From an uncultured bacterium (GTDB taxonomy: Bacteria > Babelota > Babeliae > Babelales > Babelaceae), in assembly GCA_963819815.1 (NCBI GenBank), contig CAWFXL010000001.1, positions 1,408,001 through 1,472,000 of the forward strand: 64,000 bases of DNA. The letters are read 5' to 3'. The position numbers and the translations under genes are program-made. Numbering within the stretch: the stretch's first letter is position 1; every line of letters begins with the position of its first letter. Positions 1 through 64,000 of this stretch are shown here, piece by piece. The notes below the pieces were generated by a model. It ran no database searches. It saw only the letters and a list, made by a program, of their open reading frames with translations, and had not been told where the DNA came from.

Positions 1-1034
1 CATGTTAGGCAGATTGGTTGGATATAGGCCTGCTGTTCTTCTGGACGAAGGTCAACTTGTATATGACTTCTTTTCACCTGCTTTGAAGCGTAGAGAAGAA
101 AAGGAACAAACACTGCTCCAGACAGTGGGTACATATCCAGGTTTTTTCGGTACATCGACTTTGCCCAGCCAAAGGACCACCATTCAACGTGCCCAGGAGA
201 TTGGGTAACGATACCGCGCATTCCCTGGGGAAGAATCTTATTTAGGAGCGGTCGTAGTGGGGCTGTATAACAAAACTCGATTTGCGTTAAAAGTGGGAAC
301 TCTTCCTTGCCCTTGAATGTCCGCTCAGAAAGAAAATATTGACTGGTAAAGATATCGATGCGTTGTATTGCATCAGCAAGCGAATACAGGTTATAGATAC
401 GGCAAAAGGGAGGACGTGCAAAGGTCCTCATCAAGTTTTTGCTGAGAGGGACTCCGATGAGGATAGTTTCATCAATACAAAACGTGTCGTTGCAAAACTC
501 CGTTGCGCGCAAATGAGCAAAGTTTGAAAACATTGTTCCTCCATGACTATAACCGATAAGGCGGACCTTAAGCCGTTCGTTAGCTTTCGTTTTCTCTTGA
601 ATGAGGGTTCTTAGCTCTTGGTAAAAGACCCGCGCGGTTCGTACTCGTTCCTTTTCGCTGATAAGACCCGACCATCCAAAGGTGTAGAACTCATTTTTTT
701 CATTATAACCAAACTGCTTTGCCATTGCGGTATAGAGTTCGCTGAAAATTGCTGCTCCATCTACTGATTGATCAATCGGCGAAACTGCGTGTAATCCGAA
801 CGGTCCAAGGGGCTGGAGCGTATTTGCGTAAGGGTTTTGTCTATGCTTTATCACATTGCGTTCATAGAGAGATCCCTCGATGCAATCCTTCTTAATTAGG
901 TTGAGGGTTCTACCATTGAAGTTTACTCCAAGGCCTATAGTGCCGTGCACAAGGATGGTAACCCATTGTTCCCTTTCTTGTGCATGTGTAGAAATGATAA
1001 AAGTTATACTTAAAAGCGCATAGACTGCTTTCAT
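1..1034 (-). CDS. Secreted alpha/beta-hydrolase (lipase-like), 3' end runs off the window
   Basis: Not in the ORF track. Manual translation from ATG at 1034: MKAVYALLSITFIISTHAQ (signal-like), ILVHGT, FGWSG, and nucleophile elbow LIGYSHGG; frame open as far as read toward the edge. Confidence 0.75.
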   Translation of the reverse strand, partial: MKAVYALLSITFIISTHAQEREQWVTILVHGTIGLGVNFNGRTLNLIKKDCIEGSLYERNVIKHRQNPYANTLQPLGPFGLHAVSPIDQSVDGAAIFSELYTAMAKQFGYNEKNEFYTFGWSGLISEKERVRTARVFYQELRTLIQEKTKANERLKVRLIGYSHGGTMFSNFAHLRATEFCNDTFCIDETILIGVPLSKNLMRTFARPPFCRIYNLYSLADAIQRIDIFTSQYFLSERTFKGKEEFPLLTQIEFCYTAPLRPLLNKILPQGMRGIVTQSPGHVEWWSFGWAKSMYRKNLDMYPLSGAVFVPFLLYASKQVKRSHIQVDLRPEEQQAYIQPICLT

Positions 1035-1180
1035 CGTCCCCCCCGGATTCTTATTTATATTATACAAATATAATTTAATTGGGGTAAAGAGATTTATGTA
1101 ACTTTATAATAGTAATAAATGCTGATGAACTCTTGTATTCTTGGAGGTAGGTGTCGTAGTCTTAACAAAAAGGGACTGCT

Positions 1181-1876
1181 ATGAAGAATACCCTCATGCT
1201 TTGTTTGCGCTCAGTAAGCGGCATTATACGGATTCTTGGGTACATGTTTGGGATATTCTTTTCAGTTCTTAAGGGGATCTGGAGGATTTCACGTCTTGAA
1301 CATCGGCCTGTAACTATCTTTGGGGGATCGCGGTTGCATCCTGAAAGCATCTATATGAAGAAGGCAAGTGAGCTTGCGCATATGCTTGCTGAGTCAGGAA
1401 TTCCCGTTCTTACAGGTGGGGGTCCAGGCATTATGGAAGCGGCAAGTTGTGGTGCTATGGAAACAAAACAACATGTGATTACTGCCGTGGGCATTACGGT
1501 ACCCGATTTAAATGAAGAAACCCTGCCATATTCCTGTAGTCCTGATGTTATCATTATAAATAATTATGCAGCTCGAAAATGGCTACTTATTGAATATTCG
1601 ATAGGATACGTTGTATTTCCCGGCGGTTATGGGACACTGAATGAGTTCTCAGAGGTCCTGACGCTTATTGAAACTAAGCTTCATCTCAAGGTGCCGATTA
1701 TATTAATAGGGCGTGAGTACTGGCAGTCAGTAGTCACCTGGATATCTGATTCAGCAGTAAAACTTGATCTAGTGCCTCAAGAAGATGCTGATCTATTTAC
1801 GCTAACTGATGATATTCACGAGGCATACCATATTCTTATTTCTGCCCATCCACTTACTAAGGGTGTCAAAAAATAA
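1181..1876 (+). CDS. LOG family (TIGR00730-like) nucleotide phosphoribohydrolase
   Basis: VTIFGGSR, TGGGPGIMEA and PGGYGTLNEF (PGGxGTxxE) motifs. Confidence 0.9.
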   Translation: MKNTLMLCLRSVSGIIRILGYMFGIFFSVLKGIWRISRLEHRPVTIFGGSRLHPESIYMKKASELAHMLAESGIPVLTGGGPGIMEAASCGAMETKQHVITAVGITVPDLNEETLPYSCSPDVIIINNYAARKWLLIEYSIGYVVFPGGYGTLNEFSEVLTLIETKLHLKVPIILIGREYWQSVVTWISDSAVKLDLVPQEDADLFTLTDDIHEAYHILISAHPLTKGVKK

Positions 1877-1927
1877 ACAAGTTTGCTAGACACTTCTTTC
1901 AAGCTCTCTTTTGCGAGTGCACACGTA

Positions 1928-3487
1928 TCAGGTATCTTGGGTGCGGTGCTGGGCGAGCAGTTCTTTCTTATTGACCTTGCCTGTTGAGGTTACAGGAAGG
2001 TCCCGTTGAAGATAGAACTGACGCGGTATTTTATAGGGGGCGAGGTTCCTTTGGCACAGGCTTCTGAGCGCTGTAATGATCTCTTCATAGTTGGCTTCAG
2101 GCTCTTTGGTGCCTATGAAGGCAATAGGAATCTCTTCATCATTATTTTTAATGCCGATGACCCCGGCTTGCAACACTGCAGGATAGGAAAGAAGGACATT
2201 CTCCACCTCTTGTGGATAGATCTTCAGACCTTTGTTACTTATAAGTTCACGCTCGCGTCCTGCTAAGACAATTTTGCCATCTTTTGTAAGATAGGCCAGG
2301 TCGCCCGTATTAAGCCATCCCTGTTCTATAATATGCGCCGTTGCTTCCGGAGCATTATAGTATCCCTTCATAAGGTTATCTCCAGAAACCCAGAGGGTGC
2401 CGATTTCTCCTACAGGAAGCGTGGCTCCCCGTTCGTCTTTAATTATGCAGGTAATTCCTGGAAATGCTTTGCCCACACATCCTGCGGGGGTGGTAACATC
2501 GTCAAGATCGACCGAGATGAAAGGAGAGGTTTCTGTAAGTCCATAGCCATTACCAATTTTTCTGCCATAGATGAGGCCAAAGAAGCCACGAATTTTATCA
2601 GAGAGAGCATCTCCTCCTGACACGAAATATTTTACATCGGGAAACTGCAAATTTTTAAGTATGCAAAAAAGGCCAAAGAGCGCAGGAACCGCGATGATGA
2701 GCGTTGGTTTATGTTCGATACCTTTGATAAGAGAACGGCGATCGATTTTAGGGACGATAATTGCCGTAGCACCAACGACCATGATTGCCCAGACACAAAT
2801 GTTTTGAGGAAGGCTATGAAAGAGTGGTAACGGACAAAATACTCGTTCGTTTTTTGCAACTTCGAAAGCCGATACCCCTTGGAGTGTGTTGGTGACGATA
2901 TTCTTTGAGGAGACCATCACTCCCTTAGGAAACCCAGTTGTGCCTGAGGTATATAAGATAGCAACAATATCATCTCCTGATAAGGACTGTGGCTCTTCTT
3001 CAGTATCAAAAGGATCAACGGCTTTGGGTAAAGGGCTCGTTATATCAATATCGCTTATGAGAGGAGGAAGTGGCCCAGCGGGGTACTTTTCGAGTTTCTC
3101 AAGAAGCGTGGGTGATACGATCAGAATTTTTGGTTGTGCTTCTGCTATGATTTGGAATAGTTCCTTTTCACTGAGAAACACATTTAAGGGGACTACGATA
3201 CCGCCTGCATGCCAGACGGCAAAGTAGGCTATATAAAATGAAACAGAGTTTTCATAGTAGAGAATGACGCGCTCATCTTTACGGACACCATATTCTCGTA
3301 GCTTATGGGCAAGAAGTTTTGACCGAAGATAGACTTCTTTATAGGTTAAAGAATCATCATCACAGATAACCATAGTACGTTGTGGCCATAAATGAGCAGC
3401 TCGCTTAAGCAGATCATATGCATGAGTGAGCTTGCCATCAACAGAAAAGGATGCGTAGAGCTTTTCAAACCTTTGTTGTTCAGTCAT
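1928..3487 (-). CDS. Long-chain fatty acid-CoA ligase (AMP-binding family)
   Basis: YTSGTTGFPKG AMP-binding loop, GYGLTE, TGDLA, PVTSTGKV; start moved to MTEQ at 3487, overlapping the ferredoxin stop. Confidence 0.9.
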   Translation of the reverse strand: MTEQQRFEKLYASFSVDGKLTHAYDLLKRAAHLWPQRTMVICDDDSLTYKEVYLRSKLLAHKLREYGVRKDERVILYYENSVSFYIAYFAVWHAGGIVVPLNVFLSEKELFQIIAEAQPKILIVSPTLLEKLEKYPAGPLPPLISDIDITSPLPKAVDPFDTEEEPQSLSGDDIVAILYTSGTTGFPKGVMVSSKNIVTNTLQGVSAFEVAKNERVFCPLPLFHSLPQNICVWAIMVVGATAIIVPKIDRRSLIKGIEHKPTLIIAVPALFGLFCILKNLQFPDVKYFVSGGDALSDKIRGFFGLIYGRKIGNGYGLTETSPFISVDLDDVTTPAGCVGKAFPGITCIIKDERGATLPVGEIGTLWVSGDNLMKGYYNAPEATAHIIEQGWLNTGDLAYLTKDGKIVLAGRERELISNKGLKIYPQEVENVLLSYPAVLQAGVIGIKNNDEEIPIAFIGTKEPEANYEEIITALRSLCQRNLAPYKIPRQFYLQRDLPVTSTGKVNKKELLAQHRTQDT

Positions 3488-3693
3488 CGTGTCTCGGCAA
3501 GTTTTATGACCTGGACAGGGCATGCGGCAGCCGCTTTTTTTATACGTTCTTGATGTGCCTCAAAGTCACCAGATGGATTGACCCTTGATTGATCAGTTAC
3601 CTCAAATATTTCCGGCGCAATAAATTGGCAGGAACCACAAGCTATACAGCCTGGTTCAATTGATGGCCGGAGGATAGGTTTAGAAGTTTTCAA
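3484..3693 (-). CDS. Ferredoxin (single Fe-S cluster type)
   Basis: CIACGSC...APEIF...AAAACPVQVI. Confidence 0.9.
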   Translation of the reverse strand: MKTSKPILRPSIEPGCIACGSCQFIAPEIFEVTDQSRVNPSGDFEAHQERIKKAAAACPVQVIKLAETR

Positions 3694-3800
3694 GTTGACC
3701 TCTCGATCCTTAACAGCTAGCCTTATGAGAAAGGGTTACCCAAAGTTTCTCCTTAGGTGATAGGCAGTATACTAAGAATCGACAAACAACGGTAGAGGTT

Positions 3801-4454
3801 ATGCACACTTATTCTTCACAAGGGATTCTGATCACCTTTGAAGGGATTGACGGTTCAGGGAAAACTTCTGCTGCTCATGCTTTATATACCTATTTAAAAG
3901 GGCGCTGCCCTGCCATTCTTACCCGAGAGCCTGGAGGTACTGAGTTTGGGAAGATTCTTCGTACTCTCTTGCAGGGGCGAACCTTTGAACTTGATCCAAA
4001 GGCCGAATACCTCTTATTTGCTGCTGATCGTACACAACACATGCAAGAGCTGGTGCTACCTGCGTTGAGCGAAGGGAAGATAGTTATATCAGATCGTATG
4101 GCTGATTCTTCTTATGCATATCAAGGGTATGGACGGGGAGTAACCCCAGCCATGATTCATGCGATTAATCAGTGGGCTATGCAGGGACGCGAGCCAGATG
4201 TAACAGTCTATGTTATGATTTCTTATGCGGAAGCACGTAAACGTTTAGGGACCAGAAATGAACAAAAAACAGTATTTGAGCGCGAGCAAGAAGAATTTTT
4301 TGAACGTGTGGCACAAGGTTTTGAGGCTGCATTTGCGTTACGGTCACCTGAAAGTATTATTATGAGAGTCGATGGGCACCAGGAGCAAGAACAGGTACAT
4401 GCCGAAATTATTAGGCTCATAGAGCAGTATCTTACACAACGTGGGTTGTTATGA
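3801..4454 (+). CDS. tmk: Thymidylate kinase
   Basis: FEGIDGSGKT, TREPGGT, SDRMADSSYAYQG. Confidence 0.97.
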   Translation: MHTYSSQGILITFEGIDGSGKTSAAHALYTYLKGRCPAILTREPGGTEFGKILRTLLQGRTFELDPKAEYLLFAADRTQHMQELVLPALSEGKIVISDRMADSSYAYQGYGRGVTPAMIHAINQWAMQGREPDVTVYVMISYAEARKRLGTRNEQKTVFEREQEEFFERVAQGFEAAFALRSPESIIMRVDGHQEQEQVHAEIIRLIEQYLTQRGLL

Positions 4455-5173
4455 CTATTCAGCATCAGGCGTATTTGTGGATAGGTGCAGAGGAAGAGCT
4501 GCGTCTAAAGACTATTGCATTTGTCCAAAGGGTTTTCTGCACCCAAGAAGGGTGCGGATCCTGTCATACTTGTAAGGCTATCATTGAAAAGCGCCATTAC
4601 GGTATAACATGGCTCGTGCCTGAGAATTATTACACACTTAAGCAGCTTGAACCGTTGTTTCATGTGATAAGCTTTGCCTTAGATCCTCAAGAAAAGCATA
4701 TTATTATCATTGAGCGCGCAGATCTTCTTACGACTGCCTGTGCAAATAGCCTTCTTAAATCTCTTGAAGAGCCGCCTCAAGGGTACCATTTCATTCTATT
4801 GGCTCCTCGCACTGATGGGATATTATCGACTATTGCTTCTCGATGTGTAAAGGATGAAACAACCTCACGGACATCAAGTACGGCTCATAGATTGTTACCC
4901 TATTTTACGCAGCTTAGTGTTTCCTTGGCTGGTGAGCTTATCAAGGAAATTGAAAAAGAACGGGTACCTGAGCATGAGATAGCCTATCTTCTTGATGGGT
5001 GCATGCTGTATTGGCACGGCCGTTTTGTCGAATCTCTTAAAAAAGGAGATTCTCCTATGGCTCAAAAAGCTGGTGCTGTGAGGGATATCATTGAACGAGC
5101 TCGGGAAAAGATGCCCATGCCCGGTAGCTCGAAGCTTTTCTTAAAGAACTTATTTTTATCGATAACTCTGTGA
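4451..5173 (+). CDS. holB: DNA polymerase III delta' subunit (short, divergent)
   Basis: C-x4-CGSCHTC zinc motif, ANSLLKSLEEPP, TIASRC; tmk-holB synteny. Confidence 0.85.
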   Translation: MTIQHQAYLWIGAEEELRLKTIAFVQRVFCTQEGCGSCHTCKAIIEKRHYGITWLVPENYYTLKQLEPLFHVISFALDPQEKHIIIIERADLLTTACANSLLKSLEEPPQGYHFILLAPRTDGILSTIASRCVKDETTSRTSSTAHRLLPYFTQLSVSLAGELIKEIEKERVPEHEIAYLLDGCMLYWHGRFVESLKKGDSPMAQKAGAVRDIIERAREKMPMPGSSKLFLKNLFLSITL

Positions 5174-5307
5174 AATACCAGAAACCAAAAAAAACGACAA
5201 TCATCCCAGTAAACTAAAACCGGTATTTCTTGCGAAACGGTACTGCGCAATGCTAGGCTAGAGCATATATACTACCTGTTGCTCACAAAGTCTGATAAGG
5301 AGATTCT

Positions 5308-6111
5308 ATGAAAAGAGTATTAGGCACCATAAGCATATGTTTGAGTATTGCTGCTTTTTGCGAAGCTACCTCTTTATCCGATTTTGATTATGGGGCTGCA
5401 TGGGTTTTACCCATAGCTTTTATATCCGATACCAAGATGGCACCAGCTGATTATATAATCCTTGGAAGAGAAGCTTTTGGCGATGATTCAGGGACCTATG
5501 ATGCCTTTGGAGGGAAAAGAGATCGCGCTGAAGAGAAACACTGTATTGATACTGCTGCGCGAGAATTTGCTGAAGAGGCTCTCTCCCATGAAACTCTTGG
5601 CATGTCACATCATGAAGTTAAGCACTACCTTGAACTCGCTCAAGGAAACACGCTGGCCATTCTTGCTATCCATGATCATAAATACCATGCACGTACAGTA
5701 ACCTATGTTACGCGGTTTTCTCAGGATAGTATTCAAAGGCTTATAATGAACTTCCCCGCAGCGAGGGCGAAAGCTCATCATCATCATGAAAAGGAAAAGG
5801 ACGCGCTTGCTTTAGTAAAACTCTCTGATTTTGAGCAGGCAGTACAAGCAGCTTCAAGCAACTCGGGGGTGACTGTTGCTGCAACCGTAGTGGATCTCCA
5901 GGGTACTACATCTCAAGAGATAATACCGCTGCGGCCTATATTTGTACGGTTATTAAGATGCTATGTTGAAAACAAGCCCTATCAGGAAGGTGATGATTCT
6001 CGTATTCGCTTTTATACGATCGGATCTGATTCAAGAATGGCAAAAACCAGGCTAACGCGCGGTAGTTGGACGAGCGAACGTCCCACACGAAATAGTTTAC
6101 GTTATAAGTAA
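5308..6111 (+). CDS. Secreted Nudix-like hydrolase
   Basis: N-terminal signal-like segment; IILGRE...FGGKRDRAEEKHCIDTAAREFAEE resembles a Nudix box. Confidence 0.7.
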   Translation: MKRVLGTISICLSIAAFCEATSLSDFDYGAAWVLPIAFISDTKMAPADYIILGREAFGDDSGTYDAFGGKRDRAEEKHCIDTAAREFAEEALSHETLGMSHHEVKHYLELAQGNTLAILAIHDHKYHARTVTYVTRFSQDSIQRLIMNFPAARAKAHHHHEKEKDALALVKLSDFEQAVQAASSNSGVTVAATVVDLQGTTSQEIIPLRPIFVRLLRCYVENKPYQEGDDSRIRFYTIGSDSRMAKTRLTRGSWTSERPTRNSLRYK

Positions 6112-6237
6112 TTCGTCTTTCAAATTTTGTCTCGACAACCCTTGCCTTATACTTGTCAAATATGTTATTTTAAAAATGTAGATAATTGTTGGTTGTGCGG
6201 AAAAAACCAATCTAACTATATAAAAAAAGGAAACTCC

Positions 6238-6363
6238 ATGAAAACAATGTATCTGATATTAACCCTTATAGGTTTGAGTTGTGTTGCAAGTCTTTCTGCT
6301 ATAGAGAGTACGAATAATAATAGTATTGCGAACTATATCAAAACCAAATATTGTGGTAATTAA
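6238..6363 (+). CDS. Small secreted peptide (41 aa)
   Basis: AAAGGAA RBS before ATG 6238; MKTMYLILTLIGLSCVASLSA signal-like; followed by a terminator. Confidence 0.5.
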   Translation: MKTMYLILTLIGLSCVASLSAIESTNNNSIANYIKTKYCGN

Positions 6364-6397
6364 ACCTCTGTAATTGTTTTTAAGTATCGCGTTGTTG

Positions 6398-6425
6398 AAA
6401 GGTCCATGCCAATGGACCTTTTTTT
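6398..6425 (+). terminator. Rho-independent terminator
   Basis: AAAGGTCCAT-GCCA-ATGGACCTTT followed by a T tract, between convergent genes. Confidence 0.8.
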
Positions 6426-6494
6426 CTCGGGTAGTTTTGCTTTTTTTGTGGGTTCTAAAATTCCGGAATGTGTCGTAGCAGAGAAGAGCTGAAA

Positions 6495-7031
6495 CTAGCG
6501 CGCCAAGAGATATTTTTTTATGAGGGTATATTCTGCACCCGTTTGCTCAGTGCGTGAAGAGAACAGTGAAAATGAGGTAACTTCCCATGAAAGTAGTGCT
6601 ATTTCAATACTTTCAATGAGCCCTTTGAGCGCAGCTTTATTAGGTACTTTCTTAAGGCGAGCGATAGTGCAATGTCCGGTAAATGATCGGGTTTCTTGAT
6701 AGTCAGGTAGCTCCTTGCAAAGGGTAGCATACAGATCTGATAGCCCATTGTTTGACAGAGTTACCCAGATAAGGTGGGGCGAAGACCAGCGAGGAACTTG
6801 GATCTGCTCGAGCTCGGTGAAAAATGGTGGATAGCGTATCGTGGAAAGTAGATTGATGAGTGCTCTAAGTTCCTGCTCGGTGAGGTTACCCAAAAAGAGA
6901 AGAGTACAATGAAGATTATCAGGCTTTACCCAAGAGGCGGTACAGACCTGAGCCTCTGAAATGATATGTTGGATACGTAGCAGCTCTATGCTTACTTGGG
7001 AAGGAAGCTCTATTCCGATGAAGTACCGCAT
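6495..7031 (-). CDS. thpR: RNA 2',3'-cyclic phosphodiesterase (2H family, LigT/ThpR)
   Basis: MRYFIGI start, two HxT motifs (NLHCTLLFLG, GHCTIAR), C-terminal GAEY. Confidence 0.9.
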   Translation of the reverse strand: MRYFIGIELPSQVSIELLRIQHIISEAQVCTASWVKPDNLHCTLLFLGNLTEQELRALINLLSTIRYPPFFTELEQIQVPRWSSPHLIWVTLSNNGLSDLYATLCKELPDYQETRSFTGHCTIARLKKVPNKAALKGLIESIEIALLSWEVTSFSLFSSRTEQTGAEYTLIKKYLLAR

Positions 7032-7035
7032 TGGT

Positions 7036-8496
7036 TTATCCGCCTTTTATAACAGCGATCGGTTTTACTCGAGCCACACGTCTTGCAAGCCCTGCATGCT
7101 CAACGACTTGGACGACATTGTCGACATCTTTATAAGCTATAGGAGCCTCTTCGGCAAGACCTGGATCTGACTCGCAGCGAATAATAATACCCTGCAGCTC
7201 AAGCTCTTGGCGTAGGGTGCTGCCACGAACAGACCTCTTGGCTTTTATGCGAGACATGCGGCGTCCAGCTCCATGACAGCATGAGCCGAATGCCTTTTCC
7301 AAACCTGTTTCAGTGCCTACAAGTACATAGGATGAGGTTCCCATAGTTCCTGGAATAAGTACCGGATGTCCTGTTTGAGCATATGCTGAGGGCAGCTCCT
7401 TCCTACCTTTTGGAAAGGCACGTGTAGCACCTTTTCGGTGTACAATAAGTTCTTTGTGCTTTCCATGTACAAGATGTGTTTCTTTTTTGCCCATATTATG
7501 GGAAAGATCATAGATCGTTCTCAGTTGGACCGTTTGGCCGATTATTTTTTCAAAACATTCGCGTACCCAATGTCCAATGAGATGTCGGTTTGCCCAAGCA
7601 AAGTTTGCAGAAGCACACATCGATGCATAATAGGCTTGCCCTTCTTGAGAAGTGAAAGGAGCACAGGCAAGCTCTTTATCTGGAAGTACAATACCCCATG
7701 AATCAAGCTTGGGTAACATGGCGCGTACATAATCGGTGCAATTCTGATGACCAAGACCACGAGATCCGCAGTGGATCATGACGGTTACCATGCCTTGAGT
7801 AAGGCCAAAAACCTGTGCTATCTTTTCATCGTAGATTTCTACAATTTCTTGGACTTCAAGAAAGTGATTTCCTGAGCCGAGTGTACCTAGCTGATCATGA
7901 CCTCTATGTTTCGCTTTTTCAGATACATAGTCAGGATCTGCTTCTGACATACTGCCGCCCTCTTCACAATGTTCAATATCTGCAGGAGTTCCGTACCCCA
8001 TCTTGAGCATATGGGGAGCGCCTTTTCGCAAGATAGTATCGAGCTCTTTTAGAGAAAGTTTTAACTTGCCACCGCGCCCAACCCCAGATGGTATTGCATG
8101 ATATAAAGCTGTAGCAAGCTCTTCAAGGTAGGGTTTAAGCTCTTGAGCAAACATATTAACGCCTATGAGGCGAACGCCGCAATTAATATCATAGCCGATG
8201 CCGCCTGGAGAAATGATCCCTTGGTTAGCTATGTCAAAAGCAGCAACTCCACCTATAGGAAATCCATAGCCTTGATGTATGTCGGGCATAGCAAGAGCAT
8301 AGTTAACAATACCTGGCAAGGTAGCAACGTTTACAATTTGTTGTAACGATGTGTCATGAAGTACCTCATCAAGCATGGCATCATTAATAAATATATGGGC
8401 CGGCACACGCATATCAGAACGATAGAACTTTGGAATTTCATAGAGAGAGTTGGTTACTTTGATGAGTTGCTCTTTACTAAATGTTGATTCTTCCAT
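7036..8496 (-). CDS. rtcB: RtcB RNA ligase (archaeal/eukaryal-like long form)
   Basis: MPDIHQGYGFPIGGV, GYDINCG, GSGNHFLE, HCGSRGLG, HRKGAT, HGAGR, EEAPIAYKD. Confidence 0.97.
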   Translation of the reverse strand: MEESTFSKEQLIKVTNSLYEIPKFYRSDMRVPAHIFINDAMLDEVLHDTSLQQIVNVATLPGIVNYALAMPDIHQGYGFPIGGVAAFDIANQGIISPGGIGYDINCGVRLIGVNMFAQELKPYLEELATALYHAIPSGVGRGGKLKLSLKELDTILRKGAPHMLKMGYGTPADIEHCEEGGSMSEADPDYVSEKAKHRGHDQLGTLGSGNHFLEVQEIVEIYDEKIAQVFGLTQGMVTVMIHCGSRGLGHQNCTDYVRAMLPKLDSWGIVLPDKELACAPFTSQEGQAYYASMCASANFAWANRHLIGHWVRECFEKIIGQTVQLRTIYDLSHNMGKKETHLVHGKHKELIVHRKGATRAFPKGRKELPSAYAQTGHPVLIPGTMGTSSYVLVGTETGLEKAFGSCCHGAGRRMSRIKAKRSVRGSTLRQELELQGIIIRCESDPGLAEEAPIAYKDVDNVVQVVEHAGLARRVARVKPIAVIKGG

Positions 8497-8510
8497 CAAG
8501 GGTTCCTTTT

Positions 8511-8954
8511 TTAAATATCGAAAACAATAGTTGCCCGCCAGATGCCATCAAGGTGCTCAAAGGTGAGGTCATGATAGGTTACTGCTTTGATCTCGACAAC
8601 TTCAAAGCCCGTAATGGCAACTCCGAAAAGTACTGCTTCAAGCTCAGTATCTGAGAAGTCTGAAAACCGAGCATCTAGATAGGCTTCATTATGAATATCC
8701 GATAAATAGAGAGCCTCTGATAAGAAGTCGACCAAAAGTGTTTCTCTATCGGGAGAATGAACAACGACTTTTCTTTCAGAGGTATAGGTAGTTACCTTAA
8801 GCTCATCGTGTTCATACCTAATGTGGGTACTTTGTGGCTTAATACTCGCAAACATGCCTCGCAATGCATTACGAAAGACCTCGGTAAGAGTAATGCCATA
8901 TGCATAGATCTTGAGGTCTGCTGTATGCGGAACTATTTCATACTCTTTATTCAT
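8511..8954 (-). CDS. Archease
   Basis: YEIVPHTAD, LLVDFLSEAL, EIKAVTYH, C-terminal IVFDI. Confidence 0.95.
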   Translation of the reverse strand: MNKEYEIVPHTADLKIYAYGITLTEVFRNALRGMFASIKPQSTHIRYEHDELKVTTYTSERKVVVHSPDRETLLVDFLSEALYLSDIHNEAYLDARFSDFSDTELEAVLFGVAITGFEVVEIKAVTYHDLTFEHLDGIWRATIVFDI

Positions 8955-9240
8955 GCTACTCCTTGAAGATTTGTTGCAGCGTAGCACATTCCTAAGGATT
9001 CTATCAAGGATTGTGGGGCTTCTTTTTTTAAGCTGAAGATGACACTTTGTGGATGGAGTCTAGCTTTGGAGATCTTGTGAAAAAGCTTGATTCCAATTGG
9101 TTAAAAATCGAATAAAGTTCTTCAGATGGTTGGATATTGTTTTTTATGCTGAATGTATCAACTGGAGGAAAGAAGTTTCATACTGTGGTATTATGCACGT
9201 ATAGTGCTAGTGAGGCGAAAACATAGGTATAGAGATTGGG

Positions 9241-9295
9241 CAATGTTTTCGATCTGAAAATATTGTTGACTTTTTTATTTAAAATTGTGTATGAT
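9241..9295 (+). promoter_or_regulatory. Sigma70-like promoter with abutting inverted repeat
   Basis: TTGACT(9266)-N18-TATGAT(9290); CAATGTTTTC-N5-GAAAATATTG immediately upstream of the -35. Confidence 0.45.
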
Positions 9296-9329
9296 TTAAT
9301 ATATACTCATAAAGTTGAAAGGACATCCT

Positions 9330-9683
9330 ATGAACAAGAAATTACTAGCATGTGGCCTCGTAAGTCTGGGCTTTAGCCTCAGTTTACTGGCTATGAATGT
9401 ACCAAGCCAGGGTACAGGAGTTGCAGCACAATCTACTATGCCCTCACCCCTGAAAATTGATTCAATCAAAAGTGCCCTAATGCAGTTATACCAGGAGCTG
9501 TCAATTGCACGTGCTGATGTAGAGCGGTTAAAATCGGCAAATCCCGAAAGTCTTTCTGAAGCAGATAAAGCCCAACTTGCATTAGTAGAGCAGCGTGTTG
9601 CTCAACTTCAAAAAGAAATACTTGGCCGCAAAGCGGTAATGAGTGCCATGATTAACTTGCTGAAAAAAGCTCCTAATTCTTAA
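9330..9683 (+). CDS. Hypothetical secreted coiled-coil protein
   Basis: AAAGGA RBS; MNKKLLACGLVSLGFSLSLLA signal; helical heptads. Confidence 0.7.
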   Translation: MNKKLLACGLVSLGFSLSLLAMNVPSQGTGVAAQSTMPSPLKIDSIKSALMQLYQELSIARADVERLKSANPESLSEADKAQLALVEQRVAQLQKEILGRKAVMSAMINLLKKAPNS

Positions 9684-9801
9684 GCAGAGCTTAGCAGCAG
9701 CCTGATGATGATCCAAGCGTCTTTTAAAGGAAACGGGAAGGGGCAGGATCTCACCTTATTAACGGAACATAACAATAAAAAAAGATGAAAATGGAGCATA
9801 C

Positions 9802-10146
9802 ATGAACTACAAACTATTGCTACTTTTATTGATGAGTATGATTTGTATACGTGTGAGTTGTAAGGTGGAATCTCAAGTAGCAGTGGCCGTTCGTCTTCCT
9901 AGATTAACTGAGGAGATAGCCTTAAATGCGGCAGCCTTAAGTTCAGATGGTGCAAAAATTATTACCGGATCGGATTCGGGTGTCGTTAAAGTGTGGGACA
10001 AGTCATCGGGGCGGCTTATTGAAACTCGTGAGTTTGGTAGCCCCGTTATAGCGGTCTACTTTAGTGCTGATGGCTCAAGGGTACATGTGAGATTACGTGA
10101 TGACTCGGCTCATGAATGGGATCTTGGCGAAACTGCAAATTACTAA
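9802..10146 (+). CDS. Small secreted WD40-repeat protein (about two repeats)
   Basis: SSDGAKIITGSDSGVVKVWD and FSADGSRV...SAHEWD; signal-like N-terminus. Confidence 0.75.
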   Translation: MNYKLLLLLLMSMICIRVSCKVESQVAVAVRLPRLTEEIALNAAALSSDGAKIITGSDSGVVKVWDKSSGRLIETREFGSPVIAVYFSADGSRVHVRLRDDSAHEWDLGETANY

Positions 10147-10392
10147 AATTAATGAAAAATGAGTGCTAGTGGTCCAGACCTAAATCTTCCACATGATCAT
10201 CTTATCTCTTTACTGCCTTTAACACATCCAAACAGCTCTAATACGGTCCTATCTATTGAAAATTCAGACGAATTCATCTATTTGTTAAAAAATCACATCT
10301 CGAATATAGACGTCTAAGTGCACTTAGCGGCACCATTCTAAGGGGGTTTGCTGTAGGTATCCCCCACATATTGTGCGTATTCAGCTCACCCA

Positions 10393-10522
10393 TTTTATCC
10401 GCCTACTAATGCGACTTCTTTTCGTAGACGGATAAATCAAATATTCGTTTTATCCGTCTGCGAATCGCATCCTTTTTCACAGACGGATAGATTAAAAAAG
10501 TATTTTATCCGTCTGTGAAAAA
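10393..10522. repeat. 55-bp-period palindromic (REP/BIME-like) intergenic array
   Basis: TTTTATCCG at 10393, 10448, 10503; inverse AGACGGATA at 10426, 10481. Confidence 0.8.
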
Positions 10523-10703
10523 ACACTTTGTTTAAAGAAGTCCGCCCACTCTGACGAATGGGTCCACAGAAGGTCCCCACAAGATCTTTTTGCGTCTCTA
10601 CGATAAGCGGACGGAGCTAGTGAGCATCTTTTGTTAAGCGATTTGCCCTATAGGTATCTACGCGCAATACCCACATAAATCACTTGCAGTACAAATGTGG
10701 ATA

Positions 10704-10734
10704 GCGGGTGATACTTTGTTACTGTATCACCCGC
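10704..10734. terminator. Hairpin downstream of the 10755 gene, probable terminator
   Basis: GCGGGTGATAC-N9-GTATCACCCGC perfect 11-bp stem. Confidence 0.55.
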
Positions 10735-10754
10735 CGGGTTGAAAGGGGTGCTTG

Positions 10755-11864
10755 TTATGCTCGTCTACATGCTTCTTGATAATATCTTTCCATGATGCTT
10801 AACATGTTGCCTTTATCGGGCGAGTTCTTATAAACGCTGATGAGTGAGTAGGCTTCTTTAAGGGACTCTTCTCGACTCTGTCCAGACCTTAAGCTGCAAT
10901 GAAGCATTACTGCTAAAAAATATTTATTCGCTTTGTGAGCAAATATTTTTTCGGGAGTAACTGTCCGAATATCGATAACATCAATGGTAGTAATTTGTTT
11001 AAATACACATGCTGCATAGCGCCACATAAAGTTTGGTGGCGTTGCAGACCAAGCTTCCTGAGAGGCCTCTTCTCGATAGGGCTTCAGAAGATTAATACCA
11101 TAGCTAATCCCGAGAGTAAGAAGATGAAGATACTGAGTTTTGGTGAGGGAGACTGCTTTTACAAAATGGTTGATAGCTTTAACGTGTTTAGCATCATATG
11201 CGGTTGTCTTTGATGGATCATAGTTTCGCAAGATGCCGTCATAGGTAAAATAGAATCTATTTGCCCGCTCTCGGTATCTTTCTAGTGCAACACCTCTTGA
11301 GCCGTCAAGCCGCACTACATTCAAAATATAAAGAGCGAGCATCCTTTCGTGCGGGTGGGCTTGTGGGCATGCCATGAGAAAGAGTAATCGCATAACCCGT
11401 TCAAGGGCAAAGTCATGTGCTATGCGGAGAATAGGCGATGATTCGATTTCTTCGTCCTGGTGTGCGATGACCCCTTTTTGAGTTGCGATAGAGATATGGG
11501 CCGACTGGCAGGCCTCTATAAACTGTTTTATAAGGTGGCCATACAGTGATGGCCCCTTATTAATATTGTTTGATAAGGGCGAGGGCATGCATGGTTTGCA
11601 GGTAAGGACAGGTGTCGAAAACAATGAGTTTTGAGATGTCGATACCTCGCGAGCAAGAAGGGAGTTTCCTTTGAAGATCTCTTCAATGAGCTCTTGAATG
11701 TGCTTTCCATAGGCTTCCGTAAAAGTGCATTCATGAGCTTCAAAGGCCTTCTGGATGCAACTCAAGGAGGGTGGTTGTAAGATCGCATTGACGGTAAGAG
11801 CTACATCATTACCCGTGCATGCGAAAAAGAGACTGAGAAGGAAAAAAATAAGTATGAAAATCAT
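10755..11864 (-). CDS. Hypothetical exported protein
   Basis: Long ORF; likely start MIFILIFFLLSLFFAC at 11864, which avoids overlap with the upstream gene. Confidence 0.65.
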   Translation of the reverse strand: MIFILIFFLLSLFFACTGNDVALTVNAILQPPSLSCIQKAFEAHECTFTEAYGKHIQELIEEIFKGNSLLAREVSTSQNSLFSTPVLTCKPCMPSPLSNNINKGPSLYGHLIKQFIEACQSAHISIATQKGVIAHQDEEIESSPILRIAHDFALERVMRLLFLMACPQAHPHERMLALYILNVVRLDGSRGVALERYRERANRFYFTYDGILRNYDPSKTTAYDAKHVKAINHFVKAVSLTKTQYLHLLTLGISYGINLLKPYREEASQEAWSATPPNFMWRYAACVFKQITTIDVIDIRTVTPEKIFAHKANKYFLAVMLHCSLRSGQSREESLKEAYSLISVYKNSPDKGNMLSIMERYYQEACRRA

Positions 11865-11898
11865 GAGAGATCTCCGGGAGGATATGTTACCGAGTGTT

Positions 11899-12861
11899 CT
11901 ACTTAAAAAGATTGTCGTAATTGTAGTTTTTTTGATGTTCGTTGCTCCATCCCGCAGTGGTATTTTTAAGAAACTCAAGACGCTGTATGCGTTCAGGAAT
12001 TGATGCCAAAGAAGAACGACTAACAAAGAAAAATCTTCGTAGATACCACCTATCGATGAAATTTACGATACCTGCATAGCTCGAAAGGAGCTTAAGCTCA
12101 AAGGTGGCTTCTTTGATAAAGCGCTGAGCATTCAAAAAAGGATTTTTGTTCTCATAGGTCTCCTCAAGTGAAGATAGGAGATTTTTAAGAAGTTCGTTTT
12201 GGTTCATTTGATACAGATCGGACAGTGAGCATAGAGATTTCCATTGTGACCAGGTAGCTTTTGAGAGCGCATGAGATGCGTACCAAAGGTACAGATGGAG
12301 TCCACCATAGATGAATGCTCCACATGATAGTGCAGATTTAATTTTATGTTCACGTACCCATTTGAGTATGTTTGATAGAAAGCCCGAAACTTGAGAGGTA
12401 GCTAAAATAGAAGGTTTAGGAAGGGGGGTAACATTTTGGGGGCTCGAATCGGCAGTAGAAGTTTGTGCAGCTTGTTGGGTATTAACGTTGACGTTTATAA
12501 AAACTGGTTGACCGCTTTCCTTGGGGAGTCCTGCCATGACTTCACCGAGTACCTGGGGGATAGAAACCGAAGGTTCGGCGGTCTGAATAATAGTATGTAT
12601 TTTGGGAGAAGATTGAACAATTTCTTGAGAACCTTCTTCTTTTGGCGCTGCCTGAATGGTCTCTGTGGACTCACCAATTTTCTTGTTGAACAGAAGTTCT
12701 GCAGCTATTGCAAAGGGGAGCTGTGCAATATAAAAGGGTACCAGCGAGACTTTTCCCATCCCCCTTATAACATTTATTCCTGTTGTTGAGAGCGCATGAC
12801 TTGCAGATAGCGAAGGGCAAAAAAGAAAGATGCAGATGAAAGGCCTCAACCGTTTGTTCAT
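11899..12861 (-). CDS. Hypothetical exported/membrane protein
   Basis: 320-aa ORF, signal-like N-terminus, low-complexity P/Q/S linker, one internal hydrophobic helix. Confidence 0.7.
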   Translation of the reverse strand: MNKRLRPFICIFLFCPSLSASHALSTTGINVIRGMGKVSLVPFYIAQLPFAIAAELLFNKKIGESTETIQAAPKEEGSQEIVQSSPKIHTIIQTAEPSVSIPQVLGEVMAGLPKESGQPVFINVNVNTQQAAQTSTADSSPQNVTPLPKPSILATSQVSGFLSNILKWVREHKIKSALSCGAFIYGGLHLYLWYASHALSKATWSQWKSLCSLSDLYQMNQNELLKNLLSSLEETYENKNPFLNAQRFIKEATFELKLLSSYAGIVNFIDRWYLRRFFFVSRSSLASIPERIQRLEFLKNTTAGWSNEHQKNYNYDNLFK

Positions 12862-13207
12862 AGGAACCCCTTTATGGGTACGTGAGGCATGTGTTGTTGG
12901 GAGATAACCTTACAAAAGTTTTGAAGAAGTTTCAAGAAAAATCTTTAGTTGATTTTTAATAACCAAGAAATGCTCATAGGTGATATCGAGTTGTTCGGGT
13001 CTTTCGAGCTTTATGTTGCCTGGTTGTATTATACATAGTCTCACTTTGCCCTATTAAAAGGACGTTCTGAGAATGTTAAAAAACTGTTTACAAAAAAAAT
13101 ATCTCGTATAAAGTACTTAATAATTGACATGTAAACCAGTATGAATAAAAAAAAATAATATGTTGCCCACATAGAAGTTTCAAATTGAATGTCATGTGGC
13201 AGCTCAA

Positions 13208-13296
13208 CTAATAAGCAGCGTTAAGACTCTCATGAAAGGTGAGGCATGGGAGTCTTCGAGCAACGAGGCGGTCTCGTTGCTCGGCTGCTTAGTTAG
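13208..13296 (+). ncRNA. Candidate structured RNA (three-way junction), family unknown
   Basis: Outer stem 13208-13219/13284-13296 encloses stems 13223-13234/13245-13256 and 13257-13267/13273-13283. Confidence 0.5.
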
Positions 13297-13386
13297 GAAC
13301 GTTAAAGAATGGAATATTTCCTCAACCTATCATTACCTCGCCCATTGGTGTAAACTATCGATAAAGATCTATCCAGGTAAAAGACT

Positions 13387-13827
13387 ATGGTAAAAGCAGT
13401 TAAAGATGTAATCCCCCTGGTCCTTGCAAGCAAGACTGATTGGCGTAATTCCTTAGCGCGTGAGTGGCACTTAATTGTGGGGACGTTAGCAACGCGGACC
13501 TGTCTTGAAAAAATATATGATGATACGGTGGTTATCGGTGTCTATGAATCACACTGGATGCAAGAACTTTATTTGCTATCGTCCGATATTAAAGACTTAA
13601 TAAATAGCATGCTTCAGGTGCCGCATATTAAGCATGTGCGCTTCAAGCTTGTTGAAGAAAGAACAAAAAATGTGCGCATACTCTACCCAAAAAAATTGAA
13701 GCGTCCTGAGAGTGCGCCACTGAGCGCAAGTCAAGTGCAGGCTTTAAGCCGTATCAAAGATGAGGCTCTGAGAAATGCTTTAAGTGATTTTTGGGCGCGC
13801 TGCACGATGTTCCAGGAGAAGGGATGA
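13387..13827 (+). CDS. DUF721/DciA-like protein
   Basis: W..IVG.LA...T, VIGVYESHWMQEL, IKHVRFK pattern typical of DUF721. Confidence 0.75.
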   Translation: MVKAVKDVIPLVLASKTDWRNSLAREWHLIVGTLATRTCLEKIYDDTVVIGVYESHWMQELYLLSSDIKDLINSMLQVPHIKHVRFKLVEERTKNVRILYPKKLKRPESAPLSASQVQALSRIKDEALRNALSDFWARCTMFQEKG

Positions 13828-14852
13828 ATAAGAAAAAAGTTCTCTGCGGAGTAGCGGGTGCTTCAGGTGGGCATATTATTCCTGGCATTATTCTCCTGCA
13901 ATCATCTGCGCAACAAGAAGATGCACAGGTACTTTTTTTTTCTACCAATTCTCGTTTTGATCGGTCAATCCTGGGGCACTATCCTACAACCTTTGTCCAT
14001 TATTCTTTGCCGGTAATTCCCGTTCCTGGAAAGAGATTCTGGCGCTATCCCTTATTTTTCTACCGAACTATACAATCATTTCTTATAAGTCTTGTGGCGC
14101 TTTGGCGTAATACACCGCAAAGAGTAATAAGTATGGGAGGTTTTATCTCCGTACCTGTATGTCTTGCTGCACGAGCACTTCGCATACCCGTGCACCTATT
14201 TGAATTAAATGCGGTCCCTGGTAAAGCAATACGTTGGTTAGCGCCCTTTGCAGATAACATTTTTGTCTGCTTCCCTGAAGCTGCAGCATTCTTTGATCCT
14301 GTTAAGATGAGGCTGGTCACATATCCTCTTCGTTTTACCGTCAAAGATGTTATCTCTTTGGCTGAAGCGCGAGCGCGGCTTGGTATTAGCGCTCATAAGA
14401 AAGTGATTCTTATACTAGGCGGTTCTCAAGGGTCTCAAGCACTAAATGCACTTGCAAAAAAGTTCTTTGAAAATACTCATGATAAGGACCTTGCAGTTAT
14501 TCATCAGACAGGCCGTGCACAGGGTGATCCACAGAAAGAGTTTGAAGATTTTTATAAGCAACGAGGGATAGAGGCGGTTGTGTTTGCGTATACGCATGAG
14601 TTGAATATAGCTTATTCTGCAGCTGATCTGGTGATTTCTCGAGCGGGCGCAGGGAGCTTATTTGAGCTAGTCTTTTTTAAGAAGAAATCGATTCTTGTCC
14701 CCTTGGAAGTATCTGCAGAGGCGCATCAACTTGAGAATGCAGAATCTATGGTAAAGCAGCATCCTGCGTTATTGTATCTTGCTCGACAAAAACAGGTAGA
14801 GAAAGATCCCCTTCTCTTAGCGAGTCTCGTGAATAAGATTCTTCACGAGTAA
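13824..14852 (+). CDS. murG: UDP-GlcNAc:lipid I GlcNAc transferase
   Basis: GASGGHIIPG, GGFISVP, ELNAVPGKA, GGSQGS, SRAGAGS, HQLENA. Confidence 0.93.
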   Translation: MNKKKVLCGVAGASGGHIIPGIILLQSSAQQEDAQVLFFSTNSRFDRSILGHYPTTFVHYSLPVIPVPGKRFWRYPLFFYRTIQSFLISLVALWRNTPQRVISMGGFISVPVCLAARALRIPVHLFELNAVPGKAIRWLAPFADNIFVCFPEAAAFFDPVKMRLVTYPLRFTVKDVISLAEARARLGISAHKKVILILGGSQGSQALNALAKKFFENTHDKDLAVIHQTGRAQGDPQKEFEDFYKQRGIEAVVFAYTHELNIAYSAADLVISRAGAGSLFELVFFKKKSILVPLEVSAEAHQLENAESMVKQHPALLYLARQKQVEKDPLLLASLVNKILHE

Positions 14853-14881
14853 TCAAGGGATCTTATATTCGAAAGGAATCT

Positions 14882-15481
14882 ATGGCTGAAAAGACAGTGC
14901 TCCTTGCAACCCACAACGGTGCAAAACTTGCTGAAATGCAAGAGCTCTTGGGAGAAATTCCCTATAAGGTGGTTTCTCTTGCTGATGTCGGTATCGACTA
15001 TGATGTTGAAGAGACCGGTACGACCTTTGAAGAGAATGCAGTGCTGAAAGCAAAAACATATAGCCGCATGTCAGGGTTGCTTACTCTGGCTGATGATTCT
15101 GGCCTTGAAGTGAAAGCACTGAATGGTGAACCGGGAATCCATTCAAACCGCTATGCTGGTCCGCATGCAACGGATGAGGACAAGGTCCAGTTTCTTCTTA
15201 AGAAAATGGCTCACGTCCCCATAGGTCAAAGACAGGCTCAATTCACTGTATATATGGCTTTAGCGTGGCCGTCGGGTGAAACGAAAGTAATCGTTGCCCA
15301 TTATACGGGTTCGATTGCGCTGGAACCAAAAGGAAAGATGATTAAGAAGTTTCCTTATCGTGTGATTTTTATTCCCACCAACGCAGATAGGACATTAGCT
15401 GAGCTCCTTGAAGCAGGACTTCCTATAGAGACTCCTCGCACAAAAGCGGTTGAACTCATTAGGGACGTGTTGCTTAACTAA
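14882..15481 (+). CDS. RdgB/HAM1-family NTP pyrophosphatase, paralogue 1 (atypical C-terminal motifs)
   Basis: ATHNGAK, EETGTTFEENAVLKA, ADDSGLEVKALNGEPG; ends ETPR instead of SHR. Confidence 0.9.
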   Translation: MAEKTVLLATHNGAKLAEMQELLGEIPYKVVSLADVGIDYDVEETGTTFEENAVLKAKTYSRMSGLLTLADDSGLEVKALNGEPGIHSNRYAGPHATDEDKVQFLLKKMAHVPIGQRQAQFTVYMALAWPSGETKVIVAHYTGSIALEPKGKMIKKFPYRVIFIPTNADRTLAELLEAGLPIETPRTKAVELIRDVLLN

Positions 15482-15498
15482 ACGGGAGTAAGCTTTCT

Positions 15499-16098
15499 AT
15501 GACTGAAAAGAAGTTGCTCATTGCTACCCATAACAGAACAAAATTTTCTGAAATGAAAGAGCTGTTGGGAGAAATTCCCTATACAGTAGTATCTCTTGCC
15601 GATGTCGGCATAGACTACGATGTTGAAGAGACCGGTACGACGTTTCAAGAGAACGCAGTGCTAAAAGCAAAAACATATAGCCGCTTATCAGGGTTGCTTA
15701 CTCTTGCAGATGATTCAGGCATTGAAGTGAAAGCATTGCATGGTGAACCTGGAGTGCGCACAAAAGAGTATGCGGGTCCAGATGTTACCGACGAAGAAAA
15801 GGTACATTTCCTACTTAAAAAAATGGCACATGTCCCCTCAGGTCAAAGACAGGCTAAAGATGTTACGTATATAGCTTTAGCGTGGCCCTCGGGAGAAACG
15901 TGGGGCGCTCTTGGAGAATGCTCAGGATCGATTGCGCTTGAGCCAAAAGGTAGTCCAATTCAGGGTTTTTCTTTTCGAGTACTTTTTATGCCCCAACATT
16001 CAGATAAGACCTTAGCTGAGCTTACCAAAATGGGTATTTCCACAGAATCACCTCGCGCACGAGCTGCTGTTCTTATCAAGGAATTCCTCATGAGTTAG
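15499..16098 (+). CDS. RdgB/HAM1-family NTP pyrophosphatase, paralogue 2 (atypical C-terminal motifs)
   Basis: Tandem duplicate of the previous gene; ADDSGIEV; ends ESPR. Confidence 0.9.
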   Translation: MTEKKLLIATHNRTKFSEMKELLGEIPYTVVSLADVGIDYDVEETGTTFQENAVLKAKTYSRLSGLLTLADDSGIEVKALHGEPGVRTKEYAGPDVTDEEKVHFLLKKMAHVPSGQRQAKDVTYIALAWPSGETWGALGECSGSIALEPKGSPIQGFSFRVLFMPQHSDKTLAELTKMGISTESPRARAAVLIKEFLMS

Positions 16099-17996
16099 CT
16101 GGGGCGCTTAGGAACTAAAATTGTCATTGCTTGAGGATCATTTTGGTCGCATGGTGCGCCCGTAATGCCATTAATATGTATTTCTTCAAGATGGGAATCG
16201 TAAGTAAAAGATTCGTTAGGTTGGTCAATAGCTTGATTAAATGATCTCCAGAGAGGAAATGCCGTCCGTGATCCAAACGCATATTTACCCAGTGAGCGAT
16301 TATCATCAAATCCGATATATACAGCAGTTGTGTACCGAGGTGTTGCTCCTACAAACCAGCAGGTTCGGGCATCGTTAGTTGTTCCGCTTTTTCCAAGCGC
16401 ATCGCAGAGAGGAAAGAGTTCTGGAGTTTGTTGACGTGCACGTTCAATGCGACAGGTTAGTACTTTTGCTATCTGATCATTCAGTACTGGAGGAAGGACC
16501 TGCCTTTTTGTTGGAGTTGTTTTATAGAGCTTGGTTCCCCATTCATCCTTTACCCACAGAAGCGAGAAGGGCTTTAAATACGTGCCTTTTTGGGCAAAGA
16601 TGTTCATCATAGCAGCAGTTTCAAGAGGGCTTGCTTCAAGGCATCCCAGAGCCAAAGAAGGAAATGCATGTGTCGGCATGAGCTCACATGCTTTAGCAAG
16701 GTTGACGATCTCTTCTGGGCCGGAGCTTAAAAAAGTTTTGATAGCGATGATATTGTTGGAGCTTGATAAGGCTGATGCAAGGGTCAACTGGCCTTTAAAC
16801 TTACGACTTGCATTTGCAGGAGACCATTCTTGCGAACCCTGGGTTAAGGTAAAGGGTTCATCGATGTCGACATCGCTAAAGGACTTTCCGACCTTGAGTG
16901 CTTGTGCATAGACAAGTGGCTTGAAGGTAGACCCGATTTGGCGGCGCGCATTAAAAGCTCGATTGAATTGGGAAGAAGAAAAGTTACAGCCACCAACCAG
17001 CGCCTTAATAGCTCCCGTTGATCCTTCGATGCAGACAAGGGCTCCCTCAAGCTGAGGAGAATGTTTAGCATGGAGATTTTTAAAATGTTCTTTAAAAACA
17101 CGTTCAGCAGTTCTTTGCATAGCACTATTTAACGTCGTTTGGATTCTGAGCCCACCTGTATAGAGTTGCTTTTTACCAAACGATTCTTCAAGATAGAGGC
17201 GCAATGACTCTTTAAGATGTGAGCCGAGTATTCCCTGTTGGGCTGCAATACAGGTAACGGGCTTGGCGCGCGCTTCTTCATAGTCCTTTTGAGAGATATA
17301 TCCAAGCGAAGCCATATTTTTTAGAATAAGGTTGCGCCGATGGATCGTTGATTCAGGGTGATAAAGAGGACAGTATTTGCGAGGATAGCGAACTATGGAG
17401 GCAAGGACCGCGGCTTCGTCGAGGGTACATGACGTGACCGGTTTCCCCCAGAAGCGCTGACATGCTGCTTCTACTCCATAGATTCCGGCGCCAAGATAAA
17501 TGTGGTTTAGATATGTTTCAAGAATCTGTTCTTTGGTAAATTGCTTCTCTACGACTAATGCAAGAATCTGCTCCTTAATTTTTCTCAGGTAGCTTTTTCT
17601 ATTCTCAAAGAACAGCAGACGTACCAGCTGCTGGGTAATCGTACTGGCTCCTTGTGCTTTTCTTAAATTGACCAAATTGACCAAGGTAGAACGTATGATG
17701 CCCTTATAGGAGAGGCCTCCATGTGAGAAAAACTGCCAGTCTTCAGCTGCAACGAAAGCATGGATAACACAGGGCGGTATCTGGCTGAGCTTTCTTACCT
17801 GTCGTTTATCAAGTTCGTAGCGTCCCCATTCATTCCCCTGATCATCAAGAAGAATAGAAGGCTTTCCCGGATTATAGTGTTCAAGTACCGAAAAGTCTAC
17901 CCAAGGGTGTTCTGAAGCATAGAAAACAATTCCAAGACCGGCACTTATTACAAGAGTTGTTCCAAGAAAGAGGATAAACAGTAGGCGAGAGATCAT
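16095..17996 (-). CDS. Class A penicillin-binding protein (PBP1A family)
   Basis: AAEDWQFFSH, GASTITQQL, RKIKE, YLNHIYLG transglycosylase motifs; GSTFKP (SxxK), SNN, KSGT. Confidence 0.95.
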   Translation of the reverse strand: MISRLLFILFLGTTLVISAGLGIVFYASEHPWVDFSVLEHYNPGKPSILLDDQGNEWGRYELDKRQVRKLSQIPPCVIHAFVAAEDWQFFSHGGLSYKGIIRSTLVNLVNLRKAQGASTITQQLVRLLFFENRKSYLRKIKEQILALVVEKQFTKEQILETYLNHIYLGAGIYGVEAACQRFWGKPVTSCTLDEAAVLASIVRYPRKYCPLYHPESTIHRRNLILKNMASLGYISQKDYEEARAKPVTCIAAQQGILGSHLKESLRLYLEESFGKKQLYTGGLRIQTTLNSAMQRTAERVFKEHFKNLHAKHSPQLEGALVCIEGSTGAIKALVGGCNFSSSQFNRAFNARRQIGSTFKPLVYAQALKVGKSFSDVDIDEPFTLTQGSQEWSPANASRKFKGQLTLASALSSSNNIIAIKTFLSSGPEEIVNLAKACELMPTHAFPSLALGCLEASPLETAAMMNIFAQKGTYLKPFSLLWVKDEWGTKLYKTTPTKRQVLPPVLNDQIAKVLTCRIERARQQTPELFPLCDALGKSGTTNDARTCWFVGATPRYTTAVYIGFDDNRSLGKYAFGSRTAFPLWRSFNQAIDQPNESFTYDSHLEEIHINGITGAPCDQNDPQAMTILVPKRPS

Positions 17997-18076
17997 ATAT
18001 TTTTTTATCTCATTGGAGTAGTATATTCCTAGCTCAGTATAGCAAAATTGCATACTTTTTCTACTTGGGGACATTC

Positions 18077-18517
18077 ATGATCTACCGTGTGTTAGTACTG
18101 ATTTTTTTTGGGGGTTTCATCGACCTTACACTGTGGGGACTCTTGCAGAGCCCCTTTCCCTATTGTTCCCGGGCGGTTCTCTATACCCTTATTGGTACCC
18201 AGGCTCCACTAGAAATACTCATGATTGCCCTTGTCCCGGCTCTCTGCCCCTTCTTCTTTTTGGCCGATAGTATGGGAACTGATCTGTGCATAATTGTATG
18301 TTTGGGAAGCTTCTTGCATTATGTACACTCTATCGCCTATATCCCCTTGTGGGGACTCATGGGAACTGTCTTTTGTACGGTCATGGTGCATAGTTTTCTG
18401 CTTGAAGGGCTGATGGCACAAGTACCTCTTTTGACCATGCCCATTTTTGCTTTGATTGGTTCGATAAGTGTGGTATACTTACACGTAGGTAGTCAAGGCA
18501 ATCGCTCACGTTTGTGA
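18077..18517 (+). CDS. Hypothetical polytopic membrane protein (possibly MreD-like)
   Basis: Four to five hydrophobic segments; divergent from the PBP; 3' end overlaps rnpB. Confidence 0.5.
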   Translation: MIYRVLVLIFFGGFIDLTLWGLLQSPFPYCSRAVLYTLIGTQAPLEILMIALVPALCPFFFLADSMGTDLCIIVCLGSFLHYVHSIAYIPLWGLMGTVFCTVMVHSFLLEGLMAQVPLLTMPIFALIGSISVVYLHVGSQGNRSRL

Positions 18518-18814
18518 GAGGAAAGTCCGGACTCCAAACGAATAAGGTACCTTAGGCAACTAAGGGAGGCGTAAGCCTATGGATAAGTGCCACAGAAAAT
18601 AACCGCCGATATCTGATATCGGTAAGGGTGAAAACGGGTGGTAAGAGCACCCGATGCAGTCTAGCAATAGCCTGCAGGGGTAAACCCTACCTGGAGCAAG
18701 ACAAAATAGGCATGTTCGGTGATTCGTTCCGATTTAAACATGCGGGTATGTCGCAAAGATAAATGGTTGCCAATCGTTATATGCGATACAGAATCCGGCT
18801 TATTGACTACCTAC
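18485..18814 (+). ncRNA. rnpB: RNase P RNA
   Basis: GAGGAAAGTCCGG, AAGTGCCACAGAAA, GGTAAACCC...GAGCAAG, ACAGAATCCGGCTTA; P1 ends GTAGGTAGTCAA / TTGACTACCTAC. Confidence 0.97.
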
Positions 18815-18815
18815 T

Positions 18816-19511
18816 ATGACTACAAAACTTCGTGATATATTCTTTTCCTTACTTTGGCTGATGCCCTTTCTTTCATTTTTGGGGGGCTACCAGCTCATAC
18901 GAGTACTGACCCATATAGAAACGGTCAGAGTCCCTTCGTTGATTGGCCTTCATATGAATGAGGCTATAAAGATATTGTCCGCTGATCTTTTGAATGTGCG
19001 AATCCTTGCCGAAAAAGAGGATTCTGAGCTCGACGAAGGAACTATTCTAAGCCAAAACCCCGAGGCTGGACAACTTGTTAAAACCCATCAATCTATTTTC
19101 CTAGTGGTTACGAAAAAACCACCAAAAGTTTGTGCTCCTCAATTAAGAGGGTTGACCTGTGAGCAAGCACAAGCCAAGGCTACTCAGGCTGGTATTACTC
19201 TTACCAGCACATCGCTTGAAAGCACATTCCCAAAAGATCGAGTTATTGGTCAGAGTGTCCTTCCCCAACAAGAGGTTCGGCATAAGTCTTTTATGATTTA
19301 TTGCTCAGAAGGATCTACACCCTTACGGATTTTTCCTGATTTGAAAGGTAGGACGGTCGATGAGGTTTCGGCTTTTTTTGCCGTATACTCTGGTACGGTC
19401 CATGTTCAAGGTAATCGAACTGATAGTATCAAGGAACAACAACCACGAGCAGGTACGCTGGTCGACATTCGTAAGCCGTTGACGGTGCATGTCATTTGCT
19501 CACCTGGTTAA
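18816..19511 (+). CDS. PASTA domain-containing membrane protein
   Basis: N-terminal TM; VPSLIG...ILSQNPEAG, PQLRG, PDLKG...EQQPRAG repeats. Confidence 0.88.
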   Translation: MTTKLRDIFFSLLWLMPFLSFLGGYQLIRVLTHIETVRVPSLIGLHMNEAIKILSADLLNVRILAEKEDSELDEGTILSQNPEAGQLVKTHQSIFLVVTKKPPKVCAPQLRGLTCEQAQAKATQAGITLTSTSLESTFPKDRVIGQSVLPQQEVRHKSFMIYCSEGSTPLRIFPDLKGRTVDEVSAFFAVYSGTVHVQGNRTDSIKEQQPRAGTLVDIRKPLTVHVICSPG

Positions 19512-19573
19512 CCCATCAAATCCTTGAAGTCTTGGTATTCCTTTTTCTATACTAAAAGAAGGAGGGACATAGT

Positions 19574-19927
19574 ATGAAATTTTCTTATCTACTTACACTT
19601 GGGCTATGCCTTACTATGGGCGGCTCAATGAGAGCACAAAATCAGAATGATGCGATAGTAACGTATGCTAAAGTAAGCTTAGGTGCTGCCGTGGCGGTTG
19701 GCTTTGGGTATGCCTTATGGAGGTTATATAAAGATATGACTCACGACTATAAGCGGTATGTACAGACGGAGAACTTTATAGAAGATAATCAAGGACGTTT
19801 AACAAGCGATACCTTTACAGTTATTGGATTAGGATATTTGACTTACCTAAGTGGATTATATACTCTGGAGGCTATGAAAGATCTCGTCGAAGATGAAAAA
19901 CAGGATGAGAAAAAACAACAAGCCTAA
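19574..19927 (+). CDS. Hypothetical exported/membrane protein
   Basis: GGAGG RBS, signal peptide, two hydrophobic segments. Confidence 0.7.
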   Translation: MKFSYLLTLGLCLTMGGSMRAQNQNDAIVTYAKVSLGAAVAVGFGYALWRLYKDMTHDYKRYVQTENFIEDNQGRLTSDTFTVIGLGYLTYLSGLYTLEAMKDLVEDEKQDEKKQQA

Positions 19928-19936
19928 GGAGTTTCT

Positions 19937-20287
19937 ATGAAACGTGTTTTAATGGTGTTTGTATTTGTTACCGGTTCTCTTCATGCTCAGGACTTGTCTG
20001 ATACATGGACACAGTTGAGCCAATATCGTGTAGTCTCTGGAGTAAAAGCTGGAGTAACGGGAATTGGTGCAGTACATATGTTGATTGGTAGCTATGTGGC
20101 CGCCCGCTCGACTGCAGATGTGCTTAGGGCTGGCAAATCATTCTTTGCATACAATAAGGATGCCTGGAATAATTGGAATGAACTTATCGGTGGCTGTGCA
20201 GCAACGTTTGGACTACTCTATGCAGGCTCTAAACTTGGTTGGGAATACTTCCCAGGGTATGTAAGACACGCATTGGCTATTAAGTAA
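19937..20287 (+). CDS. Hypothetical exported/membrane protein
   Basis: AAGGAG RBS, signal peptide, two glycine-rich hydrophobic segments. Confidence 0.7.
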   Translation: MKRVLMVFVFVTGSLHAQDLSDTWTQLSQYRVVSGVKAGVTGIGAVHMLIGSYVAARSTADVLRAGKSFFAYNKDAWNNWNELIGGCAATFGLLYAGSKLGWEYFPGYVRHALAIK

Positions 20288-20303
20288 TAGTAACAAAACA
20301 TGG

Positions 20304-20336
20304 TATGAGCTCTTGAAAGAGGGCTCATATTTTTTT
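20304..20336. terminator. Terminator between convergent genes
   Basis: TATGAGCTCTT...AGAGGGCTCATA hairpin followed by a T tract. Confidence 0.6.
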
Positions 20337-21284
20337 GCAGGCAGTAAAAATGGATGCTACGTCTGCTTGGTTGTATACGATCTCATAGACCGCTTCAAAT
20401 ACCGGTATCTTAATAAGTTTTATAATTGAGGGAATCGCCTGTAAACTGTTTATCCCTTCGGTATATGGAAGCTTGTGAGGAGCGATTTCTTTTTTGCCAA
20501 GAGCTCGTCCTGTTTCCCTATTTCTGCTTTGGGAGCTATAGGAGGTGAGCATGATATCTCCAATGCCTGCAAAGGAAAGAACAGTCTGAGGATCACCTCC
20601 ATACACCATGATGACCTGCTTAAGCTCATGAATCATCTTTGTACACACAAGGGCTTGACTATTAGTGCCATAGCCTGCACCTTCTACGATACCTAAGGCA
20701 ACTGCTATAACATTCTTAAGAGCGCCACACCATTGGACTCCTACCTCATCAAGAGAAGTCTCAATGAGGAGAGCGTCATTTTGAAGGAGAACCTTAACCG
20801 CCTCAGCCAGCTCAAGATAGGTACTTGCAAGAGTAAGTGCTGTTGGTTGTTTAACGATTAACTCTTGTGCAAAACTTGGCCCAGAAAGCACAACGATAGA
20901 AAGCTCGTTTCCAAGGATATCCTTGATGATTTCAGTTGGCAGAAGTACTTTCGGTGCTTCGATACCTTTGCTGGTTACTACCCACGCAGTAGTGGGATCT
21001 ACGAAGGGCTTACATTGAGTAAGCACTGAACGAAGGTAGGTTACCGGAATCGCTTCAATGACCAACGAGTTTGGTGCCATAAGAGCTTCTTCTAGTGAGG
21101 TTGTAGGAGCAATGGTTGGATAGAGTTTTACTCCAGGCATATATACAGCATTATAACCGGTTTGCTCAATTGAGTGGGCAACTTCAGGGTTGTAGCACCA
21201 CAGTAGGATATGATGTCCGTTGCTTGCTAACGTTTGTGCAAGAGCTGTTCCAAAAGTGCCATCGCCAAGTACGGTGATCTGCAT
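20325..21284 (-). CDS. gpsA: NAD(P)H-dependent glycerol-3-phosphate dehydrogenase
   Basis: GDGTFGTALA, SKGIE, LSGPSFA, GALKNVIA, GIGDIMLT, SRN. Confidence 0.95.
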   Translation of the reverse strand: MQITVLGDGTFGTALAQTLASNGHHILLWCYNPEVAHSIEQTGYNAVYMPGVKLYPTIAPTTSLEEALMAPNSLVIEAIPVTYLRSVLTQCKPFVDPTTAWVVTSKGIEAPKVLLPTEIIKDILGNELSIVVLSGPSFAQELIVKQPTALTLASTYLELAEAVKVLLQNDALLIETSLDEVGVQWCGALKNVIAVALGIVEGAGYGTNSQALVCTKMIHELKQVIMVYGGDPQTVLSFAGIGDIMLTSYSSQSRNRETGRALGKKEIAPHKLPYTEGINSLQAIPSIIKLIKIPVFEAVYEIVYNQADVASIFTACKKI

Positions 21285-21289
21285 GAGTG

Positions 21290-22075
21290 TTATTTACCAA
21301 AATTTCGGCTACGTAAATTATACGTTTCTACGGCATGCTCGAGATCTTGTATGGTTAAATCAGGCCAGAGCCTATCAGTAAAATAGAGCTCACTATAGGT
21401 AGTTTGGTACGTTAGAAATCCGCTTAACCGTTGTACTCCGCCAGTTCGAATAATAAGATCGGGGTCGGGAAGTGAGCTTGTCCAGAGGTATGTTTTGAAG
21501 ATTTCTTCGGTAGGAGCTTCGGAGAGTTTGCCCTGTTTTACGTCCTCGACTATATGCTCAATCGCATGCAAAATTTCTTGGCGACCACCATAACAAAAAA
21601 GGACATTTAAAAGAAGTTTCGAACAGTGGCTTGTACTTGATTCAATACGCGCGATGGAGTCTTGAACATGTGCGGGGGCGGTCTTTGTAGCACCGATAAA
21701 GCGCACTCGTATACCCTGCTCAATAAAGCTTGGAAGGGAAGTTTCTGTATGGTCGATGATAATGTCGAAGATGGCCTGTACCTCCTCAGGCGATCGGTTA
21801 TAGTTCTCAAGGGAAAACGCGTAGACCGATACGATTTCAATGTTTCGCGATAAGCAGAACTTCACGAGTGTCTTTACCGTTTCAGCCCCTTGTTTATGTC
21901 CAACTGAGCTCATAAGTTTTCTCTGCTTTGCCCAACGTCTATTACCATCCATAATAATAGCAAGATGCTTAATAGGATGGGAATTTACAGCATGTACCGT
22001 ATGCATAGCTGCATAAATCCTTATGAAAACGGGTATGAGTAATAATGCTATAAAAAAGCTTATCGGTTTTGACAT
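21290..22075 (-). CDS. uppS: Undecaprenyl diphosphate synthase
   Basis: HLAIIMDGNRRWA, YAFSLEN, YGGRQEI, PDLIIRTGG..RLSGF. Confidence 0.97.
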   Translation of the reverse strand: MSKPISFFIALLLIPVFIRIYAAMHTVHAVNSHPIKHLAIIMDGNRRWAKQRKLMSSVGHKQGAETVKTLVKFCLSRNIEIVSVYAFSLENYNRSPEEVQAIFDIIIDHTETSLPSFIEQGIRVRFIGATKTAPAHVQDSIARIESSTSHCSKLLLNVLFCYGGRQEILHAIEHIVEDVKQGKLSEAPTEEIFKTYLWTSSLPDPDLIIRTGGVQRLSGFLTYQTTYSELYFTDRLWPDLTIQDLEHAVETYNLRSRNFGK

Positions 22076-22698
22076 GGGTTACTTTCGAATCCAAGCCGGT
22101 TTATGAGATGTATCATTCTAGTAACCGCGTAATAACAGGCGGTGAGGATCAAAGCAGAGGTCAAACGTTCGAGCCATACCTGAGGAAAGAGTGTTTCCCA
22201 AAATAGAGCAGTAGTTTCGTGTGTATAGATAAAAATAGTTGAGCCTACAGCGTGCGTTATAAAAGTGCTCATGAGGCTTCGTAAGAAAATAGAGGGAGCA
22301 GGCAAGAAGCTGATGCCAATCGGTATGAGCCAATAGATTGTATATATAAAGCTTTCTGCGCCCATAGGATGGGCAATGAAAGTGCCGATGCAGAGGGCTG
22401 CGATGAGGGGGGATGCATAGCGTGATCCTGAAGAAAGTACGAGACTACCTGCAAACGTCGGCAAATGTACCAGAAAGCTTCCTCCATAGGTCCCTAGAGA
22501 AAAAGAGAGAGCAGTTCGCGCACAATACACAAAGGCACAGGATGAAACTCCACAAAAGAAGCCAATAAGGGGAGCGCAGACGGTTCCTACGCCATATAAT
22601 CGTGCTGTGCCCAAGATAGGTAGGAGAGAGATTTTCGAAAGCAGTTTCAGAACAAGGGCATAAGCAAGAAGCAAAATCTGTTTATAAGCTGGCCACAT
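22060..22698 (-). CDS. Hypothetical polytopic membrane protein (ECF S-component-like size and topology)
   Basis: About six hydrophobic helices in 212 aa; family assignment is inference. Confidence 0.55.
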   Translation of the reverse strand: MWPAYKQILLLAYALVLKLLSKISLLPILGTARLYGVGTVCAPLIGFFCGVSSCAFVYCARTALSFSLGTYGGSFLVHLPTFAGSLVLSSGSRYASPLIAALCIGTFIAHPMGAESFIYTIYWLIPIGISFLPAPSIFLRSLMSTFITHAVGSTIFIYTHETTALFWETLFPQVWLERLTSALILTACYYAVTRMIHLINRLGFESNPCQNR

Positions 22699-22847
22699 AG
22701 GTATCTCGCGTCTTTAGAAAGAGCAGTATCTTGTCGGGGAGCTTTTTCGCAACCCGCTGTATAAGTATACCATTTTTTCAAAGAAGGGAGAAACTTTTAG
22801 AAAGTGCTAGGGAGGGGCTGAGGCATGGGTTTTGGGGTGGGGACTAT

Positions 22848-22881
22848 AAAAAAAGGGAGTAGGAATGTGTTCCTACTCCCT
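22848..22881 (-). terminator. Rho-independent terminator of the 22905-25007 gene
   Basis: AGGGAGTAGGAA-TGTG-TTCCTACTCCCT with an A tract on the + strand (U tract on -). Confidence 0.85.
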
Positions 22882-22904
22882 GAATTCTTAACTCTACCAA
22901 GTGG

Positions 22905-25007
22905 TTATTTCGCCATTTCCACTTTATTAGCAAGCTGGGTGTTTGCTTTGGTGTTGCTAATATTGGTATTGGCCCGAGCATTGATTTTTATAGCTTTGCT
23001 AGCGACTATACCATAACCATTAAATTTAAGAATATTTCCCTTCAGTAGTGCTGGCTCGAGAAGGCTCAACCCGATTGTATTTGGAAGAGGCTGCTGCGAA
23101 GGCGGCGTTGCTATTCCAAAATAGTTTGAGTCGAAATTGACGTTCTTCTGAGCACTCGTGGTAGCCACATTTTGAGCTCCGTGTTGCCAGCCCATTTTCT
23201 GATTTCCTGAGATCGTGTTACCGGTTACCGTGAGAGCAAGGATATTGCGAGTTACGGCCCCATTGGTATTCGGGATAGCTTTTGTACCAGTTCCATTGGT
23301 GCCGATGAAAGAGTTTTGCACCGTAACGGAATTCAGCAGAGGCACTGAAGAGGCAGATACGTCGCTTAGTTTGGTACCAAGAACTAGTCCTGTTGAAAGT
23401 CCCGAAAATACTGATCCGGTGATTACGAGGTTCCCCTGAGGAGTCTTCTCGAGGCTATTTAATGCTGAGAGACCGATACCCCCACCTAAACCGGCAGTTT
23501 TTGCGGAGTTAGTACCTACAGAAACATTTGTAAAATCTGCATTATTAAAACTCGTAAGGTTTAGAACCACGCGTTTTGAACCTGCAGCTGCGAATGTATC
23601 AAAAGAAAGGTCAGATACTTTTGCGGCATCTGCAGAGACAACAACTGGAATTATTGCTTGGATCCCAGTGGAGGCGATCGCATTAAGGAGCTCAGAGCCA
23701 CTTTTTTTGATACCGAATTGTCCATTAACTACTCGATTATACTTTCCGGTGAAAAGCAGAGCAGGAACATCCTTATCTAGTGACGTTACCCCTAACCCTC
23801 CAAGAATTACCCTTGATGCCGGGTTCGGTTTGCCCGTTGATTTTTGCGATGCAAACCTTCTGTCGCCAATTACGTTATGATTTCCTTCTACAGCAAGGGC
23901 GATAACAGTTGAATCTGAATTTTCGCCAGATGCATCAACCCCTACATAGCACCCCTCAATAACATGCTCATTGCCAAGGACGCGGATTGCTGCTGGATAT
24001 AATGCTTCTTTCTGGCCATCACGTGCTACAAAAGGAGATCCATGTACAATAAGCCCTCTAAGGCGTGAGGCAGTAGATCCTTTTGCAAATATAATCGTGT
24101 CTGGAGAAATCTCAGATTCGTTCATAGCATTTGCTGAGACTACCATAGGTTGAATTTCAATGTTGAGAAGAGCCTCATCCAGATTTTCAAAAGAAGCTTC
24201 TGGTGATCTAATTTCGCTGGTGAAATCAGTAGAGTTCTGATTTTCTTCTGCAAATTGACTCGCAGCTTTAAGTGCAAATTCTTCGGCGGCACGTTTAAAT
24301 TCAGCTTCAACTTTAAGAGCCTCTTCTAGTTTAAGAGCAGCTTCATCAGCTTCACGTTTTGCAGCTTCTAGTTCAAGAGCAGCTGCCTCGGCAGCATGTT
24401 GTTCAGCTTCAGCCTTAAGTGCAGCCTCTAGTTTAAAGGCAGCTTCTTCAGCTTCACGCTTTGCAGCTTCTAGTTCAAGAACAGCTTTCTCGGCAGCACG
24501 TTGTTCAGCCTCTAGTTTAAGGGCCGCTTCCTCAGCTTCAGCCTTAAGAGCAGCCTCGCGAGCAAGCTGAGTGGCTAATCTTTCTGCGCGGATTGTTTCA
24601 GGTGATTTACGTTGAATTTCAATTTTGAGAACTGAATTATCTGGATGCTCTAGGCCTTGGGTATTTTCAGAAGATCCTTTTTGGGAAAAACCATCAATGC
24701 AAGTATTTGAAGGGATTTCGAGTGGTTTTTCAAGCTGGATTGTCCAGGTGCCCGTTTCTGCATTATAGCCAGAATCAGTAGTACTTAAAATAAACTTAAT
24801 TTCGGTAGGAAGTTCTGATCGACCTGCTTTTTCGATTGCTCGCTGAAGTGAACCTGGTCCAAATGAATTGGTATTCGAGACCTCAAAAACAGCTGGGTCT
24901 ACTTGGTCTTCCCAGTGTATCTTTTTTTTACCGTCTACCGCAACCAGCGCAGATGCCAGGAGGCACAGGGCCAGGGCGCCTATAGTACGTTTTGTAATGA
25001 ATTTCAT
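22905..25007 (-). CDS. Secreted parallel beta-helix surface protein with an inserted Ala/Glu/Lys repeat
   Basis: Signal peptide; VSNTNSFGPGSLQRAI, IDGFSQKG, IEGCYVGVDASG, NSFIGTNGTG, GNTISGN motifs of beta-helix repeat proteins. Confidence 0.7.
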   Translation of the reverse strand: MKFITKRTIGALALCLLASALVAVDGKKKIHWEDQVDPAVFEVSNTNSFGPGSLQRAIEKAGRSELPTEIKFILSTTDSGYNAETGTWTIQLEKPLEIPSNTCIDGFSQKGSSENTQGLEHPDNSVLKIEIQRKSPETIRAERLATQLAREAALKAEAEEAALKLEAEQRAAEKAVLELEAAKREAEEAAFKLEAALKAEAEQHAAEAAALELEAAKREADEAALKLEEALKVEAEFKRAAEEFALKAASQFAEENQNSTDFTSEIRSPEASFENLDEALLNIEIQPMVVSANAMNESEISPDTIIFAKGSTASRLRGLIVHGSPFVARDGQKEALYPAAIRVLGNEHVIEGCYVGVDASGENSDSTVIALAVEGNHNVIGDRRFASQKSTGKPNPASRVILGGLGVTSLDKDVPALLFTGKYNRVVNGQFGIKKSGSELLNAIASTGIQAIIPVVVSADAAKVSDLSFDTFAAAGSKRVVLNLTSFNNADFTNVSVGTNSAKTAGLGGGIGLSALNSLEKTPQGNLVITGSVFSGLSTGLVLGTKLSDVSASSVPLLNSVTVQNSFIGTNGTGTKAIPNTNGAVTRNILALTVTGNTISGNQKMGWQHGAQNVATTSAQKNVNFDSNYFGIATPPSQQPLPNTIGLSLLEPALLKGNILKFNGYGIVASKAIKINARANTNISNTKANTQLANKVEMAK
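24270..24560 (-). repeat. Intragenic tandem repeat, 102-bp (34-aa) period, coiled-coil-like
   Basis: GCAGCTTCTAGTTCAAGA at 24361 and 24463; LELEAAKREA-x-EAA repeated. Confidence 0.8.
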
Positions 25008-25305
25008 AGAATCTCCTTTCTAATGAGGTGTATGTGTACTGCTTATTGCATCATAGTTTCGTGTTAATGGTACCATCTTTTCGGTTCTTAATTAACCTGT
25101 GTCGGATATATGCTGCTCCTTAAAGTTGCTTAGTACCTAGAGTGTACGATTTTTTTTTTGAACGCAATAGTTTGCTTACTTTTTTTCATAAAATGAATTC
25201 TGCCTTGGGCAGGTACGTTCGCCGTGTATAGTAATTGGTATGAACACTTGCATTGCCGCCGCATGGGTGTAAACTTGGTACAACATCCTATTATTGAGCT
25301 TCCCT

Positions 25306-25986
25306 ATGCTGCGACGAAGAAAAAAGAATACCTATTTAGCAGGTTTAGTACAGGTCGTTACCCCACAAACGACTATCATTGCCTTTGATCTGCATAATGT
25401 GGTGTTTAAAAAACAGACTCGTAAAATTGTGATGCAAGGGATTAGGTTGCTTCCTCAGGGAACCTGGCGCTATACCTTTAGTCCGAGATTATGGTATCGC
25501 TTCTATAAAATAAGATCCCAGTCTGATGTAGCTGAGGATATTTTTCAAAAGATGTCTCTTGAGTATCCTGGCCTTGCGCGATTTAGGGGAGACTTTATTC
25601 GTCTCACCAATGCTCAAAGACCGATACCGGCTGTTATGAATATGATCAAGGGATTGAAAGAGAGAGGTTTTAGCCTCTATATTCTCTCAAATATTGGCCA
25701 AGATACGTTCCAAGAGCTTTCTGAAGTGTTTCCTGAACTGCAGGAATATTTTAACGGTGCTTATACGGCAACGGCTGAAAATAACTATGTTCATAAGCCT
25801 CATCCTGAATTCTATGAGGGATTCAAACAGTTTGTGAACAATGACGGGCATGAGGGAAAGCAAATAGTATTTATCGATGATTTGAAAAAGAATCTTTCAG
25901 CAGCAGCTCGTTGCAATATTGCGGGAATTCATTTTACCTCCCCAAAAAAGCTCCAGCGAATCTTGCAAAACCTCGATATGCTGTAA
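25306..25986 (+). CDS. HAD-family hydrolase
   Basis: IAFDLHNV (variant motif I), ILSN, KPHP, VFIDD motifs. Confidence 0.85.
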   Translation: MLRRRKKNTYLAGLVQVVTPQTTIIAFDLHNVVFKKQTRKIVMQGIRLLPQGTWRYTFSPRLWYRFYKIRSQSDVAEDIFQKMSLEYPGLARFRGDFIRLTNAQRPIPAVMNMIKGLKERGFSLYILSNIGQDTFQELSEVFPELQEYFNGAYTATAENNYVHKPHPEFYEGFKQFVNNDGHEGKQIVFIDDLKKNLSAAARCNIAGIHFTSPKKLQRILQNLDML

Positions 25987-26138
25987 TTGGTAGGGAGAGG
26001 ATCCGTTATGAGAAAGCCGCTCTCATTTTGATTTACACAGAAAAACTTGCTATACTTTAAAAGTCGAAATCTTGATAACCTCCATTTTCTCCTGTCCTTG
26101 ACGTACCTTGTCAGGATGAGAGTGTTTTTAGAGCTGAT

Positions 26139-27176
26139 ATGCCGCATAAAAAAGAGTTTCATCCTTACAGGCATCGGGGCCGTTTCTATAACCATGCTGA
26201 TGAAAAGCATAGCTCTATGATTCTCCCCTCTCTGATCATGCTTTTAGATTGGTACTGGAATCTCCTTAAGCACGGAGGGTGTGATAGCAGTACGTGGTAT
26301 AATCCTGTTGAGCCTATTGATCGCACCAAAAATCTTTTGCTTACGTGGATCGGCCATTCAACCTATTTAATACAGGTTGAGGGTATTAATATTATTACAG
26401 ATCCTATTTTCGGATCCCTTCCCTTTTTTTCGCGTCAAATAAAGCCTGGCATTGAACTTCAAAGGATCCCTCCTCTTGATTACGTCCTTATATCTCATAA
26501 CCATCCTGATCATATGGATGCAGCTGCACTTACTTTCTTCAAAAATCATCCGTGTACCTTCCTGGTGCCTCAAGGGGATAAGGAATGGTTTGAGAAGCGT
26601 GGTTTTACTCGAGTGCGCGAATATACTTGGTGGGACCGTGAAATCTTTACGCATGGCGACACAAAGATAGAGTTTAGTTTTCTGCCGGCCTTGCATTGGT
26701 CCCAGCGCGGGCTACGTGATTTTAATAAAAGTTTGTGGGGCAGTTGGATGATCTCAATTGGTGGTCACTCAGTCTACTTCGCTGGAGATACTGCTTATTC
26801 AAAACACTTCGCTGCAATAGCACAAGAGTTTCCTCAAATAACCCATGCGCTCATGCCTATTGGTCCTTGTGAGCCCCGCAAATGGATGAAAGCAAGTCAT
26901 ATTAATGCAGAGGAAGCAGGTCAAGGGTTTCTTGATCTTAACGCTCAGAAGTTCTTTCCGATGCACTGGGGCACCTTTAGCTTTGGAACCGATTTTCATG
27001 AAGCACCTTATGAGCGGATTATCTCATGGTGGAAAGATCAGCAGCTTTCATTAGAAAAGCAGTTAGTCGTTTTGAAAGTAGGGCAACGTTTTGAGGAGCA
27101 ACCTCTTATAACTCTATCTGCCGAGCAACCCGCGTTGCAGCCACAGCTACAGGATCTTTCTGAGCAGAATCGCTAA
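26139..27176 (+). CDS. MBL-fold metallo-hydrolase (NAPE-PLD/RomA-like)
   Basis: TWIGHST, TDPIF, SHNHPDHMD, HWSQR, YFAGDT, PMHWGTF. Confidence 0.9.
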   Translation: MPHKKEFHPYRHRGRFYNHADEKHSSMILPSLIMLLDWYWNLLKHGGCDSSTWYNPVEPIDRTKNLLLTWIGHSTYLIQVEGINIITDPIFGSLPFFSRQIKPGIELQRIPPLDYVLISHNHPDHMDAAALTFFKNHPCTFLVPQGDKEWFEKRGFTRVREYTWWDREIFTHGDTKIEFSFLPALHWSQRGLRDFNKSLWGSWMISIGGHSVYFAGDTAYSKHFAAIAQEFPQITHALMPIGPCEPRKWMKASHINAEEAGQGFLDLNAQKFFPMHWGTFSFGTDFHEAPYERIISWWKDQQLSLEKQLVVLKVGQRFEEQPLITLSAEQPALQPQLQDLSEQNR

Positions 27177-28098
27177 CGGTTTCAACAGCAAATGCTTTGC
27201 TCAGATAGGCACGTCCTGAATCACCAAAGATCATGATCCCAATGTCCTGAGGCCCCATATGCTTTTTAGCATACTCTTGAGTTGCATAGGCAACTGCGCC
27301 GCTACTTAAGCCCGCAAGGAATCCATACTGTGAAGCAAGCGGTTTAAGCATCCCAAATCCTTGCTCATCGGTCACCTCAAGAAACTCATCAACAAGTTTA
27401 TAATCAAGAAGACCATTATCAAAGTCGATGCCAATTCCTTCCATTTTGTAGGGCTTTGGATGTCCTTTGGTTGCTCTAAACGAGTTAGCGGCATCTACAG
27501 CGAGTATTTTGATGTTGGGGTTTTGCTCTTTAAGATATTTACCTACGCCACAAAGCGTTCCACAGGTTCCTGCAGCGGCAAAGTAATGAGTAATTTTGCC
27601 TTCGGTCTGTTTCCAGATTTCAGGTCCGAGTAAGGTATAATGAGCGGCTGGATTTGCCGGATTATAATACTGATTGAGCATATGAGAATTGGGAGTATTC
27701 TTTTGGATTGCTACGGCTTGGCTATGGTAGCTTCTAGGATCTTCTACAAACTCAGTTGCAGGACATTTTACTACCTCTGCACCATAGGCTTTGAGTGTTT
27801 TATACTTTTCATCACTAATCTTTTCAAAGACGGTGATTATAACCTTATAGCCAAGGGCAGCACCTATCATTGCAACGGCGATACCTTGGTTTCCTGATGA
27901 TGCTTCAATGATGGTCCCACCAGGCTTGAGCTTGCCCGTACGTTCAGCTTCTTTAATCATATAGTATGCGGAGCGGTCTTTAACGCTACCACTAGGGTTT
28001 AAGTATTCAAGCTTTGCGTAAATGCGTCCTTGTGAAGTAAAAGGGATACGCACAAGAGGGGTATTGCCGATAGCTGAAAGTATAGTGTCATGAAGCAT
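27106..28098 (-). CDS. Cysteine synthase / cystathionine beta-synthase family PLP enzyme
   Basis: IGNTPLV, KLEYLNPSGSVKDR, EASSGNQG, EGIG. Confidence 0.92.
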   Translation of the reverse strand: MLHDTILSAIGNTPLVRIPFTSQGRIYAKLEYLNPSGSVKDRSAYYMIKEAERTGKLKPGGTIIEASSGNQGIAVAMIGAALGYKVIITVFEKISDEKYKTLKAYGAEVVKCPATEFVEDPRSYHSQAVAIQKNTPNSHMLNQYYNPANPAAHYTLLGPEIWKQTEGKITHYFAAAGTCGTLCGVGKYLKEQNPNIKILAVDAANSFRATKGHPKPYKMEGIGIDFDNGLLDYKLVDEFLEVTDEQGFGMLKPLASQYGFLAGLSSGAVAYATQEYAKKHMGPQDIGIMIFGDSGRAYLSKAFAVETVSDSAQKDPVAVAATRVARQIEL

Positions 28099-28522
28099 GA
28101 GCCATCTCCGGTAAGTGATTATTTATCACTAAGTATAACAAAATAGCTAGGCTAATCAAAAAAAATCCGATGAGAATCATTGAAAGTACCTTTAAGCGAG
28201 AGTTTATCGGTCTCTTTTTTTGAGTTTGAGATACGTAGTCTGGCTCGTTTATCATTTATAAGAGCGGGAAAGGAAGCGCTTTAGCTCTAAATGGGAGATT
28301 GACCAGGAATTTTGTCAATTTTCCTTAAAGAACGAAGGCGCAGAAACTGGACAGGCATCTAAAACTCTTGGGGAGGATGACGAATGATGGTGAGCTCCAT
28401 AGGTGGTTCAGACAACCTATGCTTGTATGCTATCTTATTTAATGCAAGACTTAGGATAGCTCGCTGTTTAGTCTCTGTAGTGTGCCTCCTAAATCAATTC
28501 TCGTGCCGTATTAACTCATTAG

Positions 28523-29605
28523 TTAATTGTTTTTTTTAGTTGGGTCTAAGGCTGATGTTGACCCGGCTTCATTTTTTTGTGCTCCTGCTAGACTATCAAC
28601 AGGGAAGTCTGTAGACAGCTCATAATCATGAGCCCATTTTGTTCCCTCATGGCAAGGGCAAGGGTAAACCATCTTTATCTCACCAAGCCAGGTTGTTCGT
28701 TTATGAGCAGTTTTTGCGACAAATTCTCCAAAACATTTTGGGTGGTAATAGTTGATTTCCTGCACCTTATCCACGGTCCCCCCAGGAAACCCGCTAAATG
28801 CAGTTGTAATAGTCTTAGGGTTATCTATTTCAACAAGTTTATTGCACACGGCACAAGAGAACTGCACAGCCGCAGGCTTGAAATCTGGCAAAAGAGTAAG
28901 ATCTATTTCTAGATCGGCCTCTGGATACCATACCCCATATTCATGATCAACCGGACAATTAAAGACAACTTTGCCCGTTTCCTTACCATATTGTTTCTGC
29001 TTGTGGGCATTACGTTCAGCATACGGCTTCAGACAATCCTCATGAAAATTATGCTCTTCTTTGTGCAAGCTATAATCACGATAATTACAGGTATAGGTAG
29101 ACCTTTTTTGATCAGGCGTTATCGCTCTATGACAATGGTCGCATCTATTTTTATCCCGTACTGAAGAAGATGAAGGAAATAACTGTTTTTCGATTTGGTT
29201 GGCAGGTATAATTTTGCAAAGTGGCACTTTGAGATCAGTCTTTGAGTTGTTGGAGCCCTTTTTATGAAGCACTGGGCAGTGAAAGGTGACATCGGCGCCT
29301 GTTAGATCCTGCCTAGCCTTATCCGAAATACCCGCAGCTTTTAACGCAAAGGGCACTATACACTCACTATGAAAGACATGGTGCTCACGCTCCCACGTCC
29401 ACCACCTATAATCACAATCATATTCGCAAGAAGAATCACGCGTATAGATTACATCATTGCATAATGCACATGTTGTAGAAGCAATTTCCTGTATTTCCTC
29501 ATCTAAAGGTTTAGTCTTTACCTCGGAGTCTGCTGCATACAGGTGCGCAGTTGCTGTTGCTAGTAGTATTGTTGCGTACAGTAGTGTGTTTTTTATACAT
29601 TTCAT
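28523..29605 (-). CDS. Secreted protein with three RING-like zinc-finger repeats
   Basis: CALC..HVFHSEC..CPVLH; CDHC..HNFHEDC..CPVDH; CAVC..YHPKC..CPCH; N-terminus shared with the next two genes. Confidence 0.75.
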   Translation of the reverse strand: MKCIKNTLLYATILLATATAHLYAADSEVKTKPLDEEIQEIASTTCALCNDVIYTRDSSCEYDCDYRWWTWEREHHVFHSECIVPFALKAAGISDKARQDLTGADVTFHCPVLHKKGSNNSKTDLKVPLCKIIPANQIEKQLFPSSSSVRDKNRCDHCHRAITPDQKRSTYTCNYRDYSLHKEEHNFHEDCLKPYAERNAHKQKQYGKETGKVVFNCPVDHEYGVWYPEADLEIDLTLLPDFKPAAVQFSCAVCNKLVEIDNPKTITTAFSGFPGGTVDKVQEINYYHPKCFGEFVAKTAHKRTTWLGEIKMVYPCPCHEGTKWAHDYELSTDFPVDSLAGAQKNEAGSTSALDPTKKNN

Positions 29606-29663
29606 GAGTTTAATCCTTTGAGAATCATTGAAAATTCCTTATTTTGTCACTGTAGTGTGCCTG

Positions 29664-30257
29664 CTAAATCAATTCTCGTGCCGTATTAGCTTCTTCATAT
29701 GGTTGATATTTAGATGCTTTTGCTTCAGCAAAGATGGCATCTAATTTTGCTTTACCCGACCCTTGGTAGGAATCTCTCAAGTCACCACTACCTAAGTCTA
29801 AGGCTGTTGTTGACTCCGCTTTTTGCCTTTGATCGCCTGATGCAGTCTCTTTTTCTTGAGCATATCTTTGACGTACGTAACGTAGAGCTTGGGATGTTAT
29901 TTCTTTTTCATCGTCGCCAAGTAACCTGAGAGCTTCTAGATACCAATCGGTTCTATCAGAATAACGAGGAGATAGCGCTGCTATAACAAAGGCCTGAGCG
30001 CGTAAGTCTTTAGGGTCTTTAGAGTTGTCAAGTTCCCTGAGGGCTTCTAGATACCAATTGGTATCAGTTTCATTTGGATTATTAAGAAGAGGTGCAGTAG
30101 TTTGATTGTCCTTGATTTCTGCAGACACGTGCTCCAAAGTTGGTATTTCGTCATCTAAAGATTTAGCCTTTACATCGGAGTCTGCTGCATACAGATGCGT
30201 TGTTGCTGTTGCTAGTAGTAGTGTCGCGTGCAATAGTCTGTTGTTAGTAAGTTTCAT
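29664..30257 (-). CDS. Secreted hypothetical protein, same N-terminal cassette family
   Basis: LLHATLLLATATTHLYAADSDVKAKSLDDEI; internal repeat WYLEALR twice. Confidence 0.75.
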   Translation of the reverse strand: MKLTNNRLLHATLLLATATTHLYAADSDVKAKSLDDEIPTLEHVSAEIKDNQTTAPLLNNPNETDTNWYLEALRELDNSKDPKDLRAQAFVIAALSPRYSDRTDWYLEALRLLGDDEKEITSQALRYVRQRYAQEKETASGDQRQKAESTTALDLGSGDLRDSYQGSGKAKLDAIFAEAKASKYQPYEEANTARELI

Positions 30258-30304
30258 GAGGTTATTCCTAAGTGTTGTTGAAGAAACAGTGCCACTTCTT
30301 ATTC

Positions 30305-30607
30305 TTATTCTGTTTGCTTTGACTGTATATTAGTGGATGATTGAGCAGATTTTTCTTTTCCATCCGTATTCTGTTTGAACGGTGGCCTAGATGTTAATTC
30401 CCCTTTATTAAGGAGGGCCTGGAATTCTTTTTTGCTCATCAAAGAGAGAGTTTCAGGATTTCCACCATTAAGCAATGCTTCAATGATCCCTTCAGATATA
30501 TCTCCATCTAATGATTTAACCTTTACACCACACTCTGCTCCATACAAGTGCATCGATGTAGTTGCTAGTAGTATCGTTGCATACAGCATGCTTTTCATAT
30601 ATTTCAT
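30305..30607 (-). CDS. Small secreted protein, same N-terminal cassette family
   Basis: MLYATILLATTSMHLYGAECGVKVKSLDGDI. Confidence 0.7.
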   Translation of the reverse strand: MKYMKSMLYATILLATTSMHLYGAECGVKVKSLDGDISEGIIEALLNGGNPETLSLMSKKEFQALLNKGELTSRPPFKQNTDGKEKSAQSSTNIQSKQTE

Positions 30608-30989
30608 GAGTTTTATTCCTTTTCCAAGTGTTTGAGTAACATGTTCGTTTTAATTGATCTGCAAATCTGGAACTATGTTACGTCGTTCATCAAACTTGAT
30701 CGCATAATCCAATATGCTATTCAAATATTGCGTCATATACCTATTTGAAAACAGTATATCCAAAAACCATTTTTTGTCAAATTGTATTAAATGGGTCGAC
30801 TGAGGACCTTTAAGAGAGGTCTAAAACTTTAATAGTCAAAAGCAGGGGCTCCTTTTTAGTGTTTGAAGAGTTTCTTGCCTCAGCCAGATAGAGCTACTTT
30901 ATAGATCAAAGAATGGGTTGCAACAATTGAGGGATGCTGCAGAAGCTATGAGTTATTTGAATTCTAAAAGCAGTATGTTGGCATGTATC

Positions 30990-33900
30990 TTAATCTAGCT
31001 CTTCAATGATGCTTTTTTTATTTCCAGGACAACGTTCCTGGTGGTATCGTTTCTGATCTTTTTGTTTGCAGTGTTCACTGCAATACCATACCTTTAGGCA
31101 AAATCCGCAGAAAATATTACGAGGAGCTCCACACACAGAGCATATCTCCTTATTAGTCGAAGCGTTAGTTCGTGCTTCATCTAATAGTGCTACAATCTCT
31201 TTATTTCCCAGACGTAGAGCTATATCTAAGGACATTTCGCCGTTCACTGCTTTTGCAAAGATGTTTGCGCCCCCTTGAATAAGTGCTCTTATAACCAGCT
31301 CTTGTGCATCGTCAGTTGCTACAGCGCAATGCAATGGTGTATATCCGTCTGCTGAGCAGGCATTAACCTCTTCCCTGGTCTTGAGTAAAAAGGAGATAAA
31401 TTCTAAATTACCTATCTCCGCGGCAAAATGAAGTGGAGTTTTGTTTAGTTCAGGGAATTTCTGGCATAGGGCAGCTAAAAGCATCTGAGCTATGAGATAG
31501 TGTTTTTTCAGGAGGGCTAAACTAAGTGCTGCGGCACCTTTTGAATTCGTTAGATTGACGTCTGCTGCATGCTGTGGGTTGAGTGGTTTATACTCTAAAA
31601 GAAGCTTCACAATGGCGTCTTTACCTAGAAGACTTGCCATATGGAGCACAGTATTTCCACCGGCAAGAATCCCATTACTATTAATTTTCCTACTGGCAAG
31701 TAGGTTGCTTACTCTCGCACTGTCACCTTGTGCACATGCCGCCATAAGAGCTTGAGTATCAGCAGTTTCATTGTGAACTTCTGGTGATGGACAGGCACAA
31801 GAACAGGTACCTACCTTAGGGAAACTTTTTTTATGAAGTCTTATCGCTTCTGCACATGCTGTATGACCTTTTTGCACTGCTGTATTATATGCAGTCATAT
31901 TATTTCCAGCACGTTTGTCAGTATCTGCACCGTGTGCAAGTAGAACTTTAAGAGAATTGAGACTGCCATAATATGCAGCCATCATGAGTAACGTAGTTTT
32001 TGGGTGGCATTCGATCTCGATATCTCCCCCTCCACGTATGAGAAGCTCAAGACATTCAGCACGATCTTTTACTAGTGCACTGTGCATTGGGCTCTGCCTA
32101 TCAGAGTTCTCCCTCACAATTTGAAGGTTTGGATCTGCGTTATGTTCAAGGAGCAAACCAATAAGTTCGACATTTCCGATTGCTGCAGCTGTTGCAAGTG
32201 GTATTTCTTGGTTCTTACCAGTGAGATTTGTAGAAGCCTTCTTCTTAAGAAGAGCACGCGCACATCCGACATGCCCCCGACTAACGGCTTTATTTAATGC
32301 GGTCAAATTATTCTTGTCAGGAGTGTTTACATGTGCTCCTGCAGTTAAAAGGATTTCCAGACATTCTTCAAAACCTTCAAATGCTGCCGCATGAAGTGCA
32401 GTATAGCCTTCTTTGGTTACTTTAAGCTCAAGGTTTACGTTAGCCTCAACAAGCGCTTTAACACATTCGGGACGGTTTCCTTCCACTGCCTTTAAAAGAG
32501 CTGATTTTTTTTCTTTATCAAGAGCATTTTTGTCTATACGAGTCTTGAGGAGCCGTCTTACGCAGTCTGCATGCCCAAAATAAGCAGCCTCATGAAGAGC
32601 AGTATAGCCATCCACGCTGGTAATGGTTACATCGACATCATGAGAAAGAAGCTCTTCTATCACCAAGAGATGGCCTTCCATAGCAGCACATAAAAGTGGC
32701 GTTCGTCCAACTGCGTTTCGAGCATTTTTTGGAGCTCCTTTTTTAAGTAAGAGACGAACGTTTTGAAGATGGCCTCCCATGGCAGCTTTATGTAAGGGAG
32801 TATCATCGACACTATCCTTGATTGCGATATCTGCGCCAGCTTCTATAAGTGCATTTACACAGCTCGTATTTTCCCGTTCGGCGGCTCCAAGAAGTGCGCT
32901 GTATCCCTCTAGATTTTTTTTATCTAGGTGAGCACGAGCATGCAGTAATATCTTGAGGCATTCTATGTTTCCTTCAAACGCTGCAGCTATGAGTGGGGTT
33001 GAGCCATTATTACACGCACAATTTTTATTTGCACCAGCTTTGAGAAGTAATTCTACATGTGATGCTTGCCCATAATATGCGGCATACATAAGCGGGGTAT
33101 CTTTATCATTACTTTTTTCATCAAGGTGTATCCCTGCGGCAATATGAGCTTCAAGTACTGCCTTAAAAACTGAGTCATCATCACAATAAGCTGCGCAGTG
33201 TAGGGGCATATTTCCAACATTGTTTCGTATTTGAAGTTTTGCACCTCTCCTGATGAGTTCCCTAACGCAGTCGGTATGGCCTTTCTTTATGGCAGCATGT
33301 AGGGCCGTTTCACCCTCATTATTTTGTGCGTTGATATGTGCGCCTTGTTCAAGTAATGCTATAAGGCTCATTGTTTTACCAACGGCTGCAGCTATAATAA
33401 GCGCTGTTGAGCCATCGGCACAGGGTATTTCTAATGTTGTTTTTAAAAATGGTATACACTCTACAAGATCACCCTCAACAACATAATGAAGTGCCGTATC
33501 CCCTTCGATATCTTTTAAGGTCGCGTCAACTAGGTTCTCGTTAAAAAACAGAGGCATTGCCGTCTTAAGTACTAGTGCAGCTCGATGTAATATAGTTCGT
33601 CCATAATGGTCTTGAACAGAAAACGACATTCTATAAGAGCTCAACGCAGTGGCAATGAGTCTGGTCGCGGCCTTCCTGACTTGCTCTGAGCGAAGTCCGA
33701 GAAAACGCTCAGCGAATTGAGCAACCTGCTGATTTACTGATTCAACTAATATATAAGCATCACGAAAATGAGGATTGCTGGTTGACTCATGTGAAGCATT
33801 TGTGTTCATGAGCAAGGAAAAGGCATTCTTAAAATCGTCGGTCTTAAGTATTTGCCTTATAGATTCAATCTCTTGAATGATTAATGTAAGATCTTTTTGA

Positions 33901-34100
33901 TCAGGCACATTTGAGGCTTGTGGATCTGTAGAGGGCGTGTATTGGCTCATTATAATGTTCTTGAATTCAACAAGCTGGTCATTAAGGTGCATAAGAAATA
34001 CGTTGCCGAGCTCGGGAACTTCAGTCTTAACTTGAATAGATTCGGATGCAAACATATAGGATGAACCTACGCACAATGCAAGTAATAAGACCTGGAACAT
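30990..34100 (-). CDS. Secreted ankyrin-repeat protein with C-terminal MYND zinc finger
   Basis: GGAGG RBS before MFQVLLLALCVGSSYMFA; about 20 G-x-T(P/A)LH-type repeats; CSVC...CGFC...YCSEHC...H...C. Confidence 0.92.
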   Translation of the reverse strand: MFQVLLLALCVGSSYMFASESIQVKTEVPELGNVFLMHLNDQLVEFKNIIMSQYTPSTDPQASNVPDQKDLTLIIQEIESIRQILKTDDFKNAFSLLMNTNASHESTSNPHFRDAYILVESVNQQVAQFAERFLGLRSEQVRKAATRLIATALSSYRMSFSVQDHYGRTILHRAALVLKTAMPLFFNENLVDATLKDIEGDTALHYVVEGDLVECIPFLKTTLEIPCADGSTALIIAAAVGKTMSLIALLEQGAHINAQNNEGETALHAAIKKGHTDCVRELIRRGAKLQIRNNVGNMPLHCAAYCDDDSVFKAVLEAHIAAGIHLDEKSNDKDTPLMYAAYYGQASHVELLLKAGANKNCACNNGSTPLIAAAFEGNIECLKILLHARAHLDKKNLEGYSALLGAAERENTSCVNALIEAGADIAIKDSVDDTPLHKAAMGGHLQNVRLLLKKGAPKNARNAVGRTPLLCAAMEGHLLVIEELLSHDVDVTITSVDGYTALHEAAYFGHADCVRRLLKTRIDKNALDKEKKSALLKAVEGNRPECVKALVEANVNLELKVTKEGYTALHAAAFEGFEECLEILLTAGAHVNTPDKNNLTALNKAVSRGHVGCARALLKKKASTNLTGKNQEIPLATAAAIGNVELIGLLLEHNADPNLQIVRENSDRQSPMHSALVKDRAECLELLIRGGGDIEIECHPKTTLLMMAAYYGSLNSLKVLLAHGADTDKRAGNNMTAYNTAVQKGHTACAEAIRLHKKSFPKVGTCSCACPSPEVHNETADTQALMAACAQGDSARVSNLLASRKINSNGILAGGNTVLHMASLLGKDAIVKLLLEYKPLNPQHAADVNLTNSKGAAALSLALLKKHYLIAQMLLAALCQKFPELNKTPLHFAAEIGNLEFISFLLKTREEVNACSADGYTPLHCAVATDDAQELVIRALIQGGANIFAKAVNGEMSLDIALRLGNKEIVALLDEARTNASTNKEICSVCGAPRNIFCGFCLKVWYCSEHCKQKDQKRYHQERCPGNKKSIIEELD

Positions 34101-34378
34101 GGGCATAACCTCCAAGGAGTTTTCGACATTATCTTTCTTTGAATTTAATATATTAATTGTCATGTAAATTGTCTTTCCTGTCAAGCTTTTTCTCAATTTG
34201 GATCTTGACGTAAGTGCTTAATACCTTTAGGAAAGCTACAGTATCGGGTGAGTACGCTAAACCCCTTTTCCCTCTTCTTCTTTCCCCCAAAAAATCCGTG
34301 CAGCATACTGAAAAAGCTCTGTCGGGTGGGTTTTGTTACGTAGTCGTTTTGCGCTATGCTGAGAATAACCAGATACCG

Positions 34379-34708
34379 TCAATGAAGGCGAGCACCTTTA
34401 GGTACCGTTTTGTCGGGTCCTATGAGTACGATTGATCCATCATCATTTGTGAGCCCTAAGGTAAGAACCTCAGAGATGAAAGGTCCAATCTGCTTTGGAG
34501 CAAAGTTAACCACCGCAAGTACCTGTTTGCCCACTAATGCCTCTGGTACATAGTTTTTGGTAATTTGTGCAGAGCTCTTTTTAGTGCCGAGCTCCCCAAA
34601 GTCTATCACGAGCTTATAGGCTGGATTGCGTGCTTCCTTGAAGGTCTCTGCAGCAATAATGGTGCCGACGCGGATATCTACTTTTAGAAAGTCATCATAC
34701 GAAATCAT
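34379..34708 (-). CDS. csaA: CsaA/Trbp111 tRNA-binding chaperone
   Basis: DFLKVDIRVGTI, SSAQIT, VVNFAPKQIGPFISEVLTLG. Confidence 0.92.
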   Translation of the reverse strand: MISYDDFLKVDIRVGTIIAAETFKEARNPAYKLVIDFGELGTKKSSAQITKNYVPEALVGKQVLAVVNFAPKQIGPFISEVLTLGLTNDDGSIVLIGPDKTVPKGARLH

Positions 34709-36111
34709 GCGACCTCCGGTTTAGTGAGACGTGAAATAATGAGGAGCACTGAAAGGCAGATGATAAATCCTGGTAGGAGCGGCATAAAGGTGAATCCAAG
34801 AGAACCCCATACCATGCCCATAATCCCACCGAGAAGCATTGCAACTTGCACGCCCGTTTTTCGAGCCCAGGGGATAAACAGTGCTGCAATAACGGTGGGT
34901 GCGAATGCAAGTCCAAGTCCTGACCAGGCATAGGCAATAAGATCATTAATTGGCTGAGTACTCGTATAGCTTACAAGATAAGACAGGATAGGGAGTCCGA
35001 TAATGCATCCGCGTACAATCAGGAGATAGTGTGCGGTGCTTAGCTTAGGGCCAATAATCGGCTTAAAGAAATCTTCCGTAATTATGGATGCCGTTGCCAA
35101 GATTTGTCCGGTCATGACCGACATGGTTGCGGCTAGAATAGCGCATAAAATTAGACCAGCAAAGAAAGGGTGAAAGAGATCTTTAACCATCTCTATAAAG
35201 ACCAGCTCTCTATTTGCAAGAGGTGCTGCAAAATAGAGAAGACCGACTAGTCCTGCAGCTGTTGCTGCTCCAAGAACAAGCGTCATCCAAGAGATGCCGA
35301 CGTATTTAGCTTTATGCATCTGGTGCACATCATGTATCGACATAAAGTTAATCAGAATATGGGGAGACCCAAAATAGCCAAGGCCCCATCCCATCGAGAG
35401 CAGTAAAATTTGAGAAAATGTTTGCCAAGAGTAGTCTGGAACGAGAGCATGGAAAAAACCGGCAAAACTTACGTACTCAAGTGGATTAACAGGAACGGCT
35501 GATAGTGCTACAATAGGGACAATGCAGATCATGGCGGCTAAGAAGATTCCTCGAATAGCATCACTCCATGCAGCTGCAATAAAGCCACCGATAATTATGT
35601 TTACCACAACTAGAGTGCCACTAATGCTAATGCCGATAGTATAGGGTATTCCGAAGGTTGATTCAAAAAGACGGCCAAGACCAACAAGTTCAGCGCCTAT
35701 ATAATACACGAGAAAATAGGTGGTAAAAAAAACGCTCAGCAGTCTAATAAGCCCTGACGTATCGCGAAAATGTCGTTCAAAAAATGATGCTAACGTGAGA
35801 CTTTCATATTTTTCTGTAGCAGTGCGAAGTCGTGGAGCTATAAATTGCCAGTTTAAAAACATGAACAGGATAAGACCTATCGCAACCCAGAGATTAAAGA
35901 GCCCCAACCCATAGATGAGCCCGGGATAGGCCATGAAGAGCCAATCGCTCATATCACTTGCTTGAGTCCTGAGCGCTGTTACCCAGTAGTTCAACGATCT
36001 GTTGCCGAGCACGAATGAGCTTGTAGAAGTATTTCGCCGATAAAAAAAGATACTTAAGCAAAGAAAAAAAGCAAAGTATCCGACAAATGCACTCAAATAA
36101 TAGTTATCCAT
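34705..36111 (-). CDS. putP: Sodium/proline symporter (SSS family)
   Basis: LGNRSL..WVTAL...ASDMSDWL, WGLGYFGSPHI, LAATMS, AWSGLG. Confidence 0.88.
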   Translation of the reverse strand: MDNYYLSAFVGYFAFFLCLSIFFYRRNTSTSSFVLGNRSLNYWVTALRTQASDMSDWLFMAYPGLIYGLGLFNLWVAIGLILFMFLNWQFIAPRLRTATEKYESLTLASFFERHFRDTSGLIRLLSVFFTTYFLVYYIGAELVGLGRLFESTFGIPYTIGISISGTLVVVNIIIGGFIAAAWSDAIRGIFLAAMICIVPIVALSAVPVNPLEYVSFAGFFHALVPDYSWQTFSQILLLSMGWGLGYFGSPHILINFMSIHDVHQMHKAKYVGISWMTLVLGAATAAGLVGLLYFAAPLANRELVFIEMVKDLFHPFFAGLILCAILAATMSVMTGQILATASIITEDFFKPIIGPKLSTAHYLLIVRGCIIGLPILSYLVSYTSTQPINDLIAYAWSGLGLAFAPTVIAALFIPWARKTGVQVAMLLGGIMGMVWGSLGFTFMPLLPGFIICLSVLLIISRLTKPEVA

Positions 36112-36128
36112 GAAGCTCCCTAGGTAAG

Positions 36129-36187
36129 GGCTTTGCCCTATGCCCTTTTATTAATCACCAAAACAAAAAAGGGCACAGAGCAAAACC
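36129..36187 (-). promoter_or_regulatory. 21-bp 5'-leader hairpin upstream of putP
   Basis: Fully paired only on the - strand (three G-U pairs); ends about 9 nt before the GGGAG RBS. Confidence 0.6.
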
Positions 36188-36327
36188 TGCATAGATTTTT
36201 ACCTAATATCGGGAATTTTGCAAGAGTTTTGAATGCTTTAGTTGGTCTATTCTAGATTGGGTTTACAGATATGTTCCAGTTGCTAACGCTGGGATTTCTG
36301 TTGATTATGGTAAGTTTTAAAACGCGT

Positions 36328-37290
36328 TTAACTTGCGAGTGGCGTGAGAACAAGCCAGATGGAAATAATAAAGGCATAGATAGCAATGGTATCGATAAGC
36401 CCTTGAGCCATCATACTTGCCCGAGAGAGTATGGTGTAGGCTGCTGGATTGTAAGCAATTTGGTCGGCAGCTGCGGCAGCTGCACGTCCAGAACTTATCC
36501 CAGTACCAAATGTTCCGATTCCCATCGTTGCTCCAAAGGCAAGGTATGCAAGACCAATGAGTGGATTTTCATAGACGATTGATGCTTGGTTGATAAGCAT
36601 GAGCGAAATAATAATGGCAAAGACTACAGGTGTCTCAATCATTGCTTGGCTAATAAAGGTAAAAGTGAACAATTTTGAGAAAGCAGCTCTATTGCGGCCC
36701 GCGCTTTTACAGGCTATTTTGGTAAATAGGCAACTACCAAGCACCGGTCCAACAGAACCAAGACCGATAGCGATACCAGCTCCTATAAGTATGAGTGATT
36801 GAGCGACGGTGGTGATACCTGGTAGCATACCATGAATAACGAATGCCATAATAAGTCCAAAGATTAAAGGCGTTTGAAGAAGTGAAAGTACCAGAAGCAT
36901 AAAATTTCTCATGCGACGGGATACAAATGGTTGCCGCGCTATTGCACCAAGAGCGTTAGATGCAGGATCTGCAGAAGCCCATCCTATAACTAAGCCAGGT
37001 ATTCCCATGGAGAAAGCTATGCCAAGCTCTCCCAAAGCTGATGGAAATGTCGTTGGAGGCTTAAAGAATAAGAAAAAAGACATAAGGAATCCAAGGATTG
37101 CTGCGGTCTCAATAAGTGCTAAGGCTAAAATCGTTGCTCCCGTAATTTCTCCTTGCATAGCTGGCTGTCTTTCTATCGCCTCAAAGGAGGCTGCAGCAGT
37201 TTTTCCATGGCTACGGGAAACTCCATATGCAGTGGCAACGGTGCAAAAGACAATGGAAAAAAAATGTATGAGCTGAGCAAGTGCGACCAT
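36328..37290 (-). CDS. atpE: ATP synthase Fo subunit c, four fused hairpins (320 aa)
   Basis: Four c-like units with loops ERQP/ARQP/GRNR/AYNP and ion-site helices LIET, LLQT, MIET, LIDT; directly after atpB. Confidence 0.88.
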   Translation of the reverse strand: MVALAQLIHFFSIVFCTVATAYGVSRSHGKTAAASFEAIERQPAMQGEITGATILALALIETAAILGFLMSFFLFFKPPTTFPSALGELGIAFSMGIPGLVIGWASADPASNALGAIARQPFVSRRMRNFMLLVLSLLQTPLIFGLIMAFVIHGMLPGITTVAQSLILIGAGIAIGLGSVGPVLGSCLFTKIACKSAGRNRAAFSKLFTFTFISQAMIETPVVFAIIISLMLINQASIVYENPLIGLAYLAFGATMGIGTFGTGISSGRAAAAAADQIAYNPAAYTILSRASMMAQGLIDTIAIYAFIISIWLVLTPLAS

Positions 37291-38105
37291 TAGTGCTTTC
37301 CTTCTTCAATTGCGGTTGCCATACTAATATTAGTAAGCGTAAGAATCGTAAATACAAAAGCCTGTAGCCCGCCCTCAAAGATGACGAAAAATGCCACCAA
37401 TCCCAAATGAACGCCAATAGTACTTATGAGCTGCCAAATAAAAGAACCTGCTATACCATTGTGCCAGATCTGCATAATAATTGCCCCTCCAAATATATTG
37501 CCAAAGAGCCTGAAGGAGAGGGAGATAACCGTTGCTAACTCGCCGAGTATTTTAAAGGGAGCGAAGAAAAGACCGATGATAAGGTTAAGAGGAAAGAAGG
37601 TGGAGACTGGTAGGAAATATTCTTTGAGATAGTGTCCAAAGCCATGGACCTTAATGATCTCTTTTTGTATATAGAGGAGTGCTATTGTTCCCAGGGCAAG
37701 GGTTGTATTAAGATTTTTAGTTGGCTCTTCTACATAGGGAATAAGCGCAACCCAGTTGCAGATGAGAATAAAGATAAAAAGTGCTGCAATAAAATTAAAA
37801 TAGCGATGCACAAAAGCTCCCGTAGACTGTTCAACAAGGGACATAAAACTTCTGATGACCGATGTTGCAACATATTTGCCATAGGTTAGAAATGTAAAGT
37901 CTGGAGGCAGAAGCAGCTTTTGATATTCATGATTTTCACTGTGAATGCGTAGGAGTATAGAACGTGCGAGTAAGCAGAGGGCTAGTATAATTGCTAAGGC
38001 GATCCAGGTACTGATAATGGTAGTTCCAGAAAGAGCAAAAAATTGATTATCTACCCCAAAACTTTTAAGGGGATGCCATATAATTTCATGTTCTACATTT
38101 TGCAT
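37290..38105 (-). CDS. atpB: ATP synthase Fo subunit a
   Basis: PTKNLNTTLAL, SLSFRLFGNIFGG, LQAFVFTILT. Confidence 0.95.
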   Translation of the reverse strand: MQNVEHEIIWHPLKSFGVDNQFFALSGTTIISTWIALAIILALCLLARSILLRIHSENHEYQKLLLPPDFTFLTYGKYVATSVIRSFMSLVEQSTGAFVHRYFNFIAALFIFILICNWVALIPYVEEPTKNLNTTLALGTIALLYIQKEIIKVHGFGHYLKEYFLPVSTFFPLNLIIGLFFAPFKILGELATVISLSFRLFGNIFGGAIIMQIWHNGIAGSFIWQLISTIGVHLGLVAFFVIFEGGLQAFVFTILTLTNISMATAIEEGKH

Positions 38106-38111
38106 TTTTTA

Positions 38112-38372
38112 CTATTCGTTTAGGCAAAGGATAGCGACCCATTTGGCTATCATCATGCTGCCTCCAAAGAGTATAAAGGGAACGGGTCCCCAATGCAATA
38201 GATACCAGGCTATGAGGCCAAGACTTCCTAAACGAAGTAACGCTAAAATAGGGATATACCGCGATGAAGTTGAGCTATATGCAGATACTTGCCGTATCAG
38301 GTGATAGCCTGACAAAGAGCCTGCACATACCCCTATGGCGAGTGAAGCAATATAGGTGAAAATACTATTCAT
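38112..38372 (-). CDS. Small membrane protein, AtpI/AtpR-like
   Basis: Three hydrophobic helices, LLRL motif, directly upstream of atpB. Confidence 0.6.
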   Translation of the reverse strand: MNSIFTYIASLAIGVCAGSLSGYHLIRQVSAYSSTSSRYIPILALLRLGSLGLIAWYLLHWGPVPFILFGGSMMIAKWVAILCLNE

Positions 38373-38382
38373 TGTTCATTAT

Positions 38383-39801
38383 TTAAAACTTGTTGATGCC
38401 TTTATAGCGCCAATAAGCTGCTACTGCAGAATGTGATCCCGTTACACATATCAAGCCTTGGCGTTCATTAACGCTTTGCTTCGCGGCTTCGAAAGCTTCT
38501 TTAAAGGTTGAAAAGGCGCGAGCCTTAACTTTCATGCTCTTGATATCGTTAGCAACTTTTTCAGGATTCCAAGATGTATCTTCATGAACCCCAGGAAGTG
38601 ATACTTCTATAGGGAAAATAAAGAGCTGGCCGGATGTCTTTTTAAAGAAATAGCGCACAAGTTTGAGGAACTCTTCATTGTGCATACTTTTCTCCGACGC
38701 TGCCATGACAAGTGCAAAGCCTTTATGAGGCTGGCTGTAGTGAAGGAGACGGATACCAAGAAGAAGATTTTTAAAGGCATCAAGATTTGAAGAAGTATCA
38801 AGAAGTACTCCCGGCTCTTCTTTAGCAACGAGCTCGAATCTGCCTGGCAGTTCATTTTTTTCAGTTTTCCAGAATTCTTCTAGAGACTTTTGAGGTTTAA
38901 GCTCTGCCTTACGTTTATCTTCCAAAGTAGGGCGGCCACGTTTGACCGGTTTGCGACTGAGTAAGCTATCTGCCGTAACAGTGGCATCTTTATTAAAGTA
39001 ATTTTCTATGAACATGTGGGCGATACGTTCAGCTAGTGCTGCACAACGACCATGAAGTTGCTCAAATGGATACGAAAGAGGAGCGAGCTTTCTGATAGGC
39101 ATTGCCCAATTGCCGCCCTGTTCAACCGTAAGTTTGTGCATCAATTCTAAGTTTGCTTTATTTTGGTCACCCGATACGATCCAGGTTCCCTTCTTAATGA
39201 TGCCCATAGTGTCTGCAACTATAGGAGCAAGATCGTCTTCGCTTACTGTTGTATCACGTGGGGTTACTCGGGTAACTGTAGCAACAAGAGCCTGACAAAT
39301 ATTAACGGGATTATAGCTACCACCTTCACTTACTTCAAGAAGCGCAACATCCACTTTGTTTTCCACAAAATACAGGAGCGCCATCATCGTGAGGAGTTCA
39401 TCGCTGTGGGCCTTAATTTCCAAAGTTTCTGCAATATTAATAACCTTGTTACCCACCTCGGTAAACTGGGTATTGCCAATAGTCTCTAAATTCGTGGAGA
39501 ACCGCTCATTATAGGTTAAGATATGCGGAGAGGTAAAGGTTCCTACCTTAAGTCCTTCTTCTCGTAACAGTTTAGCTGACAAGCCAATCGTAATACTCTT
39601 TCCATTAGTTCCTGCAACAAGGAGAGCAGCAACCTTTTTTGATGGGTTTTGCAGAGCCGCATCAAGCTCCTTAATCCGCGCAAGACTTTTAGTCTGCGGG
39701 GTATCCCAGTGCTCATTAAGGTATTGAACGATTTCTTGATAACTACGTATCTTTTTTGGGGGGACCGATACGTTCGATTGAATCTGTTTACGAATAGTCA
39801 T
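38383..39801 (-). CDS. FolC-like Mur ligase-fold protein (divergent)
   Basis: VAGTNGKS, FTSPHILTYNERF, LLEVSEGG, LPGRFE, CVTGS. Confidence 0.8.
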   Translation of the reverse strand: MTIRKQIQSNVSVPPKKIRSYQEIVQYLNEHWDTPQTKSLARIKELDAALQNPSKKVAALLVAGTNGKSITIGLSAKLLREEGLKVGTFTSPHILTYNERFSTNLETIGNTQFTEVGNKVINIAETLEIKAHSDELLTMMALLYFVENKVDVALLEVSEGGSYNPVNICQALVATVTRVTPRDTTVSEDDLAPIVADTMGIIKKGTWIVSGDQNKANLELMHKLTVEQGGNWAMPIRKLAPLSYPFEQLHGRCAALAERIAHMFIENYFNKDATVTADSLLSRKPVKRGRPTLEDKRKAELKPQKSLEEFWKTEKNELPGRFELVAKEEPGVLLDTSSNLDAFKNLLLGIRLLHYSQPHKGFALVMAASEKSMHNEEFLKLVRYFFKKTSGQLFIFPIEVSLPGVHEDTSWNPEKVANDIKSMKVKARAFSTFKEAFEAAKQSVNERQGLICVTGSHSAVAAYWRYKGINKF

Positions 39802-40182
39802 AGTGCTCCGTAAGGTAAGATGTCGTAAAAGTTGTTTAATAAAGTATTTTTTCTTTATTTGTCTCAAGCTTACCCTATTTTTTTATTTATGTCAAAATAT
39901 ACAATCCTTGAATATTGGGGGGCTGATTAATTGACAAAAAATAAAAACATGCTGCCTGGCGTTCAATAAGCTCTTCATGCTGAATAAGATGCGCTGGGCT
40001 TCGAGGAAAAGAGCGAACCTTGACATTTTAAGGTAAATGTGATTATATAGGTTCACTTAAAAAGTCTTTCTAAAATATTCTAATAATATTAAAAGGTGCT
40101 GGAAGCGTTATTTTGACCACCTTTTTTCTTTTGTTAGACCTTTTCTTTCTGAAAACCTTTTTCTCACCCGTAGGATCGTGCT

Positions 40183-40638
40183 ATGGTACACTCTCGCAAT
40201 GGGTTTACCCTCATTGAGCTGATGATTGTTGTTGCACTTATAGCCTTTTTATCAATGCTTGCGGTACCTAACCTGATGAAAGTGCTTGCTAAAGCGAAGC
40301 GCTCCGAGGCCTATCTTTACTTGCGCACGATAGCTCAGGCTCAAAAGGTGCACTATGCTGAGTATGGTACCTATACTACCACCCTTAATGGTAAAGGTGG
40401 TCTTGGATGGAGGCCTGAAGGTGTTTTCAACTATACCTATGGGTTTCCTGGGACACCTGAGGGGGTAGGCCATTTTGTAGGAGCATTAAAAACCCCAGTA
40501 TCGGCCTTATCTGTCGGTAAGATTGGTGATTCAACCTTTGTTATAGCTGCTGCTGGTAGAATCTACGGAGAGCAGCTAGATATTCTTACTATAAATGAGC
40601 AGGGGGAGATTGCTCTGGTGAGCGATGCGTTGCAGTAG
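40183..40638 (+). CDS. Type IV pilin-like protein
   Basis: G|FTLIELMIVVALI class III signal; AKAKRSEA. Confidence 0.93.
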   Translation: MVHSRNGFTLIELMIVVALIAFLSMLAVPNLMKVLAKAKRSEAYLYLRTIAQAQKVHYAEYGTYTTTLNGKGGLGWRPEGVFNYTYGFPGTPEGVGHFVGALKTPVSALSVGKIGDSTFVIAAAGRIYGEQLDILTINEQGEIALVSDALQ

Positions 40639-40639
40639 T

Positions 40640-41398
40640 CTAGAAAAAGGGCTCAATGAGTTCATGAATCTGCTGCTGTAAGAAAATATAGATAAAGGAT
40701 CCAAGTACAAGCCAAGGCCCAAAGGCTATTTTGGGGTGGGCGCGCTTACTAAGTGCCATCTGGACAATGCATGAAATAATGCCCAAAAAGGACCCGAGAA
40801 GTAAGGATGTCCAAGCACCGGTAATGCCCGTAAATGCGCCTATCATTGCTAATAGATCTATATCCCCTTCGCCCATTCCTTCGATATTGCGAATCGCATG
40901 GAAAATACGGGCAACGATCCAGAGAACCAGATAGCCAAAAAGAGCACCGCGGATGCTCTCAATGAGACTCAAGGGAAGAAGATGCATATAACTTAGGATA
41001 AAGGCGACAGGGATGAGTCCCCAGGTTACATAGCGAGAGATAAGCATTTTCTCAAAGTCAGTACGAATCGTTACGATCCCTGCTGAGATAAAGAGGAAGT
41101 AGCCAAACCAGTACTTTTGATCGATATATATGAGCATGAGGGTAAGCATAAGTGCAGTCAAAAACTCAATAGCGGGATACAATGGAGAAATGATATTTTG
41201 ACACGATCGGCATCTGCCTTTAAGGAGTATAAATGAAATCAACGGAATCGTATCATACCATGCTAACTGAGTTCGACAGTGAGGGCAATATGAGCGCCCA
41301 AAAAAAGAATATCCTCTAATGATTCGGTATCCCACCACATTTAAAAATGAGCCCCAGCAGAGAAAGAGTATAAATTCCAGAAGATAGGCAAAAATCAT
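40640..41398 (-). CDS. pilD: Prepilin peptidase (A24)
   Basis: GSFLNVV, RSYCPHC, GRCRSC, GMGEGD, AFGPWL. Confidence 0.93.
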   Translation of the reverse strand: MIFAYLLEFILFLCWGSFLNVVGYRIIRGYSFFGRSYCPHCRTQLAWYDTIPLISFILLKGRCRSCQNIISPLYPAIEFLTALMLTLMLIYIDQKYWFGYFLFISAGIVTIRTDFEKMLISRYVTWGLIPVAFILSYMHLLPLSLIESIRGALFGYLVLWIVARIFHAIRNIEGMGEGDIDLLAMIGAFTGITGAWTSLLLGSFLGIISCIVQMALSKRAHPKIAFGPWLVLGSFIYIFLQQQIHELIEPFF

Positions 41399-41766
41399 TC
41401 GGTATCCTCTGACTTAACCTCCTCGAGGAGCATCTCAAGACGCAGTTGCTTTTCTAACTGTATATCATAAGCAAAAACCAGGTCAGGTGTATAGCGTGAC
41501 TGAACACGAGATGCAAGAGCTCGTCGAAGCGAAACTTTATATTGAGTAATAATAGGTAGCAACTCTTTCTCAAAATATGCCTGCCCTTCAGGGGTATAGA
41601 AATAGACGGTGCATATGCTTTTATCGGGCGAAAGAGCAACTCGGTTGATCGTAATTGCTTGAAGTTTTGGATCATCAAGGCTGGCTTCAAGAAACAACTT
41701 GGAGACCTCTCTAAAGAGAAGTGATTCCTTTTGTGCACGCCGTACATGTCCCAACGATGAGTTCAT
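41395..41766 (-). CDS. rbfA: Ribosome-binding factor A
   Basis: DPKL..ITINRVALSPD, RYTPDLVFAYD. Confidence 0.88.
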   Translation of the reverse strand: MNSSLGHVRRAQKESLLFREVSKLFLEASLDDPKLQAITINRVALSPDKSICTVYFYTPEGQAYFEKELLPIITQYKVSLRRALASRVQSRYTPDLVFAYDIQLEKQLRLEMLLEEVKSEDTE

Positions 41767-41772
41767 AGAATG

Positions 41773-41982
41773 TTACTGCGGACCTTGTGAGGAAAGCCGT
41801 ATCCAGTTTTGTTTGATTGCGCGAAGCAATTTCTTGCGGCGCTTTTGGGTAGGTGGTTCATAATAGACTATACGCTTCATATCGCGTACAACGCCTTCGC
41901 GTTCGATTTTTTTCTTGAGCTGTTTTAAGGCGCGTTCCACGTTATCGTGAACGCTTATTGAGATGTTTGTTTTTTTTGCCAT
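41773..41982 (-). CDS. rpsU: 30S ribosomal protein S21
   Basis: VERALKQLKKK...GV.RDMKR..YYEPPT.KRR. Confidence 0.93.
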   Translation of the reverse strand: MAKKTNISISVHDNVERALKQLKKKIEREGVVRDMKRIVYYEPPTQKRRKKLLRAIKQNWIRLSSQGPQ

Positions 41983-42047
41983 AACAAATTTGATCCTTTC
42001 AAGTTCTTATTAGTATACGCGGATATTTCTTACTTGTCCACCGTTGC

Positions 42048-43652
42048 TCAATAGACGAAGGTTACTGTGCCCATGACCATCCCTGATCGATAGGCATTAC
42101 GTTGCTTAGCAGGAGCTTGCCAGAGTAACCCGATGGAGAGACAATCAAAGAGATCATAGTTGAACCCCACATTGACTAGATGCACTTCCCATTTGCTTGC
42201 ACATTCAGCACGTTCAATCTGAAAGCCACTCTCAAAATAGCGAGAATTTTGAGGAATAAATGAACGACATACTTTGATCTTATCAGGAGTATGAGAAACA
42301 ATCGCATATTCAATCCAGACAGAGAGATTGTCTAAAAAGTGATAGGCGTTCATACCGAAATTAAAGTTCCAGGTGGGACCTGGTCGAATAGTGACGTCAG
42401 CTGAGTAGGGGAATATACCACTTTCCTTTGAATTGGTTGGCAAACCGAGGTTACAATATTCGCGCTCAAAAAAGTATGAAAATCCTCCTACCGCGTAGAT
42501 ATCGATCGTATCAAGAAAATCAATGGTACAACCTGCACGGCCGCCTACAAAGGTATGGCGATTATTGCCATTGGGGAGCGCAAAGATCTCACGGTTATCA
42601 ATCTCTTTCATCATAGGGATACCGACCCCTACTTGGGCAAAAGGCATAAAGACGACTCGCGGATAGCGCTCATTATCTTCATTGATAACAAAAAGCTGGC
42701 GCCAATACATACTGAGTCGAAGGTCATCCATTCCAACCTTATGATAGTTACAGTCGTCAAGGCCAAGAACATGAAGCATCCTACTTCTTTGGCTCATGAT
42801 ATTGTTAATTACATATTGTTTACAGTCTGATGGAAATCCAAAATTAAGCGTTGTGTCGCACACAGGCTGGAAGGGCTGTAGGGGGATAACGCAGGCCGCT
42901 TGACCATCAGGATTGCAGGCAATTTGTGGGCAGGGCGGTACTTCAGATGGATCAACAAAAGGTGGCGCAATTGCAATAGGTTCTGCAGGATTTGGTTTTG
43001 GACAACTTGGCGGAGCTGCGGTTACACCTTGCGGAGTGGTTGCTGTTGGACAGGCCGTTCCTAATGCTTGACAGGTCATATCGTTAAAGTTTAGGACCGT
43101 TTGGCGAATATCATTTATGCCCCATTGGGCCATGATTCCTACGGCATAGAAGCAGCGATCGATTAAGAGAAGCTCGCTTTCAAATCGAACGCCATACTTT
43201 CTATACAAAAGAGGGATAGAAAAAAAGCCAAATTCTTGTCGTGGATCGGAATACCGAGGCTTCGTTAAGAATGGGACACAGTCTGCATTGGGCGTTGGCA
43301 ACTCAAGTGCCTGCGTAAGCACATTGTTCATTATAGGATCATAGAAGAAAGCCAGCATATTCCAGCGGCCGTTTATATCTCCCGGATAGATCGTTTGCCG
43401 CTCTTGGTCTTTAGCACGGTTAGCATACTGGCGGTAAGCACTCACGCTTACTCGAAATCGTGCAGGAGCATAGGTATAGTCATAGCGCATGAGATTTGCT
43501 TTTTGCCGAGTGGCAAGGAAGTCATTAGGAAAGACGGTGCTAAAGAGCGGCAATGGATCATTTTGGGTCAAATTTGGAAACATGCCACATAGGGAAGTCT
43601 CTGCGCTTACAAGCGCAAGAAGTAAGCCTAATAAACGTCCCTTGGGTGCCAT
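42048..43652 (-). CDS. Hypothetical Cys-rich exported protein, probable outer-membrane beta-barrel
   Basis: Signal peptide, alternating aromatic/hydrophobic strands, C-terminal GTVTFVY; Pro/Cys-rich insert. Confidence 0.6.
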   Translation of the reverse strand: MAPKGRLLGLLLALVSAETSLCGMFPNLTQNDPLPLFSTVFPNDFLATRQKANLMRYDYTYAPARFRVSVSAYRQYANRAKDQERQTIYPGDINGRWNMLAFFYDPIMNNVLTQALELPTPNADCVPFLTKPRYSDPRQEFGFFSIPLLYRKYGVRFESELLLIDRCFYAVGIMAQWGINDIRQTVLNFNDMTCQALGTACPTATTPQGVTAAPPSCPKPNPAEPIAIAPPFVDPSEVPPCPQIACNPDGQAACVIPLQPFQPVCDTTLNFGFPSDCKQYVINNIMSQRSRMLHVLGLDDCNYHKVGMDDLRLSMYWRQLFVINEDNERYPRVVFMPFAQVGVGIPMMKEIDNREIFALPNGNNRHTFVGGRAGCTIDFLDTIDIYAVGGFSYFFEREYCNLGLPTNSKESGIFPYSADVTIRPGPTWNFNFGMNAYHFLDNLSVWIEYAIVSHTPDKIKVCRSFIPQNSRYFESGFQIERAECASKWEVHLVNVGFNYDLFDCLSIGLLWQAPAKQRNAYRSGMVMGTVTFVY

Positions 43653-43943
43653 ATATGATCCTTTCTCTTCTTTGAGACAATCTCACGCGAGTGGATGGTA
43701 ATCTAGTTTTTTTACGAATAACAGCTACATATATAGCATGTGTAGCAATTTGCGTCAACTTTATGATGGTTGCGCAAGGTGCTGCATTAGGAAATATCAT
43801 GCTCTCTCTAAATGGGGTGGGCTGGGTGATATTTGGTTGAAAACGCACATACGTATCTTTCTGAGGGGAAATCTCAAAATCAAGACAAAAAAAGGTTAAA
43901 AAAAAAGTTGCTTATGATAGAATAATGATAGAGAAAGGAATCT

Positions 43944-44198
43944 ATGTCTTATTGTTCTTACTATCGAGCACGAGTTGTTGAGAAGGACTGTTGGTTCTTA
44001 GTTGCTATAATGCGCAGCTTTGAACATCTTGCCTTTGATCGCACCTTTGACAAAGGCACGAGTACCTTTGAATTCTTTGTACCACAGGATCTTGAGCAAA
44101 CATTCTTGGAGCTCATGGAATTCTTTAAGGCGGAAGGGATTGTACAAGAATTATGCTCACTCCCTAATAGATTACTCGATCCCCAGGCAGTTATTTAA
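43944..44198 (+). CDS. Small conserved protein (DUF4911-like)
   Basis: FL..IMRSFEHLAFDRTFD...FEFFVP pattern; AAAGGA RBS. Confidence 0.6.
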   Translation: MSYCSYYRARVVEKDCWFLVAIMRSFEHLAFDRTFDKGTSTFEFFVPQDLEQTFLELMEFFKAEGIVQELCSLPNRLLDPQAVI

Positions 44199-45621
44199 CA
44201 AGATTCTCTAAGCGTACTTTTATTTCCTCGGGTGCGAGCATGCCAAGTAGGTCATGAATTGCAGGACCCTGTGCAGATCCGGTGAGCGCAATACGCACAA
44301 GAGAATAGATGTCTTTAACCGCAAATGAATGTTCTTTGCAGAGAGCTTTCAAAGCGAGGGCTCCGGTTTCTGGGCTGCCGGAGGCAATTTGAGGAATTAC
44401 CTTTTTCAATGCTTCCTTTGAATTGGAAAGCTTATAGGTTTCAAGAAGAGTTGTATCTAATGTTGGTCGCTCTGCAATAAACGTTAAAAGATCAGCACTT
44501 TGTTTGAGTGTTACCAGTTCTTCTTTGATCGGTAAAATTAAAGCTTTGATTTTTTCGTGGTCCCAGGAGCTGAGCATAGGAAGCTTTTTGTCAATGAAGG
44601 GACGACAGAGTTCAACGAGTTTATCAAGATCGTACCCCTTAATCCACTGGTGATTTACCCAACGAAGTTTTTCAACATCATATTTTATTTGACCCGTTGC
44701 AGACAGATGATCAAAATTATAACTATCGATCATCTCTTGTGCGCTCATAATTTCTTTTGGGACCGAATGTCCTATGATAGCAAGATAATTAGTGATAGCT
44801 TCCGGTAAGAAACCTGCCTCCTGAAGATCAGTTAGAGAAAATCCGAAGTCCCGTTTTGAGAGTTTCTTACCCTCGACATTACCAAGGATAGGTAGATGAC
44901 AAAATACGGGAACTTCTTCCTCAAAAACCTCATATAAGGCAACCTGAACCGCTGTGTTCGTTAAATGATCTTCACCGCGAAATACATGGGTGATCTTCAT
45001 AGCAACATCATCAACGAAGTTTGCAAATAAGAAGGTAAAGCTTCCATCTTGCCGAGTAAGAGGAACGTCAGAAAAATGCTTCAGTTCAAAGTGCATCGTC
45101 TTATGTGCTAAATCATAGAAGGTTACTGTTTTGGCATGGTCCAAGATGAAACGCCAAATAAAAGGCATGTCTCGTTCAAAACGAGCCTTGACCTCTTCTT
45201 TTGGTAGGGTAAGGCATGCACGGTCATACCGAGGCGGCTGCTTGAGGGCAAGCTGCCGTTGGCGCTTTTTCTCAAGCTCTTCGGTAGTGCAAAAGCACGG
45301 ATATATCGCATTTTTTTCTTTGAGTGTATTAAGCGCTTCAGTGTAGAGTGCCGTACGCTTCGATTGGAAATAGGGAGCATAGGGACCACTTTTTTCTGGA
45401 CCTTCATCAAAGGAGAGCTTCAACCACGCAAGGTCACTCAGGATACGAGTTGCATGTGGATCAACATTTCGTTCTGGGTCAGTATCTTCTATGCGAATAA
45501 TAAAAATGCCATCTTTTTGTCGTGCAAATAGGTAATTTATCAGAGCTGTGCGAACACTTCCTAAGTGCATAAAGCCAGTAGGTGAAGGGGCAAATCGTAC
45601 ACGAATGTTTGAGGTCTTCAT
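44191..45621 (-). CDS. gltX: Glutamate-tRNA ligase
   Basis: RVRFAPSPTGFMHLG, RIEDTD, RGEDH, KKLSKR. Confidence 0.97.
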   Translation of the reverse strand: MKTSNIRVRFAPSPTGFMHLGSVRTALINYLFARQKDGIFIIRIEDTDPERNVDPHATRILSDLAWLKLSFDEGPEKSGPYAPYFQSKRTALYTEALNTLKEKNAIYPCFCTTEELEKKRQRQLALKQPPRYDRACLTLPKEEVKARFERDMPFIWRFILDHAKTVTFYDLAHKTMHFELKHFSDVPLTRQDGSFTFLFANFVDDVAMKITHVFRGEDHLTNTAVQVALYEVFEEEVPVFCHLPILGNVEGKKLSKRDFGFSLTDLQEAGFLPEAITNYLAIIGHSVPKEIMSAQEMIDSYNFDHLSATGQIKYDVEKLRWVNHQWIKGYDLDKLVELCRPFIDKKLPMLSSWDHEKIKALILPIKEELVTLKQSADLLTFIAERPTLDTTLLETYKLSNSKEALKKVIPQIASGSPETGALALKALCKEHSFAVKDIYSLVRIALTGSAQGPAIHDLLGMLAPEEIKVRLENLVK

Positions 45622-45769
45622 AGGCGTAGTCTTGATATCTCGATGTGATTGTGGGACTTTTCATGAGTATACCATAAGCTTTTTTGAATGTTTACCTTTT
45701 GAAAGACTCTTTCAAAAGTCTTGTGTGGAATACTTAGTATGTGGTATCAACAGAGGTGAAGTTTGCCAT

Positions 45770-45798
45770 TTGACGAATATGAGGAGGTACACTATCAT
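45770..45798 (+). promoter_or_regulatory. Sigma70-like promoter of array gene 1
   Basis: TTGACG-N17-TATCAT. Confidence 0.6.
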
Positions 45799-45866
45799 GA
45801 GTGCGTGCTGCTAAACAATAGTAAGTGAGTACTTTTGAGAGTATCCCTTACAAGAAAGGATTATGC

Positions 45867-46502
45867 GTGAAACATTCATTTAATCTGATCGTTCTAGTAA
45901 GTATGATAAGCCTAACCCCTTTGGTTACTGCTAAGACTATACTTGAGCAGCTTGAAACTGCAGTCAGCGAAGGAAATCTTCTGGAGGTAAAGTCATGCCT
46001 TCGTAAGCTCGATAGACAACCGATGACCCCCCAGGAGAAAAAGAGCACTTTTTCCGATCTGCTTGGGGTGAGTGAAGATACTCTCGAATTAGAGAAGACT
46101 AGCGACGGATTTTTAGGTGACAAGTGTGATATTGCTCGCTGTATAGCGGGTGCTCTTGTCGGTGTGTATGGTTTGTCTCAAGTTGTGCATAACTGGCATA
46201 CAATTAAAACAGGTACGTGTACCTATTGTAAGCGCATTGAGTGCAATGAGAGATGTAAATGCAAATCTTGTCTTACAGCACGTGCTAGATGTGGATGCAT
46301 GCCAAAAAAATTTACTCAAGTCGCCGGTTCATCCTCTAGACTGATGTATGGCTTGAGTGGTCTTCCGTATATAGGATTAGCATTGGCCGGCTTTTATCAA
46401 GTATTTCAAGGTTTGAGGGGAGCAAGTCGTGAATCAAAAATCAAGTCAGCTCAAAGTATCCAAGAGTTATTGAAAGAAAGAGTAGGTCGGCAGCGGCCCT
46501 AA
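45867..46502 (+). CDS. Hairpin-array family member 1 (Cys-rich central insert)
   Basis: AAAGGA RBS before GTG 45867; signal, EQLETAV...VKSCL, two hydrophobic helices, A.SIQELL end. Confidence 0.75.
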   Translation: MKHSFNLIVLVSMISLTPLVTAKTILEQLETAVSEGNLLEVKSCLRKLDRQPMTPQEKKSTFSDLLGVSEDTLELEKTSDGFLGDKCDIARCIAGALVGVYGLSQVVHNWHTIKTGTCTYCKRIECNERCKCKSCLTARARCGCMPKKFTQVAGSSSRLMYGLSGLPYIGLALAGFYQVFQGLRGASRESKIKSAQSIQELLKERVGRQRP

Positions 46503-46555
46503 GTTAGTGTATTTCATGGGTTTGCCATGCTAATGAGTGTTGAGATGATGACCAT

Positions 46556-46584
46556 TTGACTGCAAAGTAAGGTCATCGTATCAT
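46556..46584 (+). promoter_or_regulatory. Sigma70-like promoter of array gene 2
   Basis: TTGACT-N17-TATCAT, same CCATTTGAC...TATCATGA context as 45770. Confidence 0.6.
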
Positions 46585-46619
46585 GAAAATGAGCATGATG
46601 GCTTGATGGAGAATAAAAA

Positions 46620-47183
46620 ATGATGAATTATGTACTAAAAGCAGTATCTCTTCTGTTGATCTCTGTTCCTCTGCTCGCTGTTGAGCATGATTACCAGGAA
46701 CAGCTTGAAGCTGCAATTGTGCAAACAAATGCGCCTAAAGTGGCCCGTTTACTTAAGCGCCGTACGAGAACCTCGGTGAAGAACTTTAATCATATGCTCG
46801 GTTGGGCGAATGATATTATTGAAGAGCGACGTATGCTAGAATCAACTTCAGGTGAAGCAACGTGGGCAGTGGTTGCATCCATACTAGGTTTAGCTGCTGG
46901 TAGTCTTGGACTGTATTACTATTTTGATGGACGAGGTTTTCGGACTGATGTAAGGGCTTCTATTCTGGGAGCAGAGAAAGGCTTTTTTACCATGCTAGGG
47001 ATTGCGGGCCTTGCCGGCGCGTATGGTCTCTATAAGTACTGGTCGGGACCTCGATATCGTCTAGCAAAAGCATATGATATTCTTTTTTCTCTTGAAGATG
47101 CTGTTGATGCACTTGAAAAGAAGAAAAAGCTTCGCTCTCAATTTGAGAAACTTCGCGGAAAGATGCTTAAGGAGGCTCAATGA
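46620..47183 (+). CDS. Hairpin-array family member 2
   Basis: Signal; EQLEAAI...KVARLL; two TM helices. Confidence 0.78.
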   Translation: MMNYVLKAVSLLLISVPLLAVEHDYQEQLEAAIVQTNAPKVARLLKRRTRTSVKNFNHMLGWANDIIEERRMLESTSGEATWAVVASILGLAAGSLGLYYYFDGRGFRTDVRASILGAEKGFFTMLGIAGLAGAYGLYKYWSGPRYRLAKAYDILFSLEDAVDALEKKKKLRSQFEKLRGKMLKEAQ

Positions 47184-47737
47184 AACTTCTATGGATTGCA
47201 ATCAGTATCAGTTTTCTAGTACCATTGTATGGGAAAAGTACTCTTGAAGAGCGCATGATTAATGCTATAGCTCAGACCGATTTTCCTCTACTGCGAAAGC
47301 TTATGAAAAGATTTGATCGAGAGTATTTGAGCAAAGAAGATAGAGTGAAATCATTACAGCTGATCAGAGCTGCCTGTATGGATGTGGTAAAAGCTACTAA
47401 AGATTCTTCTCTTGTAACAAGTAAGCATGATCTTATGAAGTCACTTGTAGGAGGCGTAGCGGGTGTTTGGGGCTTGTCGCATCTTATCTCTAATGGAGAA
47501 TTGATGCAGGATCCTTCGAAAGCTAACGACCAATCATGGTTATTTGCTAAAGCCATAGGATCGGGTGTGACCGTGCTATCAGGTGGTTATTGGTTGATCC
47601 AGGGCTTAGTAAAAGCTTCACAGCAGCAGCGGCATGAAACTGCTTGCAAAATAGATGAATATCTTGAAAGTTGCATTAAAGAGGTTGAGTTACCAAGTAA
47701 AGAGTTATTTGTAACAACCTGGAACAGGTACGCTTGA
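47180..47737 (+). CDS. Hairpin-array family member 3
   Basis: Signal; ERMINAI; DLMKS; two hydrophobic helices; QGLVKASQ...ACKIDEYL. Confidence 0.78.
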   Translation: MKLLWIAISISFLVPLYGKSTLEERMINAIAQTDFPLLRKLMKRFDREYLSKEDRVKSLQLIRAACMDVVKATKDSSLVTSKHDLMKSLVGGVAGVWGLSHLISNGELMQDPSKANDQSWLFAKAIGSGVTVLSGGYWLIQGLVKASQQQRHETACKIDEYLESCIKEVELPSKELFVTTWNRYA

Positions 47738-47765
47738 CCGGATGCACGTGTATTAGGGTAATTGT

Positions 47766-48329
47766 ATGAATAAGGTGTATGAAATAGTTTTAATGAGTCT
47801 CATATCTATGAGTACTTGTATGCAGGCGGATCAGGAGTATAAGCTTGATCAAATAACAGCTGCTATTAAAGATTCCGACCTTGCTCGTGTGAAAACACAA
47901 TGGAGAAGAATTGATAGCATCTTTGAATCTTCCGAAGAAAAGAAGGAGATCCTAAAAACTCTTGTAGATACTGCAGCTCAAGTAGCCGATGAATCAAAAG
48001 TGAGACCAGTGGCCGGTGGAAAAAATTATAAGAAAATAGCAGGTGGTGTGCTTACAATCGCTGGCGCCTCGGGCGTAGCTGCCTATTATATGCCTTTACA
48101 TAGGTTGTTTTATGGCGCGACGCACAATGAACAGATTAAAGGATGGGCCATTTTCGTTGGGTTGGCTGCGGTTTCAATCGCTGGAGGTAGGCTTAGCAGA
48201 AATGGAATGGGATGGGAAGCCCAAGATCCGATAGCCAATCGTGGCCGTTCAAAGGCTACAGTTATTTTGGCATATCTTGAAGATCAACTGCATGATATAT
48301 TGAATGAAAACATTAAGTTGCAAAAGTAG
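47766..48329 (+). CDS. Hairpin-array family member 4
   Basis: Signal; DQITAAI...RVK; GRSKATVILAYLED. Confidence 0.78.
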   Translation: MNKVYEIVLMSLISMSTCMQADQEYKLDQITAAIKDSDLARVKTQWRRIDSIFESSEEKKEILKTLVDTAAQVADESKVRPVAGGKNYKKIAGGVLTIAGASGVAAYYMPLHRLFYGATHNEQIKGWAIFVGLAAVSIAGGRLSRNGMGWEAQDPIANRGRSKATVILAYLEDQLHDILNENIKLQK

Positions 48330-48337
48330 CGGATAGC

Positions 48338-48388
48338 ATGAAAAATCTTATATATGTAGCTACCCAATGTTATGCAGAGATAGATAGA
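48338..48388 (+). pseudogene. 5' remnant of an array gene
   Basis: ATGAAAAATCTTATATATGTAGCTACCCAATGTTATGCAGAGATA matches the starts of members 6-9 with an internal deletion. Confidence 0.7.
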
Positions 48389-48398
48389 GGTTAATTTT

Positions 48399-48941
48399 AT
48401 GAATAAGGCATATGGAATAATTTTAACGAGCCTTACTGTTATTAGTATCAGCATGCAGGCAAAGCAAGAATATGAGCTTGATCCGATAACAGCTGCTATT
48501 AAATGGTCTAATATAGCTCTGGTAAAAACAGAATGGAGAAGACTTGATAGTTCTATTGAGTCTTCAGAAGATAAGAAAGCTGTACTAAATACTCTTATAG
48601 ATATAGCAGCTCAGATAGCTGATAAGGCGGAAATCCCCTCAGTGGCTCCTAGCTGCAAAAGAAACTATTGGGCAGCGGTAGGGGGTATCCTCTTGAGCTC
48701 TTTTGGTAGTGGTATTTTTTTTGTTGGATTAGGGTATCATGGGCGAAATGAACATGCTGAATTGGCCTATTACCTTGTTGGGGGGGTCCCTTGGCAGAAA
48801 GGACTTAGGCTCATAGAAATTGGAGCAGGATGTGATGAAAATATCCAAGCGCCGACGGCCAATTGTGGCCGTTCGAAGGCTACAGTTATTTTGGCATACC
48901 TTGAAGATCTATTGCGGGATGTATCGAATAAAAAATCGTGA
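48399..48941 (+). CDS. Hairpin-array family member 5 (close paralogue of member 4)
   Basis: EYELDPITAAIK...WRRLDS; GRSKATVILAYLED. Confidence 0.78.
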   Translation: MNKAYGIILTSLTVISISMQAKQEYELDPITAAIKWSNIALVKTEWRRLDSSIESSEDKKAVLNTLIDIAAQIADKAEIPSVAPSCKRNYWAAVGGILLSSFGSGIFFVGLGYHGRNEHAELAYYLVGGVPWQKGLRLIEIGAGCDENIQAPTANCGRSKATVILAYLEDLLRDVSNKKS

Positions 48942-48963
48942 ATAGAGAAAGTGAGCACTCAAT

Positions 48964-49452
48964 ATGAAAAAACTCATGTATGTAGCTACGTTAGCTCTAG
49001 CTACCCAATGTTATGCAGAGATACATACGGAAAAGATAGAAGAAGCCATTGAGCAATCTTCACTTCCCCGAGTTAAATCTCTTCTTGGTAAAGTAGAACG
49101 TGGGGAAATGACTGCTAAAGCACGTAAAAAATTGTATATGAATTTTTATGATTTAGCTGTTGAAACTACCGAGAACCGTACGCAAAATCTCTCAATGGTG
49201 GGAAACTGGCGTGACATGCTAAGGACTGGACTAGGGGTAACAGGCCTACTTCTTAGTGGGCTTACAATGAGTTTCGGGACAGATCAGGGTGATGATATGC
49301 CTCGGTGGTTAGGCTTTGGTGTGCTTGGCGTATATTTCTTGTATAGAGGCATTGCGTGTAGTGCTCAAAAGGCCGAAATAGCCTCAGCAAAAAGCGTTGA
49401 AAAATATATTAAAGGGAAGCTTACTAAACTAGATGTGAGCTCTGATCTCTGA
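48964..49452 (+). CDS. Hairpin-array family member 6
   Basis: MKKLMYVATLALATQCYAE...EKIEEAIEQSSLPRVKSLL...GNWRD...GIACSAQKAE. Confidence 0.82.
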   Translation: MKKLMYVATLALATQCYAEIHTEKIEEAIEQSSLPRVKSLLGKVERGEMTAKARKKLYMNFYDLAVETTENRTQNLSMVGNWRDMLRTGLGVTGLLLSGLTMSFGTDQGDDMPRWLGFGVLGVYFLYRGIACSAQKAEIASAKSVEKYIKGKLTKLDVSSDL

Positions 49453-49477
49453 TAATCAACTAGAAAGGAATGCAATT

Positions 49478-50014
49478 ATGAAAAAACTCATGTATGTAGC
49501 TACGTTAGCTCTAGCTACCCAATGTTATGCAGAGATAAATACGGAAAAGATAGAAGAAGCCATTGAGCAATCTTCACTTCCCCGAGTTAAATCTCTTCTT
49601 GGCAGAGCAGATCTTGAGGAAATGACTGCCAAAGCACGTAAAAAATTGTATAGGGACTTCTATGATTTAGCGGTTGAAACTACCGAGAACCGTACGCAAA
49701 ATGTTTCAATCGTGGGAAACTGGCGCGACATACTTAAGACTGGTTCAGGGGTAGCAGCTCTTGTTCTAAGTGGGTTTGCAGGCTTAGGGAGTCTTGATAC
49801 AGATAATCAGGGTAGAATTACTGGTTTTAACAAGCTATGGCTCGGATCGTTAGGTCTTGGTGTGGCTAGCGTATATCTTTTGTATAAAGGTATCACGTGT
49901 AGTGCTCAGAAGGCTGAGGTAGCGGTAGCAAAAAGCATTGAAAAGTATATTAAGTCGAAGCTTAATAACTCCCATGCAAATGATGAGCTTGATGATAAAG
50001 AAGAAGGAAAATAA
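49478..50014 (+). CDS. Hairpin-array family member 7
   Basis: Near-identical N- and C-terminal blocks to members 6, 8 and 9. Confidence 0.82.
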   Translation: MKKLMYVATLALATQCYAEINTEKIEEAIEQSSLPRVKSLLGRADLEEMTAKARKKLYRDFYDLAVETTENRTQNVSIVGNWRDILKTGSGVAALVLSGFAGLGSLDTDNQGRITGFNKLWLGSLGLGVASVYLLYKGITCSAQKAEVAVAKSIEKYIKSKLNNSHANDELDDKEEGK

Positions 50015-50016
50015 GT

Positions 50017-50556
50017 ATGAAGAATCTTATGTATGTAGCGGCGTTAGCTCTAGTTACCCAATGTTATGCAGAGATAAATACAGAAAAGATAGAAGAAGCC
50101 ATTGAGCAATCTTCACTTTCCCGAGTTAAAGCTCTTCTTGGCAGGGCAGATCTTGAGGAAATGACCGTGAAGGCACGTAAGAAATTGTATAGAGACTTCT
50201 ATGATTTAGCTGTTGAAACTACGGAGAACCGTACGCAAAATGTTTCAATGGTGGGAAACTGGCGTGACATGCTCAAGACTGGCTCAGGGGTAGCAGCTCT
50301 TCTTCTAAGTGGGTTTGCAGGCTTATTCAGTCTTGATACAGATGATCAGGGTAGATTTACTGGTTTTGATAGGCGATGGCTATTCGGATCGGTAGGTCTT
50401 GGTGTAACTAGCGTATATCTTTTGTATAAAGGTATCACGTGTAGTGCTCAGAAGGCTGAGGTAGCGGTAGCAAAAAGCATTGAAAAGTATATTAAGTCGA
50501 AGCTGAATAATTCCCCTGCGAATGACGAGCTTGATGATAACGAAGAAGGAAAATAG
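50017..50556 (+). CDS. Hairpin-array family member 8
   Basis: Most recent duplicate of member 7. Confidence 0.82.
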   Translation: MKNLMYVAALALVTQCYAEINTEKIEEAIEQSSLSRVKALLGRADLEEMTVKARKKLYRDFYDLAVETTENRTQNVSMVGNWRDMLKTGSGVAALLLSGFAGLFSLDTDDQGRFTGFDRRWLFGSVGLGVTSVYLLYKGITCSAQKAEVAVAKSIEKYIKSKLNNSPANDELDDNEEGK

Positions 50557-50558
50557 TT

Positions 50559-51074
50559 ATGAAAAATCTTATGTATGTAGCGGCGTTAGCTCTAGCTACC
50601 CAATGTTATGCAGAAACAAATTCGGAAAAGATAGAAGAAGCCATTGAGCAATCTTCACTTCCCCGAGTTAAATCTCTTATGCGGGAAGCAGACAGCAATG
50701 AAATGACTGTCCAAGCACGTAAAAAGATGTATAAGAATTTTTACGATATGGCTGTTGAAACTACCGAGAACCTTACGCAGAATCTCTCAATAACGGGAAA
50801 TTGGCGTGATATGACAAAGGTCGGCTTAGGTGCAGCATCACTTCTTCTTGGTGGACTTCTAGCCTTAAGGAGTAGACATAGGGATAATGCCCATAGGGTG
50901 CATTATAATAGGCCTTCTCTCCTAGGATCGGCCGGTTTTTTGGGGTTTGGCGCATATCTTCTGTATCAAGGTGTCAAGTGTAGCTCTCAGAAGGCTTCTA
51001 TAGCGGTAGCAAAAAGTATTGAAAAATTTATGAAAAAGAAACTCACTAATCTGGATGTTGCTTCCGATCTTTGA
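50559..51074 (+). CDS. Hairpin-array family member 9
   Basis: Same scaffold; loop RSRHRDNAHRVHYNRP. Confidence 0.82.
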   Translation: MKNLMYVAALALATQCYAETNSEKIEEAIEQSSLPRVKSLMREADSNEMTVQARKKMYKNFYDMAVETTENLTQNLSITGNWRDMTKVGLGAASLLLGGLLALRSRHRDNAHRVHYNRPSLLGSAGFLGFGAYLLYQGVKCSSQKASIAVAKSIEKFMKKKLTNLDVASDL

Positions 51075-51104
51075 CAGCAAAGAAAGGAAAATAGAGGAAG
51101 AAAT

Positions 51105-51650
51105 ATGAAAAGACTTAGGGTTATAGGTGCTTTGGCTCTTACTACGCAAGGTTGCTTAGCAGTAGATATCGAAAGAATAGAAGATGCTATTAAGCAATCT
51201 TCACGTACCCAGGTTGAATCGCTTTTGAGTGAAATTGACCATGAAGAGATGACTCCAGAAGTACGTAAAGAGATGTATACGAATTTTTATGACTTAGCGA
51301 TAAAGACTACTGAGAGTCGCACTCAAAATCTCTCAATAGGGGGAAGTCGGTATGATCTGCTTAAGACTAGTTCGGGTATCGCCTTAGGTCTTCTTGCTGG
51401 GTTGAAGTTTTACGAGAGTTTTGGTAATCGCAATACCCGACTGCTGTACTCTGGTTTTCTAAGGGCCGGGTTCATCTTCAGGGTCGGAGATTGGGCACGT
51501 GTATTATCGTGCGGCTTTGGGATTCCAGCTCTCTATCTCTTATATAAGGGCATTACCTGCAGCACTCAGAAGGCAGAAATAGCCTCAGCAAAAACGATTG
51601 AAGAGCTTATTAAGGCGAAACTTAACGGGCTAGAGCCTGATCTTAAGTAG
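51105..51650 (+). CDS. Hairpin-array family member 10
   Basis: ERIEDAIKQSS...FYDLA...YKGITCSTQKAEIASAK. Confidence 0.8.
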   Translation: MKRLRVIGALALTTQGCLAVDIERIEDAIKQSSRTQVESLLSEIDHEEMTPEVRKEMYTNFYDLAIKTTESRTQNLSIGGSRYDLLKTSSGIALGLLAGLKFYESFGNRNTRLLYSGFLRAGFIFRVGDWARVLSCGFGIPALYLLYKGITCSTQKAEIASAKTIEELIKAKLNGLEPDLK

Positions 51651-51661
51651 GGAAGATTGAT

Positions 51662-52207
51662 ATGAAGAAACTATATGGTCTTATGTGGGCAGTTACTGCT
51701 CTTGGAAGTTACAGTTGGGCTGCGGTGCCGATTGAGCAACTAGAAGAAGCTATCACCCAATCTCGAGTAAGTCGAATCAAAGGCTTGCTGCATAAGGTAG
51801 GCAAAGAACAGATGTCTGAGCAAGCGCGGACGAAATTGCTGGGTAATCTCTATGATACGGCTGCGGAGCTTACTGATAAGCGCATCGACAGTAAATCTCT
51901 TATAGGCAGTTGGCGCGATATGACTAAGACTGTTTTTGGAACCATATGTTTTAGTGGTGGTATTATAGGGCTTGCTGTAGGTATTCAACATAGCACTAGT
52001 AATGATCAACGAATTGCAAACGCAAGCTATTATGGGAGAATTGGGAGCTGTGTACTTGCATCTTTAGGCGCCTATCTTTTTTATAAGGGCGTAACCTGCA
52101 GTTCGCAACAATATATGATAGATCAAGCAACTGAAGTAGAAGAATATATTGACAGTGTGCTTAATAATGCAGAGCTGCTGTTACTAGAAACCGCGGACAG
52201 TGAATAA
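51662..52207 (+). CDS. Hairpin-array family member 11
   Basis: EQLEEAITQS...GSWRDMTK...YKGVTCSSQ. Confidence 0.8.
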   Translation: MKKLYGLMWAVTALGSYSWAAVPIEQLEEAITQSRVSRIKGLLHKVGKEQMSEQARTKLLGNLYDTAAELTDKRIDSKSLIGSWRDMTKTVFGTICFSGGIIGLAVGIQHSTSNDQRIANASYYGRIGSCVLASLGAYLFYKGVTCSSQQYMIDQATEVEEYIDSVLNNAELLLLETADSE

Positions 52208-52223
52208 AGAAAGGCGATCTCAT

Positions 52224-52817
52224 ATGAACAAAATCTCTATCATTGTTTTGGTCAATATTGCGTTAGGTGCAACAACCTTCTGTGCATCTAAAACTGAATT
52301 AGAGAAGTTTGAAAAAGCTATCGTATCGGGCAGAACCGACAAGGTACGCTCATTGCTTAAGAACTATGAAAGCAAAAACCCTCCTGCAAAGGAACGGCAA
52401 GCTTTCGTAGAGAATCTTGCTCGAATAGCAAGCGATGTGGTGACCGATCATAAAGAAAGAATCTCGTTGCAAGGTAATATCAAAGATATTGTTACGTATG
52501 CAGATCGTGAAAAAGCCCAAGATTTAAGTCTCATCGGTCTTGGAGGAGCCCTTATTGCCCTCGGGTGCTGGTATGGAAAATCGGCATATACTCAGTATAT
52601 GAATAGTGCTCCTGGTGATCACGACGCGCGAAGCATCTATTATAAAGACCTTGTATTTAACGTTGGTATTGCATCTCTTGGGGGTATCTTTGGAGGCCTT
52701 CTTGCATATAGAGGGTATGCATGTACCATGCAAGAAAATGCGCTTAAAGCTGCTGAGAAAATCGAAACATTTCTTTTAGAATGTGCTGGTATCAACAAAG
52801 TAGATGACGAAGATTGA
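52224..52817 (+). CDS. Hairpin-array family member 12
   Basis: Signal; EKFEKAI...KVRSLL; YRGYACTMQ...AEKIETFL. Confidence 0.78.
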   Translation: MNKISIIVLVNIALGATTFCASKTELEKFEKAIVSGRTDKVRSLLKNYESKNPPAKERQAFVENLARIASDVVTDHKERISLQGNIKDIVTYADREKAQDLSLIGLGGALIALGCWYGKSAYTQYMNSAPGDHDARSIYYKDLVFNVGIASLGGIFGGLLAYRGYACTMQENALKAAEKIETFLLECAGINKVDDED

Positions 52818-52862
52818 TACTTTAGATACGAGAAAGCGATACGAAGTTTCTAGCGATCATAG

Positions 52863-52958
52863 TACTGTCAGGGATTGGCTTGTTCTTCGCAATATACTGA
52901 TATAGAGCGTGCACACGAGATCAAAAAGTTGTTTAAGCGAGATCTTGCCGCGAAATAG
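52863..52958 (+). pseudogene. 3' remnant of a further array gene
   Basis: Translates YCQGLACSSQYTDIERAHEIKKLFKRDLAAK*, matching the family C-terminus (Y.G..CS.Q...A..I); in-frame stop just upstream, no start. Confidence 0.7.
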
Positions 52959-53057
52959 AGTTGCGCTATAAGCTTGGGCTTTTGCTTCCTAGGTGATTTA
53001 GGTATACTCTAAAACTAGGTATAAGCAGTGAGAATCACATAGGTAAATGATGATACC

Positions 53058-54506
53058 ATGAATAAACGTAGTTTAGTTATTCTAGCTTTGCTTCTTGGAT
53101 CGAGTACTCTGCTTATGGCAAGCTCTGAAGAAGAAGCGCTGAGAAGGTTTAGACAATATGCTCAAGAAGGTGATCCTGTCTTGAGAGGGTCGAACCTTTT
53201 CAAGAGGCGCACTATTGATCCTGTGGCTGCCGCTGCAGAGAGGGAGGAGCTTAGGCGGATCCTTGATGAGATGAAGAATGATCCAACAGCTAATCCAAAG
53301 CATATACTTGCTGATATTGCGCATGAGCGTAAAATAGAAGATGAGGAAGCTGCTCAAAAAGATATTGATGATCTTAAATGGCAGAATACGCTTCTCGTTT
53401 CTGATCCTTCGGGTTTGGTGGGAATATATAAGGCAGATTTTATTAAGTCAGGATTACTCATAGCTTCTATTGTTGCCGATGTTAAGCTCTATAACGAGCT
53501 TACGCGTCGTCGAAAAGAACACATTATAGACGCAATACTTTCAGACATAGATATGTTTATTGCTCTGTTGAAGCGTGTGAACGAATCTGAAGCACGCTAT
53601 GACGAGCGTATGGCAAGCATGTCAGCATTTGCGCAAGTATTTACCGATCGAGAACGAGGTCATGATATCTTATTAAATCCACTGCGTAGGTATCTTGTTG
53701 AAAATCATACATTAGTAAAGGGATATATGCCTTTTACTAGTGAAACTATTGTCCCTTTAGTGGCGCGATGGGGTCTTGAAAAGGTATTTGATTGGCTAGA
53801 GAACAAATTACTGGTGAGTCCAAGAACACTAAGCTATAACAGACTACCCGGGCTTCAGGAACATTTTGATGCGTGGAGATTCGCCTATCAGCCAAATCAG
53901 GCAGGTCATCTAGTTCCTTTGAAGACTAATGTGTTAGAAATTACTGAAGGCTTAGGAATTGGTGTACCTTTTTCTTTCACAACCGCCCTCAAGACTTTGA
54001 TGATTATCGTAAGTCCGCTAAAGGCTCTTCAAAAGTTACTCTATCCTACTACATCTACTTGGTTGGGTGGGCTCTCGCTTGCTAACAAAGTTTCGGGTTT
54101 TGGGCTCCCAGACTTTTTATTTTCTGATACGGCCAAATTAGGTCTCGAGGTGGTTAGCATTGGATTTTCAGCAAAATATTATGATATGATTAATACCTCC
54201 AAGTGGGGTACCTATGTCCTTCAAAATAGAGATGAATTATTGGGTATTCTCTATAGATATCGAAGAGCGTTAGATAATGCATCGAGTGGTGAGGATGCTA
54301 TTGCTCAAGCTAAACAAAGGATACGCGACTTTGTGGAACAAGGGCATGAATCTAGGGGCTGGATTTCTGGAGCATCACTTGATTGGTGGAAAGTTCGAGC
54401 TGAAGGACGGGGATATGTTCACAAATGGCTGAGATACGGCGCTGCTACGCTCTTAGCGTTAAAGTTTGGGCACTGGTGGTTAACTGCAGAGCCAAAGCCG
54501 CAATAA
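53058..54506 (+). CDS. Hypothetical secreted/membrane protein (482 aa)
   Basis: Signal peptide, N-terminal coiled coil, several amphipathic/hydrophobic segments, hydrophobic C-terminus. Confidence 0.75.
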   Translation: MNKRSLVILALLLGSSTLLMASSEEEALRRFRQYAQEGDPVLRGSNLFKRRTIDPVAAAAEREELRRILDEMKNDPTANPKHILADIAHERKIEDEEAAQKDIDDLKWQNTLLVSDPSGLVGIYKADFIKSGLLIASIVADVKLYNELTRRRKEHIIDAILSDIDMFIALLKRVNESEARYDERMASMSAFAQVFTDRERGHDILLNPLRRYLVENHTLVKGYMPFTSETIVPLVARWGLEKVFDWLENKLLVSPRTLSYNRLPGLQEHFDAWRFAYQPNQAGHLVPLKTNVLEITEGLGIGVPFSFTTALKTLMIIVSPLKALQKLLYPTTSTWLGGLSLANKVSGFGLPDFLFSDTAKLGLEVVSIGFSAKYYDMINTSKWGTYVLQNRDELLGILYRYRRALDNASSGEDAIAQAKQRIRDFVEQGHESRGWISGASLDWWKVRAEGRGYVHKWLRYGAATLLALKFGHWWLTAEPKPQ

Positions 54507-54545
54507 GATAACTAGAGAAAAATGAATAGTGGAGGATACCATACT

Positions 54546-56174
54546 ATGAAAAGAAGCTTGAAAGTTTTAATAATCGGTGCTGCATTGTGCACGCTTACCC
54601 CCAACATGGCTCTAGCTGCTGACGCACTCGGCGGACTCATTGGAAGGCTTAAGGACTTGGCTACTAATCAAAAGGTAACCGATCTTGTCAAAAATGCATT
54701 TGATAAAGTTGGTGAAGGAGTGAAAAGTGTTCAAGACAGGGCTGCAGCTATAGAGACAGAGCGCCGGGAGGCGCATAGAAAGCTTAGAGATAATCTTTCT
54801 AAAAAGGCGAATGATCATACCCTGCAAAAATGGGAAAGAGAGGCTGCGCAAAAAGCATTATTGGATGAGGATGAACGGCATAGAGCGAATATGCAAAGGA
54901 ACGACGAAATTAGCCATGATGTTAAGAAAATGGCGGCGAACGCTGTTGGCAAGGCGGTGGATTATGGAATACAGGAAAGTTTTGCTATGGCAGCTCATAG
55001 CCGTAATCTCGAAGCGATAGCTCTTGAAGCGGCCCAAAAGCGTAAGGCGGCTGTGGAAAGTACCAAGGAGTACATCAAGGCTTTTACCGATCCTAAGAAC
55101 CTTACGAAGTTTGTTCTTGCTGCCGGCGGAGTGTTTGGTCTCTACTTCGGTCTTAAGCATGGTATTACCTATATTGCAGAGCAGTATAAAAAGCCAGAGC
55201 TTGCCGATTCTAATAAAACATCCTTAAAGTTTGGACCTCTCAACTTTTTTAAATCGTTGATTTATGGCACGATACAGGAAGATTCAGCTCTTTCAGATGT
55301 GATTTTAAAGCCTGAACTAGCTGAAGAGGTTAATGAGATTACTCAATCTCTTAAAAATATTGTGATGAATGGTGGCTATTTTGATAACTTGATGCTGTGG
55401 GGTCAGCCAGGTACTGGTAAAACCATGCTTGCCATGAGAATGGCCCGATCATGTGGTCTTGAATATATCTATTTTACGGCATCTAACTTAGAGACATTTA
55501 GCACCGAAGAGGCCTCTGCTCAGCTGGTACAGCTCTTTAGATATGCGCAAAATTCGCCGCGTAAGCTGATGATTATTATAGACGAGGCTGAAGCGCTTCT
55601 TGGAAGTCGTAGTAGGCCGGATATGACCGATAAGAAACGTACTCTTCTCAACCTTGTACTTGGCTATACGGGTACAGAAAGCCGTGACTATATGGTTACT
55701 GTGCTTACCAATAGGCCAGAAGATATCGATGAGGCGTTCCTCAGTAGGTGTGGTATGCGTATTCAAATTGGTGCACCGGATAAAACTGAACTGCGCGCGA
55801 TTCTTAAATCATACGTTGAAAAGATGTTGTTCAATGCATCGAACTTGAAGCCTGAGAAACCTTCATTCCTCAGTCCGAAATTCTGGTTTGGTAAGACTGA
55901 GAAGATAACTCCACCGACGATAGAAGAAGGAGCTCTCTCTGAAGAGGCTCTTGATACTCTAGCCGAAAAACTCAATGGTTTTGTTGGACGTGATATTTCT
56001 AAGCTTGTCTTTAGAATTCAAGGTTCAGCATTTACCACCGAAGATCATAAGATCACCGCTGCCTTGATTAATAAGGCTGTTGATAGAATGCTTAAAGAGC
56101 GTGCGGCAGAAAAAGGTGGATTTATTCGGGAAGGAACGAATAAGGGTGCTCCCAAGGCTGTAGCTGCTGCTTAG
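54546..56174 (+). CDS. ATAD3-like AAA+ ATPase with signal peptide
   Basis: GGAGGA RBS; coiled coil, TM helix, KPEL...TS, LSDVILKPEL, GQPGTGKT, IIIDEAEALL, TNRPEDID. Confidence 0.85.
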   Translation: MKRSLKVLIIGAALCTLTPNMALAADALGGLIGRLKDLATNQKVTDLVKNAFDKVGEGVKSVQDRAAAIETERREAHRKLRDNLSKKANDHTLQKWEREAAQKALLDEDERHRANMQRNDEISHDVKKMAANAVGKAVDYGIQESFAMAAHSRNLEAIALEAAQKRKAAVESTKEYIKAFTDPKNLTKFVLAAGGVFGLYFGLKHGITYIAEQYKKPELADSNKTSLKFGPLNFFKSLIYGTIQEDSALSDVILKPELAEEVNEITQSLKNIVMNGGYFDNLMLWGQPGTGKTMLAMRMARSCGLEYIYFTASNLETFSTEEASAQLVQLFRYAQNSPRKLMIIIDEAEALLGSRSRPDMTDKKRTLLNLVLGYTGTESRDYMVTVLTNRPEDIDEAFLSRCGMRIQIGAPDKTELRAILKSYVEKMLFNASNLKPEKPSFLSPKFWFGKTEKITPPTIEEGALSEEALDTLAEKLNGFVGRDISKLVFRIQGSAFTTEDHKITAALINKAVDRMLKERAAEKGGFIREGTNKGAPKAVAAA

Positions 56175-56246
56175 AAAGAAAGCAGTGCAGGATGAATAAA
56201 GGCTCTCATGACTGAATTCATCCTCTAAGGTAATTTCTCATACATA

Positions 56247-56284
56247 ACCGATGTCGCGAAATTATCCGCGGCATCGGTCTTTTT
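56247..56284 (+). terminator. Rho-independent terminator
   Basis: ACCGATGTCGCG-N8-CGCGGCATCGGT followed by CTTTTT. Confidence 0.75.
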
Positions 56285-56399
56285 GAAAAAAAGGGTAGGA
56301 ACTCTTGCATCTCGGTATAAAAACCGGGTACCCTTTCATATAAGGACCTTCTTTTCGAAGAAGAGGTGCTGAAAAAAGGAATAAAAGGGTATAAGCGTA

Positions 56400-56666
56400 A
56401 TGAACAAATGTTTAAAAATTACCTTAACGGTTGATCGTATGGAAGGCTTTTTGCATACTATTGTGCAATCTAAGGCCAGAAAGTGTGATCTAGAAGGTGT
56501 TGTTCAGCCAGTGAATGATTCGCAGATACGGATTATCGTCTGCGGAGAAAAAGAAAACGTTGATACCTTTGTCGATCTCTTGCAAAGAGAGGCAATTAAA
56601 GATGTTGAGATAGAACCTTTTGTGAAAGATAAAGATTACCGTGGGGTATTTCGGGTCATAGAATAA
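56400..56666 (+). CDS. Acylphosphatase-like protein (divergent)
   Basis: A...LEGVV...V.I..CGEKENVDTF and FRVI end; canonical GRVQGVGFR is degenerate. Confidence 0.65.
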   Translation: MNKCLKITLTVDRMEGFLHTIVQSKARKCDLEGVVQPVNDSQIRIIVCGEKENVDTFVDLLQREAIKDVEIEPFVKDKDYRGVFRVIE

Positions 56667-56745
56667 TCTGCAGCACTTATATTTTCGTGTATACTTAGGA
56701 CAACGGGGAAAAAATAGATCGTCTTAGGTATCACGCTAGCAGATC

Positions 56746-59337
56746 ATGATAATACTTGCTTTCATTGTTCTATCATTATGTTCGCTTATCGAAGGTGCTC
56801 CACAATACGTTGTTTCTAAAGTCAAAATCAAAAGCTCCCTGTTAGGGAAAGATCGTTTTATACCCCACTATCTTCATGAAGCGGGTGACTATTTTGATGA
56901 AGCTCAACACAAAAGATCTCTTCTTCTTCTACAGCAGGAGCTTCGTGATGATGGGTATCTGAGAGCTTCAGTGAAAGATGCTCTTACTAAGGATGAGCTG
57001 AGTAAGACTATTTCGGTATTTTTACAGCTTGATCCTGGTAAGAGATTTACAGTATCTGCTGTTAAGGTTACTAGTATAGGCAGTCTTTTAACCACTACTG
57101 ACGAAACTCTTAATCGAGATATGCATGCCTTGCTTGAACCTCTAGTGGGTTCTTTTGCAGAACGGAAGACTATCAATGAGTATGGCAAACGGCTTCATAC
57201 TTTACTGATCCGCAAGGGGTATGTGAAGCCAGTCATAGAACTTACAGAAATAGATCATGAAGAAAGCGCGCAGGTTGAGCTAAGCTATACTATAACGTCT
57301 TCAGAACGGCATGAGTTTCGTTTTGTAGGGAACCAATTTTTTAGCACGACAGAATTACTCGATGATCTTCTTTCTTTGCTTGAGGAAGGGATCTCCTTGC
57401 CTCCAGCATTGATCGCACAGGATATTCAAGATCTCTATAAGAAAAAGGGCTTTATACAAGCAAAAGTGCATTGGCAGGAGGATGCAGAATTAGTCACGTT
57501 TTTTATCGCAGAAGGAGAAAGGCATACGGTTGGCAATGTTATGATCATGGAAGAATTTACCGATGGAAAATCGCTTGCTGTGCTTACGAGCCTCGAGGCT
57601 GCTCTTATAAAACTGCCTGCGTATGATGAAGAGCAAATTGATCTTCTTTTTAATAAAGCCTCAGTGGCTCTTGCAGATCTTGGATACTGGCACCTTGTCC
57701 TTGATAAAGAAGTAACCCGTGCAAAGGATGCAGCCAAGATGGACCTTCTGATTTCTATTACTCAGGCGGATACTGAAGGATCACCGAAGTGCATGATGGT
57801 GACGCAGGTAAGTATTCCCGGGTATGAGGAGCTCCTTTTCCAAGGACCCTTTGCTGAGTGGCAGATGCTCAAAGAACCCTGTTGTGTAAAACCTTCAGAT
57901 ATAGATGTGCAAAGGCGTTGGCTTATGAGCTTTATCAAAGGTAAAGGGTACCAGTCGGCGCATATTTTCTATGAGGTTGATAAAGATCTTAGGATGATCT
58001 GGAAAATAGAGGATCTTGAGGGACCTGTGCGATTTGGGCCAGTCGAGATATTGGGCCTTCATAAAATGAAGCCCTTTATTGTACGCAGAGAGTTGTGTTT
58101 TAAAGAAGGGGACATTTTTGATAGACAGAAGATTGATGCTTCAGTAAAGCGCCTACAGGGCTTACATATGTTTGAATCGATCACCTTTCACCCAGAGGAG
58201 ACGGTTGAGAAGACGCAGAAGGGTGAGACTCAGCTCATAAAACCTATGCTTATTAAGTGTTGTGAAGATGACCCTTATGAAGTGCTCACCCGTTTTGGTC
58301 TTCAGTTTGTCAGTAAGAGCTTTACGAACGTGTCTTGGACAACCTGGAAGCTTGGGGGCTCTTTTATTTGGAAGAATCCTACAGGCTATGCTGATCGGCT
58401 TATGCTTGATGCTGATTGGACAAGGTATACCTTAAATCTTTCTGCAGGCTATGAGCTCCCCTGGTTAGGCCCATGGCGGATTCGAACTCTAGCGAAGGTA
58501 TACAGTGATCGGTTTGATCAACCCCTTGTTGCAAACAGGAATCATCGGCTGTATAAAGAAGCACATGATGGGTTTAGCTTGACCTTTAACTATCAACATC
58601 CTTGGTGGGTAACCTGTGTACGTACAGGTTTTGAGCTTAATAAACTCTCGGGGATTTCTCATGAGTTAGCACGAGTTATTCAATTTGAACCTAGGTTAGT
58701 AGACCAGAGGATTCCTTACTTCTATTGTGAACCATCGGTAACCTTCGAGCATTTTGATAATAAAGCTGATCCTTCTCGAGGCTTCTTTTCAACCTTTTCA
58801 CTCAAAGCCATGGTTCCGCCAACGGTTACTGATGGCTGGTTTGTAAAAGCAGCACTTGAGCAGTCACTGTTTTATCCACTGTATAATTCGGTTATTGGTG
58901 CAGTACGGTGGCGTGTTGGGCATATCTTTAATGCTAAGTTCAGTACAATTTTGCCCACTGAGCGATTCTATTTGGGAGGTGCAAACTCATTACGCGGTTA
59001 TGAGACGAACATGGTCCCCCCTTTAAATGATGTTACCTGCGATGGACGATGTATCTGGGTACCTGTTGGTGGTAAAACAATGGCAAACGTTAATGCAGAG
59101 GTACGATTTCCCCTCTACAAACGGTTAAGTGGTGTGGTCTTTACTGATATGGGTATTCTTACACAAGATAAATTTGCCGATATTGCTGCTAATAAGTGGC
59201 TCGGTGCCTCAGGGATAGGTCTAAGATTTGCTTCACCGATTGGCCCTGTTCGTTTTGATATCGGTTGGAAGTGGCATAAGCGAGATCCTCGAGATAAATC
59301 GTATGCCTTCTTCTTTACCCTTGGCCATGCTTTCTAA
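56746..59337 (+). CDS. Omp85 family outer-membrane protein (BamA/TamA-like) with POTRA domains
   Basis: POTRA-like repeats; ERFYLGGANSLRGY, SPIGPVRFDIG, C-terminal GHAF. Confidence 0.92.
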   Translation: MIILAFIVLSLCSLIEGAPQYVVSKVKIKSSLLGKDRFIPHYLHEAGDYFDEAQHKRSLLLLQQELRDDGYLRASVKDALTKDELSKTISVFLQLDPGKRFTVSAVKVTSIGSLLTTTDETLNRDMHALLEPLVGSFAERKTINEYGKRLHTLLIRKGYVKPVIELTEIDHEESAQVELSYTITSSERHEFRFVGNQFFSTTELLDDLLSLLEEGISLPPALIAQDIQDLYKKKGFIQAKVHWQEDAELVTFFIAEGERHTVGNVMIMEEFTDGKSLAVLTSLEAALIKLPAYDEEQIDLLFNKASVALADLGYWHLVLDKEVTRAKDAAKMDLLISITQADTEGSPKCMMVTQVSIPGYEELLFQGPFAEWQMLKEPCCVKPSDIDVQRRWLMSFIKGKGYQSAHIFYEVDKDLRMIWKIEDLEGPVRFGPVEILGLHKMKPFIVRRELCFKEGDIFDRQKIDASVKRLQGLHMFESITFHPEETVEKTQKGETQLIKPMLIKCCEDDPYEVLTRFGLQFVSKSFTNVSWTTWKLGGSFIWKNPTGYADRLMLDADWTRYTLNLSAGYELPWLGPWRIRTLAKVYSDRFDQPLVANRNHRLYKEAHDGFSLTFNYQHPWWVTCVRTGFELNKLSGISHELARVIQFEPRLVDQRIPYFYCEPSVTFEHFDNKADPSRGFFSTFSLKAMVPPTVTDGWFVKAALEQSLFYPLYNSVIGAVRWRVGHIFNAKFSTILPTERFYLGGANSLRGYETNMVPPLNDVTCDGRCIWVPVGGKTMANVNAEVRFPLYKRLSGVVFTDMGILTQDKFADIAANKWLGASGIGLRFASPIGPVRFDIGWKWHKRDPRDKSYAFFFTLGHAF

Positions 59338-59549
59338 TAGCCGAAATCCTCATAGGATCCGTATTTAGTTTGTTTGAAACATTATGGTGTTTTAAGCTAC
59401 ATCTTTAAAAAGGTCATCTAACGTAGCAACTCCCGTAACCAATTTTTCGCTGTACATGGTCTCTTTAAGGCCATATGCTGATAAAGGATAAGAATATTTG
59501 CTTTTTAACTTTCGTAGTTTGTTTAAACAGTTCAATTGAGCTGAGCATT

Positions 59550-59592
59550 TATTAAGTTCAACATATAGACCTGCTATACGTTGAACTTAATA
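59550..59592. terminator. Intergenic hairpin between convergent genes
   Basis: TATTAAGTTCAAC(A)TATAG-N5-CTATA(C)GTTGAACTTAATA. Confidence 0.5.
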
Positions 59593-59692
59593 ACTCGTTT
59601 GTATTCATTGCTGAACAAAAAAGTGAGCACTCTACGTGAGTGTATCATGACATTCAGTTAGGGGCAGTTTAATGTTGCTCTAACGAGTTGTC

Positions 59693-60676
59693 CTAGATGA
59701 CTCCAAGGCCCGGGTACCAAGCAGTGATGTTACCCGTGGGCAGGGAAGGGATTATCTCTTGATAGCCTTGGCCGTCTCTTTGATTTTCATAAAATGCAAG
59801 AAGATCATCAAGAGTGATCTCAATGGAAAGAGATGCTAAATCCTTTTTGCTCAATGGCGCATGGCACGTGGGGCACGTCAGACTGATTTGTTCAGGTCGT
59901 TTAGTGACAAAGCATCGCGACTTTGCAAGTCCAGTGAGGCATCTTTTGTGAAATCTATGTTTGCATTTCAGGACAACTTCCTCGGCTTCATCTAATAATG
60001 CCTGCTTTACATAAGGTGCCATTGATTGGTTATATAATGTGATCATCCCAGGTTCAGCAAGGAATGCTCTAAGGAGTATCGGAGTGATTTTATATTGCTG
60101 GGCGTTAGGAGTTGAAAACAGTTGCAGGTATTTTAACAGGGTAAGACGCTGAGCTTCTTCTAATTTAATTTGATTATCAAGTGATGCTCTTTCTTCATCG
60201 CTTAGTGATAAATGAGAATAAGCTGACTCAGTACGTCTCAGGTTAAGCTTGCTTAACCGCTCCTCACTGAGCCTTTGTGCTAGAGAAAATGCTTTGGTAA
60301 AAGCTTTAAAGCTTAATTTCTGCATCGTTTCTTCTGCAGCGTTTTCTTTTTGTAAGGCTGTTTGGTAAGACTCATTCACACCTGCCAGCTCTGCACGGAT
60401 TGCTTCTATCTGGTTTGCAGAAGTAGCCGAACTAAGTATCCTGGTGAGTTGTTGTCTGCGAGCACGGTACGTCTCTACTTCCTCCACATCTAAGACTTGA
60501 ATCCAAGAGGGGATGTCCCCCAGGCACATAGCGCCGCAGGTTCCAATATGCTCCTCTGCTTGAGCATGAACATTTTGTTCTTCAGTTCGAACAAGATCAT
60601 TTGATTGGGAGGCTGCCATAACTTCTAGCGATGGGAAGCTGAACAAAAAAACGAGCGCAATACGTGAGTATATCAT
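59693..60676 (-). CDS. Secreted protein with split RING-H2-like finger, copy 1
   Basis: Signal MIYSRIALVFLFSFPSLEVMA; CGAMC ... long helical region ... CKHRFHKRC ... CPTC. Confidence 0.8.
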   Translation of the reverse strand: MIYSRIALVFLFSFPSLEVMAASQSNDLVRTEEQNVHAQAEEHIGTCGAMCLGDIPSWIQVLDVEEVETYRARRQQLTRILSSATSANQIEAIRAELAGVNESYQTALQKENAAEETMQKLSFKAFTKAFSLAQRLSEERLSKLNLRRTESAYSHLSLSDEERASLDNQIKLEEAQRLTLLKYLQLFSTPNAQQYKITPILLRAFLAEPGMITLYNQSMAPYVKQALLDEAEEVVLKCKHRFHKRCLTGLAKSRCFVTKRPEQISLTCPTCHAPLSKKDLASLSIEITLDDLLAFYENQRDGQGYQEIIPSLPTGNITAWYPGLGVI

Positions 60677-60845
60677 GCGATTCCTTAATGTAGTGAGGAG
60701 GTGTGTATAAATTACTATTAGCAATAGCATACCACGGACAATGAAGTTAGCAATGAGAATATAATCGCGCAACGCCAGTTGAGCTTTTGGCATTCTTGCG
60801 AAATTTATGTATAGTTCATAGAAGATATAATCAAAGGATTACTTC

Positions 60846-61036
60846 ATGGCACATCAGAATACGAATATACCGGGTCCGGCAGAAGAACCAGATTTGCATC
60901 ACCGTCATCATGAAGGAAGTTTTGCAGCTGAGCTCATGTTCATGTACCCTATGCTCTATTTTCGGCAGCAGTTGGGATGATTATTTTAAGTTCCTACTAT
61001 ACTTCCCTCTGCGTATCACTTGGTCGATTGGCCCGT
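60846..61036 (+). pseudogene. Frameshifted 5' duplicate of the 62148 membrane protein gene
   Basis: ATGGCACATCAGAATACGAATATACC identical to the 62148 start; similarity continues with indels to TCACTTGGTCGATTGGCCCG. Confidence 0.85.
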
Positions 61037-61972
61037 TTTGTGATGGATTCTTTTGAACATATGCTTGAGCGCCATGCAGGCGAGTGAACCGAAGATTTCT
61101 CCGTTGGTCATTCCAAGAGAAAGCGATCTTATATCCTTTTCACTCAAAGATGCTCGGCACAGGGGACATGTAGGATGCTCAAAGGCGGAAGTGAATTGTG
61201 ATTTTGCATAATCGGCGAGACATTTTTTATGAAATTTATGCGTGCATTCAAGGAGAACTGCCCCGGCGGTATCTAAGGAGATCTGCAAGGCCTTCTTTAA
61301 ATGAGGTACAATTGATTCGTTATATATTCCGATCATTCCGTTTTCAGCAAGAAATGCTTTAAGCATCTGAGAGATGTTACTTTGTTGGGCGGTAGGATCT
61401 GAAAACAGTTGCAGGTGTTTTACTAAGGTAAGATACTGAGCTTCTTCTGCGGCAATTTGGCGAGCATGTGCTCTTTTTTCTTCATCGGTTAAGGTCTCAT
61501 CACTTCTCTTTTTAAGGTTGTTTAACCGCTCCTCAAGGGCCCTTTGTGCTAAAGAAAATACTTCGATCAAAGCTTTAACATCGCCTTTTTGCATCATTTC
61601 TTCGGCTACCTTTTCTTTTCGTACAGTCGCATGGTAAGACTCGGTCGTAGATACCAGCTCTTTACGTATTGCTTCTTGGTCCGCAGGAGCTGCCGCATTG
61701 CTAAGTAATTCGGTCAGTTGTTGTGTGCGAGCCTGGTACGTTTTCTCTAATGCTTCCACATCCAGTGTGATATCTTCAAAAACTTGAACCGTGAATGCCG
61801 ATGGTAAATTGGGAATATGATCGCGGCATATACTGCAGGTTGCGATCTGTTCTTCTGTCTGAGCACGAACTTCCTCAACCCGAACATGGGCATTTGATTG
61901 GGAGGCTCCCAGAGCCTCTAGTGGTAAAATGAGAATGAACAATAAAGTGAGAATTTTGCGTGAATGTAACAT
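61016..61972 (-). CDS. Secreted protein with split RING-H2-like finger, copy 2
   Basis: CSIC (C46, C49) ... CTHKFHKKC (C243, H245, H248, C251) ... CPLC (C269, C272). Confidence 0.82.
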   Translation of the reverse strand: MLHSRKILTLLFILILPLEALGASQSNAHVRVEEVRAQTEEQIATCSICRDHIPNLPSAFTVQVFEDITLDVEALEKTYQARTQQLTELLSNAAAPADQEAIRKELVSTTESYHATVRKEKVAEEMMQKGDVKALIEVFSLAQRALEERLNNLKKRSDETLTDEEKRAHARQIAAEEAQYLTLVKHLQLFSDPTAQQSNISQMLKAFLAENGMIGIYNESIVPHLKKALQISLDTAGAVLLECTHKFHKKCLADYAKSQFTSAFEHPTCPLCRASLSEKDIRSLSLGMTNGEIFGSLACMALKHMFKRIHHKTGQSTK

Positions 61973-62147
61973 GATATTTCCTTTTCTCTAAAAGGGGATT
62001 GCAAATTACTATTAGCAATAGCTTACCATGGATAATGAACTTAGCAATCAGAATATAAGCCTGCAACACCAGTTGAGCTTTTGGCATTCTTGCGAAATTT
62101 AGGTATAGTTCATAGAAGATATACTACATGACTCAAAGGATTACTTC

Positions 62148-62873
62148 ATGGCACATCAGAATACGAATATACCAAGCCCAGCAGATGAACCAAATTTACA
62201 TCATCACCATCATGATGAAGGAAGCTTTTCAGCTGAGTTGATGCATCATTTACCGTATGCTATATTTTCAGTGGCCGTTGGTATGATTATTTTAAGTCTG
62301 CTTGACTATAGTTCCGGATGGGCGTCACTTGGGCAATTAGCCCGCAAGGAAGCCTGCTCTGGGTATCATATGCTGTTTCATAGCTTTCACTTTCTGCATA
62401 TTTTGTTTGCAGCTACGGGTACCATCATCACCTTTTCACGATTTTCACATAGCTTTATTAAAGCATTGATCATTGGCATTATTTCGCCAACAATATTTTG
62501 TATGCTATCAGACGTGCTCCTTCCCTATCTTGCCGGCAGATTGATGGGCATCGATATGGAGCTCCATATCTGCTTCCATCGTGAATTTCAGAATGTTATA
62601 CCCTTTTTAGGGATCGGGGTTCTTAATGGAATGATTCTTCGGCAACATCATTCGGCTATGCTTCCGGTCTTTTCCCTAGGATCCCATGTTGCCCATATCC
62701 TCATAAGCTCCCTTGCTGGATTGTTCTATATGGTATCTCACGGTTTTGATAACTGGTACCCACAGATGGGTGTCCTCTATTTATTTTTAGTTATTGCCGT
62801 GGTCGTTCCTTGTACTTTGTCAGACGTAGTTGTTCCCATGTACTGGGCAGGCGTTAAACCGAAAAAAGCTTAA
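62148..62873 (+). CDS. His-rich polytopic membrane protein (possible metal transporter)
   Basis: N-terminal HHHHH, about six TM helices with intramembrane His (FHSFHFLH, SHVAH) and repeated LSDV. Confidence 0.65.
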   Translation: MAHQNTNIPSPADEPNLHHHHHDEGSFSAELMHHLPYAIFSVAVGMIILSLLDYSSGWASLGQLARKEACSGYHMLFHSFHFLHILFAATGTIITFSRFSHSFIKALIIGIISPTIFCMLSDVLLPYLAGRLMGIDMELHICFHREFQNVIPFLGIGVLNGMILRQHHSAMLPVFSLGSHVAHILISSLAGLFYMVSHGFDNWYPQMGVLYLFLVIAVVVPCTLSDVVVPMYWAGVKPKKA

Positions 62874-62893
62874 CCGTTCCTTCAAGGAGTTGT

Positions 62894-64000
62894 ATGCACC
62901 AGAAAAAATTTTATGTGACGACGCCCATTTACTATGTCACGGCAAAGCCCCATTTAGGTTCGCTCTACTCTACCTTATTAGCCGATGTTGCCGCGCGCTG
63001 GCATCGTCTTTCTGGAGAAAAGATTTTCTTTCTAACAGGTACCGATGAGCATGGCCAAAAGATTGCTCAAGCAGCAGATAAGGTGGGTAAGAAGCCTCAA
63101 GAGTTTGTTGATAGTTTTATTGATGCCTACAAAGATATATGGCATAAATACGATATCGCGTACACCTATTTTATGAGAACGACTGACCAGGCACATATCA
63201 AGGCGGTCCAAGAATGGATACGTGCGCTCATAAAAACAGGTGATATTTATAAATCGTACTATAGTGGCTTTTATTGCACTCCCTGTGAAACGTATGTTAC
63301 GAAGAGAGATGAAACCGTAGTGGTCTGTGAATCCTGTGGAAGAGAAACGATTGAAATAGCAGAAGAGTCGTACTTTTTTAGACTATCGGCGTACCAGGAC
63401 AGATTGCTAGCGTTCTATGCGGAACATCCTGATTTCATCGTGCCAAAAGAGCGGTCACATGAGGTAGTAAGTTTTGTACAAAGTGGTTTGAGAGATTTAA
63501 GTATTTCACGGACTACCGTGGCATGGGGTATTCCCTTTCCTGACGATGAGCAGCATGTTGTCTATGTCTGGGCAGATGCATTAAATAATTATATTACTGC
63601 CTTAGGTTATGCTCAAGAATCGAAAAAAGAGGAGTTTGCTTACTGGTGGCCTGCTGATTTGCAGGTGATGGGGAAAGATATTGTACGATTTCACGCAGTA
63701 TACTGGCCAGCATTTTTAATGGCTTCTCAACTACCCTTGCCTAAGCATTTATTGGTTCATGGCTGGCTTCAAGTAAATAAGCAAAAAATGTCGAAGTCTC
63801 TAGGCAACGCAGTTGATCCACAAGCGCTTTTAGATGCCTATGGTGCTGATGCCATACGCTATTATCTCATTCGATTCATGGCGATTACCCAAGATGCTGA
63901 GTTTAGTACTGATGATCTTGAGCAGCGAGTAAGCTCTGATCTAGCAAATGATCTGGGGAATTTATTACAGCGAGTAGTTACTCTTGCACAGCGTCGTGAA
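62894..64000 (+). CDS. metG: Methionine-tRNA ligase (partial, runs off the window)
   Basis: Not in the ORF track. AAGGAG RBS; KKFYVTTPIYYV..KPHLG, LTGTDEHGQK, YVWADAL, GKDIVRFH, KMSKSLGN. Confidence 0.97.
   Translation, partial: MHQKKFYVTTPIYYVTAKPHLGSLYSTLLADVAARWHRLSGEKIFFLTGTDEHGQKIAQAADKVGKKPQEFVDSFIDAYKDIWHKYDIAYTYFMRTTDQAHIKAVQEWIRALIKTGDIYKSYYSGFYCTPCETYVTKRDETVVVCESCGRETIEIAEESYFFRLSAYQDRLLAFYAEHPDFIVPKERSHEVVSFVQSGLRDLSISRTTVAWGIPFPDDEQHVVYVWADALNNYITALGYAQESKKEEFAYWWPADLQVMGKDIVRFHAVYWPAFLMASQLPLPKHLLVHGWLQVNKQKMSKSLGNAVDPQALLDAYGADAIRYYLIRFMAITQDAEFSTDDLEQRVSSDLANDLGNLLQRVVTLAQRRE

Follow-up and report, generated by a model that had tools for sequence, protein, structure and literature searches.

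The small proteins called babelins were listed in the 2015 paper on Babela massiliensis, whose authors noted them next to AAA-fusion proteins (PMC4378268). Like the proteins described here, they are about 180 aa long, with a leader followed by the pattern ..I..AI......LL.., two predicted transmembrane helices and a C-terminal helix. Supplementary table 9 of that paper records one SignalP signal and two TMHMM helices for Babela_gene_103, and homologues of the gene pair discussed below are flagged there too. Where it treats babelins, the paper is silent on their structure, topology, distribution and function.

Other described systems resemble parts of the locus. ATAD3 (PF12037 plus PF00004) is an AAA+ protein of the mitochondrial inner membrane, with a helical N-terminal part outside the energised membrane and its ATPase inside. 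FtsH, Bcs1 and Msp1 are membrane-anchored AAA+ rings with N-terminal transmembrane helices. Chlamydiae, which are obligate intracellular bacteria, have multi-copy Inc families in which two hydrophobic segments lie next to each other, with a short loop; these proteins lack Sec leaders, are type III substrates and have their termini directed towards the host cytosol. SlyB has a beta-sandwich fold. SlyB and YfgH are exported lipoproteins with a glycine-rich two-helix hairpin; they form rings and associate with outer-membrane proteins, including BamA (bioRxiv 10.64898/2025.12.22.696046).

Organization of the locus

The window is the whole 64,000-nucleotide stretch of DNA that was analysed, from the 1.64-Mb genome of a parasitic Dependentiae bacterium. 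An array of paralogues, the gene here called ORPH, an AAA+ ATPase gene and a terminator hairpin lie in it between gltX and acyP-bamA:

44191..45621, minus strand: gltX, glutamyl-tRNA synthetase, conserved left border (Pfam tRNA-synt_1c, E 8.8e-78)
45770..45798, plus strand: promoter-like site TTGACG-17-TATCAT, 5' of the first paralogue (10/12 matches; consensus match only)
45825-46502, plus strand: babelin paralogue h1 (ORF listing, alignment)
46620-47183, 47180-47737, 47766-48329, 48399-48941, plus strand: babelin paralogues h2-h5 (ORF listing, alignment, whole-genome search)
48964-49452, 49478-50014, 50017-50556, 50559-51074, plus strand: babelin paralogues h6-h9 (ORF listing, alignment)
51105-51650, 51662-52207, 52200-52817, plus strand: babelin paralogues h10-h12 (ORF listing, alignment)
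52818..53057, plus strand: array-ORPH spacer, 240 nt (weak -10-like TATACT at 53003-53008)
53058..54506, plus strand: ORPH, 482 aa, N-terminal leader (ORF listing)
54522..56174, plus strand: ATAD3-clade AAA+ ATPase by sequence, 550 aa (PF00004, E 3.3e-21)
56247..56278, plus strand: intrinsic-terminator-like hairpin, 12 pairs (8 G-C), then a T run (scan)
56400..56666, plus strand: acylphosphatase-like gene, 88 aa, conserved neighbour (Pfam PF00708, 28.3 bits, cut-off 22.5)
56746..59337, plus strand: BamA, Omp85 with POTRA repeats, conserved right border (Pfam Omp85 1.7e-36, POTRA 1.2e-21)

The twelve adjacent paralogue ORFs, all on the plus strand, span 45825-52817 with tight gaps (-8 to +117 nt), and 15 nt separate ORPH from the ATPase gene. 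An earlier note on this DNA had described a twelve-gene plus-strand array, an exported 482-aa gene, an ATPase, a strong terminator and an Omp85 gene after them, all of which we confirmed; the hairpin at 56247-56278 was the strongest among the 8 terminator-like sites of the scan. The promoter suggested for 52980-53010, within the spacer, fared less clearly: the scan found no qualifying site there, but TTGCTT, 15 nt and TATACT (53003-53008) can be read by eye, at a spacing outside the scan rule. Promoter-like sites were not enriched in the region (27 found vs 30.2 expected). In related loci, a minus-strand gene of 475-490 aa holds the gltX position, a 92-aa ORF the place of the acylphosphatase-like gene, and an ORF of 830-950 aa that of bamA.

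The babelin family

The paralogues measure 162-225 aa in the ORF listing, where the start codon of the first, h1, is uncertain; the gene-caller version of its protein has 199 aa. All twelve could be aligned as a single family (mean column identity 32%), and a whole-genome search found all of them again (E 1.8e-67 to 9.7e-44). The alignment bears out the common architecture first reported and contains both of its motifs, E.(L/I)E.AI...V..LL and G..C..Q...A..IE.Y. The youngest subgroup is h6-h9, with mutual amino acid identities of 61-89%. As read from the sequences, a Sec-type leader (MKK, a hydrophobic run, small residues) opens every paralogue, and leaders of this type open ORPH and the ATPase as well. 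The family matched none in Pfam, nor any housekeeping family; none of 94 members matched a glycine-zipper Pfam family at E <= 0.01, and most members have no lipobox Cys.

The note recognised no described system like this one, but the small proteins are the babelins of the Babela massiliensis paper, so far as that source describes them (PMC4378268). The family profile aligned with the Babela prototype over 84 N-terminal columns (hhalign probability 87%, E 3.8e-6); the hairpin part of the prototype gave no alignment to the profile. In Babela, 1.8 kb separate a full-length member from a Ulp1-like/AAA protein of 1915 aa, in agreement with what that paper reports (PMC4378268). Babela members are scattered or in threes, and their neighbours are Ulp1-like/AAA fusion proteins, unlike the ORPH-ATPase pair that follows the array. 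The leader and first helix pair are also common to exported ankyrin-repeat proteins (hhalign 94%), which two Dependentiae papers take to be secreted host effectors (PMC4378268, PMC6561590).

Genomes with the family carry from 1 to at least 32 copies, and two genomes whose ORPH proteins are 92% identical differ by three babelin copies gained or lost. Between two close genomes, orthologue dN/dS was 0.14-0.51 for babelins, near the values for ORPH (0.28) and the ATPase N-terminus (0.37); no gene-wide positive selection was found in this comparison. Babelin orthologues are thus under purifying selection, and the word "diversifying", applied earlier to the whole array, fits only copy number and the hairpin loop.

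The structure model of h8 (pLDDT 87.4) shows helices folded into a long hairpin whose tip is hydrophobic. A PDB fold search with it returned no match; weak, non-significant neighbours include parts of long-hairpin translocators and pore formers. Conserved residues (D84, G91, G98, G132, G139, C142, A152 and I155) fall in the head, at helix ends and at four glycines, the hairpin glycines being spaced by 7 residues rather than as GxxxG, and the conserved surface is that of the head, not the loop. The loop varies from 1 to 56 residues; in h1 it carries an insert of 52 residues with 8 Cys. The G+A+S fraction of the hairpins is 0.40. Averaged over 17 residues, Kyte-Doolittle hydropathy is 1.4 or more in only 14 of the 24 hairpin helices, which suggests that babelins may traverse Sec and not stay in the inner membrane; no positive-inside signal was found in their charge distribution. 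The mature babelin would be a Sec-exported protein of about 150 residues, in which a helical head, whose first helix pair is ankyrin-cap-like, leads into a long helical hairpin. In its distal half, this hairpin would form a glycine-rich membrane segment of two helices, only marginally hydrophobic and with a loop whose length is hypervariable; a C-terminal helix would follow the conserved Cys.

The ATPase and ORPH

The ATPase is laid out as a leader, about 150 aa of helical or coiled sequence, a transmembrane-like segment (194-211), an AAA domain and a lid. Its likeness to ATAD3, proposed earlier, is real. Residues 188-540 aligned with eukaryotic ATAD3 (hhalign probability 100%, E 5.4e-64) through the transmembrane helix, the juxtamembrane P.L..ETS motif, the AAA domain and the lid; BLASTP gave 29% over 408 columns; and a tree of the AAA domain placed the protein in the ATAD3 clade (SH-aLRT 100; 41 rows vs 11 Cdc48/FtsH-type rows). 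By sequence, then, it is an ATAD3-clade member and runs collinear with its eukaryotic counterpart from the membrane helix through to the C-terminal end. The description "captured" implies a direction of transfer that goes beyond these comparisons.

An ATP-using domain behind a leader and one transmembrane segment points to a periplasm-out, cytoplasm-in layout, the same topology as that given for ATAD3 in PMC13249166. The protein differs from ATAD3 in being encoded by a bacterial gene with a Sec-type leader, in always having ORPH as its 5' partner, and in its N-terminal 150 residues, which show no detectable relation to the ATAD3_N coiled coil (PF12037 gave no match at E <= 10, and the hhalign match begins at residue 188). 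Like FtsH, Bcs1 and Msp1 it would be held at the membrane by an N-terminal transmembrane segment with its motor on the ATP side; unlike such machines it has no protease domain and a dedicated, predicted periplasmic partner gene. Across 54 homologues there is no variation at the Walker A, Walker B, sensor and Arg positions. An aromatic pore-loop residue, the canonical motif of AAA+ substrate threading, is not conserved in the family consensus, which again departs from those machines and argues against classical threading.

ORPH matched no Pfam family, and its all-helical model (pLDDT 79.0) no PDB fold; it ends in a C-terminal hydrophobic anchor. It had been called an orphan but is one of a family that occurs in 33 of the 261 Dependentiae genomes, with no relatives beyond Dependentiae in the searches run. 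In each of the 21 genomes with loci read, across six family codes, ORPH stood directly 5' of the ATPase gene. The pair offers a bacterial handle on the poorly understood mitochondrial ATAD3.

Linkage and possible roles

The proposed linkage of array and ATPase held in part and is more than adjacency in one genome. In 10 related genomes the locus again reads gltX<-array->ORPH->ATPase->acyP->bamA, and bamA adjoins the locus wherever the array is upstream of the pair; the two adjoin in 11 of the 21 genomes with loci read, and order and strand are kept where ORPH is only 24-33% identical to that of the window. In the distant family f21 (genome G198), the order is ORPH-ATPase-hairpin, with one hairpin gene directly 3' of the ATPase. 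The units are apart in many other genomes: across the phylum, at the thresholds used, 13 genomes have both, 20 only ORPH and 22 only babelins. The block comprises two units that can occur apart, each of them specific to Dependentiae.

The best reading of the block, which we hold tentatively, is an envelope-resident module built on an inner-membrane complex of ATAD3 topology. ORPH, exported, all-helical and anchored at its C-terminus, and the ATPase, with its leader, helical periplasmic part, single membrane helix and cytoplasmic ATPase domain, would most likely form an inner-membrane complex that extends into the periplasm and is powered from the cytoplasm. The babelins, which in this genus are encoded on the same strand just upstream, would most likely be its partners, embedded in a membrane of the bacterial envelope itself; their heads would face the periplasm and their loops the opposite side. 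We infer this topology, as well as complex formation, a place in the envelope and whatever ATP-driven action the babelins may undergo, whereas gene anatomy, family membership, ATAD3 homology, conserved gene order and purifying selection are observed. Purifying selection on each paralogue is as expected of working parts, not decoys. Also in favour of the envelope module are the Sec-type leaders of all three families, the alignment with ATAD3, the invariant ATPase positions, the constant pairing of ORPH with the ATPase gene, the array next to the pair with its tight internal spacing, the place beside bamA, and the conserved residues of head, helix ends and glycines. Weighing against the envelope module are the separability of the units, the marginal hydrophobicity of the hairpins and their missing positive-inside signal, the N-terminal module common to ankyrin-repeat proteins, a copy-number pattern typical of host-interaction families, and the ATPase consensus without a conserved aromatic pore-loop residue.

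It is possible, although we doubt it, that the babelins cross Sec, leave by a type II (secretin-type) pathway or within vesicles, and place their hairpins in a host-derived membrane, as one branch of the note's proposal has it, with ORPH and the ATPase aiding export, insertion or turnover. Four secretin genes of the genome exceed the Pfam cut-off, and the marginal helices (14 of 24 above a lenient threshold), the long hairpin with its hydrophobic tip and weak translocator-like neighbours, the shared module of leader-bearing ankyrin proteins held to be secreted (PMC4378268, PMC6561590), the shifting copy number and the variable loop all suit a host-directed protein. Purifying selection and conservation on the head, not on the host-facing loop, do not, and it is not obvious how an ATPase of the inner membrane, with its motor in the cytoplasm, would reach a protein that is secreted. 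Neither the type III export gate (PF00771) nor VirB4 (PF03135) was found in the genome (88% complete), so that Inc-like injection is not available; babelins also differ from Inc proteins in their Sec-type leaders and in their conserved parts, which the model places in a folded head on the opposite side from the loop.

That array and pair are independent, and the gltX-bamA interval merely a permissive slot for exported families, is unlikely. Of the 55 genomes with at least one unit, only 13 have both; the array occupies the slot alone in G004 and G023, the pair of G023 lying on another contig; three unrelated genes separate array and pair in G005; all 14 family-profile matches in Babela are away from its two ORPH-ATPase pairs; and the 240-nt spacer precedes ORPH. 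Moreover, ten of the 11 linked cases come from closely related genomes, nine of a single genus and the tenth of another genus in that family, and are thus not independent. However, the hairpin gene of G198 is a second, independent juxtaposition, order and strand persist at low ORPH identity, and in Babela the authors saw babelins next to another AAA-containing family (PMC4378268).

It is improbable that the babelins are SlyB/YfgH-like hairpins that pass through Sec, enter the outer membrane from its periplasmic side and form oligomers around outer-membrane proteins or lipids near BamA: glycine richness with four conserved glycines, marginal hydrophobicity compatible with Sec passage, the conserved place next to bamA and the precedent of SlyB and YfgH rings (bioRxiv 10.64898/2025.12.22.696046) favour it, but the absence of a lipobox in most members and of glycine-zipper matches, the 7-residue glycine spacing and, though not decisively, fold searches without a SlyB-like chain do not. 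Babelins also differ from SlyB in that their head is helical and not a beta sandwich. In metagenomes, the babelin family comprises 996 cluster representatives.

Layout of the locus

The genome (G000; 1.64 Mb in two contigs, 88% complete) carries twelve consecutive + strand ORFs of 162-225 aa within 45825-52817 of the window, with spacers of -8 to +117 nt between them. They encode paralogues (h1-h12) of the babelins, a family of small exported hairpin proteins. After a gap of 240 nt the array is followed by the gene for a 482-aa exported protein, here ORPH, and 15 nt further on by the gene for an AAA+ ATPase. The features around the array are as follows:

upstream of the array, opposite strand: gltX
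53058-54506, + strand: 482-aa ORF, ORPH
54522-56174, + strand: AAA+ ATPase, 550 aa
56247-56278: terminator-like hairpin (12 pairs, of which 8 G-C) ahead of a T run; the strongest in the region
56400-56666: acylphosphatase-like gene, beyond the terminator-like hairpin
56746-59337: BamA (Omp85 1.7e-36, POTRA 1.2e-21)

The array, ORPH, the ATPase, the terminator and the Omp85 gene were all found again. The description of the block in the earlier note is correct, and its interpretation is borne out in part.

The ORPH-ATPase pair

The most robust regularity in our data is the order of the last two genes of the block. In each of the 21 genomes with loci read, this one included, the ATPase gene immediately follows ORPH in the same orientation; three of the 21 carry the pair in duplicate. 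ORPH had been called an orphan, a label that must be dropped; it is a family, with matches (E ≤ 1e-5) in 33 of the 261 Dependentiae genomes, spread over six family codes. No Pfam family was found for ORPH. Its predicted structure is all-helical (pLDDT 79.0); Foldseek returned no PDB match at E ≤ 0.001 (best E 0.12), the ESM Atlas gave no usable match, and the best VIA-align wide score (Z 6.0) fell below the tool's stated noise level for helical proteins. An alignment of 25 rows brings out the leader, conserved motifs (WQNTLL and LLNPLRRY among them) and, at the C-terminus, a hydrophobic stretch with basic and aromatic residues after it; we read this stretch as a putative membrane anchor.

Kinship of the ATPase with ATAD3

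The ATPase consists of a leader, a helical N-terminal part, a TM-like segment (residues 194-211) and a classical AAA domain, whose Walker A, Walker B, sensor and arginine positions do not vary among 54 homologues. Its best matches beyond the Dependentiae-type group carry PF12037 (ATAD3_N), among them a Phytophthora protein at 9.2e-39; Cdc48-type proteins match at 2.6e-21 or weaker. BLASTP aligned the Phytophthora protein at 29% identity over 408 columns (residues 134 to 530), and profile-profile comparison (hhalign) matched residues 188-540 to 354-699 of ATAD3 (E 5.4e-64). The first part of this alignment, residues 188-247 against ATAD3 354-418, includes the TM helix and a P.L..ETS motif, so that the two proteins are collinear here, each with a TM helix and a juxtamembrane stretch immediately before its AAA domain. 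Of PF12037 itself, only the last ~50 positions (TM helix plus the motif after it) are in common: the family was not matched at E ≤ 0.01 by the whole protein or at E ≤ 10 by residues 1-283, and the N-terminal 150 residues have no detectable kinship with the ATAD3_N coiled coil. The two also differ in setting; ATAD3 is a nuclear-encoded, mitochondrial, eukaryotic protein, whereas the ATPase gene occupies the gltX-bamA interval of a bacterial chromosome and encodes a Sec-type leader.

In trees from quick LG+G4 searches, which included half of the Dependentiae-type rows and a third of the outgroup rows, 41 ATAD3-type rows stood apart from 11 Cdc48/FtsH-type rows with SH-aLRT 100. The 41 comprise 33 rows labelled Dependentiae-type, a label that rests on few source names, 5 eukaryotic rows with PF12037 and 3 others. 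On these sequence comparisons the AAA domain groups with ATAD3 and not with other classical AAA+ families, and the name "ATAD3-like" stands. Eukaryotic ATAD3 was nested in the bacterial rows in a first quick tree; the nesting was gone once two long-branch rows had been removed, the bacterial rows then forming one group (support 87). We therefore reject the nesting as unsupported, and transfer may have run in either direction.

Set against the canonical aromatic pore-loop motif of AAA+ proteins, the family consensus has no conserved aromatic pore-loop residue. This argues against the extraction or servicing role proposed in the earlier note and favours a scaffolding or tethering role, of the kind often proposed for ATAD3.

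The two homologues of the ATPase in Babela, genes 651 and 653, are listed in the supplementary table of the 2015 Babela paper as "ATPase of the AAA+ class", with best RefSeq matches in Viridiplantae at E ~1e-56 (PMC4378268); the word ATAD3 is absent from the main text of that paper. The Ulp1-like/AAA proteins of Babela, at ~1900 aa, were considered as the same ATPase and rejected, genes 651 and 653 being the homologues there. Passages of a 2026 paper on Plasmodium ATAD3 give the topology of the protein and state that it was at first thought restricted to multicellular eukaryotes; the words bacteria and prokaryote are absent from the paper (PMC13249166). With subscription journals and bioRxiv supplements outside the scope, our literature search returned no paper with both ATAD3 and Dependentiae and no description of bacterial ATAD3-like proteins.

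A paralogue of the ATPase and a fragment similar to it were observed in the same genome. The paralogue, at G000:C1:1238216-1239739 (L033:5216-6739; 34% identity), has a leader and one TM segment and no ORPH-like neighbour; it and the ATPase (window 56130-56174) end in short Ala-rich tails, ...ATAAA and ...AVAAA, respectively. The fragment, on the - strand at G000:C1:860987-861643, 38% identical over residues 311-530 and interrupted by one TGA, may be a decayed third copy.

Babelins, a named family

The earlier note did not recognise a described system in this block, which for the babelins needs qualifying because the family was already noticed, but not characterised, in Babela in 2015 (PMC4378268). 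The window array belongs to this named, uncharacterised family. A profile built on a 94-member alignment (the window's twelve and relatives from other genomes) matched 14 places in the genome that we take as Babela massiliensis (G013; E 3.9e-17 to 5.4e-4), among them the position of the prototype, Babela_gene_103 (974813-975046, E 2e-7). Compared directly with the prototype by hhalign, it aligned over 84 N-terminal columns only (probability 87%, E 3.8e-6). The Babela table gives the prototype SignalP 1 and TMHMM 2 (PMC4378268), and the babelins of both genomes are small, with a leader and two predicted TM helices. Their neighbours differ. According to passages of the same paper, babelins lie mostly near Ulp1-like/AAA fusion proteins, in which its authors saw a hint of a functional link (PMC4378268), and a full-length babelin in G013 is 1.8 kb from a 1915-aa Ulp1-like/AAA gene; the window array adjoins a 550-aa ATAD3-type AAA+ protein with no room for a Ulp1-like domain.

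Exhaustive profile and genome searches were needed because word-indexed protein searches gave just 7 babelin and 12 ORPH relatives. Among 1.84 billion cluster representatives, the profile retrieved 996 babelins at E ≤ 0.001 (each a cluster at 50% identity). Of these, 400 also pass E ≤ 1e-10 and 54 pass E ≤ 1e-30; with few exceptions they are 150-220 aa long. Source names were found on two of the ten clusters looked up, both Candidatus Dependentiae. At E ≤ 1e-8, 35 of 261 Dependentiae species have a match, with copy numbers between one, in G007, and at least 32, in G009, whose three arrays (L017, L025 and L026) contain 19, 9 and 4. Our own genome has six scattered babelin ORFs at E < 1e-6 besides the twelve of the array. 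Several of the genome-search matches contain in-frame stops; these may be decaying copies or matches that cross gene borders.

Architecture and fold of the babelins

The twelve window paralogues align as a single family. The AlphaFold2 model of h8 is confident (pLDDT 87.4, pTM 0.72) and consists of a leader, helices at 22-30, 34-46 and 51-74, a helix at 82-104, a short loop (105-118) with two beta bridges, a helix at 119-140 and a C-terminal helix at 143-164. In the 94-member alignment the first helix pair conserves L25, A28, I29, D33, V37 and L41; D84, just ahead of the first hydrophobic helix, occurs in 83 members, and further conserved positions are G91, G98, G132, Y134, G139, C142 (62/94), A152 (89/94) and I155. 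Both hairpin helices are rich in glycine and of weak hydrophobicity: of the 24 expected in the twelve paralogues, only 14 pass a lenient Kyte-Doolittle threshold (17-residue mean of 1.4). Charge distribution (positive-inside asymmetry) was uninformative. The loop between them is the most gapped part of the protein, at 1 to 56 residues. In h1 (window 46150-46300) an insert of 52 residues enlarges it, with 8 Cys and, among them, two CxxC pairs; no other of the 94 members has three or more loop Cys. If this insert binds zinc, the loop would lie in a reducing compartment.

No Pfam family reached its threshold, and 11 of the twelve window paralogues had no match at all at E ≤ 0.01. Across the whole alignment, eight unrelated families were each matched by a single member; among such matches DMAC1_Dmo2 in h9 (E 0.004, 17.7 bits against a cut-off of 27) was treated as compositional. 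Foldseek found no PDB match to the babelin model at E ≤ 0.001 (best E 0.22), and the best VIA-align wide score (Z 9.3, to generic designed helical bundles) was below the tool's stated noise level for helical proteins. The pore-former chains AhlB, MakE, XaxB and YaxB appeared with non-significant fold-search scores only and were not used.

At the N-terminus, only the leader and first helix pair of the babelins resemble the start of leader-bearing ankyrin-repeat proteins encoded in this genome (hhalign probability 94%, E 1.2e-7, 55 columns with the leader counted). Ank domains were confirmed in the proteins compared; none of the 94 babelins matches a Pfam Ank family. The best PDB profile match of the babelins was Bd3460 (E 0.0069), a chain that we take to be an ankyrin-type protein. 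Leader-bearing ankyrin-repeat proteins of 500-670 aa were seen at G000:C1:471318-473321, 871123-872955, 959629-961215 and 938386-940212 (L027-L030); one carries two MYND zinc fingers.

Selection and copy turnover

The array had been described as diversifying, which describes its set of copies and its loop lengths, both of which change, but not its sequences. Nine babelins of G000 have orthologues in the close genome G001; the pairs share 82-96% identity and give dN/dS values of 0.14-0.51, on a scale where ORPH stands at 0.28 and the N-terminus of the ATPase at 0.37; within-genome babelin pairs gave 0.24-0.53. Each babelin copy is under purifying selection. Three babelins of G001 lack a close partner in G000 (30-32% identity), and h5 and h8 lack one in G001.

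Location of the babelins and their relation to the pair

We tentatively read the block as an envelope-resident module on an inner-membrane complex of ATAD3 topology, a reading that is possible rather than probable. The pair would form this complex, with its helical parts periplasmic and its motor cytoplasmic, as if the ATAD3 topology had been moved into a diderm bacterium; the leader of the ATPase would do the job of the uncleaved N-terminus of mitochondrial ATAD3. Membranes of the bacterium would then hold the babelins, which would expose their conserved heads to the periplasm and, in this genus, dock to the pair complex. From the topology onward, we infer these steps. A complex prediction with ORPH 23-482, ATPase 34-262 and h8 19-179 (score 0.00, mark 0.32) speaks neither for nor against binding. 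A search of sequencing runs listed one DNA run with a small share of the sequence words and no RNA run.

That babelins target host membranes, as first proposed, seems unlikely, although the weakly hydrophobic hairpin helices, the N-terminal module in common with presumed secreted ankyrin proteins and the swings in copy number are all in its favour. We compared the hairpin (helices 82-104 and 119-140 in the h8 model, 14 of 24 helices passing the lenient hydropathy threshold, a loop of 1 to 56 residues) with the bilobed domain of Inc proteins. Inc proteins are type III substrates, whereas babelins all have Sec-type leaders, and PF00771, the type III export gate, went unmatched in our own genome (88% complete). 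VirB4 likewise had no match in this genome, and four secretin genes scored above the Pfam cut-off; Inc-like injection is thus unlikely. The Babela paper, in its passages on secretion, reports only a type II system, with which our result agrees (PMC4378268). Only secretin-type secretion has been found in the Dependentiae genomes examined so far. Any host-directed role would need a Sec-plus-secretin route or vesicles. Three large secretin-domain genes (frames of 796, 829 and 942 aa) are clustered in 7.5 kb at G000:C1:1178086-1185459 and a fourth lies at 22 kb, an unusual count for a 1.6-Mb genome.

A functional link between array and pair may also be absent, which we consider improbable. The window, G001, G002, G003, G005, G006, G007, G008, G009 and G012 have the gene order gltX<-array->ORPH->ATPase->acyP-like->BamA in common; in the distant G198 a babelin family member directly follows the ATPase, and in Babela babelins accompany a different AAA-containing family. 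These count as evidence for coupling. Against it stand the kinship of the eleven linked genomes (10 in one family code, nine in one genus), two genomes (G004 and G023) with the array in the gltX-BamA slot and no pair, and Babela, whose two ORPH-ATPase pairs have no adjacent babelin. Genomes with both units number 13, with ORPH only 20 and with babelins only 22 (ORPH E ≤ 1e-5, babelins E ≤ 1e-8), and in G005 three other genes separate array and pair. The earlier note would have given up its proposal if array and ATPase were unlinked in related genomes; they are linked within the genus but in part unlinked across the phylum. If the two are independent, the finding shrinks to two uncharacterised families in one genomic slot. 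The genes inserted in G005 (L013:7660-10583) encode 250, 396 and 282 aa, stand between array and ORPH in this genome only and match none of the three families.

A SlyB-like outer-membrane role near BamA is highly improbable: none of the 94 members matches a glycine-zipper Pfam family at E ≤ 0.01, SlyB/YfgH-type lipoproteins have a lipobox Cys whereas most babelin leaders end without Cys, and where a leader has one (..TQCYA..) the preceding residue is Q or T, as judged by eye against the lipobox consensus.

A further, very doubtful reading makes the pair an undescribed periplasm-spanning, ATP-driven machine of Dependentiae, which would place or maintain babelin hairpins in the outer membrane or a host membrane; this would be a new protein-insertion route for the phylum, and the bacterial clade would be the nearest prokaryotic relative, possibly the source, of mitochondrial ATAD3.

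As far as our searches reach, the literature does not describe the pair of ORPH and an ATAD3-clade ATPase as an obligate unit, its ATAD3-like collinearity and inferred topology, or the conserved position that it shares with babelin arrays next to bamA in a single genus. Animals and Plasmodium cannot do without ATAD3, whose mechanism is poorly understood and which the papers searched present as exclusively eukaryotic. A bacterial clade that has the membrane helix and juxtamembrane motif of ATAD3, the same inferred topology and an obligate partner gene offers a tractable model and makes the origin of ATAD3 testable. The babelins are a large family with a confident but unmatched predicted structure in a phylum parasitic on protists, whose host-interaction machinery is almost unknown; their location, in the bacterium's own envelope or in a host membrane, would reveal the nature of the contact between these bacteria and their hosts.

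Neighbouring genes

Three other genes near the block were observed. An 84-aa ORF (window 43944-44198, + strand) overlaps the 3' end of gltX by 8 nt and has a sub-threshold match to DUF4911 (E 3.1e-4, 21.2 bits against a cut-off of 29.3). A 534-aa protein (42048-43652, - strand) has a leader, a Pro/Cys-rich middle and an aromatic C-terminal residue, with no Pfam family at E ≤ 0.01; many outer-membrane barrels end in an aromatic residue. A 366-aa protein (59693-60793, - strand) has an N-terminal hydrophobic stretch and, near its C-terminus, weak RING-finger matches (zf-C3HC4 E 6.6e-4, 19.9 bits, under the cut-off of 21); it is possibly a mimic of eukaryotic E3 ligases, and passages of the Babela paper mention such mimics (PMC4378268).

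Follow-up and report, generated by a model that had tools for sequence, protein, structure and literature searches.

Does a gene of an intracellular bacterium encode a specific relative of ATAD3, at which membrane would such a protein work, and what would it tell about the origin of ATAD3? The question is raised by a locus in the window, the whole stretch of 64,000 nucleotides that was analysed, which comes from a genome of the Dependentiae (TM6), obligate intracellular parasites of protists. ATAD3, a mitochondrial membrane ATPase, is required for life in animals and Plasmodium, and mutations in it are found in human disease; to our knowledge it has hitherto been described in eukaryotes only. 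A full-text literature search, with subscription-only papers outside its scope, gave no paper in which ATAD3 is connected with Dependentiae, Chlamydiae, bacterial homologues or endosymbionts, and an automatic JGI label 'ATAD3A/B' was found on 3 of 57 proteins among the matches listed.

The ATAD3-like AAA+ ATPase gene lies on the forward strand at 54546..56174 and is intact, encoding 542 aa followed by a stop codon. The open reading frame as called spans 54522..56174 (+), from an alternative upstream ATG at 54522. The start at 54546 was preferred because a Shine-Dalgarno-like GGAGGA (54531..54536, +, read from the sequence) lies 9 nt before this ATG; the start at 54522 has no Shine-Dalgarno site and would leave the signal peptide buried, and was rejected. 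A signal peptide, a long coiled coil, one membrane helix and a set of ATAD3-like motifs had been reported by the first-pass annotation. Every motif it quoted was found in the sequence, and hydropathy and AlphaFold2 modelling showed a signal-peptide-like N-terminus, long helices and one hydrophobic helix.

The predicted signal peptide (residues 1–24, 54546..54617, +) starts with MKRSLK, and its hydrophobic core covers residues 4–25 by hydropathy and ends ALA/AD. By a crude test, a similar N-terminal hydrophobic stretch was observed in 122 of the 150 M-started, non-PF12037 family rows. A lipoprotein was considered as well and was rejected, as no lipobox was seen by eye before the Cys of the signal peptide. 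The signal peptide is followed by a helical stalk, predicted to be exported, at residues 26–181 (54621..55088, +). In the AlphaFold2 model (mean pLDDT of 80.8), long helices extend over residues 42–88 and 95–150, with pLDDT >90 at ∼70–120, and are followed by helices at 161–181 and 183–213, an AAA alpha/beta core at 281–429 and a helical lid to residue 523. The long helices before the membrane helix total about 150 aa. The stalk is a putative coiled coil, a call that rests on the long model helices and an A/K/E/D-rich composition. A single hydrophobic, glycine-rich membrane helix was assigned by hydropathy to residues 185–207 (55098..55166, +; Kyte-Doolittle of 1.3–1.4 over 19 aa), and it aligned with the inner-membrane helix of ATAD3 in hhalign. 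The motif YKKPELADSNKTS comes after it at residues 214–226 (55185..55223, +), where ATAD3 has GxPSLVRETS and the family consensus is YxxPxLAxETS, with P217 invariant in 35 family members; LSDVILKPELAEEV was found at residues 249–262.

The C-terminal half contains a single classical AAA domain (Pfam AAA PF00004, residues 282–409, 55389..55772, +, E 3.2e-21). Walker A (GQPGTGKT, residues 286–293, 55401–55424, +), Walker B (MIIIDEAE, residues 342–349, 55569–55592, +), sensor-1 N389 (in VLTNRP, residues 386–391, 55701–55718, +) and the arginine finger R401 (55737–55760, +) are all intact, and G286, P288, G289, G291, K292, T293, D346, E347, N389 and R401 are invariant in the 35 family members. The lid and C-terminal helical domain, which carries an insert, was delimited to 55782..56114 (+) by alignments and the AlphaFold2 model. 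Within the lid, GFVGRDISKL (55977–56006, +) corresponds to GFSGREIAKL in ATAD3 and to GFTGADL in the FtsH of the same genome, so that GF(S/V)GR(E/D)I is a derived motif common to the window's protein and ATAD3 where this FtsH has GAD. Like ATAD3, the protein has no canonical aromatic-hydrophobic-Gly pore loop, and remodelling or scaffolding therefore seems likelier than classical polypeptide threading.

Upstream of the ATPase gene lies a gene for a protein of 482 aa (p482; 53058..54506, +), which has a signal peptide and hydrophobic segments; this gene stops 39 nt short of the ATPase start codon. Matches to p482 were obtained in 17 of 261 Dependentiae genomes, and comparison of the coordinates by hand showed that in 17 of 17 they lie directly upstream of an ATAD3-like match on the same strand. 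It was present at all 12 loci with flanks in clade A, the more derived clade, which contains the window's gene as well as protein P0022 of Babela massiliensis, and in three genomes (G007, G029 and G194) the two genes were duplicated as a unit. These results demonstrated that the ATAD3-like gene and p482, an exported protein of no known family, form a fixed gene pair. No Pfam family and no Protein Atlas cluster was matched by p482, and Pfam searches with 16 members of its family gave scattered single matches only, with E values of 0.005 or worse. A predicted complex of ATPase residues 26–250 (35-row alignment) with p482 residues 22–482 (16-row alignment) had a score of 0.00, which speaks neither for nor against binding. 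Downstream of the ATPase gene, Pfam identified an acylphosphatase (56400–56666, +) and an Omp85/POTRA outer-membrane protein (56746–59337, +). Both were found downstream at 6 of the 12 loci (L003–L008), a synteny kept only within the window's own family.

Taken on balance, it is probable that the protein is an ATPase of the ATAD3 branch that is anchored in the inner membrane of Dependentiae and forms an envelope-spanning assembly with p482. The Sec signal peptide would direct the helical stalk at the N-terminus to the periplasm and the helix at 185–207 would stop the transfer, leaving the protein anchored in the inner membrane; the ATPase would remain in the ATP-containing cytoplasm and could form a ring as AAA+ proteins do. 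Together with p482 it would constitute an assembly that spans the envelope, is driven by ATP and serves to organise or tether both membranes. Passages in PMC4776705 describe TM6 genomes as being without lipid synthesis, and by analogy the assembly may have a part in handling membranes or lipids in an organism that does not make its own lipids. If so, the locus would point to a new envelope machine in a phylum that lives on its host. From the sequence, a type-I topology in the inner membrane is predicted, with the stalk in the periplasm and the ATPase in the cytoplasm. In mitochondria, according to passages in PMC9704698, the coiled coils of ATAD3 lie in the intermembrane space, its helix in the inner membrane and its ATPase in the matrix.

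The first-pass annotation had proposed a secreted effector that manipulates mitochondria, and this proposal now appears less likely. It would require that the protein mimics host ATAD3, leaves the bacterium, for instance through type II secretion or outer-membrane vesicles, and inserts into and remodels host mitochondrial membranes, which would help the parasite to dock to mitochondria and feed on them. An export signal is indeed predicted at the N-terminus, and passages in PMC4776705 report a type II secretion system in TM6 genomes. Chromulinavorax, a cultured member of the Dependentiae, replicates inside the wrapping of an enlarged mitochondrion of its host and sheds vesicles, as stated in portions of PMC6561590, where signal sequences are also given for 44% of its proteins. 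Because signal peptides are so common in the phylum, that of the window's protein is weak evidence for delivery to the host. Type-I inner-membrane proteins are typically recognised by a signal peptide with a hydrophobic helix behind it, and this combination, here ahead of an ATP-dependent domain, makes such a protein more likely than a secreted effector. In addition, an AAA ring requires ATP, which the periplasm does not contain, and the pairing with the exported p482 and the adjoining Omp85 gene fit an envelope machine. We thus regard export to the host as unlikely; if it did take place, the protein would be a candidate for mitochondrial remodelling of the kind seen with Chromulinavorax.

Three observations count against the inner-membrane model, and two of them are also in line with an effector. 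The helix at 185–207 is only moderately hydrophobic and glycine-rich and might not stop transfer; the family has expanded, varies and includes degenerate copies, a pattern also found in effector families. The third is that the charges flanking the helix do not clearly obey the positive-inside rule.

Comparisons at the sequence level showed that the protein is a specific bacterial relative of ATAD3, within the ATAD3 branch of the classical AAA+ ATPases. Beyond its own bacterial family, its nearest relatives were eukaryotic ATAD3 proteins with Pfam ATAD3_N, at E values of 1e-43 to 1e-24. In one sequence search, 35 full-length bacterial relatives came first and eukaryotic proteins with PF12037 next (3e-33, 2e-29 and 4e-24); FtsH and Vps4 entered the same search no earlier than 1e-7 to 1e-4. 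When 1.84 billion representatives were searched exhaustively, E was ≤1e-30 for 219 proteins, and ATAD3_N was carried by 15 of the 60 lower-ranked single proteins that were scanned. Alignment of the 35 bacterial with 12 eukaryotic ATAD3 sequences by hhalign gave a probability of 100 and an E value of 4e-77 over 361 columns (query residues 155–527 against 244–634 of a 640-aa ATAD3), a similarity that chance does not account for, and a BLASTP alignment with a Cryptosporidium protein covered residues 154–527. The identity to eukaryotic ATAD3 was ∼26–30% over some 360–400 residues. In the reciprocal direction, a profile of 12 eukaryotic ATAD3 sequences ranked the window's gene first in its own genome (243.8 bits, E 1.2e-72), followed by two paralogues at 223 and 213 bits and FtsH at 71 bits; profile positions 120–586 of 594 corresponded to residues ∼68–529 (window 54747–56132). 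The ATAD3 blocks that the first-pass annotation had named agreed with the consensus of the 12 eukaryotic proteins, i.e. GxPSLVRETS, VVLxPxLxxRV, LLYGPPGTGKTM..SGMDYA, LFxWAxxSxKGLLLFIDEAEAFL and LNALLYxTGTQSxxFMLVLATNRPxDLD.

The protein is collinear with ATAD3 from the end of the stalk through the membrane helix, the AAA core and the unusual lid as far as the C-terminal region, as covered by hhalign and BLASTP. The N-terminal domain was not recognised: Pfam ATAD3_N (PF12037, with a cut-off of 25 bits) had no match on the window's protein at E ≤0.01, nor in its own genome at E ≤1e-3. As this model is silent on the present copy, the protein was filed as ATAD3-like.

It could be argued that the protein is a generic bacterial AAA ATPase, FtsH-, SpoVK- or Vps4-like, with a resemblance to ATAD3 that arose by convergence. 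The only models assigned to it by Pfam and NCBIfam are generic AAA ones, and in sequence searches of solved structures and in Foldseek its best matches were generic classical AAA proteins, i.e. p97, FtsH, Rix7 and proteasomal ATPases. No ATAD3 entry was found among the solved-structure matches listed, so that ATAD3 could not compete there. Against convergence, the homology extends outside the AAA core to the end of the stalk, the membrane helix, the KPSLVRETS segment and the lid insert, and under the eukaryotic ATAD3 profile ∼140–170 bits separate the ATAD3-like genes from FtsH. No peptidase M41 domain was detected (no match to PF01434), and the FtsH model TIGR01241, whose cut-off is 600 bits, reached 50.3. 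In a careful tree of 55 rows and 317 columns (IQ-TREE, C20), the ATAD3-like rows and ATAD3 were split together at 100/100 from FtsH, Vps4-like and other AAA proteins, the outgroup being limited to 8 rows of FtsH-like, Vps4/katanin-like and a few other AAA proteins that the searches had returned. The same joint clade was obtained at 97–99 in larger trees of 115 and 150 rows. By these sequence criteria the generic reading is largely refuted and is highly improbable, in agreement with the affinity to ATAD3 that the first-pass annotation had proposed.

A eukaryotic ATAD3 gene misplaced in a bacterial genome by assembly or binning, for which the eukaryotic affinity of the protein and nothing more could be adduced, has a negligible probability, since the gene lies mid-way in a contig of 1,604,641 bases between bacterial genes, with a Shine-Dalgarno site, without introns and with a local GC of 0.43 similar to that of its surroundings, and since orthologues with the same neighbours are kept in many independent Dependentiae genomes. 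A recent island was likewise considered and rejected, the GC being even around the gene.

The ATAD3-like family was found in 104 of 261 Dependentiae genomes at E ≤1e-20, and in 75 of the 189 of good quality. It is multi-copy, with up to 5 matches per genome, copies with degenerate Walker motifs and one broken copy. A contig scan, whose patterns were specific to the window's protein and which gave one close relative only, with other phyla outside its scope, found an 89% identical copy in a Candidatus Dependentiae record. A scan of viral contigs with the family alignment gave 55 loci, all of them generic AAA matching in the core only (best E 1e-11), and with the scan patterns used no giant-virus copy was found. 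Clade B, exemplified by a paralogue in the window's own genome (G000:C1:1152667-1153467), G133:C16 and G111:C64, shares with the window's protein the phylum, the architecture, the signal peptides and the superclade. Unlike it, the clade-B proteins are closer to eukaryotic ATAD3 and keep xPxLVxETS, and some exceed the Pfam ATAD3_N cut-off, with up to 42 bits over profile positions 39–265. At ≤1e-3, relatives matching PF12037 were found in 13 of 261 Dependentiae genomes (above the cut-off in 6 of 261) and in 0 of 14 control genomes; 12 of the 14 PF12037 places listed coincided with the N-terminal end of an ATAD3-like match, and those relatives that were placed in the tree belonged to clade B, not to clade A.

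With the clades anchored by loci taken from Dependentiae genomes, the eukaryotic rows formed a clade of their own (100/99) that excludes the window's protein. The host-to-bacterium transfer suggested earlier did not gain from this placement. In outgroup-rooted trees the eukaryotic clade was one of several deep lineages among the Dependentiae clades, and clade B grouped weakly with it (80/78). A tree holding all bacterial rows together was not rejected by the AU test (p-AU of 0.445), and the deep order was left undecided by the data. The position of the eukaryotic clade amid these lineages, with clade B as its weakly supported sister, would fit a bacterial origin, which we put forward as a tentative possibility: the envelope AAA ATPase of a Dependentiae-like parasite may have entered an early eukaryote and been redeployed across the mitochondrial inner membrane, with the Dependentiae family and p482 as the surviving ancestral machine. 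In that event the bacterial envelope and the mitochondrial inner membrane would offer the same topology. The expectation that a bacterial relative would be informative on the origin of ATAD3 was borne out, as an ancient transfer between protist host and Dependentiae parasite, in either direction, becomes testable. Structural and biochemical work should also be simpler in this system, with one gene containing a soluble ATPase domain and one conserved partner.

Among known systems, FtsH resembles the window's protein, as predicted here, in being a bacterial classical AAA ATPase that is anchored in the inner membrane and has its ring in the cytoplasm, and it is among the closest solved folds listed. 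It differs by two membrane helices, a small domain in the periplasm, a pore loop with FVG and, at its C-terminus, an M41 peptidase, none of which the window's protein has. Eukaryotic ATAD3 (human ATAD3A and Plasmodium PfATAD3) shares with the window's protein a helical N-terminus, one inner-membrane helix, KPxL..ETS, a single AAA domain and the lid insert. In contrast to ATAD3, which has internal mitochondrial targeting, the window's protein has a predicted cleavable Sec signal peptide, and its stalk is shorter and unrecognised by Pfam ATAD3_N. Passages of PMC13249166 describe a proline-rich N-terminus and a segment in the outer membrane for mammalian ATAD3, and the window's protein has neither; it is paired with p482, and it belongs to a multi-copy family in a bacterium. 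Nevertheless, its predicted topology is the one experimentally shown for ATAD3, as presented in sections of PMC9704698.

The gene for the ATAD3-like ATPase lies in a single open frame (window positions 54522..56174, + strand), with GGAGGA at 54531–54536, 9 nt before the ATG at 54546, so the 542-aa product (54546–56174), also chosen in the first-pass annotation, is the likely one. All sequence strings quoted there were found in this protein. The gene is located at 1.46 Mb of a 1,604,641-base contig, where the GC content is even (0.41–0.45) and the neighbours are bacterial. The protein starts with a signal-peptide-like N-terminus (residues 1–24: MKRSLK, a hydrophobic core and ALA|AD), followed by a part rich in A, K, E and D (residues 26–181). 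The only hydrophobic stretch besides the N-terminus is at residues 185–207 (Kyte-Doolittle 1.3–1.4 over 19 aa). AlphaFold2 modelling from a 35-row alignment (mean pLDDT 80.8, pTM 0.63) showed long helices at residues 42–88, 95–150 and 161–181, an AAA alpha/beta core at 281–429 and a helical lid up to residue 523, the core and lid having pLDDT mostly >90. Pfam detected AAA (PF00004) at residues 282–409 with an E value of 3.2e-21, and nothing else of substance.

The resemblance to eukaryotic mitochondrial ATAD3 that had been proposed from the sequence was found to be real and specific by database searches, hhalign, a reverse profile check, trees and a shared lid motif. Searching 5.8 billion proteins by word index produced 57 matches, 35 of which (P0002–P0036) were full-length relatives without recorded ATAD3_N (PF12037), with E values of 1e-241 to 3e-49. 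They included proteins of Candidatus Babela massiliensis and Candidatus Dependentiae bacterium, and three carried the automatic JGI label 'ATAD3A/B'. Next came P0037 at 1e-35 and then three eukaryotic proteins with both PF12037 and PF00004 (Ochromonadaceae, 3e-33; Cryptosporidium, 2e-29; a third, 4e-24), while FtsH and Vps4-type proteins scored only 1e-7 to 1e-4. Run exhaustively over 1.84 billion representatives, HMMER yielded 219 proteins at E ≤ 1e-30. ATAD3_N was present at E ≤ 1e-7 in 15 of 60 Pfam-scanned proteins from its top 150, the 60 being the lower-ranked ones of ≤800 aa. The HMMER list also held 24 long multi-AAA proteins, which ranked high through summed domains and were excluded from the trees.

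When 35 bacterial sequences were compared with 12 eukaryotic ATAD3_N-bearing sequences by hhalign, the probability was 100 and the E value 4e-77 over 361 columns, from query residue 155, ahead of the membrane helix, to 527. Conversely, the eukaryotic profile run against the window's own genome picked the ATAD3-like ATPase at the top (243.8 bits, E 1.2e-72), with profile positions 120–586 of 594 aligned to residues about 68–529; two paralogues came next at 223 and 213 bits, and FtsH reached 71 bits. The lid motif GF(S/V)GR(E/D)I was common to the Dependentiae family and eukaryotic ATAD3, whereas FtsH of the same genome has GFTGADL. Among the shared features, this motif is a notable derived character of both groups.

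All trees were built on the region of residues 208 to 525. The ATAD3-like and ATAD3 rows were separated from the outgroup with a support of 99 by FastTree (150 rows) and 97 by quick IQ-TREE (115 rows, after removal of the long rows own_1150643 and P0041). A careful IQ-TREE analysis with the C20 mixture (55 of the 115 rows, 317 columns; long-branch rows L015, L028, own_52227 and P0153 removed) recovered them as a clade at 100/100. The eukaryotic rows formed one clade (100/99), as did clade A (100/96), the Dependentiae clade with the window's protein and Babela. The other Dependentiae clade, clade B, was weakly sister to the eukaryotic rows (80/78), and the remaining backbone was unresolved. Constraining all 37 bacterial or unnamed rows to one clade cost 1.64 log-likelihood units (p-AU 0.445); therefore transfer may have gone in either direction, and fast divergence after a single ancient transfer would fit as well. 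A further well-supported ATAD3-like clade within the superclade (P0037, P0174, P0155, P0182 and P0186; 100/100) comprised proteins from short contigs, with a long charged N-terminus and no signal peptide. ATAD3_N was absent at 1e-7 from the four that were scanned, and PF12037 was missing from the precomputed Pfam list of P0037; this clade may represent a second lineage, either eukaryotic or viral. Three eukaryotic ATAD3_N-bearing proteins (P0038, P0133 and P0170, one from Ochromonadaceae) differed from the animal and Cryptosporidium type: their N-terminus resembles a signal peptide, and they have a long additional region at that end.

Pfam ATAD3_N had no match on the 542-aa protein, and none in its whole genome at E ≤ 1e-3, and the protein was thus named ATAD3-like rather than an ATAD3 orthologue. 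The domain was found at E ≤ 1e-3 in 13 of 261 Dependentiae genomes (above the Pfam cut-off in 6) and in 0 of 14 control genomes. The best Dependentiae matches, at 42 and 40.7 bits, covered profile positions 39–265; 12 of the 14 places listed were the N-terminal end of an ATAD3-like match, and those of the matching proteins that were placed in the tree fell in clade B. By sequence, the window's protein represents a bacterial branch within the ATAD3 superfamily.

At E ≤ 1e-20, which leaves out FtsH (4e-11 in the window's genome), the family was matched in 104 of 261 Dependentiae genomes, 75 of 189 good-quality genomes, and 62 of 145 when counted by genus. Certain Dependentiae families were near saturation (34/35 and 11/12 genomes), with up to 5 matches per genome, and a partial copy 89% identical to the gene was present in a record titled Candidatus Dependentiae. 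In the window's own genome, intact paralogues were found at C1:1238653 and C1:1152667, the latter retaining RTPALVLETS. The latter adjoins a paralogue at C1:1150469-1151437 (−; also C1:1150643) which, like that at C1:908179-908550 (+; also C1:908182), is degenerate in Walker A (GPSGCGKR, GPAGSPKR) and in Walker B (IYIDNAQ, IYIDDAE); from these motifs, both are likely inactive subunits. A broken paralogue at C1:860978-861792 (−), with an in-frame TGA and two frames, showed 38% identity over residues 303–522. Outside the window, two large paralogous proteins of 720 and 773 aa (C1:52179-52745 and C1:58955-59518, −) begin with a signal-peptide-like stretch, carry a very divergent AAA domain of another type at the C-terminus and lie on a long outgroup branch.

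We also found a conserved new partner gene of the ATPase, p482 (53058–54506, +), whose stop is 39 nt before the ATPase start. Its 482-aa product has a signal peptide, several hydrophobic segments and no Pfam family. Relatives occurred in 17 of 261 Dependentiae genomes, and by hand comparison of coordinates every copy was directly upstream of an ATAD3-like gene on the same strand (17/17 genomes); the pair was duplicated as a unit in G007, G029 and G194. The same order was seen by tblastn in all 12 loci with flanks, 6 of which, all of the window's own family, had genes for an acylphosphatase and an Omp85/POTRA protein downstream. Directly upstream of the pair, 11 small paralogous ORFs (162–205 aa) form a head-to-tail array (46620–52817, +); the four checked had one or two hydrophobic segments and mostly a signal-peptide-like start. 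Array relatives were matched in 4 of the family's 41 genomes, clearly only in the nearest one (G027, same array) and more weakly in G034 and in G032, there beside its own p482/ATPase pair. Elsewhere in the window (59693–60793, −), a 366-aa protein has a sub-threshold match to a zf-C3HC4 RING finger in its C-terminal part (E 6.6e-4; 19.9 bits, below the cut-off of 21), and may be an E3 ligase of eukaryotic type in this intracellular parasite.

No literature linking ATAD3 to Dependentiae, Chlamydiae, bacterial homologues or endosymbionts was found (subscription journals were outside coverage). A 2026 Plasmodium ATAD3 paper (PMC13249166) described the ATAD3 domain as resembled by no other AAA+ subclass, and the words 'bacteria' and 'prokaryot' are absent from its main text.

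From the observed ATAD3 homology, architecture and pairing with p482, we infer that Sec would export the N-terminus and the helix would then stop transfer, giving a type-I inner-membrane protein. As TM6/Dependentiae genomes are reported to lack lipid synthesis, with an unknown route of host lipid uptake (PMC4776705), a role of the ATPase and p482 in membrane or lipid handling would be attractive. The use as an effector suggested by the first-pass annotation was not supported and is considered improbable; in its favour are the weak hydrophobicity of the membrane helix, the expansion of the family, and a report that a host mitochondrion expands and encloses Chromulinavorax, which also releases vesicles (PMC6561590). 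As an inner-membrane protein, the ATPase would place its stalk in the periplasm and its ATPase ring in the cytoplasm, and together with p482 would act as an ATP-driven scaffold or remodeller spanning the envelope. This predicted layout is topologically equivalent to that described for human ATAD3A, with coiled coils in the intermembrane space, outside the inner membrane, and the ATPase in the matrix (PMC9704698).
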